Shown piece after piece: positions 1 to 34,132 of a stretch of 34,132 bases of DNA. Each line of letters starts with the position of its first letter. Position 1 is the first letter of the stretch. Source of the stretch: Planctomycetota bacterium (GTDB lineage: Bacteria > Planctomycetota > MHYJ01 > WSZJ01 > JACPWG01); contig JACPWG010000184.1 in assembly GCA_016197205.1 (NCBI GenBank), positions 1 through 34,132 of the forward strand, given 5' to 3'. The position numbers were made by a program, and so were the translations under genes. The notes under the pieces are model-generated. The model was given only the letters and a program-made list of their open reading frames with translations, did not search any database and was not told where the DNA came from.

Positions 1-123
1 ACTGTGTTATTACGGGAAGTAGTAGTGATTTGCGAAAACTGGCCTTTGCAAAATTAGACAAAAATAAACAAAATGCATATCCAAATTTTAGAACCGGCGT
101 AGATCTAAATAGCACAAAATATT
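1..123. other. AT-rich (about 30-35% GC) segment of foreign-looking DNA abutting a truncated sigma-factor copy
   Basis: The composition contrasts sharply with the roughly 70% GC of the rest of the window. The truncated sigma reading frame (88-399, minus) runs into this segment and terminates in it. Confidence 0.5.
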
Positions 124-399
124 CTGCTCCCGCAGCTCGTTCAGGCAGAGGTTCACCACGATCCGGAAGAGCCAGGTCCCGAACTTCGCGGTCGGGGCAT
201 ACCGTTCCCGCGCATTCCAGACGCGCACGAACACGTCCTGCCCGAGGTCCTCGCAGGCGGCCCGGTCGTTCGTGTACCGGTACACGGTGTTGAGCACGCT
301 CTTCTGGTACTTTTCGACGAGCTTCGTGAAAGCCTCCTCGTCGCCGCGCTGGAACCGGAGCATGAGGCCGACGTCGGGGTCCTTCGTGTACTCGGGCAT
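88..399 (-). pseudogene. Truncated ECF (sigma-70 family) sigma factor, region 2 only (copy 1). Homology continues through NLCLNELREQ, then the gene is broken by AT-rich DNA.
   Basis: The translation MPEYTKDPDVGLMLRFQRGDEEAFTKLVEKYQKSVLNTVYRYTNDRAACEDLGQDVFVRVWNARERYAPTAKFGTWLFRIVVNLCLNELREQ is a typical ECF sigma region 2.1-2.4. No region 4 follows. It is about 97% identical at the DNA level to 5134-5390. Confidence 0.6.
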
Positions 400-406
400 C
401 TCGGCC

Positions 407-598
407 TCATCCGCGGTGCTTCGGATGGAGGCCCCTGCGGCTCCCCTCCCGGACGGTGATCCCCTGCTCTTCGAACCAGTCCGAGAGCGGGATGACGTAC
501 TTGCGGCTCGTCGCGAGCGCCGTGCGGAAGTCCCCGGAGATCACCTCCCCCTTCTCCTGGACATCGTCCCACGTCCACCAGGAACTGGAATGTGTCAA
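407..598 (-). pseudogene. 3'-terminal fragment of selB (last roughly 50 codons), duplicated copy
   Basis: The C-terminal [50 protein letters not shown] is near-identical to the C-terminus of the full SelB at 5398-7335. Homology stops near 560, and the N-terminal residues MTHSSSWWTWDDV are non-homologous junction sequence. Confidence 0.6.
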
Positions 599-606
599 CT
601 ATCCCT

Positions 607-3390
607 TCACGAAGCATCCTCTACTCGTCTTTTTTCCTTTCGTAGCTCAACCCGGGCACAACGGCGCTTAAGGCTCACGTCCCACAGGGCACTCAGCGTG
701 GCAGCGCGCCATTTGAAGTACTCCCGCCGCGTCTCCGGCTTCCATGAGAACGTACCACCAAACGGATCAGCCAAGAAGTCCGCGAAACTACTCCCAGGCG
801 TCGGACGACGCCGGTTCCCGTCAGATTCCCGCACCAGCCAAATTTTCTTACGACGCCCTCCGGGGTCTGGCAGTGGGAGGAGAAGGGTCAAGTAGGCGCG
901 ACAGAGCGTGCTGACAAAAGTCAACTGGCTTTCGTCATTAGGATTGAATAGCGGCACTTCGCCCCTCTGGATCAGGGCACGCTTCACCTCAACCCTCATG
1001 CTCAACCTTGCTGTAGTCGCATTCACGTCTTGGGTCTCATAGGCAGCTTCGAAAGCCGAATTGGCCATGTTCGCATACGAGGACACGAGGTAGTTTAGAT
1101 AAGGGTTCGACATGGGCCTTTGGAACGACGCCGCAACCTCGGCGCTCAAGAAAGGAAGGTGATGGACAGACTCCAGCCAGTCACCCCAGATCGCTACACC
1201 CGTCGCAGGTCGAGAGAGGCACACAGCAAGACACAGACGGAGCAGAACAGTCATGGACTCGACGGGTCTTACATGTTCCGGCCCGTCATTTGGCAACAAC
1301 TCGCTCCCGCTCGCTAGCGCGGACCGACTCTGAAGAAAGTTGAACCAGTAAGCGTCAAGGAAGAGCCGAGCGTCAAACCCAAACATGACTGCCAGGTTGA
1401 AGACATCCGCAGCGACTTCCCTCAGGAGCCGCTTTGTCAAATTTACTCTCACCCTCCGGTCACGCCCGATCTCCATGCTTAGTTCTCTTAACGGAGGAGG
1501 AACGTCTTCAAAGGACAGCGGACTCTCGGGAAGACAATACTCAATCCAGGTCTCCATCCTATAGAAATTCTCATAATATACATGGCCAACTTCGTGCCCC
1601 ACCACGGTCGCAAAAGACTCTGGATGAAAGGCATCCCTCGGGCTCAGCTCGAGAGCAAACCGGTCCGACATTACGTCCGCAGTTCCGGAGATTGTCGCCA
1701 ACATCGGCGGAATGCCGAGCTGCTCCTCCCAAGGGGCAGGCCTATGGAATGGAGCTTGGCAAAGGATGTCATAGGCACCGGTCAGAGCCGTGGCGACTTG
1801 CTGAACGGCCCCGCGGAAGAGGGGATTAACGTCACGCTCCTGTGAGAATCGGGGGCTCGTATGAATCCTGTTCGCGTAGGCGTGGCCCCACCTTCGCAAT
1901 GCTTCGTCCAATTGCTCGACAAACGCGTCGCGCTTCGAGCAATCCCGCAGGCGGATATCCTCGGCCAGACGGTCGACAAATCCGGCCAAATCCACGAAAT
2001 CCGCATAGAGCAATCGGTCGTCAATCCCATCGTTGTAATTGGAGATCACACCGAGGAGCCGAGTTGTTACCGTGTCCGGAAGCGCGAGTTTTCTACAACT
2101 GTTCCGTATGGACTCTCGATCCTTGCTTGAAATGCGGAACAGCGGTAGGATCATTTCACGGTGGTAATAGTAATGGTCCCCAGCAACAGGAGGCAGCGGG
2201 CGCCCATATGGAAGAAACTGCCCGAGCAACGAATAGGTCTTGAGGGCATGATCTCGAATTGTCGCACCACAAGCCTTTGCAACAAATTCTGCAATGACTT
2301 CCCTCGACGACATTTCGCGCATGGCGAATTCTGGATGAATGAAATCAAACTTTCCGAGGGTTAATCTAACCTCTGGCTGCCCCCTCGGGTCCAGCAAGGA
2401 GCCGAGATGTCCCGGCCGGCTCGTCCACAGAGATGTGAAGTGGCATCTGTCTTTCTCGTCTGGCGGAGCTATCGGCTTGCCGATTGCACTGAGTTTGACA
2501 ACTCGGTCCTTGTGCGAAATATTCAGCCCCACAGCACCCGCCTCTACGGCTATGCGCTCTCGCTCGTTCTCCTGGATCCACCTCTCGAAAAGCTCAAACC
2601 GGAAACCTGCCGTTGTCCAGGCTGCGTCGAAAAGGTGACAATTACGGGTGCTGTGATCAAAAACGCTGTCCACCCAGTGGAGCGCGGCTGCCGCTTGTGC
2701 ATGCGAGGGCCACCCAGCAAACAGAGAATTCACGGATTCCTCGCGGAACTGATCAAGGACGCTCATGGACTCGGCGAACGACTTGCTCGCGATCAGCAGG
2801 GTGATTTCGTTCCATCCCATGCTCTGCAATTGGAGGAAAGAGCAAGGAACGGCGCCAGCAGTGGCCACCTTGTAGTTCAGCCACAACTGCACCCATCGAA
2901 GGAAATCGAATCCACCGCGCATCATCAGAACGGGGTTCAGCTTGAGCTGCGTCATGGTTAGGATTGGTAGCTGCTCCGCAGTTGCCAGGAAAGTCTTCAC
3001 TGCCGTGAGCGCGTCCGGTGGTGGAGCTCCTGGACATTCTCTATTCGAGGGCAGGAGTGGGACGAATCCGAAAAGTGACTGGTGCTGAAATCCATGGTCT
3101 TTTTCGGGGTCCGAGACGAATCCATTGAACGCATTGAAGTCCCTGAGGGCGAACGTTGCTCCATCCAAGGCCGCAACAACAAGCAGATCCCAGTCAGAGA
3201 AAATCGAGTAGATGTGCGGTACGTACAAACCGTCATCCAACGGGGCGCTGATGGAGGCCTCTAGGTTCGTTCGTCGGCGATCGAATAGCGGACGCACAGC
3301 TTCCTGGACCAGGGTCACCCGGTCCCGCCCTACTGGCGCCGTTACAAGTCCCACAAATACGCCCACGTCGCCCAGCCCAATCACAGGCAT
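607..3390 (-). CDS. Large hypothetical protein (927 aa) with an HExxH zinc-metallopeptidase-like motif (VVGHEVGHVYYENFY), in a lower-GC island
   Basis: This is a long ORF with coherent codon usage in DNA of about 50-58% GC. An HEVGH motif is followed by acidic residues (ENFYRMETWIEY). No family was confidently recognised. Confidence 0.6.
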   Translation of the reverse strand: MPVIGLGDVGVFVGLVTAPVGRDRVTLVQEAVRPLFDRRRTNLEASISAPLDDGLYVPHIYSIFSDWDLLVVAALDGATFALRDFNAFNGFVSDPEKDHGFQHQSLFGFVPLLPSNRECPGAPPPDALTAVKTFLATAEQLPILTMTQLKLNPVLMMRGGFDFLRWVQLWLNYKVATAGAVPCSFLQLQSMGWNEITLLIASKSFAESMSVLDQFREESVNSLFAGWPSHAQAAAALHWVDSVFDHSTRNCHLFDAAWTTAGFRFELFERWIQENERERIAVEAGAVGLNISHKDRVVKLSAIGKPIAPPDEKDRCHFTSLWTSRPGHLGSLLDPRGQPEVRLTLGKFDFIHPEFAMREMSSREVIAEFVAKACGATIRDHALKTYSLLGQFLPYGRPLPPVAGDHYYYHREMILPLFRISSKDRESIRNSCRKLALPDTVTTRLLGVISNYNDGIDDRLLYADFVDLAGFVDRLAEDIRLRDCSKRDAFVEQLDEALRRWGHAYANRIHTSPRFSQERDVNPLFRGAVQQVATALTGAYDILCQAPFHRPAPWEEQLGIPPMLATISGTADVMSDRFALELSPRDAFHPESFATVVGHEVGHVYYENFYRMETWIEYCLPESPLSFEDVPPPLRELSMEIGRDRRVRVNLTKRLLREVAADVFNLAVMFGFDARLFLDAYWFNFLQSRSALASGSELLPNDGPEHVRPVESMTVLLRLCLAVCLSRPATGVAIWGDWLESVHHLPFLSAEVAASFQRPMSNPYLNYLVSSYANMANSAFEAAYETQDVNATTARLSMRVEVKRALIQRGEVPLFNPNDESQLTFVSTLCRAYLTLLLPLPDPGGRRKKIWLVRESDGNRRRPTPGSSFADFLADPFGGTFSWKPETRREYFKWRAATLSALWDVSLKRRCARVELRKEKRRVEDAS

Positions 3391-3531
3391 GTCCGAGTCT
3401 CCACTTCAAGGAGGCCCCCGCCGCGTGCTGGAACTCCAGCGCCATCGTCAAGGTGGCGTCGTTCCAACGCGAATGGAGTGTGGCTTCAAATGTCGAGGGG
3501 CACCTTGCCCCCCCGGGCTTGACACCCATGT

Positions 3532-4011
3532 TCATCCGGACGAGGTGGGTGGGTTCGAGGTGTTCGCAGGCAGACCACCCAACGGTCTCTTCATGAACAG
3601 TCCCGCGTTGCCATACGCCCCTTCCCCGAGAGCCTGGAGGGTGTCGTGGATGATGTCCTCGTAGCGCCCCATCTTGCTCGTCCACCTCCCATCCGCTAGC
3701 TGTCGGGCTACATGGACGGGTCTGAGGAGATTAACGAAGACCGCGATCTTCTCGAATCCCGGCTCAAGCCCCCCATCAGGACACCTAGAATAACCCAGAG
3801 TGGCGAAACAGCATTCGAAGGTATCCAGACTCTCTTTGCACGGGCAACTTTGCGGCCAGTAGTAATTGCCGCTCGGGTGGGGCCACCATCTCCGCGTCGT
3901 GTCACACGCGGCCCATGCGACGCAGTTGTACCGGTCATCCGGCGGGCTCGTCACCGAGTAGCTCGCTGGAACCAGCAAGGGGAAGCTCGCAATGAACCGC
4001 GCTAAGCACAC
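3532..4011 (-). CDS. Hypothetical 159-aa protein. It has a hydrophobic N-terminus, possibly a signal peptide, a conserved-looking YNCVAWAA Cys motif and downstream His residues, so a papain-like or NlpC/P60-type hydrolase is a speculative call.
   Basis: The ORF directly abuts the stop of the upstream gene at 4012. The motif order is Cys then His, and the product is Cys-rich. Confidence 0.45.
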   Translation of the reverse strand: MCLARFIASFPLLVPASYSVTSPPDDRYNCVAWAACDTTRRWWPHPSGNYYWPQSCPCKESLDTFECCFATLGYSRCPDGGLEPGFEKIAVFVNLLRPVHVARQLADGRWTSKMGRYEDIIHDTLQALGEGAYGNAGLFMKRPLGGLPANTSNPPTSSG

Positions 4012-4602
4012 TTAAAGGAACCCAGCCTGTTTGCCCCAACTGACCCAGCACTTTCGCATTTCCTCAACCTGCCCCGCCTGTTCGGGCGGAACCGGATTCT
4101 TCTGCGTAATCTCTACGAGGGCGTCGAACCACAGTCCGCCGAACGACTCCAGGTCCCGGAGCAAAAGTGGTACGATTGCCCAGCCCATGTCGACGATGCG
4201 CTTGTATGCCGGATGACAGGCTAGGCGTGCAGGTGATGACTCAATCCCAGTCTCGTCCTTCCAAGTTTTCGCAAGCGAAGCGAACTTCTCTGCAACTCCA
4301 GGTTGGCTGAACTTAGCCGGCGCAAGGCTAGGAAGCGAGGGGTCCGTTGGGACGGGACAAAAGATGGGCGCTGGTGGAAAGTTCGGGCGCTCTGCGAGCC
4401 GCTTCAAGATCTGCCCTCGCGTCTCGGAGTCCCTGTCGTCCCAACCTAGCCGAATTCCTCCGGCGGCGGTCTCCTCAGTGGGATTCTCTTTCTCCTTGGG
4501 CATCTCGGTCTCCCACATGGCACATGCTGGGGTACGATCCCTCCTTCTTGGGTAGGAGGGCATGACCGGCCGGATTATACTGATCGCGGCCGAGGATGTC
4601 AA
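4012..4602 (-). CDS. Hypothetical protein (196 aa as tracked). The true start may be an internal Met near 4518 (MWETEMPKEKEN).
   Basis: The ORF lies in the low-GC island, on the same strand as and abutting the next gene, consistent with a three-gene operon. No recognisable family was found. Confidence 0.45.
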   Translation of the reverse strand: MTSSAAISIIRPVMPSYPRRRDRTPACAMWETEMPKEKENPTEETAAGGIRLGWDDRDSETRGQILKRLAERPNFPPAPIFCPVPTDPSLPSLAPAKFSQPGVAEKFASLAKTWKDETGIESSPARLACHPAYKRIVDMGWAIVPLLLRDLESFGGLWFDALVEITQKNPVPPEQAGQVEEMRKCWVSWGKQAGFL

Positions 4603-4971
4603 CCCTCGCTACAGCGCATCCGCAAGTAAGACATTTCGGTCGAGGACAGACGAATAGCGCCGACACCCAAGGGGCGTTCGGGCAGCGGGTCGTTGTACGG
4701 TCACTTCAAGCGTTGGACAACTTGCCGGTCGCCTGGCTCCAGCAGCCCGCCGCGCCTTCTTGGTCACGGCGAAGTGAAGCATGGGCACGGTCGGCGCGCC
4801 CCGCAGGGCGCTGCCCGGGTCCGGGGCAGGACAGGGGGCGCTGTCAGCGGGACGATCCATCGTGGGCGGCTCCTGGACTAGAAGAGCAGCCGCCGATTGT
4901 ATCCCGGACGCGAGACCGGGGGCAACGAAAAGTGCTGCCGGCGCCGAGCCGGAATCAACCCTGCGGTCGCC

Positions 4972-5390
4972 CTACGGGGCCTCGTCCAGCTCCAGGTACC
5001 GCGCCAGCAGCCGCTTCAGGCCCTCCCGCCCCCGAAAGAGGAGCGACTTCACCGCCGGCGTGGAAAGCTCCATCCGCGCGGCGATCTCCTCGTACGACAG
5101 CTCTTCGTATTTGTCCAGGATCAGCGCGAGCTCAGGCAGAGGTTCACCACGATCCGGAAGAGCCAGGTCCCGAACTTCGCGGTCGGGGCATACCGTTCCC
5201 GCGCATTCCAGACGCGCACGAACACGTCCTGCGCGAGGTCCTCGCAGGCGGCCCGGTCGTTCGTGTACCGGTACACGGTGTTGAGCACGCTCTTCTGGTA
5301 CTTCTCGACGAGCTTCGTGAAAGCGTCCTCGTCGCCGCGCTGGAACCGGAGCATGAGGCCGACGTCGGGGTCCTTCGTGTACTCGGGCAT
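4972..5390 (-). pseudogene. ECF sigma factor (copy 2) with a frame disruption. Region 2 (5134-5390) is in one frame, and region 4 (4975-5133, LPELALILDKYEELSYEEIAARMELSTPAVKSLLFRGREGLKRLLARY) is in the -1 frame with almost no linker.
   Basis: The region-2 ORF ends at ...RIVVNLCLSSR*. The region-4 helix-turn-helix is only readable by shifting frame at exactly the point where the direct repeat with copy 1 begins. The usual linker of about 30-50 aa between regions 2.4 and 4 is missing. Confidence 0.6.
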
Positions 5391-5397
5391 CTCGGCC

Positions 5398-7335
5398 TCA
5401 TCCGCGGTGCTTCGGATGGAGGACCCTGCGGCTCCCCTCCCGGACGGTGATCCCCTGCTCGTCGAACCAGTCCAGGAGCGGGATGACGTACTTGCGGCTC
5501 GTCGCGAGGGCCGTGCGGAAATCCCCGGAGATCACCTCCCCCTTCTCCTGGATCTGCTTCACGAGGAGCTCGCGCGCCTTCTCGATCGCCTTCTGGTGCA
5601 GGAGGATGTCGTCCTTCAGCCGGATGATCGTCCCCGACTCCACGAGGATCCGCAGCACCTGCGCCGCTTTCTCCGCCGTCGCCTTGAGCAGCCCGGGCAG
5701 CTCGTCCGGACGCGGCGTGTTGAACTCCGTCTCCAACAGGAGCTGCTCGAGCTGCCCCGACAGCCGCCGGAACTCGTCGTTCATGCGGACCTGGAAGTTC
5801 GCGGCCCGCAGGAAGGCGTTCTCCTCGACCACCGCCGCCGTCCGCAACAATTCGCCGAGGACGAGGTCGTACGCTTCGTTCTCCAGCTCGAGCCGGTTAC
5901 GGAAGGCGATCCGCTCGATCCCCGCGCGGAGCGGGTTCTCGGCGTGAAAGGCCGCGAGCGAGGCCAGCGCCTTTTCGCGGGTCTTCGCGAGCGCGTCGAC
6001 GTGGAGGAAGCGGTTCCCCTGGTGAATCGGGATGAGCCGGCCCTTGGCCACGAGCGCGGCCAGGAGCTCCGCCGTCCGCTCGACGGTGAGCCCGGTCTCG
6101 TGCGCCACCGGGTCGCGCGCGAGCGCACGCGCGCCGGAGGCCTTCACCGCATACTCGACGGAGGGCTCCGCGTCCGTCATCACGCGCTCTCGCTCGGAGA
6201 GGTCCTCGAGGACCTCCGCGCGGTTGCGGCGGAGCTTGCGCCCAAGCGAAGCGATGATCTTGCCGCCGCCGATCGTCACCGTCGGCGACTGGTGGCGCAC
6301 GACGAAGTAGTCGCCGGGGGCGGCGACCACCGGGTCTTCCAGGAGGAACTGCACGAGGACCTCTTCGCCCGGGGACGCCTCTTTTCGATCGAGCAGGATC
6401 ATCTTCCCCATGACCTCGGCCGTGCCCGTGTGGAACCGGATCGGCAGGTGGGTCTTCAGCGGAACGGTGAAATCGCTCAGGTAGCTGAGGCGCGCCTCGA
6501 CCGTCGTGCGCGCCTGGAAGTAGCCGGGCGTGGCGACGACGAAGCCGCGGACGACGAGGTTGTGGTCGACGTCGCTCACGTTGAGCGCGGAGGAGTGGCC
6601 GGCACGGACCTCGTTCACGTCGCTCTTGTACGCCTGCAGGCCGCGGATGCGACCCGTCTTGCCGAGCGGGAGGAACTCGACGGTGTCTCCGAGCGAGGCC
6701 CGGCCCGAGAGCGGGATGCCGGTGACGACCGTGCCGAAGCCTTTCGCCGAGAAGACGCGCTGGACCGGCATGCGGAAGGCGCCGTCCGTGCTCTTCGGCG
6801 GCGTGGCGGCCACCATCGCGTTCAGCGTGTCCCAGAAGTGCGGGAAGCCTTCGTCGGTCACGACGGAGATCGGGCAGAGGGGCGCGGTCTCGAGGAAGCT
6901 CCCCTTCACGAGGTCGCGGACCTCTTCGATGACGACCTCGGTCAGCTCGCGATCGACCATGTCGATCTTGGTGACGACGACGATGCCGCGCTTGACCCCG
7001 AGAAGGGACATGATGTGGAGGTGTTCGCGCGTCTGGGGCATGACGCCGTCGTTGGCGGCGACGAGGAGCAGGACGAGGTCGATCCCGGTCGCGCCGGCGA
7101 CCATGTTCTTGACGAACTTCTCGTGCCCGGGCACGTCGACGATGCCGATGCGGCGGCCGTCTTTGAGCAGGCAGGGCGCGAAGCCGAGGTCGATGGTGAG
7201 CCCGCGCTCCTTTTCCTCGGGCAGCCGATCGGGATCGATCCCCGTGAGCCGGCGGACGAGGGAGGACTTGCCGTGGTCGATGTGGCCGGCGGTGCCGATC
7301 ACCACGTTCACGATGGGGGGGGCGACGCGGGGCAT
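5398..7335 (-). CDS. selB: Selenocysteine-specific translation elongation factor SelB
   Basis: The G1 motif [13 protein letters not shown], the motifs DVPGHEKF and [12 protein letters not shown], and the EF-Tu-like domains II/III plus C-terminal winged-helix repeats all align with E. coli SelB along the whole length. The tracked ORF (to 8274) carries an Arg/Pro-rich artefactual N-terminal extension; the real start is [18 protein letters not shown]. Confidence 0.85.
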
Positions 7336-7574
7336 GGCACGGCTTTCCAGGAGGGGCCGGAGATGCGGGGAACGGGGGCCTTCGACCGAGTGCTTGCGGC
7401 TCGTTCGCTGCGTGCGGCGCCGGAAACCGAACCGCGACGGTCTGGGAGCGGTCTCGGCCCGTCCTCTCACGGCCCCGGGTTCAAGCCCACCGACAGCCGG
7501 AGGACGGTCCCGGGCGTCGATGCGCAAGAGTGGAGATTCTAGAGCGGCGGCTTCGAAGATGCAAGCGACGGACG

Positions 7575-8495
7575 CTACCGGTAGAGGCGCAGCACCGCGG
7601 CCACGCGATTCCGTTCCTCCGGCGACGTCGCGAGGATGAGGCTGTCGGCGCGGCGGGTGAGGTCGGCGGGGAAGAAGTCGCGCCCGCGCCGGTCGCTCAC
7701 GACCAGGCCGGCCGCGGCCGCGATCTCGGAGGCGAGCTGACCGTCGAAGGCATTGGCGAGGCCCGCGTAGGCGGTTGTATCCCCTTCGAAGAGGCGCCAG
7801 AGCGTGGACGGGTGGGAGGCAGCGACGCGGTACGGCAGGCGCGCCGCGTCGAAGTGGGAGGCGCGGTTGCCGTCGAGGTCGAGGAGGCGCGGGGCGAGCA
7901 CGACGCGGGACGGGCGGTCGCCGCCGGCGACGCGCAGCGGGCGGCCGTTCCTGAACGCGCGACCGCCCACGGAGTGGTAGACGATCCCGAGCGCGGGCAG
8001 CGCGCAGACGGAGACGAGGCCGGCGCCGGGGAGTTTGACGCCAGGGACCTGGGCGCCGAGCACCACGCCATAAAGTTTGGGGTCGATCCGCGATTTGATC
8101 CTGGCGACGGCGTCGGCGGCGAAGCCGACTCCGATCGCGGTGTCCTCCCACGCCATGGTGCCGACCGCGTAGCTGAGCGTGCCGTCGATGGGGTCGACGA
8201 AGAGGACGGGCGCGCCGTTTCGGGGGCGGAACTCGGCGAGGGAAGGCGACTCCTCCTCGGCGTGGACCTTGCATTCGCGGAGACCGGCGGCGAGGAAGCG
8301 GGCGAGGACGGCCTCCTGGGCCGCGAAGTCGCCGGAGGTGAGGATGCGGCGCGACATGAGCGCATGCGGGTTGGCGCCGGTGGCGGCGGGCTTGAACGAG
8401 ACGGTGGCGAACGTGCGCTCGTCGGCCGCGGCCTCGCCGGCCGCGCGCGCGGCCTCGAGGAGGACCTGGACGAGCTTTTGGACGTCGATCGGCAT
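7575..8495 (-). CDS. Inositol monophosphatase / 3'(2'),5'-bisphosphate nucleotidase family (FIG superfamily) protein
   Basis: The VDPIDGT motif and overall layout are typical of the IMPase/SuhB/CysQ family. Confidence 0.75.
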
Positions 8496-8613
8496 GGGTC
8501 GGCGCGCCTCCCGGAGGTGAGTGACGCGGGGAGTGTACCGGAGCGCCGCGGGGAAGTCAACCGTGTGGGGGGAGTGGCCAGCTCAGGGCTCCCCGTGCCG
8601 GCTAAACGCGGTC

Positions 8614-8656
8614 GAAATTTGAAATTTGAAATTTGACTTTTTGCAATTTGAAATTC
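8614..8656. promoter_or_regulatory. AT-rich tandem heptamer array (GAAATTT)x3 plus a spaced fourth copy (CAATTTGAAATTC), in a divergent intergenic region
   Basis: The sequence gaaatttgaaatttgaaatttgactttttgcaatttgaaattc sits between the IMPase gene (minus) and the HEPN module (plus). It is unusually AT-rich for this genome. Confidence 0.3.
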
Positions 8657-8837
8657 GGCCCGGCCGTGTGGGTCGAATGCGAGACTTTTACACACAGACG
8701 CGGAGACGCAGAGGCCGGGCGCTGAGTGCAGCGTCGTCTACCGGCACGGTTCGATCATGCCTCGATGGTCCTTGATCGCGCTCACGCGGAAAGCCTAGAA
8801 TGAAGGAGATGGTCGGCCCTCAGACTGGAGTCGAGTC

Positions 8838-9173
8838 ATGTCGAAGACCTTGCACGAAGACGCGGTCGGGAGCGATCCCTCGGGGCTGGGACCCCCAACC
8901 GACGTGGGCGAATTCATGGCGCAGCACGGACTCACGGCCTCTGCCCAAGTGTGCCTCGCGCTCGTCCGCAGCAACTTCACGGATCTCCTCAGCTCTTCGC
9001 TGGCGCTTCGTGAAGATCCGGAGACCGGTGATCGCTGGATTGCCTTGGAGATCACGCTCGGCGGCGCGACCTCCTCTTTCATGGAAGCCTATCTCGCCTA
9101 CACGCGAGAGTTCCTCGTCGCGATACCGCCGGCACTTCGTCCGCTCCTTCGACTGTCCTACAACGCGGCCTGA
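8838..9173 (+). CDS. Hypothetical 111-aa protein, possible partner (antitoxin-like) of the downstream HEPN protein
   Basis: Its stop lies 5 bp before the start of the HEPN gene, and a plausible RBS (ggagtcgagtcATG) is present. It has no nucleotidyltransferase (MNT) motifs. Confidence 0.45.
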   Translation: MSKTLHEDAVGSDPSGLGPPTDVGEFMAQHGLTASAQVCLALVRSNFTDLLSSSLALREDPETGDRWIALEITLGGATSSFMEAYLAYTREFLVAIPPALRPLLRLSYNAA

Positions 9174-9178
9174 GGGCG

Positions 9179-9622
9179 ATGAATCCACGCGACCTCCACC
9201 GGCTCGCCTCCCTTCTCTGCTCGCAGGCCCACGCGGGGCCCGCGGCCTCACGCACGGCGATCAGCCGATGCTACTACGCGGCATTTCATGTCGCCGCCGA
9301 GTTTCTTCGCGGGCGGAAGATGCCTGTACCCCGCAACGCCGGAGGGCATCGCGAAGCGCTTCTCCGCCTCATGAGCCTTCCGGAGCCTGACATCCGACTC
9401 GCGGCCGCCCTGATCGGAGACCTTCAGACGAAGCGGATCGAGGCGGACTACGACATGTCGCATGTCGGCGTGGAGCGGATCGACACGGCAAGGCGATGCG
9501 TCGAGAGCGCCCTCACGGTGATCGGTCTGCTTGACGGGAAGTGTAGATGCGACGAACTTGCCGGAGCGCATGCGCTCATGGATAGGGCGCCACTGTCGCG
9601 CCGACGCACTTCTTCGTCGTGA
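9179..9622 (+). CDS. HEPN-domain protein
   Basis: The motifs AISRCYYAAFHVAAEFL, RNAGGH (Rx4H) and LQTKRIEADYD resemble the HEPN (pfam05168-like) consensus. Confidence 0.65.
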   Translation: MNPRDLHRLASLLCSQAHAGPAASRTAISRCYYAAFHVAAEFLRGRKMPVPRNAGGHREALLRLMSLPEPDIRLAAALIGDLQTKRIEADYDMSHVGVERIDTARRCVESALTVIGLLDGKCRCDELAGAHALMDRAPLSRRRTSSS

Positions 9623-9733
9623 GCGTTTTCGAAAACGGGGCAAAGTGGGGGACACGTACTACTTTTTCTTCGGGCTCCGCGACGTTTGCTGCGAGGTGGA
9701 CTCGGCTGCGCGGGGGCGACCGCGCGGCTTCGG

Positions 9734-11229
9734 GGGTGCATCCCACTTTGGGGGTCAGGTGAATCATGCAGATTTCCGAAGCCGCGGGCTGTCCCACAAC
9801 CGCCCCCATTGCCCGGTCAGGTACAGCGTCCGCAGGCCCATTACATGCTCGGCACCGAGCTCGCCCCAGAACATGCCGGGGCCCTTCATGCGCATGGAGA
9901 ACAGCTGTTTACAGAAACTCTCGATGGCTCCGGATCCGATGCAACGGCCCGCTTTTCGGTTTTGGGCGTAGCGGGTCAAGCCATGATGGTTGTCCAGGTA
10001 CGTAGCGAGCTTGTTCAAGGCCTCAAGCTTTTTTGCCGCGTTCAAACCTCGTGGCTTCATGCGGTCCAGGGCGAGAATCGTGCTGGTGTCCCATCCTCGC
10101 CAGAGCCTGGCCATCATGCGGTCCACCCAGCACGCAGCGGCAGAGGTTTCCTCCCCGTGTAGCGCCTTGGCGGCCTCCCAGACATGCTCCTTCAGGTGAT
10201 AATAGTCGAGAATGTGCACGGCCCATGGGTACTGGTCGGCCCACTGCCAGATCCACTCGGCCCCATCGGCGATGATGATCACCTCCCAGTCGGTCCCCGG
10301 TGCCAAGCGGGTCATCCAGCGATCCAGTACACTCAGCACCTTGGACTTGTCGAGAGGATGGCTGATTCCCCGTTTTTCCCAACCACCCTTCTCGTTTCGC
10401 CACAGGACGAGGGCGGTGCAGGGCTCGCGCCACTCGCCGCCGTTCTGACGCGTGCGGATGCGTCCGCCATCCATCATGACATAGACCTGGCTTCCTTTCG
10501 GAGGAAGACTCTTCGCGGAGTCCGCCGGCGCCTCTGCCATGGCCTCCTTTGCTCGCGGTCCCAGGGCGGCGATGGTGCGCTGCACACGATTGTCGTCCAC
10601 CGTCAGGCCCGACATTTCCTCCACAGCGGCCTGGGCTTTCTCGAAGGACAGGTTGACACCCGCGATGGCGACGGCACTGGCGCAGGCCGCGCTCATGTGA
10701 TTCACGGCCTGAAGTGCCTCCTGAACCGCCCCGAGATGCCGTCCGCACTTCCGGCATACGGCTGTCCACTCTGGCACCCTGATGCTGCCCACGAGCAGTT
10801 GCAAACCGATGACTTTCATACCCTTGCCCTTCAAGGGGCCTTGGCAGAGCTCGCCACTCGGATTCGAGTGTCCTCGATCGCGTAGCGCCTTCCGAAGGTC
10901 CGGATCGGCATGCTCAAGAGCACTAATGGCGAGCGATGCTCCGAGCGACTGTAGCGAGATACGGAAACGCTGCTCTGCTTTGAGGGCAGAGAACTTCGGA
11001 CCGATGCCTCCTAGGAATTCCGTCACAGCGTTCACCAAGTTTCCAGCTTCTGCTTCGATTGCTTGCCGAACGACTGTATCCAGGGTATGCTGGTCCACCG
11101 TGGTATCCTCCTCTGCGCGGCGGGCTGGGCCTGCCGCATGGTTAATTCGGAAGCAGGGAGGATACCACAACTTTATCGGCTGTAAAGATTTCCTACGTTG
11201 AATGCCGGGCCGTTAGGCTGGGATGCACC
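9734..11229 (-). mobile_element. Complete insertion sequence (1496 bp) with 12-bp terminal inverted repeats GGGTGCATCCCA and an 8-bp target-site duplication GGCTTCGG
   Basis: The left end 9734-9745 is gggtgcatccca, and the right end 11218-11229 is tgggatgcaccc, its reverse complement. Identical direct repeats ggcttcgg flank it at 9726-9733 and 11230-11237. A single transposase ORF fills the element. Confidence 0.75.
9764..11170 (-). CDS. DDE transposase (468 aa), possibly ISKra4/ISLre2-like; the family assignment is tentative
   Basis: It lies inside the IR/TSD-bounded element and shows transposase-like conserved segments (VMMDGG, IIADGAEWIW, YYHLKEHVWEAA, CIGSGAIESFCKQ). Confidence 0.7.
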   Translation of the reverse strand: MWYPPCFRINHAAGPARRAEEDTTVDQHTLDTVVRQAIEAEAGNLVNAVTEFLGGIGPKFSALKAEQRFRISLQSLGASLAISALEHADPDLRKALRDRGHSNPSGELCQGPLKGKGMKVIGLQLLVGSIRVPEWTAVCRKCGRHLGAVQEALQAVNHMSAACASAVAIAGVNLSFEKAQAAVEEMSGLTVDDNRVQRTIAALGPRAKEAMAEAPADSAKSLPPKGSQVYVMMDGGRIRTRQNGGEWREPCTALVLWRNEKGGWEKRGISHPLDKSKVLSVLDRWMTRLAPGTDWEVIIIADGAEWIWQWADQYPWAVHILDYYHLKEHVWEAAKALHGEETSAAACWVDRMMARLWRGWDTSTILALDRMKPRGLNAAKKLEALNKLATYLDNHHGLTRYAQNRKAGRCIGSGAIESFCKQLFSMRMKGPGMFWGELGAEHVMGLRTLYLTGQWGRLWDSPRLRKSA

Positions 11230-11665
11230 CGGCTTCGGGGCGAGCGTGCGGCCGGTCATGCGTTCGGCGGTGGCGAGAAAGGCGTCGCTGCCGAGCGGAC
11301 CACCGGTGCGGGCGTGGCGCCGGAGGAGGTCGAACTCGGCCTCCCCGGGGCTGTGATGCAGGAACTCACGCCAGAACGCCGCGGGTTTGGCGAGGCACGT
11401 GCCCCGAACGATGCCGTCCTGGATTCCCCGCAGATGGGCGTGGTGTCCCCTATTATAGCCGCGCGTCCGGCACTCGGTGGCGCACCGCACCCAAACCTCT
11501 GCGCGGGATGGGGAAAATCGGGCATGCTGGCAGTCCGAGTTGCGATCTTTGATGGGCAATTCTCGGTAGGGGCACGCCGGTGCCGTGCCGACGAAGCGAG
11601 AAGTCGCATCGGACTTGCGCGACGGCAGCGGCAGGTTGAACCATGCCCGAGGATAGGCGCATCGC
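11230..11665 (-). pseudogene. Relic HUH/Y1 (IS200-like, long myxobacterial-type) transposase, degenerate and split by the IS. Its C-terminal continuation lies at 9659-9733.
   Basis: The reading frame ...FWREFLHHSPGEAEFDLLRRHARTGGPLGSDAFLATAERMTGRTLAPKP | RGRPRAAE...SPKKK* is continuous across the IS once the element and one TSD copy are removed. Its C-terminal pattern (G.PLGS..F......TGR.L.PK.RGRPR) matches the long Y1-transposase family tail. The HUH catalytic residues are not recognisable. Confidence 0.4.
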
Positions 11666-11677
11666 GACTCCTCCCGG

Positions 11678-14600
11678 TCAGGGCCTCGGCCCCTGCGGAT
11701 CGCCGGTCTGCGTCGGCGCCTGCCGGATGCGGCGTTCCAGGTCGTGGCCGCCTTCGAGGGCGAGGATGACGAGCTCGGACCCGGCGGCGCCAGCCCAGCG
11801 GCGGACGGAGAGGGAAGGGCGGAAGGCGAGGGGCCACAGAAACTGTGGAAACCACGCGACCGCCTCGCGGGTGTCCGCGCGTGCGAGTGCGAAGCCGACA
11901 AGTGCGCCCGCCGACCGCCATGGGACCTGCCTGTGGCCGTAGGCGACGGAAAGGGCATCCGACGATCCGTCGATGACCTGGAGGCACTCGCCAGTCCCCG
12001 TGTCCCAGACGACGACGGTGTCCCCGGACAGGCCCGCGATGCGGCCACCATCGGGCGAATAGGCGAGGCTCGTGACAGACCGCCCATGCCCGCGGAGGCA
12101 CGCGATCTCCCGGCCCGTCGTCGCTTCCCAGACGCGGACGGTCTTGTCCCAGGACCCGCTCGCGATCCGGACGCCGTCGGGTGAAAACGCGACGCTCCAG
12201 ACAACCTGCTCATGCCCGGGGAGGCACGCGATCTCCCGGCCCGTATCCGCTTCCCAGACGCGTACTGTCCCGTCGTTCGCTCCGCTCGCGATCCGGCCGC
12301 CGTTGGGCGAGAAGGCAATGCTGTTGACTTGGTCGCCATGCCCACGAAGGCAGGCGACCTCCCGGCCCGTCTCCAATTCCCAGACCCGTACCGTGTTGTC
12401 GCACGACCCGCTCGCGATCCGGCCGCCATCGGGTGAGAAGGCGACGCTTTCGACACTGCCCTCATGCCCGCGGAGGCAGGCGATTTCCCGGCCCGTCGCA
12501 GCGTCCCAGATGCGCACGGTCTTCTCTAGCGACCCGCTCGCGATTCGGCCGCTGTCAAGCGAGAATGCGACGCTCGTGACTTCTTTCTCATGTCCGCGGA
12601 GGCAGGCGATCTCCTGGCCCGTCGAAACGTCCCAGATGCGCACCGTCTTCTCCCGCGACCCGCTAGCGACTCGGCCGCCGTCGGGCGAGAAGGTGACGCC
12701 GCAGACCCAATCATTAAAAGTGCGGACGCAGGCTAGCTCCCGGCCCGTCGTCGCGTCCCAGACGCGGACGGTCTTGTCCCAGGACCCGCTCGCGATCCGG
12801 CCGCCGTCGGGTGAGTAGGCTACACTCTCTACACTGCTTTCGTGCCCCCGGAGGCAGGCAACCTCCTCGCCCGTCTCCGCTTCCCAGACACGCACAGTGT
12901 GGTCGTACGACGCGCTCGCGATCCGGCCGCCGTCGGGCGAATAGGCCACACTCGTGAACATGCTCGTATGCCTGTGGAAGGGGATCTCCCTGCCCGTCCT
13001 GACTTCCCTCTCGCGCATGTCCTGGTCGTACGCCCCGCTCCACTTCCAGCCACCGTCGGGCGAGTAGGCGTCGCCTTCCACGAAGTCCTGATGGGGGCGA
13101 ATGCAGGCGACCTGCCGGCCCGTCTCCGCTTCCCAGACGCGTACTGTCCGGTCGCACGACCCGCTCGCGAGCCGGCCGCCGTCGGGTGAGAAGGCAACGC
13201 TTTCGACACTGCTCGCATGACCGCGGAGGCAGGCGATCTCCCTGCCCGTCGCCGCGTCCCAAACGCGTACGGTCTTGTCGCGTGAGGCGCTCGCGATCCG
13301 GCGGCCGTCGGGCGAGAAGGCAACGCTCTTGACGGAGAGTTGATGCCCGCGAAGACATGTGACCTGCCGGCCCGTCTCCGCTTCCCAGACGCGTACTGTC
13401 CGGTCGCACGACCCGCTCGCGAGCCGGCCGCCGTCGGGTGAGAAGGCAACGCTTTCGACACTGCTCTCATGACCGCGGAGGCAGGCGATTTCCCTGCCCG
13501 TCGCCGCGTCCCAGACGCGCAGAGTCTCGTCGTTCGAGCCGCTCGCGATCCGGCCGCCGTCGGGCGAGAAGGCGACACTCGTGACCGAGTACTCGTGCCC
13601 GCTGAGGATCAACTCCAGCGGGGAGTCCACGGCCGTCGCGGGGGGCCGGATCGATCGCAGCCATGGGAAGTCCGGCGTCCGGCGCTCCTTCGCCGCCCGC
13701 CACGCCTCCAGGAGCGCGCTTAATTTCGGGCCCTCCCGCTCCCAGGGCGCACCCCCCGGCCCCCATCCGCCTTCCGGCGGGTCATAGTGCTCGGCGGCCT
13801 CCGCGCAGTCGTGCCACCAGCACGAGTTCCACAGGCACTGGAAGAGCGCTGTCGGATGGAGAGCGACGAACGCCGCGTCCCGCGAGATCGCCTTCCCCAG
13901 GAGCCGCACCCGCTCGCGCCCCGGCCGGTCCGCCTCAAGCACCCGCTTCGCCTCGGTGAAATCCCCTACCAGCTCTAGCGCCCGCCCGGCCGCCGCCTTC
14001 ACCTCCAGGTACACGAGGTCCGTCAGCACCGCCTCCAGATCGTCCTCACGCCCCGCCCGCGCGAGATGCGCGGGCAGATGCGCGATCATGTACGCCGACA
14101 TCCGCTCCGCACCCCGCCCGTGCTCCCTCATTCCCTCCTCGGCCAGCCGCCGCTCTCCATCCGCCGCGTCGACGGCGTACGGGCCCGCTAGGTGCAGACC
14201 CGTACGCCGGTCCTTCGTCGTCAGCCAGTCGCTGACAGACTGGTGGAAGGGCGCGACGGTCTCTGCCTCCTCCTTTGCGGTCGTCCCGGTCGCGGCCCGT
14301 CGGATCGGGAAGAGCGACCCCAACTCGCCGAGCTGTTCCCGCAGCTCGAAATCCGAGAGCCCCGCCGCCGCCGCCGCGATGCCCAGCGGAAGCGGCCCAC
14401 GCTGCGCGCAGATGGCACCCACCAGCGACCGGGTCCCGCGGCCGTACTCCTGCACCTCCGGGAACTGGCGCTGGAAGAACTTCTGGTAGTACCCCGCCAG
14501 CCCGACGGGGAACTCCTCCGGGCGGTCCAGCGAGAGCCGCCCCACGACCAGCTCCTCAAGCACGACCTTGGCGTAGAGGAACACACCCTCGCTTCGTCTC

Positions 14601-16354
14601 ACGACCTCGTCCACGGCCACCCCGCGCGGAGCGAACCCACGCGCGGTCAGCTCGCTCCACAGGTAGTCCCGTATGTCCTGCAGGTTCTCTGCCCGCTCCG
14701 CCTCGAACACGTAGGGCGCCAGCCCGGCCAGCGTCGACATTACCCCCGATTCGGGTCGGCTCGTCACGAGGAGGCGAAGCCAGAGTGGCGTCCTGGGCCA
14801 GCAGTCGCGCACCACCTCCGCCAGCTCGTTCCGACCGTTGCGCGTGCTCTCGTCGAGCCCGTCCAGGATCACCAGCCGTGGCGTATCCGGCGCCGGGAAA
14901 TCCTTCCCCAACGGCTGGACCCACAGGGTGTCGAAGACCGTGTACGCGTTCGCCGCGGCCTGCGCCTCCACGTCCAGGGCCTGCAACCGCCGATCGTACT
15001 CCGGCAGGTGCTGCGCCATCTGGTACGCTAGCGAAAGTAGCGCCTTGCGCGGGTCGGCCTTTTCATCGTGGCCGTGCACGCAGAGGTGATGGGCGGCGAC
15101 CCGGCCGTGGTAGTGCGCCAAGTGGGCGGCGAAGGCGGACTTGCCCACGCCCGGCCCGCCGACGAGCCAGAAGATCCGGCTCGCATCCGTCGGGCCCGCC
15201 ACGGGCGGAGCGCCCGGAGCCGCCTGAGCCACGGGAGCGGCAGCCGCGCTGGTCGCCCCGACCTCGCCGGCCAGCCAGCGATCCACCTCCGCGCGGAGCC
15301 AGTGCCGCCCGGTGAAGGCCGCCACGTGCCGGGCGATGTCCGCGTCGAAATCGAGCGGCCGGAGCGCTCGTTTGAGCCGCGCCTGCCCTCCCTCGAAGTC
15401 CAATTTGTCGCACTCCAGGGCGTCCAGCAGGCGCTTGAAGCGGCTCGCGTACTTCTCTGCCTTCTCCTCCGGAGGCAGGCAATCCCGCAGGTCCAGGTAT
15501 TGGATTCGGCAGATCGATATCGGCGGTCCGTTCGCGAGCCCGGCCACGAGCACGGGGATGATCAGCATGTTGCGCTCCAGGGCCTTCGCGATCTCGTTGA
15601 GGCAGAACCCGTCCGTCGAGGACGGATCACGCGGGTCGCGCCGGCGCACGGAGTGCGGCGTCATCAGAAGGAGCATTTTGTCGCAGCTCCTGAGTCCCTC
15701 CTCGATGTAGGCCGGGAAGTCCTGCCCGAGGCGGAGCCGTTCCACGTCGAACCAGACTTTGTGCCCGCGCCGTTCCAGGTCCCGCTTGATCCGCGACGCG
15801 ACGGGCTCGTGCTCGTCGTGCCCGTAGCTGAGGAAGACGCGGATCGGCCGGTCGGCGGCCGACGGTGAGGCAGCGCCAGACTCGGGTCCAACGGCCGGAC
15901 TCGATGTGCCCATCGCCGCGGTCGCCGGCGTGCCCGCGGTCAGGCTGACGGTCGTAGCCACGGTCGCCCGCGTCGAAGACGCCGCGCCGGGTCCGAGCGC
16001 GTCCTTCGCGCGCAGGATCGTCATCCGGTGGCCCACGGACGCGACGCCGATTTCCTTTAGCAAGTCGTGCGTCAGGTCGCGAAACGGCGCGTCCGCCGTG
16101 TCGCTCAGATGATTTGCTGCGAAGGCCTCGGCGTATTGCGGCAGCCCGAGCTCGGCCAGCCATTCGCGAATGTCCACCCCGGTCTCTCCGATCACACAGT
16201 TCGGGACCGTGTCAGAAGTCCGAGCTCTGCGATACCCCAGAGCAGCCGATGGCCGCAACCAAAGGGACGAGCCACCGAAGACGCCGAAAACACCGAAAGA
16301 CGAACCGCGAATTGCGCCGACTGCGCGAATTTTCTCCTGGGAATTCGTTGCCAA
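11678..16354 (-). CDS. STAND NTPase with SAM, TIR, NACHT and about 14 WD40 repeats (1558 aa as tracked; start uncertain, possibly GTG near 16195)
   Basis: A SAM-like segment (IREWLAELGLPQYAEAFAANHLS...LLKEIGVASVGHRMTILRAKDAL) is followed by a TIR domain (IRVFLSYGHDE...GFCLNEIAKAL, carrying the conserved catalytic-Glu motif). Next comes a NACHT domain with Walker A GGPGVGKS, Walker B LVILDGLDE and sensor LLVTSRP. It ends with many GHxxSVxSVAFSPDGxRIASGSxDxTVRVWDAxTGRE WD40 repeats. Confidence 0.85.
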   Translation of the reverse strand: MATNSQEKIRAVGAIRGSSFGVFGVFGGSSLWLRPSAALGYRRARTSDTVPNCVIGETGVDIREWLAELGLPQYAEAFAANHLSDTADAPFRDLTHDLLKEIGVASVGHRMTILRAKDALGPGAASSTRATVATTVSLTAGTPATAAMGTSSPAVGPESGAASPSAADRPIRVFLSYGHDEHEPVASRIKRDLERRGHKVWFDVERLRLGQDFPAYIEEGLRSCDKMLLLMTPHSVRRRDPRDPSSTDGFCLNEIAKALERNMLIIPVLVAGLANGPPISICRIQYLDLRDCLPPEEKAEKYASRFKRLLDALECDKLDFEGGQARLKRALRPLDFDADIARHVAAFTGRHWLRAEVDRWLAGEVGATSAAAAPVAQAAPGAPPVAGPTDASRIFWLVGGPGVGKSAFAAHLAHYHGRVAAHHLCVHGHDEKADPRKALLSLAYQMAQHLPEYDRRLQALDVEAQAAANAYTVFDTLWVQPLGKDFPAPDTPRLVILDGLDESTRNGRNELAEVVRDCWPRTPLWLRLLVTSRPESGVMSTLAGLAPYVFEAERAENLQDIRDYLWSELTARGFAPRGVAVDEVVRRSEGVFLYAKVVLEELVVGRLSLDRPEEFPVGLAGYYQKFFQRQFPEVQEYGRGTRSLVGAICAQRGPLPLGIAAAAAGLSDFELREQLGELGSLFPIRRAATGTTAKEEAETVAPFHQSVSDWLTTKDRRTGLHLAGPYAVDAADGERRLAEEGMREHGRGAERMSAYMIAHLPAHLARAGREDDLEAVLTDLVYLEVKAAAGRALELVGDFTEAKRVLEADRPGRERVRLLGKAISRDAAFVALHPTALFQCLWNSCWWHDCAEAAEHYDPPEGGWGPGGAPWEREGPKLSALLEAWRAAKERRTPDFPWLRSIRPPATAVDSPLELILSGHEYSVTSVAFSPDGGRIASGSNDETLRVWDAATGREIACLRGHESSVESVAFSPDGGRLASGSCDRTVRVWEAETGRQVTCLRGHQLSVKSVAFSPDGRRIASASRDKTVRVWDAATGREIACLRGHASSVESVAFSPDGGRLASGSCDRTVRVWEAETGRQVACIRPHQDFVEGDAYSPDGGWKWSGAYDQDMREREVRTGREIPFHRHTSMFTSVAYSPDGGRIASASYDHTVRVWEAETGEEVACLRGHESSVESVAYSPDGGRIASGSWDKTVRVWDATTGRELACVRTFNDWVCGVTFSPDGGRVASGSREKTVRIWDVSTGQEIACLRGHEKEVTSVAFSLDSGRIASGSLEKTVRIWDAATGREIACLRGHEGSVESVAFSPDGGRIASGSCDNTVRVWELETGREVACLRGHGDQVNSIAFSPNGGRIASGANDGTVRVWEADTGREIACLPGHEQVVWSVAFSPDGVRIASGSWDKTVRVWEATTGREIACLRGHGRSVTSLAYSPDGGRIAGLSGDTVVVWDTGTGECLQVIDGSSDALSVAYGHRQVPWRSAGALVGFALARADTREAVAWFPQFLWPLAFRPSLSVRRWAGAAGSELVILALEGGHDLERRIRQAPTQTGDPQGPRP

Positions 16355-16461
16355 AAAAACAAGCTTTTCGGCTATTGTGTCACAGTCCTGTGCAATGCAA
16401 GAATCAAGGCGCCGGCTCGCCTCGTCCCCTCGCCCTGGTCAGCCGTGAGCACACCCACGCG

Positions 16462-16932
16462 CTATTCACGCACGCCTGCGATTTTCGCCAGTTCGCCCGT
16501 GTATTCTTGCAGGTCACGCTGCAGGATCTTCAGCTCTTCGCGCAGCCCCTGCGCCCCTTTCCATGCCTGCTCGTGCTCGAACGGACTCACCGCCGGCCCG
16601 CGACCTGCCTCCCAGTAGCCGAGCAACGGATGCCACTTTGCCAGGAACGGCCGCACGCGTCGATTGAGGACCGCCAGGGCGATCCCGCCAACCGACTGCT
16701 TCGAGATCCCGATGTCGGGTCCCGCCTCACGCAGGATCTCGCGCGTGGTCTTGAACAGGCTGTAGAGCGAAGTGAGCGCCTCTCGCAGGAGTCCGTGGTC
16801 GACCGCCAACGGTTCGGTGGAAACGCGCGTGGCCAGCTCCACGTAAAGCGACCAGGCTGCACGGCGCTGCGTCGGGTTCGCCTCCCACTTCGCATCGATA
16901 TCGAGAAAGCCGAGCTTCAAGCTCACGCCCAC
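16462..16932 (-). CDS. Hypothetical 156-aa protein, predicted mostly helical, in an operon between the TIR/SLOG and STAND genes
   Basis: The ORF is on the same strand with 108-bp gaps on either side. No family was recognised. Confidence 0.45.
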   Translation of the reverse strand: MGVSLKLGFLDIDAKWEANPTQRRAAWSLYVELATRVSTEPLAVDHGLLREALTSLYSLFKTTREILREAGPDIGISKQSVGGIALAVLNRRVRPFLAKWHPLLGYWEAGRGPAVSPFEHEQAWKGAQGLREELKILQRDLQEYTGELAKIAGVRE

Positions 16933-17040
16933 GCTTTTCAGTTCCGCGGGGTCATCCTGGGAAATGGCGGTTGTCCTCCCACAGGTCGGTTCCGAGGATA
17001 GAAGCCCGCTGCAACGCCCTGCCTCCGCTTCCCAGGAAAG

Positions 17041-19086
17041 CTATCGCGCCGCGGGCGGAGGGGTGCTTTCCCACACGCGCGACATGCCCAGGAGCAGCAG
17101 CTCCACAATGCGGTCGAGGTCCCGGGTGCGGAACAGTTCGAGGTTCTCGGCCACGGAGAGTCCGTTCGCCCGCGACAGGCCTTCCACGCCTGTTTCTCGC
17201 AGGAAGGCGGTCATGTCCGGGTAGTCCCACCAGGCAACGCCCTGCTGCTCATAGATGCGACGCATCTCCTCCGCATGAGGCGCCTGCTTCTGGTAGTCCC
17301 AGGTGAATTCCTGCCGAGGGCGTCCCTCCAGGAGCTCGACGAGGACGGCGCAGGCCCCGCCGAATGCGCCGCAGACGTACAGGGGGCGGGCCGCCCGCAC
17401 GGTGAGGAGCGCCTCTTCGAGGACGCCGGGGATGCGCCCGCTGTACCACGCTTTCTCCCGGCCGCCATCCGGACGCGCTGTCATCGTCGGGCCCACCTTT
17501 CCGCCGATGACGACGCGCGCGTGCACCTCGGCGACCTGTCGCTCCCGCATCGCCGTCATCCCCCGAGCCCACGCGTACCGGCGCACCGGACTCGTCGCCG
17601 CGAAAAACACCGGTTCCGCAACAAAGGTCCCGGGTTCGAGCGCCTCGACGCCGGGGGGGCGCTGCGTGCGGATGAAGGTGGCCAGATTCTGGAGCTTCGC
17701 GCGCTTTTCCTTGGGCAGCGTGTCATACGGCAACGGCCAGCCGACATAATTCCGAATCCGCTCAACGGGCGGCAGGGTGCTCAGCGACTGATGGGCGCGG
17801 ATAAGATCGCACAGCGCGACCGTGTAGCCTTCGCTACCCAGATGGCCGCCGTACGCGAGGCCGGCGCCCCTGACCAGGAGATGCCGAGAGACCTCGAGCA
17901 ACGCCGAGTCGAGGTGCTCGCGCAGGACGCCGTAGCGCTCGGGGTCGTCGCTTTCTGAAACCGACACCGCGACGGTCCATTGCGAGAGCTTCTTGTCCTT
18001 GCCCGCGCGCTGAAGGGGAGTCTCCACCCGATGTCCGAGCGGCCCGAGCACCTCCAGCTCCTCGTCCCCCAGAGGAGGGTCCGGGTAGAGGACGCTGCTC
18101 TGGGGCGGGAGCCGGACCAGCGAGGCGAGCTCCGGCGGCGAGCTGAAAACGAGATCCTCCGGGCGTTTTTGCCCTGCGAGGACTTTCGAGACGTGCAGAA
18201 AGCGAAGCGTCTCCTTCAGCAGGAGGTCGATGGCGCGTTGCGCACCGGCGTTGCGGTAGGAAAGCACGGGCGCGTTCCCCAGGTACGGGAAGCTGCGCGT
18301 GTCGAGACCGGCGAGGGCATCCACGACCACGAACGGCCGCTGATGCTCCTTTGCCAGGAGCACTTCGCGTCGACACCAGGGGCGCCCGCCGTACCGCGTG
18401 GTTGCCAGCACGAGCAAGGCGGAGTCGCGCACGCCCCGGCTGATCTCCTCTGCGAACTCGGAACCGCCGTCGATCCGGGCGCTATCCACCCATGCCTCGA
18501 CGGGCTGCGTGGCGTTCAGGTGCTCGACCACCGCGTTGAAGACCCGCGGCTTCTTGTCGATGTCGAGCTTTGTGTGGCTGACGAACACCTTGAGCGGGAC
18601 GCGCGGACCTTGTTCGAGCCCCATCAGGAAACGGCACAGCGCGATGACTACGCGACGCTCGGTCCAGGCGGTGCGTTGGCCCCATGGCTGCGCATGAGCT
18701 TTGACAAAGCTGGTTCCCTCCAGGCGACGATCGAGCGGCCATGCGGACTCCGAGAGCTGGATCGGCAGGAACTGGTGCCGACCGTCCCGGCACCGCTCTG
18801 CCAGGTCGCCGACAAACGCGGGCCACGCCTGCCGTCCCGGCGGCACTTCGGCCGGTTCGAGCACCATGTCGCTGTCGGCGAAAACGACGACGAGGCTGTG
18901 TTCCGCCTCGTCAAGATCGTGGCGCGCGGGGGGGAGGCCAGTGCCATCCTCGGGCAGAACCACGGTCGGCACGCGCAGACCCGGCAGCGCGGGATCGTCA
19001 TGCAGCGCACGGTGGATGGCGACGGCGAGCTCCCGCGCGTCGGTCGAGTCAGGGTGAAAGACGAGGTGAACCAGCAGGGGCGTCAC
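17041..19086 (-). CDS. TIR-domain protein with a C-terminal SLOG/LOG-like (STALD-like) domain (681 aa). The start is a GTG overlapping the stop of the upstream MVP gene (GTGA).
   Basis: The central TIR is KVFVSHTKLD...GSEFAEEI...LLVLATTRYGGRPWCRREVLLA, with the catalytic-Glu motif. The N-terminal roughly 130 aa are a possible second, degenerate TIR-like fold. The C-terminus has Rossmann-type Gly-rich motifs LVRGAGLAYGGHLG and VVIGGKVG...LYVCGAFGGACAVLVELLEG, reminiscent of LOG/SLOG domains. Confidence 0.7.
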   Translation of the reverse strand: MTPLLVHLVFHPDSTDARELAVAIHRALHDDPALPGLRVPTVVLPEDGTGLPPARHDLDEAEHSLVVVFADSDMVLEPAEVPPGRQAWPAFVGDLAERCRDGRHQFLPIQLSESAWPLDRRLEGTSFVKAHAQPWGQRTAWTERRVVIALCRFLMGLEQGPRVPLKVFVSHTKLDIDKKPRVFNAVVEHLNATQPVEAWVDSARIDGGSEFAEEISRGVRDSALLVLATTRYGGRPWCRREVLLAKEHQRPFVVVDALAGLDTRSFPYLGNAPVLSYRNAGAQRAIDLLLKETLRFLHVSKVLAGQKRPEDLVFSSPPELASLVRLPPQSSVLYPDPPLGDEELEVLGPLGHRVETPLQRAGKDKKLSQWTVAVSVSESDDPERYGVLREHLDSALLEVSRHLLVRGAGLAYGGHLGSEGYTVALCDLIRAHQSLSTLPPVERIRNYVGWPLPYDTLPKEKRAKLQNLATFIRTQRPPGVEALEPGTFVAEPVFFAATSPVRRYAWARGMTAMRERQVAEVHARVVIGGKVGPTMTARPDGGREKAWYSGRIPGVLEEALLTVRAARPLYVCGAFGGACAVLVELLEGRPRQEFTWDYQKQAPHAEEMRRIYEQQGVAWWDYPDMTAFLRETGVEGLSRANGLSVAENLELFRTRDLDRIVELLLLGMSRVWESTPPPAAR

Positions 19087-22000
19087 GACCGCCCCCTCGG
19101 CGCGGAAGAAGGCCCGCCGGGCGCCGGCGGCGGGGCCGCCGGGCCGGACCCGCTCCCCGCCGGGGTCGCCGGCTTCGGACCGTCCGCGCCGCCGCCGCTC
19201 CCGCTCCCGCCGCCCGCGCCGCCGAACCGCTCGCGCAGCGCCTGCAGCGTCGGCAGCACCTTCGTTCCGCCCAGCACTTCCGAAAGGATCGTGCCGACGT
19301 CCTTCCCCTTGTAGAGCGAGACGAGGTTCATGTTCGACGCGACCTCGCCCAGCATGATCTTGTCGCCGAGCGCGGTCATCGCCTCCACCAGCCCGCGCTG
19401 GATCGCGTTTCGCTCCGCGACGGTCGCCGTCGATTGCGCGTTGATCAAGAGCACCTCCAGGTCCCGCAGCCGCGCCGCGCGCTCGACCTCCGCCGCGGCC
19501 AGCGTCCGCTGCGCCTCGGCCTGCACGCGCGCCTCCTCCGCCGCCCGCTTCAGCTCCGCGGCCTTCGCCTCGTCCTCACGGGCGACCCGGGCCTTCTGCG
19601 CAGCCGACTCCCGCGCATCGGTCAGGTCCTGCCGCTCCCGCTCCACGCCCTCGCCGCCCCGCAGCTCCGCGAGCCGCGCCTCGTGACCCAGCCGCCGCAC
19701 GGCCTCCGCGACCTTCGCCTCCCGCTCCTTCGCCTCCTCCGTCAAGCGCGCCATCTCCTTGTCCAGCTCGGCCCGCAACTTCGTCGACGCGAGCTCCTCT
19801 TGCGCCTTCCGGTCGCCGATCTGCAGGGTCACCCACTCCGTGTGCACGCGCTGCATCAGCTCCGCCACGTCGCGGTTCTCGATGACCGCGGACAGGACCT
19901 CCACCTCCGTCACGACCGAGCCGTTCTCCGCGAACGACCGACCCGGGCGCCGCCCGTCCTTCGGCTCGCCCAGGACGGTGTCCCGCACCAGCGCGGGGAG
20001 CTGCGGCCAGAGCTGCGTCAGCGAAAGCGCACGGCTCCGGCTCCGCACGAGCGACCGCAGGTGCTCGCACATCACCTGGACGTAGTTCTCGTGGTTGAAC
20101 CACTTTTCCCGCTGCTCCGCCAGAAAGGTCACGGAGTACGAGACGCGGATGTTCACCTTCACGAAGTCGAACGTCTCGACCGTAATGACGTCCGAGACGC
20201 GATTGCCGAGCGTGCGCAGGAAGCAGGTTTTGAGCAGGCGGTCGTCGGTCTTCGGCGTCCCCATCGAAAGGGAGATCGAGCAGAGGGTCTCTTCGTACCC
20301 GAGCAGCGTCACGCACGGGCCCTCGACGACGCGCCGCGCGTTCGCGGACGTGACGAGGATCGCCGTGTTGTTCGGCACCGTGATGGAGAGCGCCCACGGG
20401 GTCGTGATCGCAGTCGCGGTCCGCTTGTGCGGCTCGTTCGCCGCGATCCACAGGTTCCAGTCGTCCGCGGGGACGATGCGCGTGATTTGCACCTCCTTGC
20501 GCGGATCGACGAGGTACGACTGCTTCCCGCGAATGAGCCGCACCTCGCCGGTCGTGAGGTCGCGGACGTAAATGCCGCTCTTCTGGTCGATGCCGACCGC
20601 CTCGATGAAGATGCGGGCATGGTCGTTGCCGACGACGGCCTGCCCGGTCTCCGGCGACAGGACCTCGATCTCGTTGAACGGGAAAAAAAAGGTGGAAACG
20701 CCGGTGAGCAAGAGCTCGTCGCCCGGGAAGTAGGCGTCCTTCTCCAGCACGAAGGCGCGGGGAAGCCGCTGGGCCAACTCGGCCCGCGCGATGGGCGAAA
20801 TCACGCGGAGCCAGAGGGCGCGCTGCGGCAGCAGTTCGTACGCGTCGTACACGCGATTGCGCGAGCCGACGCTCATGAACGTGTCGTACGGGCCGGGGAA
20901 GACGCGCGCGGGCCCGACCTTGATCTCGCGCTTGCCGTCGGCGTCGATGAGCACGCAGTACTCCTTCTCGCCGAGAACGACCGCGTTGCGGACGAGCCGG
21001 GCCTGGCCGGCCTGCTTCTCGAGGGCGCGCCGCAACGTGGGCGAGGCGAGCACTTCGGCGAGCGAGGGCGGCGCCGCGGCCGCGGAGGCCTGCGCGGCGA
21101 GATTCGCGCCACCGGCGGCGCTCCCGGCCGGGAAGGCGCCCTGCACCGCCTGGAACATCGCGTTGGGCGCGGCGGCCGCCGACGCGGGGGCGGGCATGCC
21201 GGCCGGGGGACCGCCGGGGGACGGCGGCACCGGGGCCTTGCGATGCCGTGCGCGCGCCGACTGGTCGATGTAGACGTCAGCCGCCTGCTGCGCGCGCCTC
21301 GGGACGCCCTGCGCCTCGGCCTCGCTCTGCGCGCCCCCCTCCTCTGCGACCTGGACCTGCTCCGCGAGGGCGTCGATCGCTCCTTGCGCGACGGCCCGGC
21401 GCTCCGGCGCCTCCTGCTTGAGCTGCGCCAATATCTGACGCGCGGCCGCCGCGCCGAGCGCCGCCCCGGTCCCGTCCACGGACGTGTCGGGCACGATGTC
21501 GACGCCGGTCGGCGGGATGTAGAACTGGGTGTCGAGGCCGCGGATCACGATGAGCTGGCCCCGGTTCAGGTCCACGGGCTTCGGCGGCGCGGGCGAGGCG
21601 CCCGCAGGGCCGCCCTCGGCGAGCCGCTCGGCGGTGGAACGGGTGATCGTCGCGGACCGGGCCGTGACCTCATAATAGGGCGCGGTCGTATCGACCGGGC
21701 CATACACCTCGACGAGGAGGTATTGATTCGAGGCGAGCTTGTGCGCGTCGCGCACCTCGACCCGCTGCCCCGGTCGCAAATAGAAGCAGCACGGGCCGGG
21801 GATCATGGAGCGGGTCCCGTTCCGGAGCGGGCGCGACTCGTTGCGGCCGGGACGGAATTTACCGTTGGGCCCGCCGTCGCTTTCGAGAAGAGGGTTGTAG
21901 AGCACGGCGTACTGGTTGTCCCCCAGCTCGACCATCGACTGGGGCTTGCCCGTGACGTCCTCGCGAAAGCCCCCTTCGCCGTCGTCGACGACGACGCGGT

Positions 22001-22139
22001 CGGCCGCGGTCGGGGAAACCATGGTCGGGCCGACGTGGAGCGTGACTTCCCCCTTGTCGTCGTCCTGGACCCACAGGAACTGGCGATCGGTGACCGGGAT
22101 CTTGCGGCTGGTGCGTTCGTTCATGGTTGTAGCCTCCAC
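19083..22139 (-). CDS. Major vault protein (MVP) homologue (1018 aa)
   Basis: The N-terminus [32 protein letters not shown] matches the MVP start [46 protein letters not shown] matches EGIYVQDVKTGKVRAVIG, and [25 protein letters not shown] matches [25 protein letters not shown] in the shoulder domain. A long coiled-coil ([26 protein letters not shown]...) corresponds to the cap-helix, and the tail is Gly/Pro-rich like the cap-ring. Confidence 0.85.
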   Translation of the reverse strand: [1018 protein letters not shown]

Positions 22140-22281
22140 GTCAATGCGCGAGAGTCAGTGCCCGGACGCGCAGAAGAGTCAAATGCGGGTTGTCGGGGTC
22201 TTCGCAGGCGCTTTTTTGCGAACGCCGCGGGACCGCTCGCTAACGCTCGCGGTTCGGTGGGGCCCGCCCCTTCGACAGGGC

Positions 22282-22761
22282 TCAGTAGCCGCCGGAGGAC
22301 GCGTCGACCTTCGGCGCTGGGTCGACTGCTTCAGCGGCGGGCTGGTAACAGATGAGCGCCCCCGCGACGAGCGCGAGCAGCACGCCGAGCAGGTTGATCG
22401 GTCGCAGCCGCTCCCGGCCCGTCGCGACCATGAGGAGCAGCGTCACGGCAGGGTACAAGGCCGTCAGCGGGATGACGCGGCACGCGTCCGCCCGCTCCAG
22501 CGTGGACATCCACACGACGAACGCCACCCCCGCGGTCAGGGCGCCCATCCCGGCCAGGGCCACGCCGCGCTCCCAGCGGATGGTCACGCCGCTCCGGAGC
22601 AGCCACCCGAGGATGAGCACGTTCACAAGGGTCGTGAAGATGCAGCTCCAGACCACGGCGGGCCGTGCCTGCAGCGTCTGCGCGGCGAGCTTGTTGAAGA
22701 AACCCCAGAAACCCCAAACCACGATCACGAACAGGCACGAGCGGGCCAAGGCCAGGTTCAT
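22282..22761 (-). CDS. Small EamA/DMT-like 4-TM membrane protein. The start is taken at the internal Met MNLALARSCLFVIVVWGFW.
   Basis: Four hydrophobic helices in a roughly 159-aa product. The tracked ORF has an improbable Cys/Pro-rich N-terminal extension. Confidence 0.55.
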   Translation of the reverse strand: MNLALARSCLFVIVVWGFWGFFNKLAAQTLQARPAVVWSCIFTTLVNVLILGWLLRSGVTIRWERGVALAGMGALTAGVAFVVWMSTLERADACRVIPLTALYPAVTLLLMVATGRERLRPINLLGVLLALVAGALICYQPAAEAVDPAPKVDASSGGY

Positions 22762-22957
22762 CGCAGGCTCCTCGCAGGGCGGCACCGTCGCTCGACATGG
22801 AGGGCGGTCGTCCGCGGGTGGGCATTCACCACCGAGACACGGGAGCGACACGGAGAACCTTCGCCCGGCTCGTCCACCTCTCCGTGCATTCTCCGTGACT
22901 CGGTGAGTCCGTGACTCCGTGGTGAAGCGGTCGGGTCTCGAAACGGCTACCTCCGCC

Positions 22958-23173
22958 TCACGCTTCCTTCGTCCAGCCGAGAAGGAGCTCCGCCACTTCT
23001 CTCTGAAACCGGCCCTCGACCTCTTGCACCTCTTCGCGGGAGAGCTTCCCGAGCCGGTGCATCTCCGCGCTCACCGCCGCCGCGCACTCCCGCGGCAGAC
23101 CCGCCATGAGCTTCGGGGCGGAGAGCTGGTCCAGCGTCATGAGCGCAATGGCGACCTTGCGAATTCCCGACAT
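22958..23173 (-). CDS. Small (71-aa) helical protein with weak resemblance to FliG/MgtE N-terminal helical repeats
   Basis: It lies 18 bp downstream of the preceding gene on the same strand. Short ORFs in high-GC DNA are uncertain. Confidence 0.35.
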   Translation of the reverse strand: MSGIRKVAIALMTLDQLSAPKLMAGLPRECAAAVSAEMHRLGKLSREEVQEVEGRFQREVAELLLGWTKEA

Positions 23174-23191
23174 GCTTCCTCCCGCCGGGCG

Positions 23192-26017
23192 TCAAAGCCC
23201 GTTAACGTAGGCCCGCCACGCCGTCTGGACTTCCCCGACCGCGTCCCCGAAGGACTCTCGGAAGCCGTTCCAATCGGCCGGGAGCGGCGCAGCCCCGGCG
23301 GCAGCGCCGCGGCACGCGCCCTCGTACATCCGGAAGCGGGCGTGGTCGTCGCTCCGGGGGGAGTTCTGGAGAAAGTGGTAGAAGGACCAGCCCGCCGCGC
23401 GCAGGCGCCGTCGCGCCAGAAGGGGCGAGGCGCCGCCCGCGAGAGCGGGGTCGAGCTTCACGACGGCCTCGAGCCCGGGGAGCGGCCCTTCCGAGAGCGG
23501 GCTGCGCAGCCATGCGAGCAGGGGCGAGCGGGCGACCCCGAGCGTGAGGATCCCGCTCTCCCAGGTCGAGGCCGATAGGTAGTCCGCATACGCCTGTCGA
23601 TACCAGGCCGGGGGGCGCGCCTTCGGAAAGGTCCGCGCGAAGAAGGCGCCTGCGACCGCGCCGAGCACCGCCGTGCGCCGGTCCTCGTCGCCTGTGCCCG
23701 GGTCGTACGTCGCCGCCAACCCCTCGCCGGGGAGCACCACGCCGTCTTCGAGCAGCGAGGCCGCGAGGTTGCGGGATACGCAGAAGCGTCGATAGCCCTC
23801 GAAGTCCCGGAACACCCAGAGCGCGAGCGGTCCGGGGCCGGGCGCCTCCCCGACGTGCCGCCGGACTTCCTCGTGGGCGGGCCCCAGGAGGAGGCCCAGC
23901 TCCTTTGCGAAGTCCGGGCCCACGTTCGTACGGAAGCGCCATTGCCCGCCGTCCCCTTCCCAGGCGAATTCCCAGTCGCGTCGCTTGCGTTCCAGCTCCG
24001 CCGGCGGATACCAGCGACCCTGGAACTCGACCAGCCCCGCGGCGACCCGCTCGTCCTGGGAAGCCCGGGTCCAGGCGCCGTCGCGCAGGACCTGGCCCTC
24101 CTCAAGCTTGCGCACCGACTCCGGCGTCTCCCACCCGGTCCCGTAGGGCACCCGTCCTTCCTCCATCCGGGCGCGCTCCTCCTCCGTGACCAGCCGCCGC
24201 CGGCAGGCCACGAAGCCTCCGACCGGCACGGGCGCGCCGCACCAACGGGACACGACGAGGTCGGCGGCACGCGCGAGCGAAGCGTCCCGGTTGCGCGCGA
24301 GGACGAGCAGCGCGTGTCCGTCCTCCAGGTCGCCGAAGTCGCCGGCCAGCTCCGCCGCGGCGAGCTGTTCCGCGGGCGAGAGTTCGAGGGCCTCGAGGAG
24401 GTGGACGAGCTCGGAGGGGAGAAGCTGGAGCCACGGGACCTCCGCGGGCGCCCCGGCGCGCGCGCGGTCGAGCGAGACCCGCTCCGGATCGGCGGCGCGG
24501 ACCTGCACGCCGGCGTCGGCGTGAAAGGCGTCGCGGAGGGCGGTCTCGGGGAAGCGCCCGCGCGGCAACTCCTGGAGCAGGCGGCTGAAGAGAGCGGCGA
24601 AGCGATGGACCCGCTCCCTCGCCTGCCGCACGCGGTCCCGGAGCGGTGGGGAGAGCGGCAGGGCGAGCAGCGCGTCGCAGGTCGCGCGCGCCTCTTCGAA
24701 GCGCCAGGCGCGGAGAGGGCGCTCGAGCTCCGCAAGGACGCGCGCGTCCTCGACGGGCGAGCGGGCCGGCGCGGCGGCCGGCGTGCCGGCGTCACCCGGC
24801 GGGGCGCCACCGCCGGCGCGGCGGCCGGCGCCGGGGCCCGGTCCCGGCCTTTCCGTGGCGCCGTCCCCCGTGTCTCGTGCGCCGCCTTCCCCGGCGCCGG
24901 TCCCGGCCTCGCCGCGGCCCGCGCTTCCCGAGCTTGTGGACGGCGACTGGCGAATGAGCAGGAAGCCCGCCACCACGAGCCCGGCGACCGCGAGAGCGAT
25001 GCCCAGGAGAAGCGCCAGCGTCGACTGCACGTCAGACGAAGCGGCCTCCGGCTCCTCCTCGAGGGAGGCCCGCCGCCGCTCCTGGAGGTTCAACGCCGCC
25101 TCGAGCTTGCTCGCGTCCAGGAAACCCCGCAGGATGAGGACCTCGCCCAGCTTCCGCTCGATCCCGAGCTCTCGTAGTTTTTTTTGAAGCGAGAGCGCCT
25201 CGCCGACGTCCTCTTTGCGGACGAATTTTCCGGCTTCGAGTACGGCGCCCAGGCGGTCTTCCTGTTCCTGCGTGACCTCGGGGAGATTGAGGGAGAGGGT
25301 GAGGCCGGCCGATTTGCGCTTGAGGTGTTGCACTTCGAGGAGCAGCTCGATCGCGCGGCGGGTGATGTACCCCTTCTCGAAGAGGACCTCGCCGAGCCGT
25401 TGCTCCAATCCCGTCTGCGCCTGGATCTCGCGCTGGAGGTGCAGGCACTCCTGGACCTGGTGGGGCGTGGCGAGGCCGTTCGAGATGACCAGGCTGCCGA
25501 AAAGCAGGTCCTCGGGGGTGAGGATCGTGCCGGGGACGCGGACGCCCGCGCGGTCGCGCACGAGCAGCGCGCGCTGGAACTCCACGAGGCTTTCGAGCGC
25601 GAGCGCGTCGAGGGCCCCGCGCGAAACGAGGATTTCGCCGAGCAGGCGGCGGGGGCCGGCCGCGGCCTCTTCCTGCTGGACGCGGAGGGCGTCGAGCAGT
25701 TCGTCGGGCGTGACGAGGAGGTTGTGGACCGCGAGGCTGCCGATCCGGCGCTCGTCGTCGCGCGCCGGGTCGAGCGGGCGGACGCCGGTTTCGAAGCGCG
25801 GACCGCCGCCGGCCGGGGCCGGAAGGTTCGCCACCGCGGCCGCCGTCTCCCGCGTGAGCGTGCCGAGATCGACGAGGACCTCTTTCAGGTTGAGGTGGAG
25901 GCCGAGCCGTCGCGTCTCTTCGAGGATCCCGAGCGCGTGGTCGAGGTCCTCTTTCGGCGCGAGGTGGTTGTGGAGGACGGCTTCGGCGAACTGGAAATCC
26001 GCGGGGGTGGGCGGCAT
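23192..26017 (-). CDS. Membrane protein with N-terminal GspE-N (T2SSE_N)-like repeats, one TM helix and a large C-terminal domain of unknown function
   Basis: Three repeats of the type LGEILVSRGALDALALESLVEFQ, LGEVLFEKGYITRRAIELLLEVQ and LGEVLILRGFLDASKLEAALNLQ. A hydrophobic segment LALLLGIALAVAGLVVAGFLLI follows. The start at 26017 gives a TGAcATG junction with the upstream acyl-CoA synthetase gene. Confidence 0.7.
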   Translation of the reverse strand: MPPTPADFQFAEAVLHNHLAPKEDLDHALGILEETRRLGLHLNLKEVLVDLGTLTRETAAAVANLPAPAGGGPRFETGVRPLDPARDDERRIGSLAVHNLLVTPDELLDALRVQQEEAAAGPRRLLGEILVSRGALDALALESLVEFQRALLVRDRAGVRVPGTILTPEDLLFGSLVISNGLATPHQVQECLHLQREIQAQTGLEQRLGEVLFEKGYITRRAIELLLEVQHLKRKSAGLTLSLNLPEVTQEQEDRLGAVLEAGKFVRKEDVGEALSLQKKLRELGIERKLGEVLILRGFLDASKLEAALNLQERRRASLEEEPEAASSDVQSTLALLLGIALAVAGLVVAGFLLIRQSPSTSSGSAGRGEAGTGAGEGGARDTGDGATERPGPGPGAGRRAGGGAPPGDAGTPAAAPARSPVEDARVLAELERPLRAWRFEEARATCDALLALPLSPPLRDRVRQARERVHRFAALFSRLLQELPRGRFPETALRDAFHADAGVQVRAADPERVSLDRARAGAPAEVPWLQLLPSELVHLLEALELSPAEQLAAAELAGDFGDLEDGHALLVLARNRDASLARAADLVVSRWCGAPVPVGGFVACRRRLVTEEERARMEEGRVPYGTGWETPESVRKLEEGQVLRDGAWTRASQDERVAAGLVEFQGRWYPPAELERKRRDWEFAWEGDGGQWRFRTNVGPDFAKELGLLLGPAHEEVRRHVGEAPGPGPLALWVFRDFEGYRRFCVSRNLAASLLEDGVVLPGEGLAATYDPGTGDEDRRTAVLGAVAGAFFARTFPKARPPAWYRQAYADYLSASTWESGILTLGVARSPLLAWLRSPLSEGPLPGLEAVVKLDPALAGGASPLLARRRLRAAGWSFYHFLQNSPRSDDHARFRMYEGACRGAAAGAAPLPADWNGFRESFGDAVGEVQTAWRAYVNGL

Positions 26018-26018
26018 G

Positions 26019-27593
26019 TCAGCGCTCCCCGGGGGAAAGTCGGGCGGCAAGGACGTGCTTCTGCACCTTGCCGGTCGCCGTGCGGGGCAGGGCGCCCAGT
26101 TCGAACCAGCGACGCGGACACTTGTAGTCGGCCAGGGCCGCGCGGCAGAGCGCCTCCAGCTCGGCGCGCAGAGGGTCGGCGAGCGGGGCGGGCGGCTCGG
26201 CCGGCGGGCGCGCCGAAGAGCGCGGGACCACGACGGCGCCGACCTCTTCCCCCCAGACCGCGTCGGGCACGCCGACCACGGCCGCCTCGGCCACGCCCGC
26301 GTGGCGGTGGAGGACCTCCTCGATCTCGCGGGGGTAGATGTTCTCCCCTCCGCGGATAATCATCTCTTTTTTTCGGCCCGCGATGAAGTAGTAGCCGTCG
26401 GCGTCCACGCGGCCGAGGTCGCCGGTGTGGAGCCGGCCGCCGCGCAGCGTCTCCGCGGTCGCGGCCGGGTTGTTCCAGTAGCCACGCATGACGTTCGGGC
26501 CGCGGACCACGATTTCCCCGACCTCGCCGGTCGGGACCGGGCGGTCCTGGTCGTCGACGATCGCGAGTTCCTGGCCGGGCAGCGGGAGGCCGATCGAGCC
26601 GATCTTGCGCGGTCCGTCGAGGGGGTTGACCGAGGAGGCGCAGGTCCCTTCGGAGAGCCCGTACCCTTCGAGCAGGAAGGCCCGGAAGCGTTTCTCGAAG
26701 GCGGCGAAGACCTCGACGGGCATCGGCGCCGCGCCGCAGACGCAGAGGCGGAGGCGCGAGAGGTCGCGCCGTGCGTCTTCCGGGAGGGCGTTGAGGATGG
26801 CATAGACCGTGGGGACCGCGCTGAACGCCGTGGCGCGGTAGCGGTCGAGCGCGTCGAGGAATTCGGCCGGCGAGAAGCGCTCCAGGAGGACGAGGCTGGC
26901 GCCGGCCACGAGAGGCGCGAGCGTGGTGACCACCTGGGCATTGACGTGGAAGAGGGGGAGGATGCAGAGGAACCGGTCCTCGGGGGTCATGCGCACCCAG
27001 GCGGCGATCGCCGAGGCGTCGTAGAGATACGAGGCGTGGGTGAGCATGACGCCTTTGGGGCGGCCGGTCGTCCCTGAGGTGTAGATGATGGCGGCGAGGT
27101 CGTCCGGCGCGGGTCCGGCGGCCTTGCAGGCGGCGCGGCCGGCCGGCGACGGCTCCGGGAAGCGCAGCGTCGGGCCGGCGTCGCGGCCGTCGGCGCCCTC
27201 GACCGCGGCGGCATAGAGCGTGCGGAGGGCGGGGCAGCGGGGCCGGACCGCGGCGGCGACCGGGAGGCGCGGGCCATCCGCGACGAGGGCGACGCAGCCG
27301 GCATCGGCGAGGATGAACTCGACCTCCGGCGCTTTGAGCGCGGGGTTGACGGGGACGGCGATGGCGCCGGCGCGCTGGGCGCCGAAGAACGCCGCCAGGA
27401 ACTCCGGACAGTTGCCCGTGAGGAGCGCGACGCGGTCGCCGTGCTGGACGCCTGCGGCCTCGAGCGCGGCGGCGAAGGTCCCCGCCCATTCGTCGAGTTG
27501 GCGGAAGGTGAAACGCAGGTCTCGAAAAAAAAGGAAGTCCTGCGCGGGCCGTTCGAGCGCGCGGAGGGCGAGCAGGCGGGGCAGGGTTTCCAT
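26019..27593 (-). CDS. AMP-binding acyl-CoA synthetase (fatty-acid--CoA ligase family)
   Basis: The AMP-binding signature IIYTSGTTGRPKGVMLTH is present, along with YGLSEG, TGDLGRVDADGYYFIAGRKKEMIIRGGENIYPREIE and the C-terminal lysine motif PRTATGKVQK. The tracked ORF (to 28403) has an Arg/Pro-rich artefactual N-terminal extension; the real start is METLPRLL. Confidence 0.85.
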   Translation of the reverse strand: METLPRLLALRALERPAQDFLFFRDLRFTFRQLDEWAGTFAAALEAAGVQHGDRVALLTGNCPEFLAAFFGAQRAGAIAVPVNPALKAPEVEFILADAGCVALVADGPRLPVAAAVRPRCPALRTLYAAAVEGADGRDAGPTLRFPEPSPAGRAACKAAGPAPDDLAAIIYTSGTTGRPKGVMLTHASYLYDASAIAAWVRMTPEDRFLCILPLFHVNAQVVTTLAPLVAGASLVLLERFSPAEFLDALDRYRATAFSAVPTVYAILNALPEDARRDLSRLRLCVCGAAPMPVEVFAAFEKRFRAFLLEGYGLSEGTCASSVNPLDGPRKIGSIGLPLPGQELAIVDDQDRPVPTGEVGEIVVRGPNVMRGYWNNPAATAETLRGGRLHTGDLGRVDADGYYFIAGRKKEMIIRGGENIYPREIEEVLHRHAGVAEAAVVGVPDAVWGEEVGAVVVPRSSARPPAEPPAPLADPLRAELEALCRAALADYKCPRRWFELGALPRTATGKVQKHVLAARLSPGER

Positions 27594-27689
27594 CGGGGCT
27601 CCGGCGAGGCGGAGGAAGGGAGAGGGTACCCCGGCTATTATAGGGGGCGGGAGCGGTGCGTCAACGGGATTCGGACCGGCGCGAGGCCC

Positions 27690-27719
27690 TTGACAGGGCC
27701 TGAAGCGCTTGCCTATAAT
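27690..27719 (+). promoter_or_regulatory. Near-consensus sigma-70 promoter, TTGACA-N18-TATAAT
   Basis: TTGACA lies at 27690-27695 and TATAAT at 27714-27719, about 45 bp upstream of the ATG at 27764. A GGGGAG Shine-Dalgarno sequence precedes the start. Confidence 0.5.
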
Positions 27720-27763
27720 CCCGCTTCGGCGAAGGGGCTCGTGTCGGATCGGGGAGTCCCGCG

Positions 27764-28327
27764 ATGATGATGGACGAGGAAAACGGGCCGCTGAAGGCCG
27801 GCATTCTGCTTCTGGCGCTGCTCGTGCTGGTCGTGCTTCTCGGCTTGGTCTACAAGTCGGTGGCGGGCGGCACGCAGATCGATCCGGAGAAGGTCCAGAA
27901 GTGGAAACTGCGCGGCGCACGCGCTCCGGCAGAGGGTGCGTCCAGCCAGCCCGGCGGCGGGGCCGTCGGAGGGGACACGGTCCCGGGGACCGAAGCCGGA
28001 GCCGGCGCCGGCTCCGGCGGCGCGGAGCCGCAGGCGCCTGCGACCGGTTCGTCCTCCACGGAGCCGGCGGCCGCGGAAGGGGACACGTCCGCGGCGGCCG
28101 CCCAGGAACAGAACATGAAGCGGTGGATGGACGCACTCCGTCGCGCCTCGAAGCCCCGCCCCGCCGAACCCGCCGGAGGCGAGCCGCCGAAGGCCCCCCC
28201 GGCGAGCGACAACCCGCCCAAGGAGCAGCCTCCCATGGATGCGCCGGCCCCCGGTCCGGACGCCTCCGGCGGCGGCTCCGCTTCCTCCACGCCCGAACAG
28301 GTCCCGGCCGGCTCGGACTCGCAGTAG
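27764..28327 (+). CDS. Membrane-anchored Pro/Ala/Gly-rich low-complexity protein (187 aa)
   Basis: An N-terminal TM helix ILLLALLVLVVLLGLVY is followed by PAPG-rich low-complexity sequence. It lies downstream of the consensus promoter. Confidence 0.5.
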   Translation: MMMDEENGPLKAGILLLALLVLVVLLGLVYKSVAGGTQIDPEKVQKWKLRGARAPAEGASSQPGGGAVGGDTVPGTEAGAGAGSGGAEPQAPATGSSSTEPAAAEGDTSAAAAQEQNMKRWMDALRRASKPRPAEPAGGEPPKAPPASDNPPKEQPPMDAPAPGPDASGGGSASSTPEQVPAGSDSQ

Positions 28328-28837
28328 CACACGACCCCGCAAGTGCGAGGACGTATGCCTGTTTTCCGTGGCTCCTTCCCGCACCCAGCATCTGCTGCCC
28401 CATTTTGCGACCGTCGAACAGCCCTCCCCACCTTGAAAGGGCTGGGCGGTAGCCCTCGGAGGCCGAGGCACCGTTCGTAGTTCCGCGTTCCGGCGGCGCG
28501 TCCGTCGGCTTGGCAGGGGACCGCCGAGCCAGCGTCGGAAAGTTCAGCCGGCACCACTTCTCGCCCTGGCTCGTTTCGAGACGAAACCCGGTTACGTTTC
28601 GAAGCGCAGCGGCACCCCCGCTCCCTATCGTTCCTCGTTCACGGGCTCATCATAACTCAAGCGTTCAATTGTACTATCTGAATAAGAAGTACCACGTGGT
28701 GGCCTGGCACTTCGCTTGCGGGGACAGCTTCCTCGACCGCAGCAACCTTTGCCCAAACCAGGGCGAAGTCGATAGCGGCCCGCGCAGGACCGGCAGATGC
28801 GAGAAATTCATGGCACCCTACTGATCGAGGAACAACC

Positions 28838-29383
28838 ATGGACACGAATGCACCGAGCATCGACCTGGACGGGATTCGGATCGCGTCTCCTTGCAAGGTT
28901 TCCTGGGCAAGCATGACCGGCGATGATCGCACGCGCTTCTGTCAGCAATGCCGACTCAACGTCTACAACCTCGAAGGCATGACACGGGACGAGGCGCGCA
29001 CGCTCATCGAGAAGAGGGAAGGACGACTCTGCGTTCGCTTTTTCCGTCGCGCCGACGGCACGATCCTCTTTCGCGACTGCCCCGTGGGGCTCCGCGCAAT
29101 CCGGCGACGCCTGGCACTCCTCGGCGGTGCCGTCGCGGCCGCACTATCCTGCCTCGTCGGGGCGGTGGCGGGCCTGCGGGGCGGCGGGTGGCCACTCGGC
29201 GGACAGCGCGCGGGTGCCCGCCGGCCCCTGAACACGGGGTATAGGGCGGGGGGATGCGAAATCGACCCGTCGTCAGCCCCTGCATCGGTTCCCGCCCCCT
29301 CCCCGGGCGCGTCCGCAAAGGCACCGGCCGAACCCACCCTCGGCTACATGGGAGACTACGCCGAGCCGGCGCCGAAGAAGTAG
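28838..29383 (+). CDS. Hypothetical Cys-rich protein (CKVSW...CQQC...C) with a central hydrophobic segment
   Basis: The ORF follows an AT-rich stretch (about 28640-28700). A CxxC-containing N-terminal domain precedes the TM-like LALLGGAVAAALSCLVGAVAGL. Confidence 0.45.
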   Translation: MDTNAPSIDLDGIRIASPCKVSWASMTGDDRTRFCQQCRLNVYNLEGMTRDEARTLIEKREGRLCVRFFRRADGTILFRDCPVGLRAIRRRLALLGGAVAAALSCLVGAVAGLRGGGWPLGGQRAGARRPLNTGYRAGGCEIDPSSAPASVPAPSPGASAKAPAEPTLGYMGDYAEPAPKK

Positions 29384-29553
29384 CACCCCTCCGAGCCGGC
29401 GGGGAGTGGCGGCGAGGACCGCTCTCCCCGCTCGGCCTTCGTACAGCCACACGGCATGACACCCTCACCCCTGTCGTGCCATGCCGACCGCAACGGCCGA
29501 AACCGCGACCCTCGCTTTCGCGAGCGCCCTTCTTCAGCGCCCACGGCCCTTGT

Positions 29554-29577
29554 GGTGCAGGGCTTTCGCCCTGCACC
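29554..29577 (+). terminator. Strong GC hairpin GGTGCAGGGC-TTTC-GCCCTGCACC (10-bp stem). It has no U-tract, so it is a candidate factor-independent terminator or structured RNA element.
   Basis: Perfect 10-bp inverted repeat about 170 bp downstream of the 28838-29383 gene. Confidence 0.3.
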
Positions 29578-29746
29578 GACGGGCCAACCAGCGTGGAAGT
29601 ACCCGAGCCCGTGGCGTGCGGGGGCGACTCCGGGGAATATCGGTGACGTGTTCTGACCGTCCGCACGCCGGCGGGCGCAGGGCTTCCGCCCGTCGAAGGC
29701 CCTTGTCCGGCGACGCGAGGCCTGCTAGGATACGGGCGTCGTTCTG

Positions 29747-30355
29747 ATGGAGGACACGCCCATGCGAGCAGCACGCCCGTCGGTTTCCGCACCGGCGCCT
29801 CGCGAGTGCGAGGCGTACCGGGATGACCGTTGGGACGAGATGTGGGATGGGGAGCTGCACATGGTCCCGCCCCCGGGCTTGGATCATCAAGACATCGTGA
29901 CGGGTCTCGCAGAATTCCTGCACAGCGAATGCCGGCGCCGCTCCATGGGCACGGTGTACGTCCAGGCCGGGGTTCACGACCCCGAGGCCCCTACCCGAAA
30001 CTACCGCATCCCCGACTTGTCGTTCGTGGCGCGCGGGAACGAGGGCGTCCTGCAGCCGCGCGGCATCGTCGGCGCCGCGGATAGCGTGATCGAGGTGCGC
30101 TCCCCGGACGACGAGAGCCGCGCGAAATTTCCCTTCTATGCCCGACTGAAGGTCCGCGAGGTCATCCTGATTGTCGCGCGCACCCGTCGGCCGGAGGTGT
30201 TTCGTCTCGAAGGCGAGCGCTACGTCTCGGTGCGACCCGTCCGGGACGGCGGTCTGCCGGCCGTGGTACTCGGCGTGCGCTTTCGCTACTTTGCCAGTCG
30301 CCGCGGGCTGCGCCTGGAAGCGGCGGACGACGCTACGCACCAGCTTGAAGTATAG
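29747..30355 (+). CDS. Uma2-family (DUF820) PD-(D/E)XK endonuclease-like protein
   Basis: WDEMWDGELHMVPPPGLDHQDIV, IPDLSFV, SVIEVRSPDDESRAKFPFYARLKVREVILI are hallmark Uma2 segments. Confidence 0.8.
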   Translation: MEDTPMRAARPSVSAPAPRECEAYRDDRWDEMWDGELHMVPPPGLDHQDIVTGLAEFLHSECRRRSMGTVYVQAGVHDPEAPTRNYRIPDLSFVARGNEGVLQPRGIVGAADSVIEVRSPDDESRAKFPFYARLKVREVILIVARTRRPEVFRLEGERYVSVRPVRDGGLPAVVLGVRFRYFASRRGLRLEAADDATHQLEV

Positions 30356-30388
30356 CCGGCGCCGCCTCGCCCGCCATTCCGCCCGACC

Positions 30389-31639
30389 TCACCCGGCCGC
30401 CGCGAACCGCACAGCCTCCCCCGGACTCGTGCCGCCCGCCGTCCCCGCCCCGCTCGCGGCGCCGGCCTCGCCGCCCTGGCCGCCGCCACCCGTGCGCACG
30501 ACCGTGCCCGCGGCCTCCATCACTTCCAGGTGCCCGACGACCTCCGCGAAGGCGAGCCACACCTGCGACACCGGAAGCTCCGCGAAGATCCGGCCGCTCA
30601 CCTGAAACGCGTCGAGTGGCCCCTCCGCGCGGAGCAACGCCAGGATCCGCCCTTCCCGTTCCGCGTGGTGCCGCCGTGTCGACGCGAGCACGCCCGGCAG
30701 GTCCTCCACCACCGGTCCGTGCCCGGGTAGGGTCTTCACCTGACCCAGCCCCTCCAGCCGCCCGAGCGATTGCAGGTACGCGCCCAGCCCCATCGAGCTG
30801 TTGTGCGAGTGGCCGCCGAAAAACGGGTTCGGCGTGATGTCGCGCAGCACCGTGTCCCCGGACAACAGCAGCCCCAGCTCTTCGTTCAAGAGGCAGATCG
30901 AGCCCGGCGTGTGACCCGGCGTGTGCAGCACACGCCACTCCCGCCCCCCCGCCGGCACCAGGTCCCCGTCCGAAAGCTCCACGTCCACGGGCACGCCCTC
31001 GGCCATTTCGAAGGTGCGCGCGTACGCTGTCTCCATCCGGCCGTACAGCTCCGGCGGAAAGCCCAGCCGCAGCGAAAATTCGCGGTACCGGACGTTCGCC
31101 TTTCGCACGCTGTCCGGAAAGCCCTCGCACACGCGCGCGTCGTACCGATGCGCGTACACCCGCGCCCCCGACCGGTTGCGCACCGCCCGCGCCAGGCCGA
31201 AGTGGTCCAGGTGCCCGTGCGTGACGATGACGCCCCGCATCGCCTTGATCGAGGTCCCGTACGCCGCCAGGCCCGCCTCCAACGCGCGCAGGGCCTCCGG
31301 CGTCCGCACGCCGGGATCCACCAGGACCGGCTCCGGCCCCGGGATCAAGTATGCGTTCGTCGCGCCCATGGCGAACGAGGTAGGTACCGCGATGCGAAAA
31401 ACCGCCGCGGCCCCTGAGGGCGCGTGCACCGGCTCCTGGGCGGGGGGCGGGGGCTGAGGCGGGGGAGGGGGCAGGCGCGGCTCGGGCTGCCCTGCGTCCG
31501 ACGGCTTCACGCATCCTCCCCCAGGTACTGCCCGTCGATCGGCTCGGCGACACGTTTCCCAACGACGCGCCGGCGCAGCTTCCTCCGGGGAGTCGGCTCC
31601 CCAGTCGCAAGGGAGAGGATGGGGTCCAGCAGGGTACAA
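30389..31639 (-). CDS. Metallo-beta-lactamase-fold hydrolase. The start is uncertain: the tracked N-terminal roughly 80 aa are Pro-rich and may not be translated.
   Basis: The HxHxDH motif VTHGHLDHFG is present, plus downstream His (HTPGHTPGS) and Asp ligands. Confidence 0.75.
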   Translation of the reverse strand: MYPAGPHPLPCDWGADSPEEAAPARRWETCRRADRRAVPGGGCVKPSDAGQPEPRLPPPPPQPPPPAQEPVHAPSGAAAVFRIAVPTSFAMGATNAYLIPGPEPVLVDPGVRTPEALRALEAGLAAYGTSIKAMRGVIVTHGHLDHFGLARAVRNRSGARVYAHRYDARVCEGFPDSVRKANVRYREFSLRLGFPPELYGRMETAYARTFEMAEGVPVDVELSDGDLVPAGGREWRVLHTPGHTPGSICLLNEELGLLLSGDTVLRDITPNPFFGGHSHNSSMGLGAYLQSLGRLEGLGQVKTLPGHGPVVEDLPGVLASTRRHHAEREGRILALLRAEGPLDAFQVSGRIFAELPVSQVWLAFAEVVGHLEVMEAAGTVVRTGGGGQGGEAGAASGAGTAGGTSPGEAVRFAAAG

Positions 31640-32007
31640 CTCCTGACCGCGGCGTAGGGCAGCAGCGGCTTGTCAACGGAAGGAGGGAAGTCCAGATCGC
31701 GATCGACGGGCTCCGGGGCCCAGCTCGTCGTTCCGGGTGGATAGGATTTCCTCGGTCGAGGATAGGCGGGACCGGAGGCCCTGTCAAGGGAATTGACCGG
31801 GATTGGACTGGCGGGCGGGTGTAACGGCAATTCTTGCCAGGAGAAGCGGCTCCATCGGCGCACCATCCCGCGCCGTGAGGAGACGCCGGCGGCGCTGCCG
31901 TTCGGCGAGGCGTTGCCGGCCCGTGACCGTTCACGGGGAGGTACGCATCCCCACGGAGGCACGAAGGGGGTGACATGTCGAGTCATGCCTCCGACGACTT
32001 TTTTTTG

Positions 32008-32030
32008 ACAGGATAACAGGACAAACAGGA
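32008..32030 (+). promoter_or_regulatory. Three direct ACAGGA repeats (ACAGGA-TA-ACAGGA-CAA-ACAGGA), preceded by a T8 run and a TTGACA hexamer
   Basis: The sequence is ttttttttgacaggataacaggacaaacaggatttt at 31999-32034, in the intergenic region between the MBL gene and the ABC transporter gene. Confidence 0.3.
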
Positions 32031-32393
32031 TTTTCCAATGCCGTGTCTAGTTGCTCCTGTCATCCCGTCACAAAGAGATCCGACGCAATTGCTCGTGGAC
32101 CATCGTAGGTTCGCACAGCCGGCGAAGGTCCTCCGTGAGGCCTCCGTTTCTCCGTGCCCCCATGGTGAACGGCTTCGCCGGCCCCACCCGACCGACCGTC
32201 CGGCCCGGGCGCGGATGGCGCTCGCTCGCAGCGCCTACCCGCTCGCGGAAGAACCGACTGGGGAGCTCACGCGCTTGCTCCGCACGGTCGGTCGCACCAA
32301 AAGGAAGCTAGTGGGACTTCAAGCTAGGTTCTGTAGGTTCTTGGTGGCTCTCGCGGCCCCGACCCGCCTCGAAAGCCTGGGGGGGGAGAACGA

Positions 32394-32451
32394 AGGCTCA
32401 ATTCTCAATGATCAAGGTTCAACCAAGGCTCAAGACTCAATGCTCAACGCC
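32394..32451 (+). repeat. Seven tandem heptamers of the form NNTCAAN (ggctcaa ttctcaa tgatcaa ggttcaa ... gctcaa gactcaa tgctcaa)
   Basis: TCAA recurs with 7-bp periodicity about 310 bp upstream of the ABC transporter start. Confidence 0.4.
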
Positions 32452-32758
32452 TTATTCTCGTGCGTGACCGAATCTCCGGACATCCGCTGACGAACCAGGT
32501 CTGGTAAGATCGGCGTTGGGGGCTCCGGCCTCCCTGAGCCTTGAACATTTGAATCCGCGACGCACCCACAGGATCGATGTTGAAGCCCCACTAGGCGCGC
32601 GCCGATCCTAGCCTTTCACGCATTCTGCACATTTCGCTTGACGGGTGCGCTAGGTCGGTGGTAGAAGCCCGCCTTCGGCACTTGCTCGGCCCCGCACTCA
32701 CGCCTGTCCGAAGCCCCTCCACTCCGACCGTCTCCCGTCCTTATTGCACGCGGAGCAC

Positions 32759-34132
32759 ATGACCCTCATTCGCCTCTTCCGGCATGCGCGCCTCGGGTCG
32801 CTGCTGGAGATGCTCTTTCTTTCGCTCGCAGGTTCGGTCTTCTTCGTCGGACCCTTTCTCTTGTGCTCGGACAGCCTGTCGAGTGGCTCAGGTTGGCCGG
32901 CGCCCGAAGTATTGGGCCTCTCGATCCTGAGCCTTGCGGCGTTTGTCCGCATCGAATCCCTTGCCATGGCCAGGACTTGCGAAACCTTCGAAGATGCGCT
33001 TGCGTGCCTTCGAGCCAAGATCGTAGGCCTCGTGGCGACGAGCGAGTACCCGGTCTCCCGCGGGGTGGGGCCGACCCAACTCCTCGCCGTCGTCTCGGGG
33101 AATGCCGGCGTGGTTGCCGCCCAGTCCGTATTTGTCAGCCAGGTGGTCGTGTCCAGCGTGTTGATGATGGTGGGTTCCCTCGTCGTGGGAAGCGTCTCCC
33201 CCATTGCCCTGGCCATCTTTGCGGCGTTCGGGCTCGCTTGCTATGCGCGGTACGCCTTCGGCACGGAGCGCGCGCCCTTGCGGTGGGGAGAAGCGGCTGA
33301 GTTGCGACTGCGCGCGGCCTTTTCCGAGATCATTGCCGGGTCCCGGGAGCTGGTCGTGGACCGCGACAAGGCGCGAGACCTGTGCGCGAAGGTCTTTACC
33401 GAAGTCGAAGGCGCCGCTCGCGCACGAGTAGGGCCCGGCAGAGTGCTCGAAACCTACCATGCAAACGCGCAGGCCCTCCTGTTTCTTGCCGTGCTCCTCG
33501 TCCTTGAATTGTCCCGAATCGGTTTCGGCCGGGTGCAGCCGCGGCCTTGGGCCATGCTCCTCCTGGCGATCGTCGCATCCCGCTTTTCTCGCGTGTTGCA
33601 CAGCCGCTCCGAGTTGAGGCTGGCGGGGCGCGCGGCTCGAGGCCTCCTCGTGCTCGAGGCCGGCCTGCGCGTGGCGCCGCGCGTGGACACTCCGGTCGAG
33701 ACCCCTTCCGCCTTCCGCGAGCTTCGGCTGGAGGGCGTGGTGCTGGAGCCGCCGACGCGGGATGGGGCCGCGCCTTTCGTCCTCGGCCCGGTCAACCTGC
33801 AGCTCGCGCCCGGCACGGTCACTTTTCTCCAAGGCCCGAACGGCAGCGGGAAGTCCACGCTCCTGGAGGTCCTGCTCGGGCTCACGAGGCCCACCGCGGG
33901 GACGCTTCTCCTGGACGGCACGCCCGTGACCTCCGCGAACCTGGGGGCCTACCGCGCGCTCTTCGCTCCGGTGTTTGCCGCCCCGCACCTCTTCGATGAC
34001 CTGTACGGCTATCGGCCGCACAATGCCGAACTCGCGCGGGAATGGCTTCGGTGCCTCAACCTGCCCCCGGATGTGGCGCTGGAGGCGCCTCATCGACAGA
34101 CCGCCGCGCTGTCCACCGGCCAACGCAAGCGG
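32759..34132 (+). CDS. Fused permease/ATP-binding ABC transporter, partial (continues beyond the window end), cyclic-peptide/microcin-exporter-like
   Basis: It is not in the ORF track because there is no stop in the window. Translation from the ATG at 32759 (preceded by GGAG) gives an N-terminal TM domain, Walker A GPNGSGKST and an ABC signature LSTGQRKR at the window edge. Confidence 0.8.
   Translation, partial: MTLIRLFRHARLGSLLEMLFLSLAGSVFFVGPFLLCSDSLSSGSGWPAPEVLGLSILSLAAFVRIESLAMARTCETFEDALACLRAKIVGLVATSEYPVSRGVGPTQLLAVVSGNAGVVAAQSVFVSQVVVSSVLMMVGSLVVGSVSPIALAIFAAFGLACYARYAFGTERAPLRWGEAAELRLRAAFSEIIAGSRELVVDRDKARDLCAKVFTEVEGAARARVGPGRVLETYHANAQALLFLAVLLVLELSRIGFGRVQPRPWAMLLLAIVASRFSRVLHSRSELRLAGRAARGLLVLEAGLRVAPRVDTPVETPSAFRELRLEGVVLEPPTRDGAAPFVLGPVNLQLAPGTVTFLQGPNGSGKSTLLEVLLGLTRPTAGTLLLDGTPVTSANLGAYRALFAPVFAAPHLFDDLYGYRPHNAELAREWLRCLNLPPDVALEAPHRQTAALSTGQRKR

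Follow-up and report, generated by a model that had tools for sequence, protein, structure and literature searches.

Breaks in a duplicated ECF sigma gene beside selB in a planctomycete contig are probably products of assembly around a compositionally foreign cassette

The window analysed here is an entire contig (34,132 bp) of a metagenome-assembled genome (MAG) from an uncultured planctomycete, in which the end of selB and the start of an adjoining ECF sigma factor gene are present twice, on either side of a cassette of lower GC content. Both sigma copies are interrupted at what looks like the same nucleotide. This raises the question of whether the breaks are a recombination scar that has left the ECF sigma as a pseudogene, as was proposed in a sequence-only reading of this DNA, or whether they were introduced when the contig was assembled.

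Comparison of the window with itself identified a direct repeat of 421 bp (141-561 and 5132-5552), gapless and with nine mismatches (97.9 % identity), which was the sole long dispersed repeat within the 34 kb and was far above chance expectation. The repeat is present in the sequence as assembled, and the earlier estimate (152-560 and 5133-5553, about 410 bp, approximately 97 % identity) was essentially right. Both copies hold 155 nt from the 3' end of selB, TGA stop codon included, a 7-nt spacer (GGCCGAG in each copy) and region 2 of the sigma gene. Pfam domains were consistent with this content, as it had been described before, with SelB-wing_3 in the selB end and Sigma70_r2 extending from the ATG to the residues NLCL. 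The segments 141-241 and 5132-5232 were 100 % identical. Non-synonymous changes had accrued in both copies (five of eight changed codons). Copy 1 carried derived changes at conserved SelB positions (L to S in IPLL and V to G in RVL) and an A to G change in the sigma motif DLAQ, while copy 2 kept the conserved states. The changes at conserved SelB residues are non-conservative, as expected of a decaying duplicate. Coordinates of all features are listed in Table 1.

Table 1. Features of the selB-sigma locus and the adjoining cassette, by position in the window
Feature	Position	Strand	Description
AT-rich terminal tail	1..123	.	directly after NELREQ; 32.5 % GC
Sigma codons NELREQ	124..141	-	extension of region 2.4, absent from copy 2; relatives NLCLNEIRNR; 67 % GC
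Repeat copy 1 (R1)	141..561	.	selB 3' fragment 561->407, stop 409-407; sigma region 2 399->142
Lower-GC cassette	562..4602	-	approximately 56-60 % GC; promoter and three genes
927-aa cassette gene	3390->607	-	with HEVGH
DUF7689 cassette gene	4011->3532	-	
163-aa cassette gene	4503->4012	-	
Consensus sigma-70 promoter of cassette	4602->4574	-	perfect TTGACA-17-TATAAT
Host-like spacer	4603..4971	.	sigma stop to cassette promoter; 369 nt, 67.8 % GC
Sigma region 4	4972..5131	-	LALILDKY...ELDEAP, stop 4974-4972; out-of-frame fusion to region 2 of copy 2
Putative collapsed k=141 node	4991..5131	.	predicted nucleotide identity to the terminal 141 nt of contig V
Repeat copy 2 (R2)	5132..5552	.	true selB 3' end, 7-nt spacer, sigma region 2 5390->5133
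selB, full length	5398..7335	-	selenocysteine-specific elongation factor; GTP_EFTU, Beta-barrel_SelB, SelB-wing_2, SelB-wing_3 (Pfam)

Relatives of the locus were used to reconstruct its ancestral arrangement. The SelB protein (start MPRVAPP) was approximately 50 % identical to SelB of L003, L004 and L046, the best SelB relatives found; for sigma, the highest identity among JGI metagenomes was 54 %. Exact look-ups of the two sigma ORFs gave no match. All three of the closest relatives have a single selB-sigma unit, in which selB is followed by an intact ECF sigma gene, and none contains the cassette genes. Judged from these sequences, the native arrangement in the lineage appears to be selB, 7 nt and one intact ECF sigma gene of approximately 190 aa. 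No same-species 'empty site' was found. The relatives read NEIRNR at the place where copy 1 reads NELREQ, so these codons, previously noted as sigma-like, belong to the native sigma gene; the frame of copy 1 stops 11 codons further on. At copy 2, region 4 of sigma (LALILDKYEELSYEEIA..., 5130->4975) directly follows region 2 in another frame, as had been described. Its identity to the corresponding region of the relatives' intact sigma genes was 49-53 %, and comparison with the three relatives showed approximately 53 codons to be absent between the two regions.

The stretch enclosed by the repeats has a foreign composition. The GC content of the cassette was 0.56-0.60 compared with 0.66-0.69 in the flanks, and its genes were absent from all relatives fetched. 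The foreign cassette beside the selB-sigma pair measures 4.4 kb. In the spacer, the single gene call in the Logan annotation was an 83-aa ORF without domains. Logan provides a k=31 assembly of the same sequencing run (SRR12113391) by an independent assembler, in which contig L001 corresponds to 532-5020 with 0 mismatches and contig L002 to 5523-8642. Each of these stops k-1 nt into a 31-mer that is shared. The cassette forms a single variant-free unitig of 4.5 kb at k=31, and L001 crosses the junction between the cassette and the selB fragment (561/562), which is therefore present in an independent assembly. The earlier reading of this DNA is supported as to its composition, its absence from relatives and the junction at its edge.

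The breaks in sigma are a different matter. Sigma region 4 occurs a second time, as protein P0003 (HYZ53_23585, annotated as partial, 52 aa, LALILDKY...ELDEAG), which has the same locus-tag prefix and lies on the edge of contig V (68,514 nt) of the same MAG. It starts at the very residue of the region 2/region 4 junction in our contig (LALILDKY) and differs in its last codon (ELDEAG, compared with ELDEAP here). With the end of the Logan k=31 contig at 5020, the shared region 4 sequence would start at 4991 (5020-30+1), next to position 4990, a synonymous third codon position. From 4991 to the junction at 5131/5132 is 141 nt, equal to the final k of MEGAHIT; the probable source study of the MAG used MEGAHIT v1.2.9 with default settings (final k of 141) and IDBA-UD scaffolding on 150-nt reads. 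The unique tail of the contig measures 140 nt. Several k conventions were compared post hoc in making these matches to 141 and 140. At a divergence of 2.1 %, the probability of observing no difference in the 242 nt around the junction is 0.005. The breakpoints fall at unitig ends determined by k-mers, and the sequence recurs where a second contig has its edge. Local scaffolding errors are acknowledged for pipelines of the MEGAHIT and IDBA-UD type. Because the breaks coincide with the ends of 141-base words, they are probably assembly products and not biology, and an assembly artefact now appears to be the likelier explanation. The true sigma gene beside selB may be intact, or may be interrupted by the AT-rich DNA. 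Collapse of k-mers at low k was rejected as a cause of the junction, since no repeat of at least 15 nt in the contig touches 4900-5131 or 1-140. Partial ORF products predicted for the alternative continuations at the region 2/region 4 junction were not on record in the Logan assembly, where the unitigs are probably too short.

The window is the entire contig and position 1 is its end, so that copy 1 and the AT-rich stretch of 123 nt are terminal. Searches with this tail against plasmids, phages, viral contigs and JGI metagenomes gave nothing significant; the tail contained no Rfam family, tRNA or terminal inverted repeat and was not repeated within the contig. These results lend no support to contamination by PhiX or vector, nor to the tail being the end of a recognisable IS, intron or MITE.

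The explanation that we favour, with somewhat better than even confidence, is a genuine duplication of the selB 3' end and sigma gene flanking the cassette, of the Campbell type, the central part of the repeat having been collapsed and mis-threaded by the assembly. Circularised DNA carrying the cassette and a homologous selB'-sigma fragment would have entered by a single crossover, giving two direct copies, approximately 2 % diverged, around the cassette; copy 2 would keep selB intact and copy 1 would be a decaying remnant. The duplicated segment would be longer than the visible 421 bp and reach across sigma as far as roughly the stop codon, with the second region 4 of the duplication being the one on contig V. 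Between the last distinguishing variants (242/5233 and 4990) the copies would be identical and would have collapsed in the k=141 graph, making 1-241 and 4991-5131 of this contig single shared unitigs. The scaffold would then have used the 1-241 unitig twice and abutted it to 4991-5131 with a trim of k-1. Such mis-threading would produce the apparent deletion between region 2 and region 4 at 5131/5132, the breaking of both copies at the same base and a contig end 140 nt past the break base. Several points count against this collapse model. The scaffold path requires a trim of k-1 (140 nt) at the false adjacency and correct 141-nt trims at the true ones, a part of the model that leans on the behaviour of the IDBA scaffolder. 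The differences between contig V and this contig cluster near the sigma stop codon, so that for a real junction the last one would lie at exactly this 141-nt distance with a chance of perhaps 1/30, not 1/141. Finally, collapse alone gives no account of the AT-rich tail, which the assembly joins internally to NELREQ.

The main competitor, which we regard as unlikely although still credible, is that the assembled sequence is literally correct. A Campbell-type insertion or a duplication would have been followed by real lesions, with copy 2 losing approximately 157 nt (from late in region 2.4, across the linker, into early region 4.1) and being frameshifted, an AT-rich insertion disrupting copy 1 at a point 18 nt beyond, and the ECF sigma being a pseudogene in both copies. 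The contig reads this way without any Ns, passage through a junction in a k=141 graph normally requires real 142-mers, and an inserted AT-rich element that was lost imprecisely could give breakpoints only 18 nt apart; the non-synonymous changes accrued in both copies also fit. However, real lesions would have had to put exactly 141 nt between the junction and the variant site at which region 4 of contig V becomes identical, leave a tail of exactly 140 nt and spare the sequence around the junction the 2 % divergence of the remaining repeat. In addition, contig V has another region 4 at its edge, which shows that the assembly did not resolve the locus, and the conserved residues are kept in copy 2 as if it were still functional. 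The pseudogene call is therefore not supported as it was stated, as each of the two lesions falls on a probable assembly join, and the breaking of both sigma copies at one nucleotide is likewise not supported as a scar, given the second region 4 on contig V, a junction one 141-mer from a variant site and the length of the tail. Neither the same-nucleotide breaks nor the pseudogene call is trustworthy. Campbell-type integration or duplicative insertion, which the sequence-only reading had also put forward, appears to explain the repeat itself best in biological terms.

Decidedly less probable is that the repeat copies do not lie in one chromosome and were threaded into one linear contig by the scaffolder. 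Copy 1 and the cassette would then belong to a circle of approximately 5 kb or to a co-binned strain, and the chromosome would run from selB through sigma into contig V; or else the AT-rich tail would come from chimeric reads of another organism. With the repeat middle collapsed, neither the graph nor SNP phasing alone can tell an integrated form from a chromosome plus a circle; an identity of 97.9 % is also typical of strain divergence, the contig ends right after copy 1 with contig V left unjoined, and the tail is shorter (123 nt) than one 150-nt read and unlike the rest of the contig. Against separate molecules are the variant-free cassette unitig, the lack of replication or mobilisation genes in the cassette and the selB fragment of copy 1, which starts mid-gene and carries damaging substitutions, as expected of a dead remnant and not of a strain allele. 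A tandem duplication in situ of a unit of selB 3' end, sigma, spacer and cassette, in which the cassette would be an older resident and divergence would have followed, would also make the junction at 561/562 and agrees with the host-like GC of the spacer. This is very improbable. Region 4 on contig V differs from its last codon on (ELDEAG and not ELDEAP), so no second copy of spacer and cassette follows it, and the k=31 unitig is undisturbed by any second, diverged cassette copy.

The favoured duplication resembles Campbell-type integration, as known from suicide-plasmid integrants and homology-driven island capture, in that direct repeats of a homologous segment bound the insert, one restoring the interrupted gene (selB) and the other being a truncated remnant, and in that no recombinase is needed. 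In the relatives this segment is single-copy; in the present contig it stands on both sides of the cassette, and contig V has another region 4. It differs in the absence of replicon or vector functions and in the 2 % divergence of the repeats, which points to a donor fragment from a related strain or to an old event, and its one-molecule state is read from an assembled contig whose repeat middle appears to be collapsed. Integrase-mediated islands at gene 3' ends share the foreign composition, the absence from relatives and a repeat that includes a gene 3' end, with selB intact and a displaced copy at the far end. However, this cassette encodes no integrase, excisionase or transposase, and its repeat is at least 421 bp with nine mismatches, compared with the short identical att core of such islands; no tRNA or tmRNA was found within the window. 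Collapsed two-copy repeats with mis-joins, as arise with MEGAHIT at k=141 and paired-end scaffolding, have in common with this locus a junction and a contig end that lie k or k-1 nt from variant sites, identical sequence at the edge of another contig and variant-free stretches exactly around the junctions. The AT-rich tail, for which collapse alone does not account, is a difference.

The locus is ordinary biology with an assembly caveat. A diverged two-copy repeat that is partly collapsed can, together with scaffolding, mimic a precise recombination scar, and pseudogene calls at collapsed-repeat loci in MAGs are not trustworthy without reads. If the duplication is real, it is a further example of a small foreign cassette captured by homology-driven insertion, here beside a conserved selB-ECF sigma pair and in a poorly sampled planctomycete lineage, and alters no open question. 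A more speculative idea, which we consider improbable, is that the cassette is a mobile unit of approximately 5 kb that lacks an integrase and moves into and out of the chromosome purely by homologous recombination in a captured selB'-sigma segment, the AT-rich DNA being a genuine intervening or mobile element in both sigma copies; the inserted DNA would then silence or rewire the ECF sigma that the clade otherwise conserves beside selB. The three cassette proteins gave no match to an integrase or transposase in Pfam, NCBIfam, PHROGs or PADLOC, and no PDB, PHROG, PADLOC or NCBIfam match of any kind. The family of the 927-aa HExxH protein includes TIR-fused members.

On rechecking the repeat, gene order and frames, the sequence-only reading's account of the sequence around both repeat copies was accurate. 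Positions 141–561 (copy 1, R1) and 5132–5552 (copy 2, R2) form a gapless 421-bp direct repeat with nine mismatches (97.9 % identity), the sole long dispersed repeat within the 34-kb window. Every gene of the selB/sigma/cassette region lies on the minus strand, and sigma region 4 directly abuts copy 2 region 2 in a different frame. Elsewhere, a 1558-aa ORF (11678–16354, minus strand) encodes a repeat-domain protein; a 126-bp (42-codon) unit occurs within it ~13 times in tandem (11971–13653; 68–78 % identity).

Features of the selB/sigma/cassette region, in gene direction
Feature	Position	Strand	Remarks
selB	7335->5398	-	Pfam GTP_EFTU, SelB beta-barrel, wing_2, wing_3
7-nt spacer	between selB and copy 2 sigma region 2		same spacer recurs in copy 1
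ECF sigma region 2, copy 2	5390->5133	-	ends ...FRIVVNLCL
Sigma region 4	5130->4975, stop 4974-4972	-	LALILDKYEELSYEEIA...ELDEAP
Spacer, 369 nt	between region 4 and sigma-70 promoter		host-like GC
Sigma-70 consensus promoter	4602->4574	-	TTGACA-17-TATAAT, perfect 12/12
Cassette genes		-	163-aa gene, DUF7689 gene (middle), 927-aa gene, in that order
927-aa protein	607-3390	-	HEVGH motif at residue 599
selB last 155 nt, second copy	561->407	-	45 nt past 927-aa gene
ECF sigma region 2, copy 1	399->142	-	after selB fragment and 7-nt spacer
NELREQ, six further sigma codons	141->124	-	copy 1
Terminal tail, 123 nt	after NELREQ, at contig end		32.5 % GC

The cassette between the repeat copies (562–4602) has 56–60 % GC; its flanks and the remaining contig sequence have 66–69 %. 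No integrase, transposase, phage or plasmid function is encoded in the cassette, and PADLOC gave no match. Searches of Pfam, PDB and PADLOC returned no match for the 927-aa protein, nor did a word-indexed search return a homologue, but the protein falls within an undescribed family whose 321 cluster representatives each share no more than ~36 % identity with it; members are ~900–950 aa long. A C-terminal TIR/ThsB-like domain in at least one member (P0053, 1180 aa) hints at a conflict or defence role. The promoter precedes the 163-aa gene by 70 nt and is unusual for a planctomycete contig of 68 % GC.

The comparison with relatives proposed in the sequence-only reading yielded an intact selB–sigma arrangement in the three nearest, and no cassette genes in any fetched relative. 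In all three nearest SelB relatives (L003, L004 and L046), only ~50 % identical, selB is directly followed by one intact ECF sigma (...FRIVTNLCLNEIRNRKHRP...LPENQR-LAVVLNKWEDQSYEQI...), whose regions 2 and 4 share a single frame. NELREQ of copy 1 is therefore native sigma sequence, and copy 2 as assembled is frameshifted and lacks ~53 codons, from late 2.4 across the linker into early 4.1. These three loci showed no other synteny beyond selB–sigma. JGI metagenome contigs gave no closer relative (best, 54 %). The selB/sigma adjacency was kept only in these three closest Planctomycetia relatives and was absent from the more distant SelB loci (L005–L082) and a 54 %-identical sigma locus (L083).

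Both the repeat and the foreign cassette are genuine. In an independent Logan k=31 assembly of run SRR12113391, one contig is identical to 532–5020, spanning the cassette|selB fragment junction at 561|562, and a second corresponds to 5523–8642. Both end exactly k−1=30 nt into the sole 31-mer common to the two copies (531–561=5522–5552), as expected where the reads truly branch two ways. The nine copy differences, polarised with the relatives, are asymmetric: the conserved states (L of IPLL and V of RVL in SelB, A of DLAQ in sigma) are kept in copy 2 and replaced by S, G and G, respectively, in copy 1. Copy 1 thus behaves like a decaying remnant rather than another strain's allele of a functional selB. 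Differences number six in the 155 nt of the selB fragment and three in the 258 nt of sigma region 2 (Fisher P=0.086); if this contrast is real, copy 1 region 2 may be, or until recently have been, constrained.

Several observations change the reading of the breaks in the sigma copies. The window spans the whole of a 34,132-bp contig from an NCBI MAG ('Planctomycetes bacterium', locus tags HYZ53_), with copy 1 and the AT-rich DNA at its very end. A region-4 search detected HYZ53_23585 ('partial', 52 aa, LALILDKY...ELDEAG) on another contig of this MAG (contig V, 68,514 nt), and thus the bin holds two region 4 copies. HYZ53_23585 starts at its contig's edge at the same residue as region 4 after the window's region 2|region 4 junction (5131|5132); its last codon differs (ELDEAG versus ELDEAP). 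A Logan contig ends at 5020, which by the k−1 rule, confirmed at two other ends, implies a second sequence in the sample identical from 4991 rightwards; 4990 falls at the third, synonymous position of a codon. The stretch 4991–5131 is exactly 141 nt. The MAG probably comes from a study using MEGAHIT v1.2.9 defaults (final k=141), IDBA-UD scaffolding and 150-nt reads, and local scaffolding errors are acknowledged for this type of pipeline. In a k=141 graph, any unitig running into the shared region-4 sequence, whether out of contig V or from the spacer, has to stop at 5131, which accounts for the edge of contig V and makes the apparent deletion junction exactly a unitig end. The contig's unique sequence ahead of the repeat measures 140 nt (k−1), 141–241 and 5132–5232 are 100 % identical, and the 242 nt that these positions form with 4991–5131 around the junction are free of the 2.1 % divergence found elsewhere (P=0.005 under uniform divergence).

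Under a proposed model that accounts for the second region 4, the Logan end at 5020, the 141- and 140-nt lengths and the divergence-free 242 nt, W[1–241] and W[4991–5131] (window coordinates) would each be one collapsed unitig common to both copies, the true repeat reaching from mid-selB across sigma to roughly the sigma stop codon. The scaffold path in gene direction would be selB...R2 -> W[241->1] -> [region 4...spacer...cassette...R1] -> W[241->1], with the first collapsed unitig and the region-4 unitig merged as if overlapping by k−1. Such merging is the scaffolder's behaviour as the model assumes it; it would remove exactly 140 nt and leave base 141 (=5132) abutting 5131. The same-nucleotide breaks would then be one unitig used twice, and the missing linker and anything between NELREQ and region 4 would be unassembled. 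We therefore somewhat favour assembly or scaffolding of a partly collapsed repeat as the origin of the same-nucleotide breaks, the frameshifted fusion and the pseudogene call. The literal alternative, with real breaks, a real fusion and a sigma pseudogene, appears less likely. The collapse model has its weak points: the 140-nt trim at the false join is in off-by-one tension with the 141-nt trims, a look-elsewhere effect applies, and the 141-nt coincidence is perhaps ~1/30, not 1/141, given that V/window differences cluster near the stop codon.

The best biological reading of the repeat remains the Campbell-type one offered from sequence, a homology-driven insertion duplicating the selB-3′/sigma segment. 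The precise same-nucleotide scar is doubtful, as the breaks coincide with probable k-determined unitig ends (141/140 nt) and the contig V edge, and so is the pseudogene call, made on breaks more likely produced by assembly. The cassette may be integrated, or else partly episomal or strain-specific.

The terminal tail is shorter than one read and resembles nothing else in the contig. No match turned up among plasmids, phages, viral contigs and JGI metagenomes, and scans for Rfam families, tRNAs and inverted repeats were likewise negative. A real insertion in sigma may begin here, just past NELREQ, in one or both copies; alternatively, the tail may be chimeric.

The closest region-4 relative (P0004, 61 % identical), from another organism, is a stand-alone 69-aa region-4-only ORF (L163:1-414; also L164 and L165). 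Its upstream frame is full of stops with no region 2, and it lies ~200 nt from the contig edge in these three independent assemblies, upstream of a gene for a 953-aa Ser/Thr kinase-TPR protein.

Follow-up and report, generated by a model that had tools for sequence, protein, structure and literature searches.

The window, by which we mean the whole 34,132-nt stretch of DNA analysed here, carries near its left end a low-GC segment with three genes on the minus strand, which encode a small protein hereafter called the partner, a 159-residue protein of Pfam family DUF7689 and a protein of 927 residues (Table 1). Calculated over 400-bp windows, the GC content is 0.52–0.62 at about 600–4600 and 0.65–0.75 to the right of it; it amounts to 0.573 for positions 607–4602 and 0.689 for positions 5132–34132, and never falls below 0.645 in the other 4-kb windows of the contig. 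At third codon positions, the GC content (GC3) is 0.63 in the 927-aa gene, 0.72 in the DUF7689 gene and 0.66 in the partner ORF, compared with 0.82–0.94 for the genes selB, WD40, TIR-SLOG, MVP-like and AMP-binding. The earlier note had placed three minus-strand ORFs in a stretch of low GC content at about 600–4600, and both the ORFs and the composition, windowed GC as well as GC3, agree with its description. Since the gap in GC and GC3 is accompanied by a lower GC content of DUF7689 cassettes relative to their flanks in other genomes (see below), we conclude that the DNA from 562 to about 4610 is foreign and was acquired horizontally, as had been proposed from its deviating composition and the direct repeats that bracket it.

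Table 1. Features in and around the low-GC segment, given as positions in the window.
Feature	Position	Strand	Remarks
AT-rich contig end	1..140		Breaks sigma-gene copy A right after codons NELRE; read from sequence
Repeat copy A	141..561	-	selB 3' fragment (~400-561) and ECF sigma codons 1-86 (399 down to 141)
927-aa protein gene	607..3390	-	Unnamed family
Spacer, 141 nt	3391..3531	-	Between DUF7689 gene and 927-aa gene
DUF7689 gene, 159 aa	3532..4011	-	Papain-fold Cys/His hydrolase candidate
Partner gene	4012..4503	-	163 aa from ATG 4503 or 183 aa from ATG 4563
Predicted sigma-70 promoter TTGACA-17-TATAAT	4574..4602	-	12/12 hexamer matches; right edge of low-GC DNA
ECF sigma region-4 fragment	4972..5133	-	ELALILDKYEELSYEEIAARMELSTPAVKSLL...; out-of-frame junction to copy B N-terminal part
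Repeat copy B	5132..5552	-	Sigma codons 1-86 and true 3' end of full-length selB (selB domains identified)

The direct repeats described in the earlier note are indeed present, with a length of 421 bp instead of 410 bp; the copies are ~98% identical (~9 mismatches), are spaced 4991 bp apart, and each consist of the last ~160 nt of selB together with codons 1–86 of an ECF sigma-factor gene, the middle part of which is missing at copy B. In this they differ from the short att sites of att-type integrative elements. An integrative mobile element (att repeats and an integrase, often at a tRNA gene) was considered and rejected: no tRNA genes were found in the window, and no integrase-type Pfam match among the three island proteins. 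The repeat-flanked layout, perhaps together with the position of the island, could also be an artefact of MAG assembly, caused by a strain mixture or a chimeric join. The window is an entire MAG contig, its left end is formed by unrelated DNA (with no plasmid match in blastn and no Rfam match), neither copy of the sigma-factor gene is intact, its N-terminal part and region 4 being joined out of frame at 5131/5132, and an independently assembled Logan contig (run SRR12113391) ends within repeat A and at 5020, so that branches of the assembly graph lie at or close to either end. However, this Logan contig matches positions 532–5020 at 100% identity and thus runs from the island into the adjoining 30 nt of repeat A, and the mismatches between the repeat copies mark them as distinct sequences, not one collapsed copy. 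We thus consider such an artefact improbable, and the gene content inside the island is independent of the junctions.

The partner ORF had been called at 4012–4602 (196 aa) from a TTG start. This start lies in the −35 box of the promoter, being the first triplet of a perfect consensus match, and the true start is therefore ATG 4563 or ATG 4503, the latter giving the version annotated at NCBI. Hence, the gene abuts the DUF7689 gene as the earlier note had stated, its stop codon adjoining the DUF7689 start codon, but its length had been over-called. The promoter, which occurs once in the 34-kb window and in 0/100 shuffles, and around which no inverted repeat was found, is predicted from the consensus match to drive the cassette. 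The conserved part of the partner is a C-terminal domain of ~92 residues (encoded at 4015–4290) with the consensus F..L...WR.ET...SS......HPAYQ.IIGMG..A.PLIL.EL.....HWFWAL.AITG.DPV, for which no Pfam or PDB relative was found. A recognisable extra N-terminal domain is present in only 2 of 51 partners (DUF433 at 1.6e-21 and DUF6364 at 0.0021), and a Pfam scan recognised none in the partner of the window.

The 159-aa protein matches Pfam PF24738 (DUF7689) with 118.8 bits over profile positions 2–118 of 118, the curated gathering threshold being 22.6 bits. The statement that the three products match no family is thus not sustained, all the more so as homologues of the other two number in the hundreds and had been overlooked by a word-indexed search. 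A confident predicted model of the 159-aa protein exhibits a papain/NlpC-P60-like α+β fold, in which Cys30 (helix 30–34; motif YNCVAWAA, residues 28–35, nt 3930–3907), His100 (strand 97–104; HVARQ, nt 3714–3700) and His122 (strand 119–122; IIHD, nt 3654–3643) are invariant in 30 sequences and Asp119 is conserved in at least 90%. The papain-like character suggested in the earlier note is thereby borne out, and DUF7689 becomes a candidate papain-fold Cys-His-His hydrolase. That the protein is secreted is not supported, since its N-terminus belongs to the conserved, confidently folded domain and reads LExxFPxL in homologues, acidic and not signal-like. When compared with the papain-like group of clan CA (NlpC/P60, CHAP, AvrPphB/YopT, C39 and the toxins Tae3, Tse1, CdiA-CT and Cpe1), sequence identity is only 5–14% and no Pfam clan member scores; unlike these relatives and toxins, DUF7689 proteins stand alone (135–175 aa, up to 211 aa), devoid of secretion, trafficking or cell-wall-binding domains. 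PF24738 is entered in Pfam as a domain of unknown function and a literature search yielded no paper mentioning it; the Cys/His/His triad and the obligatory upstream partner are documented in the present analysis.

Among 85 DUF7689 loci surveyed with tblastn, all 83 informative ones, which come from many phyla, encode the partner domain immediately upstream of DUF7689 (at the other two the upstream DNA is missing), and most overlaps or gaps between the two genes are −40 to +9 nt. The pair was confirmed at no fewer than 564 loci in GTDB species genomes of Planctomycetota, Cyanobacteria, Acidobacteriota, Nitrospirota, Chloroflexota, Proteobacteria and other phyla, and some genomes harbor two copies (L060/L083 and L075/L085). 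The GC content of the cassette is below that of the distal flanks in 46/57 loci (mean −5.2 points; Wilcoxon p=1.3e-8), and its neighbours vary, comprising DUF433/PIN pairs, DNA methylases, type I S subunits, AAA_15/21 and NACHT genes. The pair is, in short, a widespread mobile two-gene cassette. It had no match on plasmids or phages, on which TA (toxin-antitoxin) modules tend to abound, in collections that barely sample the relevant phyla, and none of the three island proteins was matched by PADLOC. A polymorphic-toxin, T6SS or eCIS context, which the earlier note had brought up, was not seen: VgrG, Hcp, PAAR, Rhs and sheath proteins are absent from the 25 top-ranking Pfam families of 141 ORFs in the flanks and from the window genes scanned. 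In at least 36 of 79 loci, a recurrent third gene precedes the pair on the same strand and abuts the partner gene; it belongs to one of four unrelated families, U1 (~250 aa, 14 loci), U2 (~227 aa, 13 loci), U3 (~85–120 aa, at least 5 loci) and U4 (~125–150 aa, 4 loci). The pair also occurs without a third gene at many loci, including those of minimal 107-aa partners with short upstream gaps. Given how often the third gene occurs, a three-component system accounts for the loci no worse than a simple TA pair would.

The 927-aa protein represents a family absent from Pfam with at least 321 representatives (50%-identity clusters) and the motifs SNYNDGIxD, NRF...KGGIQQ, HxFxPE...HE and FDPxGG...RR. 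Its N-terminal ~280 residues adopt, in the predicted structure, a tandem ferredoxin-like fold, and they share this α+β barrel with chlorite dismutase, HemQ (coproheme decarboxylase), DyP and ABM-type proteins at an identity of only 9–14%; the domain had no Pfam match and no PDB sequence match. Residues 1–290 of the family alignment contain no His that is invariant or at least 90% conserved, and there is thus no conserved candidate haem ligand. Differently from chlorite dismutase-type proteins, the fold is followed by ~600 further residues, which form a helical region with no structural relative. The HEVGH motif (residues 599–603, nt 1596–1582) had led to the proposal of a gluzincin-like peptidase. 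As in zincins, it is part of a long helix that follows short strands, Glu600 is invariant in a 30-member alignment and His599 is present in 23/30 members. However, position 603 is His in only 5/30 members, and hence HExxH is not conserved (Asn is found there in 17/30), the third ligand is likewise not conserved, and there is neither a zincin fold match nor a Pfam match above threshold; two family members have weak zincin matches, one to MPTase-PolyVal (5e-4) and the other, the window protein, to Peptidase_M48 (0.25). The 927-aa protein thus cannot be recognised as a gluzincin or other zincin. It is probably an enzyme, and this second module (3390–607) combines the double ferredoxin N-domain with a helical C-region bearing an invariant Glu in a conserved HE dipeptide.

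It had been proposed that the three genes form one compact operon encoding a toxin/effector/immunity set or a novel peptidase system, with a gluzincin-like 927-aa protein and a secreted papain-like hydrolase. The genes are adjacent, lie on the same strand and share a low GC content, and the window protein carries HEVGH and the weak zincin matches mentioned above; comparative data, however, largely refute this proposal, since the 927-aa family is encoded at 0/85 DUF7689 loci and the pair at 0/22 loci of the 927-aa family, and we regard it as very unlikely. This lack of co-occurrence likewise implies that the second module is independent of the pair. No terminator-like site was found in the spacer, so that co-transcription of the 927-aa gene is possible, and a local functional link to the pair may exist. 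The low-GC segment joins a mobile gene pair to an unrelated 927-aa protein and does not constitute a three-gene system; neither zincin character nor a functional partnership with the pair is demonstrable for the 927-aa protein. An even less credible alternative is that DUF7689 is an ordinary housekeeping cell-wall hydrolase of the NlpC/P60 type and the upstream gene an unrelated neighbour: peptidoglycan endopeptidases do rank among its best structural matches, but DUF7689 lacks both a signal peptide and cell-wall-binding domains, its genes are patchily distributed, multi-copy and of lower GC content than their hosts, and the coupling to the partner gene is strict.

We judge the pair to be most likely TA-like. 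It resembles type II TA systems in that (i) two small, overlapping and co-oriented genes have their own promoter, (ii) the cassette has a patchy, multi-copy distribution, a GC content below that of the host, and other TA and restriction-modification genes as neighbours, and (iii) one partner is fused to the antitoxin-type domain DUF433. It differs in that no DNA-binding domain can be recognised in most partners, the pair is often accompanied by a third gene, and plasmid or phage matches are lacking in collections poor in the relevant phyla; moreover, to our knowledge the papain fold of DUF7689 is not among the established TA toxin folds. Module 1 (4602–3532, minus strand) would be a self-promoted cassette in which a small helical partner is translationally coupled to a DUF7689 Cys-His-His hydrolase, and would act like a type II TA or effector-immunity pair: the cytoplasmic cysteine hydrolase would be the growth-inhibiting component, the conserved C-terminal domain of the partner would bind and neutralise it, and the variable partner N-terminus would sometimes add a DNA-binding antitoxin-type domain. 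In Synechocystis, PIN toxins have DUF433/COG2442 as their antitoxin (PMC4963859), and a precedent is provided by Cpe1/Cpi1, a papain-like toxin that acts in the cytoplasm and its protein inhibitor (PMC12136450). In comparison with papain-like interbacterial toxins, the DUF7689 locus has the partner gene upstream, i.e., an antitoxin-first order. Of the toxin, effector and immunity set envisaged in the earlier note, the part concerning the pair is thus reasonable, and the 927-aa protein, which does not co-occur elsewhere, drops out.

Alternatively, the pair might not be a self-contained TA module but the conserved core of modular conflict or defence systems of three genes. It would then consist of a cysteine peptidase and a protein that serves it as adaptor, inhibitor or substrate, and be joined by an exchangeable third component, here the 927-aa protein. 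The U1–U4 genes at other loci, the spacer free of a predicted terminator, the defence-type genes among the cassette neighbours and one 927-aa homologue located between two Mrr_cat-NACHT-WD40 proteins are in line with this idea. It is rendered rather unlikely by the third gene being downstream here and upstream in all other cases, by the 927-aa family never adjoining the pair elsewhere, by the many loci with the pair alone, minimal partners included, and by PADLOC matching none of the three proteins. We therefore lean, with somewhat less than even confidence, towards two modules on acquired 4-kb DNA, namely a self-promoted TA- or effector-immunity-like pair and an unrelated, probable enzyme of 927 residues. 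More speculatively, and with some doubt, the pair may be the core of undescribed, phylum-spanning mobile conflict modules of two to three genes (DUF7689 as toxic effector, a small helical inhibitor, and U1–U4 or perhaps the 927-aa protein as sensors or co-effectors), the 927-aa family being a new enzyme class with a chlorite-dismutase-like scaffold and an HE-centred active site.

If the pair is a TA or defence module, a papain-fold cysteine hydrolase would join the known activities of TA toxins, and a cassette of at least 564 species-level genomes, chiefly of Cyanobacteria, Planctomycetota, Acidobacteriota and Nitrospirota, which at present is annotated by a DUF number only, would be defined. 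The partner domain and the 927-aa family, both missing from Pfam, are candidates for family definition. For annotation in general, the locus illustrates that a lone HExxH in one sequence can mislead, and that a word-indexed search can falsely imply orphan genes.

Our analysis of the island indicates that two of its genes form a recurrent cassette. The 159-aa protein is a member of Pfam family DUF7689 (2.8e-34), contrary to the earlier note, which recognised no family for it. Its homologues (n = 114; 38–54% identity) are without exception stand-alone proteins of ∼135–210 aa, and an alignment of 30 sequences reveals N29, C30, H100, A102, R103, Q104, W110, S112, K113 and H122 to be invariant. In a confident AlphaFold model (pLDDT 91.5), Cys30 is located at the start of a helix while His100 and His122 reside in β-strands, so that model and invariant residues support the papain-like hydrolase guessed at earlier with respect to both fold and active site. 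The idea that the protein is secreted finds no support, since its N-terminal 20 residues belong to the conserved, well-modelled domain and the homologues exhibit at this place the pattern LExxFPxL, which is not signal-like. No mention of DUF7689 was found in the literature.

The partner gene, the 196-aa ORF of the earlier note, likewise is not an orphan: a word-indexed search returned only the protein itself, which tblastn on the fetched loci shows to be an artefact of sensitivity. The C-terminal ∼92 residues of the partner are encoded directly 5' of DUF7689 in 83 of 85 loci (tblastn), all of which had been fetched via DUF7689, and the remaining two lack upstream DNA. In most loci the partner stop and the DUF7689 start overlap or are a few nucleotides apart; an apparent fusion of the two in one DUF7689 locus (L007) is an ORF-calling error, as a TGA separates both genes. 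The partner domain, with the consensus F..L...WR.ET...SS......HPAYQ.IIGMG..A.PLIL.EL.....HWFWAL.AITG.DPV....RG....M..AWL.WG, has no relatives in Pfam or the PDB, and PDB sequence profiles yielded only noise; the pattern may resemble a HEAT-like helical repeat. Its N-terminal part is hypervariable, the shortest partners comprise 107 aa, and additional N-terminal domains are encountered, namely a weak match to DUF6364 in one partner and DUF433 (1.6e-21) in another. The latter, from Nostoc (locus L014, 5432–5953), has DUF433 fused to the conserved partner domain and is the clearest tie of the partner to a known antitoxin architecture; DUF433/COG2442 acts in Synechocystis as antitoxin for PIN toxins (PMC4963859).

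A perfect TTGACA-17-TATAAT promoter (4602–4574) overlies the presumed beginning of the 196-aa ORF, whose TTG ‘start’ belongs to the −35 hexamer; the promoter occurs once in the contig and in 0 of 100 shuffles. The partner gene therefore starts at ATG 4563 or ATG 4503. The promoter coincides exactly with the GC transition, and an operator search around it revealed no inverted repeat.

At least 564 confirmed loci of the pair are present in GTDB species representatives from many phyla, with two copies in some genomes. The pair is found in changing contexts, among them DUF433/PIN pairs, a type III-like methylase/helicase pair and housekeeping genes; in the 141 flanking ORFs, recurrent Pfam families include N6_N4 methylases, type I S subunits, AAA_15/21 and NACHT, along with ordinary metabolism. 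In 46 of 57 loci, the cassette has a lower GC content than its distal flanks; the mean difference is −5.2 points (p = 1.3e-8). Searches of plasmids and phages (tblastn) gave no match for DUF7689 or the 927-aa family, and none of the three island proteins has a match in PADLOC, NCBIfam or PHROGs. In at least 36 of 79 loci, a further gene on the same strand abuts the partner gene on its 5' side. These genes represent four unrelated families (U1–U4), not one of them in Pfam: U1 occurs in 14 loci, U2 in 13 (mostly cyanobacteria), U3 in at least five and U4 in four (see table). U1 may be similar to NCBIfam TIGR04255, a name for which no paper was found.

Examples of genes neighbouring the cassette or 927-aa homologues, with coordinates in the fetched loci
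Feature	Locus	Coordinates
U1	L024	4556-5305
U1	L041	4242-4991
U2	L022	4725-5405
U2	L064	4701-5381
U3	L065	5209-5487
U4	L073	5173-5577
Two small genes 5' of 927-aa homologue	L115	1380-2326
Two small genes 5' of 927-aa homologue	L101	5153-5946
Two small genes 5' of 927-aa homologue	L093	5273-5967
Sigma gene 3' of 927-aa homologue	L106	9766-10398
Sigma gene 3' of 927-aa homologue	L108	9204-9866
Sigma gene 3' of 927-aa homologue	L110	9236-10009
Sigma gene 3' of 927-aa homologue	L110	4246-4830

Only the pair is strictly conserved; the third gene is optional and exchangeable. We rank first a predicted toxin-antitoxin-like mechanism in which the cysteine hydrolase DUF7689 would be the toxin and the C-terminal domain of the partner would neutralise it. 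A precedent for such a combination of papain-like toxin and inhibitor is Cpe1/Cpi1, in which a papain-like toxin with cytoplasmic targets is blocked by a small cognate protein (PMC12136450). A serious rival is a modular three-component system, composed of the pair and an exchangeable third gene; the four unrelated families of abutting same-strand genes speak for it. The toxin, effector and immunity set considered possible in the earlier note is, in its toxin/immunity flavour, a reasonable reading for the pair, but finds no comparative support for the three genes together. The two-gene cassette, which is very widespread, lacks annotation and encodes a papain-fold enzyme, is of interest in itself and, like the large unnamed family of the 927-aa protein, merits definition.

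Indeed, homologues of the 927-aa protein are found in 0 of the 85 DUF7689 loci, and homologues of DUF7689 or the partner in 0 of 22 metagenome loci that carry the 927-aa family; none of the three proteins has a paralogue in the window. Hence, the placement of the pair beside the 927-aa gene is specific to this contig, and comparative support for a functional unit of three genes, as proposed earlier, is absent. The spacer between the DUF7689 and 927-aa genes comprises 141 nt and is terminator-free. Similar GC content, a single promoter and this spacer allow for co-transfer of the three genes, and perhaps the 927-aa gene is a candidate for co-transcription with the pair.

For the 927-aa protein as well, the impression of an orphan arose from a word-indexed search that found only the protein itself, an artefact of sensitivity in view of exhaustive HMMER searches. 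The latter yielded a family of 321 representatives (39 below 1e-30), contrary to the earlier ‘no family’ claim. The homologues are mostly 870–1000 aa in length, align end-to-end with 22–30% identity and are all unnamed metagenomic proteins; neither they nor the 927-aa protein have a match in Pfam, NCBIfam, PADLOC or PHROG, and PDB sequence profiles of the family and of the HE sub-region gave only noise. The proposed gluzincin-like metallopeptidase is not borne out, since HEVGH is not conserved family-wide: among 30 members, E600 is invariant and H599 present in 23, but the second His is present in just five, with Asn at this position in 17. The alignment after the motif is a gapped segment of low confidence, and peptidase signals are sub-threshold only and to HEVGH itself. 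Further invariant polar motifs (SNYNDGIxD, NRF...KGGIQQ, HxFxPE and FDPxGG...RR) point to an enzyme, though to no known one.

In one clade, two small membrane-protein-like genes, encoding a multi-pass protein of ∼140–170 aa and a single-pass protein of ∼90 aa, are co-oriented with the large gene and located upstream of it. Other neighbours are a response regulator and a TraG-like protein, and in one locus (L113) the homologue is flanked by two Mrr_cat-NACHT-WD40 proteins. In three metagenome loci, a sigma-70/ECF-type gene is located 23–42 nt 3' of a longer (1060–1250 aa) homologue, with Sigma70_r2/r4 matches for the scanned genes of L106 and L110. A general link of the family to sigma factors was rejected, as the association is limited to this one subclade (L106, L108, L110). 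The sigma fragments bracketing the island may represent either coincidence or a clade-specific link.

Sigma codons form part of the flanking direct repeats, which exist as claimed but whose nature had to be corrected to selB/ECF sigma coding sequence. The repeats extend over 421 bp (141–561 and 5132–5552; ∼9 mismatches), each copy comprising the final ∼160 nt of selB and codons 1–86 of an ECF sigma-factor gene, and are far too long to have originated as a target-site duplication. Copy B (5132–5552) adjoins full-length selB and is followed, out of frame, by just the sigma region-4 end (5133–4972); the sigma gene at 4972–5390 (minus strand) lacks its middle ∼50 codons, the 86 codons of region 2 being joined out of frame to region 4. 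Copy A (141–561) runs on through four plausible sigma codons, NELR(E), and then into 140 nt of AT-rich contig end. Since copy B lacks the middle part and copy A is interrupted by AT-rich sequence, the sigma gene is broken in both copies; as assembled here, the ECF sigma gene adjoining selB is a pseudogene. The contig end (1–140), without plasmid match or Rfam family, might mark where another insertion terminates, or else a chimeric join.

A minor rival explanation is that the layout of the repeat-flanked arrangement is partly artefactual. An independent Logan assembly of SRR12113391 is identical over 532–5020, including the island joined to 30 nt of copy A, so that this junction does not depend on the MAG assembler alone. 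The Logan sequence stops at 5020, within the sigma region-4 fragment rather than at the repeat edge (5132), which implies a further branch of the assembly graph. Exact-protein look-ups of both sigma fragments and selB returned no record, and no other repeat context was traced.

The island as such is confirmed by calculation across the entire 34,132-bp contig of this Planctomycetes metagenome-assembled genome (locus tags HYZ53_): in 400-bp windows, GC is 0.52–0.62 across ∼600–4600 versus 0.65–0.75 further right, and amounts to 0.573 for 607–4602 versus 0.689 in the remaining contig. At third codon positions, GC amounts to 0.63, 0.72 and 0.66 in the 927-, 159- and 196-aa ORFs, respectively, versus 0.82–0.94 in five clearly native genes. 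The three minus-strand ORFs lie where the earlier note had placed them, with the start of the third gene corrected, and its interpretation was right in part, in that the DNA is foreign. The window contains no tRNA, and none of the three island proteins has an integrase-type Pfam match. A second, milder GC dip (0.57–0.63) at 8600–11200 may be another acquired segment; its ORFs at 8800–9390 (plus strand) and 9764–11170 (minus strand; GC3 0.72) have no Pfam match.

Elsewhere in the window, a gene pair at 17041–22139 (minus strand) looks like a conflict-system operon: the gene for a 681-aa protein with TIR_2 and SLOG (LD_cluster2, 1.9e-59) domains overlaps by 4 nt an upstream gene whose 1018-aa product carries Vault_3 repeats and the shoulder domain of Major Vault Protein. 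At 11678–16354 (minus strand) lies a gene for a 1558-aa protein in which WD40 repeats are numerous.

Follow-up and report, generated by a model that had tools for sequence, protein, structure and literature searches.

A planctomycete SAM-TIR-NACHT-WD40 gene encodes a predicted NLR-type sensor whose SAM-TIR head resembles SARM1 in architecture

A gene on the minus strand of a 34,132-nt stretch of planctomycete DNA (contig JACPWG010000184.1, positions 1 to 34,132, called the window below) is confirmed by its sequence as a real and intact bacterial NLR-type sensor gene, in which a SAM domain and a TIR domain precede a NACHT NTPase and a WD40 repeat region. Within the bacterial TIR-NACHT-WD40/TPR family, the product is probably an intracellular sensor of NLR-like (STAND) type, formed by a single chain and likely engaged in anti-phage or other conflict defence; its SAM domain would cluster the TIRs. 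An earlier note, made from the letters of the DNA, had proposed this SAM-TIR-NACHT-WD40 architecture, and profile scans of the separate pieces recovered every domain that it had claimed.

The ORF listing of the window gives an uninterrupted minus-strand frame from 11678 to 16354, which counts 1558 aa from a TTG codon; residue numbers below follow this ORF. TTG 16354 is merely the first start codon past the upstream stop. The true start is most likely GTG 16177, because a GGAGAG site precedes it, the database gene call P0241 (1499 aa, 100% identical) begins at ORF residue 60, and in homologues the SAM domain begins at residue 2-14, in line with this codon. The earlier note had placed in-frame GTG candidates near 16195 and 16168. 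A codon check found GTG at 16195, whereas 16168 reads CGC and is no start codon, the second candidate being 16177. Neither a promoter nor a minus-strand terminator was predicted upstream of the gene. The gene, its start and its SAM-TIR head are laid out as follows:

11678 to 16177, minus strand: SAM-TIR-NACHT-WD40 coding sequence, most likely extent (1499 aa, GTG start, TGA stop)
16184 to 16189, minus strand: Shine-Dalgarno-like GGAGAG, 6 nt 5' of GTG 16177 (codon check)
16007 to 16174, minus strand: single SAM domain, residues 61-116 (SAM_1 and SAM_2, AF2, PDB matches)
15851 to 16006, minus strand: disordered SAM-TIR linker rich in Ala, Pro, Ser and Thr, residues 117-168
15350 to 15850, minus strand: TIR domain (Pfam envelope residues 173-294; the fold reaches about residue 335)
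15593 to 15607, minus strand: FCLNE motif with the putative catalytic Glu at 15593-15595 (E254 of the ORF, E195 in GTG numbering)

Two Pfam models, SAM_1 (E=9e-12, 45.6 bits against a cut-off of 23) and SAM_2 (E=5e-11, 42.9 bits, cut-off 20.5), identified the N-terminal domain, which AF2 modelled as a helical bundle with pLDDT >90 and which matched SAM domains of ARAP3, ANKS1B, Caskin and SARM1 (SAM1), among others, in the PDB. Profile scan and model agreed on one SAM, with no tandem pair. The linker of about 50 residues that follows had a pLDDT of 34-51, and over 18 homologues it varied in length and could not be aligned. The next domain matched TIR_2 (E=1.2e-21, 77.8 bits against a cut-off of 28) and was modelled by AF2 with the flavodoxin-like alpha/beta fold of TIR domains at a pLDDT of about 90. 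When the SAM-TIR model was searched with Foldseek, SARM1 ranked first, and TIR-1, SPARTA, AbTir and plant TIRs were also returned. Both folds, for which domain annotation and structure prediction had been suggested as checks, were recovered by Pfam profile, AF2 model and fold search alike.

The FCLNE motif has the form [WYF]xxxE and aligned to WVHKE of SARM1 and TIR-1, which set E254 opposite SARM1 E642; this Glu did not vary in alignments of 40 and of 18 family members. By profile, fold and catalytic Glu, the domain is a TIR of the predicted NADase type, and the earlier description of a catalytically competent-looking TIR, with its Glu in GFCLNEI, agrees with this alignment to characterised TIR NADases. 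The findings named beforehand as contrary to the proposal, a missing SAM or TIR fold or a Glu that is not conserved, were not encountered. A TeTIR/DUF4062 identity of the domain was rejected, as it is a TIR_2 and gave no DUF4062 match at E<=1.

The claim that this head is a SARM1-like module was supported, with caveats. The order from SAM to TIR is collinear with that of SARM1 and of C. elegans TIR-1, the aligned Glu is likewise accompanied by an aromatic residue four positions earlier, and these two proteins were the best PDB matches both by sequence profile (TIR-1 4e-21, SARM1 ~7e-17) and by fold (7anw_A, 255 columns). SARM1, however, has an N-terminal ARM autoinhibitory domain that senses NMN and NAD, whereas the STAND protein begins at its SAM and gave no ARM match. 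In SARM1, moreover, a pair of SAMs builds an octameric ring and the TIR is C-terminal, whereas here a lone SAM occupies the extreme N-terminus, the disordered linker follows it, and NACHT-WD40 comes after the TIR. Although SARM1 and TIR-1 came first overall, their per-domain bits were similar to or below those of the Caskin SAM and of bacterial TIRs (7uxr, AbTir). Since the similarity of each domain is no higher than to these proteins, specific common descent with SARM1 is unsupported. On these comparisons, the likeness to SARM1 appears to be one of architecture only. A survey published in 2020 found no bacterial SARM1 homologues (PMC7075850).

Behind the head, the protein consists of a nucleotide-binding switch and a repeat sensor:

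13640 to 15349, minus strand: whole STAND module, NBD-HD1-WHD-HD2 (AF2 model, pLDDT 90.5, pTM 0.87)
14756 to 15184, minus strand: NACHT-clade P-loop NTPase core of NPHP3_N type (profile and motifs)
15137 to 15160, minus strand: Walker A, GGPGVGKS, at residue 399
14849 to 14875, minus strand: Walker B, LVILDGLDE, of NACHT type (DGLDE), at residue 494
13928 to 14110, minus strand: Apaf-1-like helical domain within the STAND module (APAF1_C, E=8e-5)
11915 to 13633, minus strand: WD40 sensor region, 13 units of 41-42 aa and a partial 14th (WD40, E=1e-139)
11681 to 11914, minus strand: C-terminal tail of 78 aa with no Pfam match at E<=1

The Pfam model NPHP3_N matched residues 391-533 (E=1.2e-19, 71.5 bits against a cut-off of 24.8), and the generic NACHT model reached 23.9 bits, slightly under its cut-off of 26.7. 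Motifs of the forms GxxxxGK[ST] for Walker A and hhhhDGhDE for Walker B were both found, an occurrence far above chance; the NACHT-type motif definition reportedly goes back to Koonin and Aravind in 2000. Searched by sequence, the PDB gave no match for the NTPase. Foldseek on the STAND model placed Apaf-1 (3sfz and 1z6t) on top, making its structure the closest to that of the NTPase and helical region, followed by MalT, Avs3, WRR4A, NLRP3 and NOD2. Membership in an Avs or other PADLOC system was rejected, as no Avs (Avs1-5) or other STAND model matched the NTPase region at E<=1 and matches were confined to the level of the TIR.

The count of 13 regular WD40 units and a partial 14th, which suffices for two 7-bladed propellers, fits the "about 14" of the earlier note. 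At the DNA level the units appear as a 126-nt tandem repeat at 12035-13580, with 98% identity between units 2 and 4. Unit 5 (13004-13129), although degenerate, stays in frame, and a frameshift or assembly artefact in it was rejected: the alternative frames are nonsense and the DNA has truly diverged. The units are mutually very similar, and their variable sites cluster right after 'GH' and near the SxDxT positions, which is the pattern of putatively diversifying recognition surfaces. Matches to the Beta-prop_TEP1 profile were present.

A decaying or mis-assembled copy, that is, a functionless pseudogene or collapsed repeat array, might be suspected from the degenerate unit, from tandem repeats that are difficult to assemble, from a transposase gene that adjoins the STAND gene, and from the presence of the exact product on no other contig. 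We regard this as very improbable: the frame is open over 4.5 kb in DNA of 68-70% GC, all catalytic and nucleotide-binding motifs are intact, the degenerate unit has diverged in DNA rather than being frameshifted, and the 13 and partial units match two propellers.

At E<=1e-5, 291 homologues with the same TIR-NPHP3_N-WD40/TPR layout were retrieved from many phyla, archaeal MAGs included. The TIR-NACHT-WD40/TPR chassis is widespread and is already catalogued as bacterial NACHT proteins. Its N-terminal add-on is swappable: there may be none, a zinc ribbon or a SAM. The SAM was present in 24 retrieved proteins, nearly all of which carry TPR and only two WD40. In its chassis, the protein studied here is nearer to WD40 relatives that lack a SAM than to the clade with SAM and TPR, and close relatives have a zinc ribbon or nothing in the place of its SAM. 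A literature search found no paper on a natural prokaryotic SAM-TIR, and the SAM add-on is a recurrent variant that is apparently undescribed. Neighbours of the homologues were those of defence islands, namely DUF4062-NACHT STANDs, type I R-M, a GAP1/DO-GTPase system, reverse transcriptase and a ThsB-like TIR. These islands, together with the motifs and with a confident STAND model that matched Apaf-1, MalT, Avs3 and NLRs, bear out the effector-switch-sensor layout of bacterial STAND/NLR proteins proposed earlier.

Kibby et al. (bioRxiv 10.1101/2022.07.19.500537) showed that NACHT proteins of bacteria, with a TIR or another effector, act against phages. Those with TIR effectors share with our protein the order of TIR effector, NACHT and repeat sensor (beta-propeller or TPR) and the location in defence islands. 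Their catalogue includes zinc-ribbon and TIR N-terminal modules, and SAM is not among the domains named in the text of the paper; as far as could be established, no tested member falls in the NPHP3_N-type TIR-WD40 family, and no PADLOC model matches the NTPase of our protein. Among eukaryotic proteins, the plant TNLs RPP1, ROQ1 and WRR4A, all three found among the fold matches, have the same order of TIR, STAND and repeats, and their TIRs are activated by induced proximity in an oligomer. They differ in having NB-ARC rather than NACHT, LRR rather than WD40 and no SAM, plant SAM-TIR fusions being engineered only.

The order of NACHT (or NB-ARC), helical domain and double WD40 propeller is shared with fungal HET-E/NWD proteins and with Apaf-1, as is the internal conservation of the WD40 units; their effectors are HET or CARD, whereas ours is SAM-TIR. 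High internal WD40 conservation with few variable positions is a hallmark of fungal HET-E/NWD repeats. Like those fungal incompatibility proteins, the gene product might not be antiviral and might instead switch on cell death in self/non-self recognition or development of a bacterium with a complex social life, a reading for which the NACHT of NPHP3_N / HET-E / TEP1 type and the internally conserved WD40 units with few variable positions both speak. The relatives of an MVP (major vault protein) gene on the same contig are also mostly from Polyangia, and such proteins are expanded in multicellular bacteria (Kibby et al., bioRxiv 10.1101/2022.07.19.500537; Kaur et al., PMC7159879). Homologues nonetheless lie among classical anti-phage systems, the spread of the family over many phyla extends to archaeal MAGs, and no partner allele system was found near the gene, so that we consider a cell-death switch of this kind improbable.

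For the preferred reading, a defence sensor, a course of activation can be proposed by analogy with STAND/NLR and TIR biochemistry, as known from Apaf-1, Avs, bNACHT, plant TNLs and SARM1. At rest, the double WD40 propeller and the helical domains would keep the NACHT NTPase closed. A ligand derived from an invader or from stress would dock on the top of the WD40 blades, where the surface varies, and its binding would lead to nucleotide exchange and oligomerisation. The oligomer would gather the N-terminal TIRs into composite active sites built around Glu254, and the active TIRs would then cut NAD+, which would end either in its depletion (abortive infection) or in a nucleotide signal. The SAM, held on its disordered linker of about 50 residues, may undergo homotypic clustering that raises the local concentration of TIRs or links activated oligomers. 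It would most plausibly be a clustering module, for which the SARM1 SAM ring and engineered SAM-TIR fusions are analogous but not identical arrangements; with only one SAM on so flexible a linker, partner recruitment or a regulatory role is just as conceivable. Counted against the sensor reading were the lack of a PADLOC Avs/bNACHT-type match for the NTPase, the Pfam NACHT score below cut-off, the degenerate WD40 unit, the adjoining transposase and the dependence of the junction with the upstream genes on one assembly.

In the window, the STAND gene is flanked by the following genes:

16462 to 16932, minus strand: 156-aa protein with no Pfam, PADLOC or NCBIfam match, a recurrent TIR-SLOG partner
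17041 to 19086, minus strand: TIR-SLOG protein (SLOG cluster 2) of 681 aa (LD_cluster2 E=2e-59, TIR_2 E=6e-9)
9764 to 11170, minus strand: ISKra4-family transposase directly downstream of the STAND gene (NCBIfam transpos_ISKra4 1.5e-61, above cut-off)

The TIR-SLOG, 156-aa and STAND genes are consecutive on one strand. Homologues of the TIR-SLOG protein are uniform, with about 675 aa and 54-66% identity, and homologues of the 156-aa protein adjoin them in at least 7 of 21 loci, one being fused to a patatin domain. The 156-aa gene was rejected as a partner of the STAND gene, as it travels with TIR-SLOG. No convincing terminal repeats marking mobile-element ends were found around the STAND gene, and no wider defence island was seen in the window, where eight other ORFs lacked a PADLOC match. 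An independent Logan contig is identical to the window and ends at 16343, inside the 284-nt gap between the 156-aa and STAND genes, so that the junction between the two rests on one assembly.

The succession of these genes raises a tentative alternative, in which the STAND protein is the sensor and signal generator of a Thoeris-like multi-gene system. Its TIR would make an ADPR-derived nucleotide, the SLOG of TIR-SLOG would read it, TIR-SLOG would be the NADase effector and the 156-aa protein an accessory, as a bacterial counterpart of the plant TNL-to-EDS1 pathway. SLOG is the cADPR-isomer sensor of Thoeris ThsA. As in Thoeris (type I being ThsA SIR2-SLOG with ThsB TIR), a gene for a TIR-bearing sensor adjoins an SLOG-bearing gene, and the TIR-SLOG family occurs in multi-TIR islands: extra TIR genes were present in 11 of 13 metagenomic TIR-SLOG loci with a flank of at least 4 kb, whereas the same TIR model gave 0 matches in 838 kb of control loci. 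These neighbours comprise TIR-WD40, TIR-TPR, TIR-nSTAND1-FGE, and TIR with nSTAND1-WD40, and some match ThsB_TIR. In Corallococcus, TIR-SLOG is followed 136 nt on by a TIR-STAND-HEAT protein. As this protein is non-orthologous to ours, analogous proteins occupy the slot next to TIR-SLOG in four independent loci. A 'type III Thoeris' of several TIR genes and an SLOG effector is cited in two papers (10.64898/2025.12.03.692087 and 10.64898/2026.01.22.701046). A STAND-fused TIR with SLOG lies outside the systematic Thoeris survey, from which TIRs fused to STAND were discarded. That the TIR-SLOG and 156-aa cassette almost always has TIR-sensor neighbours elsewhere is what suggests the coupling.

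Seen from the side of the STAND family, however, the linkage is not conserved. An SLOG gene was present in none of 7 other contexts of this family, and a homologue of the NACHT from the STAND gene in none of 21 TIR-SLOG loci. Unlike in Thoeris, the SLOG here belongs to cluster 2 and has a TIR as its fusion partner in place of SIR2 or NucS, and the TIR partner, with 1499 aa, is a STAND protein. No ThsA or ThcA model matched, ThsB and ThcB4 stayed far under cut-off (ThcB4 32 against 220 bits), and the PADLOC matches to ThsB were weak. The 284-nt gap, within which the independent assembly ends, also weighs against the coupling, and defence genes are known to cluster without co-function. The TIR of TIR-SLOG carries a WxxxE motif of its own, so that the cassette may be self-sufficient. 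As the 7 other contexts of the STAND family showed no conserved partner gene, an autonomous STAND protein is a fitting reading, although the locus with TIR-SLOG hints that it does not act alone there. We consider it rather unlikely that the STAND protein senses the pathogen in a pathway with a diffusible signal, a nucleotide read by the SLOG domain of TIR-SLOG, with the 156-aa protein; this would make it the prokaryotic counterpart of TNL-to-EDS1, in a class of Thoeris that surveys excluded by design.

Two genes upstream, on the same strand, is the MVP homologue (shoulder domain E=1e-17), with a 4-nt overlap between its stop and the start of TIR-SLOG. TEP1 has a TeTIR, an NPHP3_N-type NACHT, a helical region and WD40 repeats, and is an active NADase in vaults (10.64898/2026.05.01.722283; 10.64898/2026.09.21.753143). 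TEP1, NWD1, NWD2, NPHP3 and their prokaryotic homologues share with our protein the NPHP3_N-type NACHT, the Apaf-1-like helical domain, WD40 or TPR, and a TIR-class NADase just upstream of the NTPase; homologues of the STAND gene also adjoin DUF4062-NACHT genes. The position of the MVP gene and the Beta-prop_TEP1 matches could thus be taken to indicate a bacterial TEP1 analogue that works with MVP, in a vault particle of prokaryotes that encloses a TIR NADase, as has recently been shown for human TEP1. We find this hardly credible. A TIR, NACHT, SLOG or 156-aa homologue within 10 kb was found in 0 of 55 MVP loci of other genomes, WD40 matches, weak and non-adjacent, in only 3 of the 55, and an MVP gene in 0 of 7 STAND family contexts. 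Moreover, the TIR is a canonical TIR_2, not DUF4062/TeTIR, and the protein has no TROVE or VWA domain. A bacterial vault/TEP1 operon was rejected on this lack of co-occurrence, MVP being the only one of the window genes with synteny; vault linkage is largely refuted and the adjacency of the MVP gene is a coincidence.

Animal and plant NLRs have their bacterial relatives in the TIR-NACHT-repeat proteins, and the add-ons that these tolerate show how TIR enzymes get switched on. If none of these readings is true, the gene is one more member of a large catalogued family. As a TIR-STAND sensor adjoins TIR-SLOG here and in four analogous loci, the idea that STAND-fused TIRs are signal generators, and not merely NAD+ depleters, is directly testable. 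The natural prokaryotic SAM-TIR is the sole non-animal counterpart of the SARM1 head that we found, described or undescribed, and it is conceivable, as a secondary reading, that the SAM-TIR core of animal SARM1 originated from this prokaryotic cassette. The protein mirrors the engineered SAM-TIR fusions used for activating plant TIRs, and it offers a simple model for the question of whether the threshold at which a TIR NADase becomes active is set by SAM clustering.

The window spans a whole contig of 34,132 bp, from an NCBI MAG that carries the label 'Planctomycetes bacterium' (locus-tag prefix HYZ53). On the minus strand of the window an open reading frame runs without interruption from 16354 to 11678. 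The TTG at 16354, which the earlier note had doubted as a start, is simply the first start codon past the upstream stop, and in-frame alternatives are found at GTG 16195 and GTG 16177; a further candidate proposed at 16168 was dropped, as a codon check showed CGC at that position. GTG 16177 is preceded by GGAGAG, a Shine-Dalgarno-like site, with a spacer of 6 nt; the public database gene call, P0241 (1499 aa), starts exactly at this codon with 'MDIREWLAELGL'; and the SAM domain begins at residue 2-14 in every SAM-bearing homologue. The coding sequence of the STAND gene is taken as 11678-16177 (minus strand).

Because WD40 matches swamp a scan of the whole protein, the STAND protein was scanned with profiles piecewise, and the following domains were assigned (residues of the ORF counted from TTG 16354):

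61-116, SAM domain (SAM_1, E=9e-12; SAM_2, E=5e-11)
173-294, TIR domain (TIR_2, E=1.2e-21)
391-533, NACHT-clade NTPase of the TEP1/NWD/NPHP3/HET-E type (NPHP3_N, E=1.2e-19)
749-809, APAF1_C helical domain (E=8e-5)

Only the generic NACHT model, at 23.9 bits, fell slightly below its cut-off of 26.7, and the SAM-TIR-NACHT-WD40 architecture read earlier from the DNA was otherwise recovered in full. Both the Walker A motif (GGPGVGKS) and the NACHT-type Walker B motif (LVILDGLDE) are intact, and the profile scan matched nothing in the final 100 residues. Where about 14 WD40 repeats had been estimated, we counted 13 regular units of 41-42 aa and a partial 14th, which suffice for two seven-bladed propellers. 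At the DNA level this region is a 126-nt tandem array, with 98% identity between units 2 and 4; unit 5 is degenerate yet in frame, genuinely diverged with no frameshift. The units vary most just past the 'GH' dipeptide and at or near S-x-D-x-T, and both places map to the top, ligand-binding face of WD40 propellers.

An AlphaFold2 model of the SAM-TIR segment (ORF residues 54-340, alignment of 40 sequences) predicts a helical SAM bundle (pLDDT >90), a disordered linker rich in Ala, Pro, Ser and Thr (pLDDT 34-51) and an alpha/beta TIR (pLDDT ~90). When this model was compared with the PDB by Foldseek, full-length human SARM1 was the top match (7anw_A, 255 aligned columns covering both domains), followed by C. 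elegans TIR-1, SPARTA TIRs, AbTir and plant TIRs. The SAM and TIR folds, on which the reading in the earlier note depended, were therefore recovered by profile, model and Foldseek alike. The model of the NTPase-helical segment (ORF residues 336-905; pLDDT 90.5, pTM 0.87) matched ADP-bound Apaf-1 best, over ~500 columns, and then MalT, Avs3, a plant TNL, NLRP3, Dark and NOD2. By this very confident model and its fold matches, the segment is a bona fide STAND module of NBD-HD1-WHD-HD2 composition.

Within the TIR, the Glu of GFCLNEI had been put forward as catalytic. By sequence, the best PDB match to SAM-TIR was TIR-1, and 'FCLNE' of the STAND TIR aligned with 'WVHKE', placing its Glu on SARM1 E642 with chain offsets checked (PDB 7cm7 is the SARM1 E642A mutant). 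In agreement with the proposal, this putative catalytic Glu, ORF residue 254 or E195 when counted from GTG 16177, is kept without exception in two homologue alignments (n=40 and n=18). A SAM-TIR profile built from 18 prokaryotic modules and searched against the PDB ranked TIR-1 (E=3.6e-21) and human SARM1 (~7e-17) at the top, TIR-1 in a single collinear alignment from SAM1 through TIR. These ranks arise because two domain scores add up: the SAMs of Caskin, ANKS1 and SHANK score about equally well against the SAM part, and against the TIR part the bacterial TIRs 7uxr (41 bits) and AbTir (33 bits) compare with 39 bits for TIR-1 and 25-30 bits for SARM1. SARM1 has an ARM domain and two SAMs, whereas the STAND protein has no ARM domain, a single SAM and an internal TIR; together with the additive ranking, these differences make the likeness one of architecture, which may or may not reflect common descent. 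Full-text literature searches for 'SAM-TIR' returned only SARM1 constructs and engineered chimeras. In the text of Kibby et al., bNACHT architectures include TIR, zinc ribbon, beta-propeller and TPR, SAM is absent from the domains named, and the NACHTs of TEP1 and HET-E fall in clades of bacterial origin (10.1101/2022.07.19.500537).

With a SAM-TIR-NACHT query, 291 of the scored candidates passed E<=1e-5; they belong to many bacterial phyla and, in some cases, to archaeal MAGs, and in every one TIR-NPHP3_N precedes WD40 or TPR repeats. The region before the TIR varies: nothing (TIR from residue 1-5), a CPxC zinc ribbon of ~35 residues, which is the commonest such module among the WD40 relatives, a SAM, or, in a few, longer unknown regions. 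Searched exhaustively with HMMER, SAM-TIR gave 7,515 representatives at E<=1e-3, and with both searches pooled an N-terminal SAM was present in 24 proteins, at least 20 of them with TPR sensors and only two, the STAND protein (P0241) and P0257, with WD40. Six matches to SAM-TIR (P0248, P0255, P0283, P0286, P0292 and P0335) are 1400-2200 aa long and hold five to seven separate TIR-like stretches. Median identity of the STAND protein to non-SAM WD40 relatives is 61% in the TIR, 52% in the NACHT and 42% in the helical region, against identities of 54%, 45% and 34% to the SAM-TPR clade. The STAND protein is thus a mosaic whose chassis is nearer the non-SAM WD40 relatives than the SAM-TPR clade, and its SAM behaves as a swappable N-terminal cassette. 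TIR-NACHT-repeat proteins are a known and common chassis. A SAM head on them is a variant that recurs but has not been described, and its combination with WD40 is rare.

The contexts of seven other family members were inspected, with the following neighbours:

P0257 (SAM-WD40): reverse transcriptase, DUF4062-TPR STANDs
P0009 (WD40): DUF4062-WD40, DUF4062-NACHT, GAP1/DO-GTPase/GASH system, type I R-M
P0015 (WD40): DUF4062-WD40, DUF4062-NACHT, ThsB-like TIR
P0005 (WD40): SNF2 helicase, AAA
P0097 and P0118 (SAM-TPR): common upstream block of unknown genes
P0114 (SAM-TPR): zinc-ribbon-TIR, AAA, Clp protease

These settings are defence-island-like, and no constant partner gene was found across the seven, which fits an autonomous single-gene sensor. 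The upstream block of P0097 and P0118 (L080-L082, from different samples) comprises four genes with products of 200, 238, 477 and ~1084 aa, of which the 477-aa product is weakly similar to the DNA-ligase C-terminal domain and the ~1084-aa product has faint LRR matches; it may be a conserved operon of the sub-clade, or mere shared ancestry. At L078 (P0009) and L083/L084 (P0015), TIR-NPHP3_N-WD40 genes are clustered with several DUF4062 (TeTIR/Swarozyc-type) STAND genes, so that paralogous NLR-like genes with two different TIR-class heads stand next to one another in arrays.

Around the STAND gene, the window contains:

9764-11170, minus strand, ISKra4-family transposase, directly 3' of the STAND gene
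16462-16932, minus strand, 156-aa protein
17041-19086, minus strand, TIR-SLOG protein (SLOG cluster 2; 681 aa)
19083-22124, minus strand, major vault protein (MVP) homologue, 1013 aa as called (MVP shoulder 1e-17, Vault_3/4 repeats)

The order on one strand is MVP, TIR-SLOG, 156-aa gene, a 284-nt spacer and the STAND gene, and the MVP stop and TIR-SLOG start overlap by 4 nt. PADLOC gave no matches for eight other ORFs of the contig. A weak HEPN-domain ORF (9179-9622, plus strand; E=0.006) and a 111-aa ORF before it (8838-9173, plus strand) adjoin the transposase and are possibly a toxin-antitoxin-like pair; a 952-aa ORF (23192-26050, minus strand) has an MshE-type cyclic-di-GMP-binding motif (NCBIfam E=8e-15, above cut-off) and no Pfam match.

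Human TEP1 (TIR-like-NACHT-WD40) was described in 2026 as an active NADase inside vaults (10.64898/2026.05.01.722283; 10.64898/2026.09.21.753143). A 'bacterial vault operon' that includes the STAND gene fails on the MVP loci of other genomes, since none of 55 has a TIR, NACHT, SLOG or 156-aa homologue within 10 kb of MVP and none shares synteny with any window gene besides MVP; WD40 matches occur in 3 of the 55, weak and non-adjacent. The bacterial MVP family has >100 cluster representatives (58-70% identity), mostly from Polyangia (Polyangium, Byssovorax, Minicystis), and its neighbourhood varies from genome to genome without conservation. Little work has been done on bacterial MVPs, which are of interest now that ADP-ribose has been found (2026) bound in the vault shoulder.

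The TIR-SLOG protein belongs to a widely distributed and very uniform family (~675 aa, 54-66% identical), and its TIR bears a WCRRE (WxxxE) motif. A 156-aa homologue lies beside TIR-SLOG in at least 7 of 21 metagenomic loci, and one locus (L062) carries it as a fusion with a patatin phospholipase domain. The pair recurs as a cassette in multi-TIR islands (the window, L057-L077 and L085) and looks like an undescribed Thoeris-like configuration: in Thoeris, variable TIR sensors produce a signal that a SLOG domain reads, and reports cited in 10.64898/2025.12.03.692087 and 10.64898/2026.01.22.701046 describe a 'type III Thoeris' in which several TIR genes accompany a SLOG effector. At this locus the STAND protein might accordingly signal to the TIR-SLOG cassette through a nucleotide, the main alternative to autonomous action and one that we consider rather unlikely. 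It draws support from extra TIR genes in 11 of the 13 TIR-SLOG loci flanked by 4 kb or more, against none found with the same TIR model in 838 kb of MVP loci as control. The TIR-SLOG neighbours include TIR-WD40, TIR-TPR, TIR-nSTAND1-FGE, TIR with nSTAND1-WD40, TIR-endonuclease and TIR-YEATS, and in cultured Corallococcus a 1380-aa TIR-STAND-HEAT protein lies 136 nt after TIR-SLOG, having the TIR alone in common with the STAND protein (26%). At four independent loci the slot beside TIR-SLOG is held by analogous, non-orthologous TIR-STAND-repeat proteins, a class that a large 2025 Thoeris survey would have passed over, STAND-fused TIRs having been removed beforehand. However, matches to Thoeris models all stayed below cut-off, and none of the seven other contexts of the STAND family has a SLOG gene nearby. 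Moreover, an independent Logan contig (SRR12113391) that is 100% identical to window 16343-28442 stops at 16343, inside the spacer (16178-16461), so the MAG assembly is the one source for the adjacency of the 156-aa and STAND genes; no other contig carries the exact STAND product.

The STAND protein is best read as an autonomous NLR-like sensor, a view we hold to be reasonably probable and in which the effector-switch-sensor layout of the earlier note is retained, with the start codon corrected. The domains and motifs are present in the protein, and the mechanism is drawn from the precedents of Apaf-1, Avs, bNACHT, TNL and SARM1. A ligand on the WD40 repeats would release NACHT-driven oligomerisation, which would gather the TIR domains so that they cleave NAD+, and the single tethered SAM may serve as an optional clustering module.
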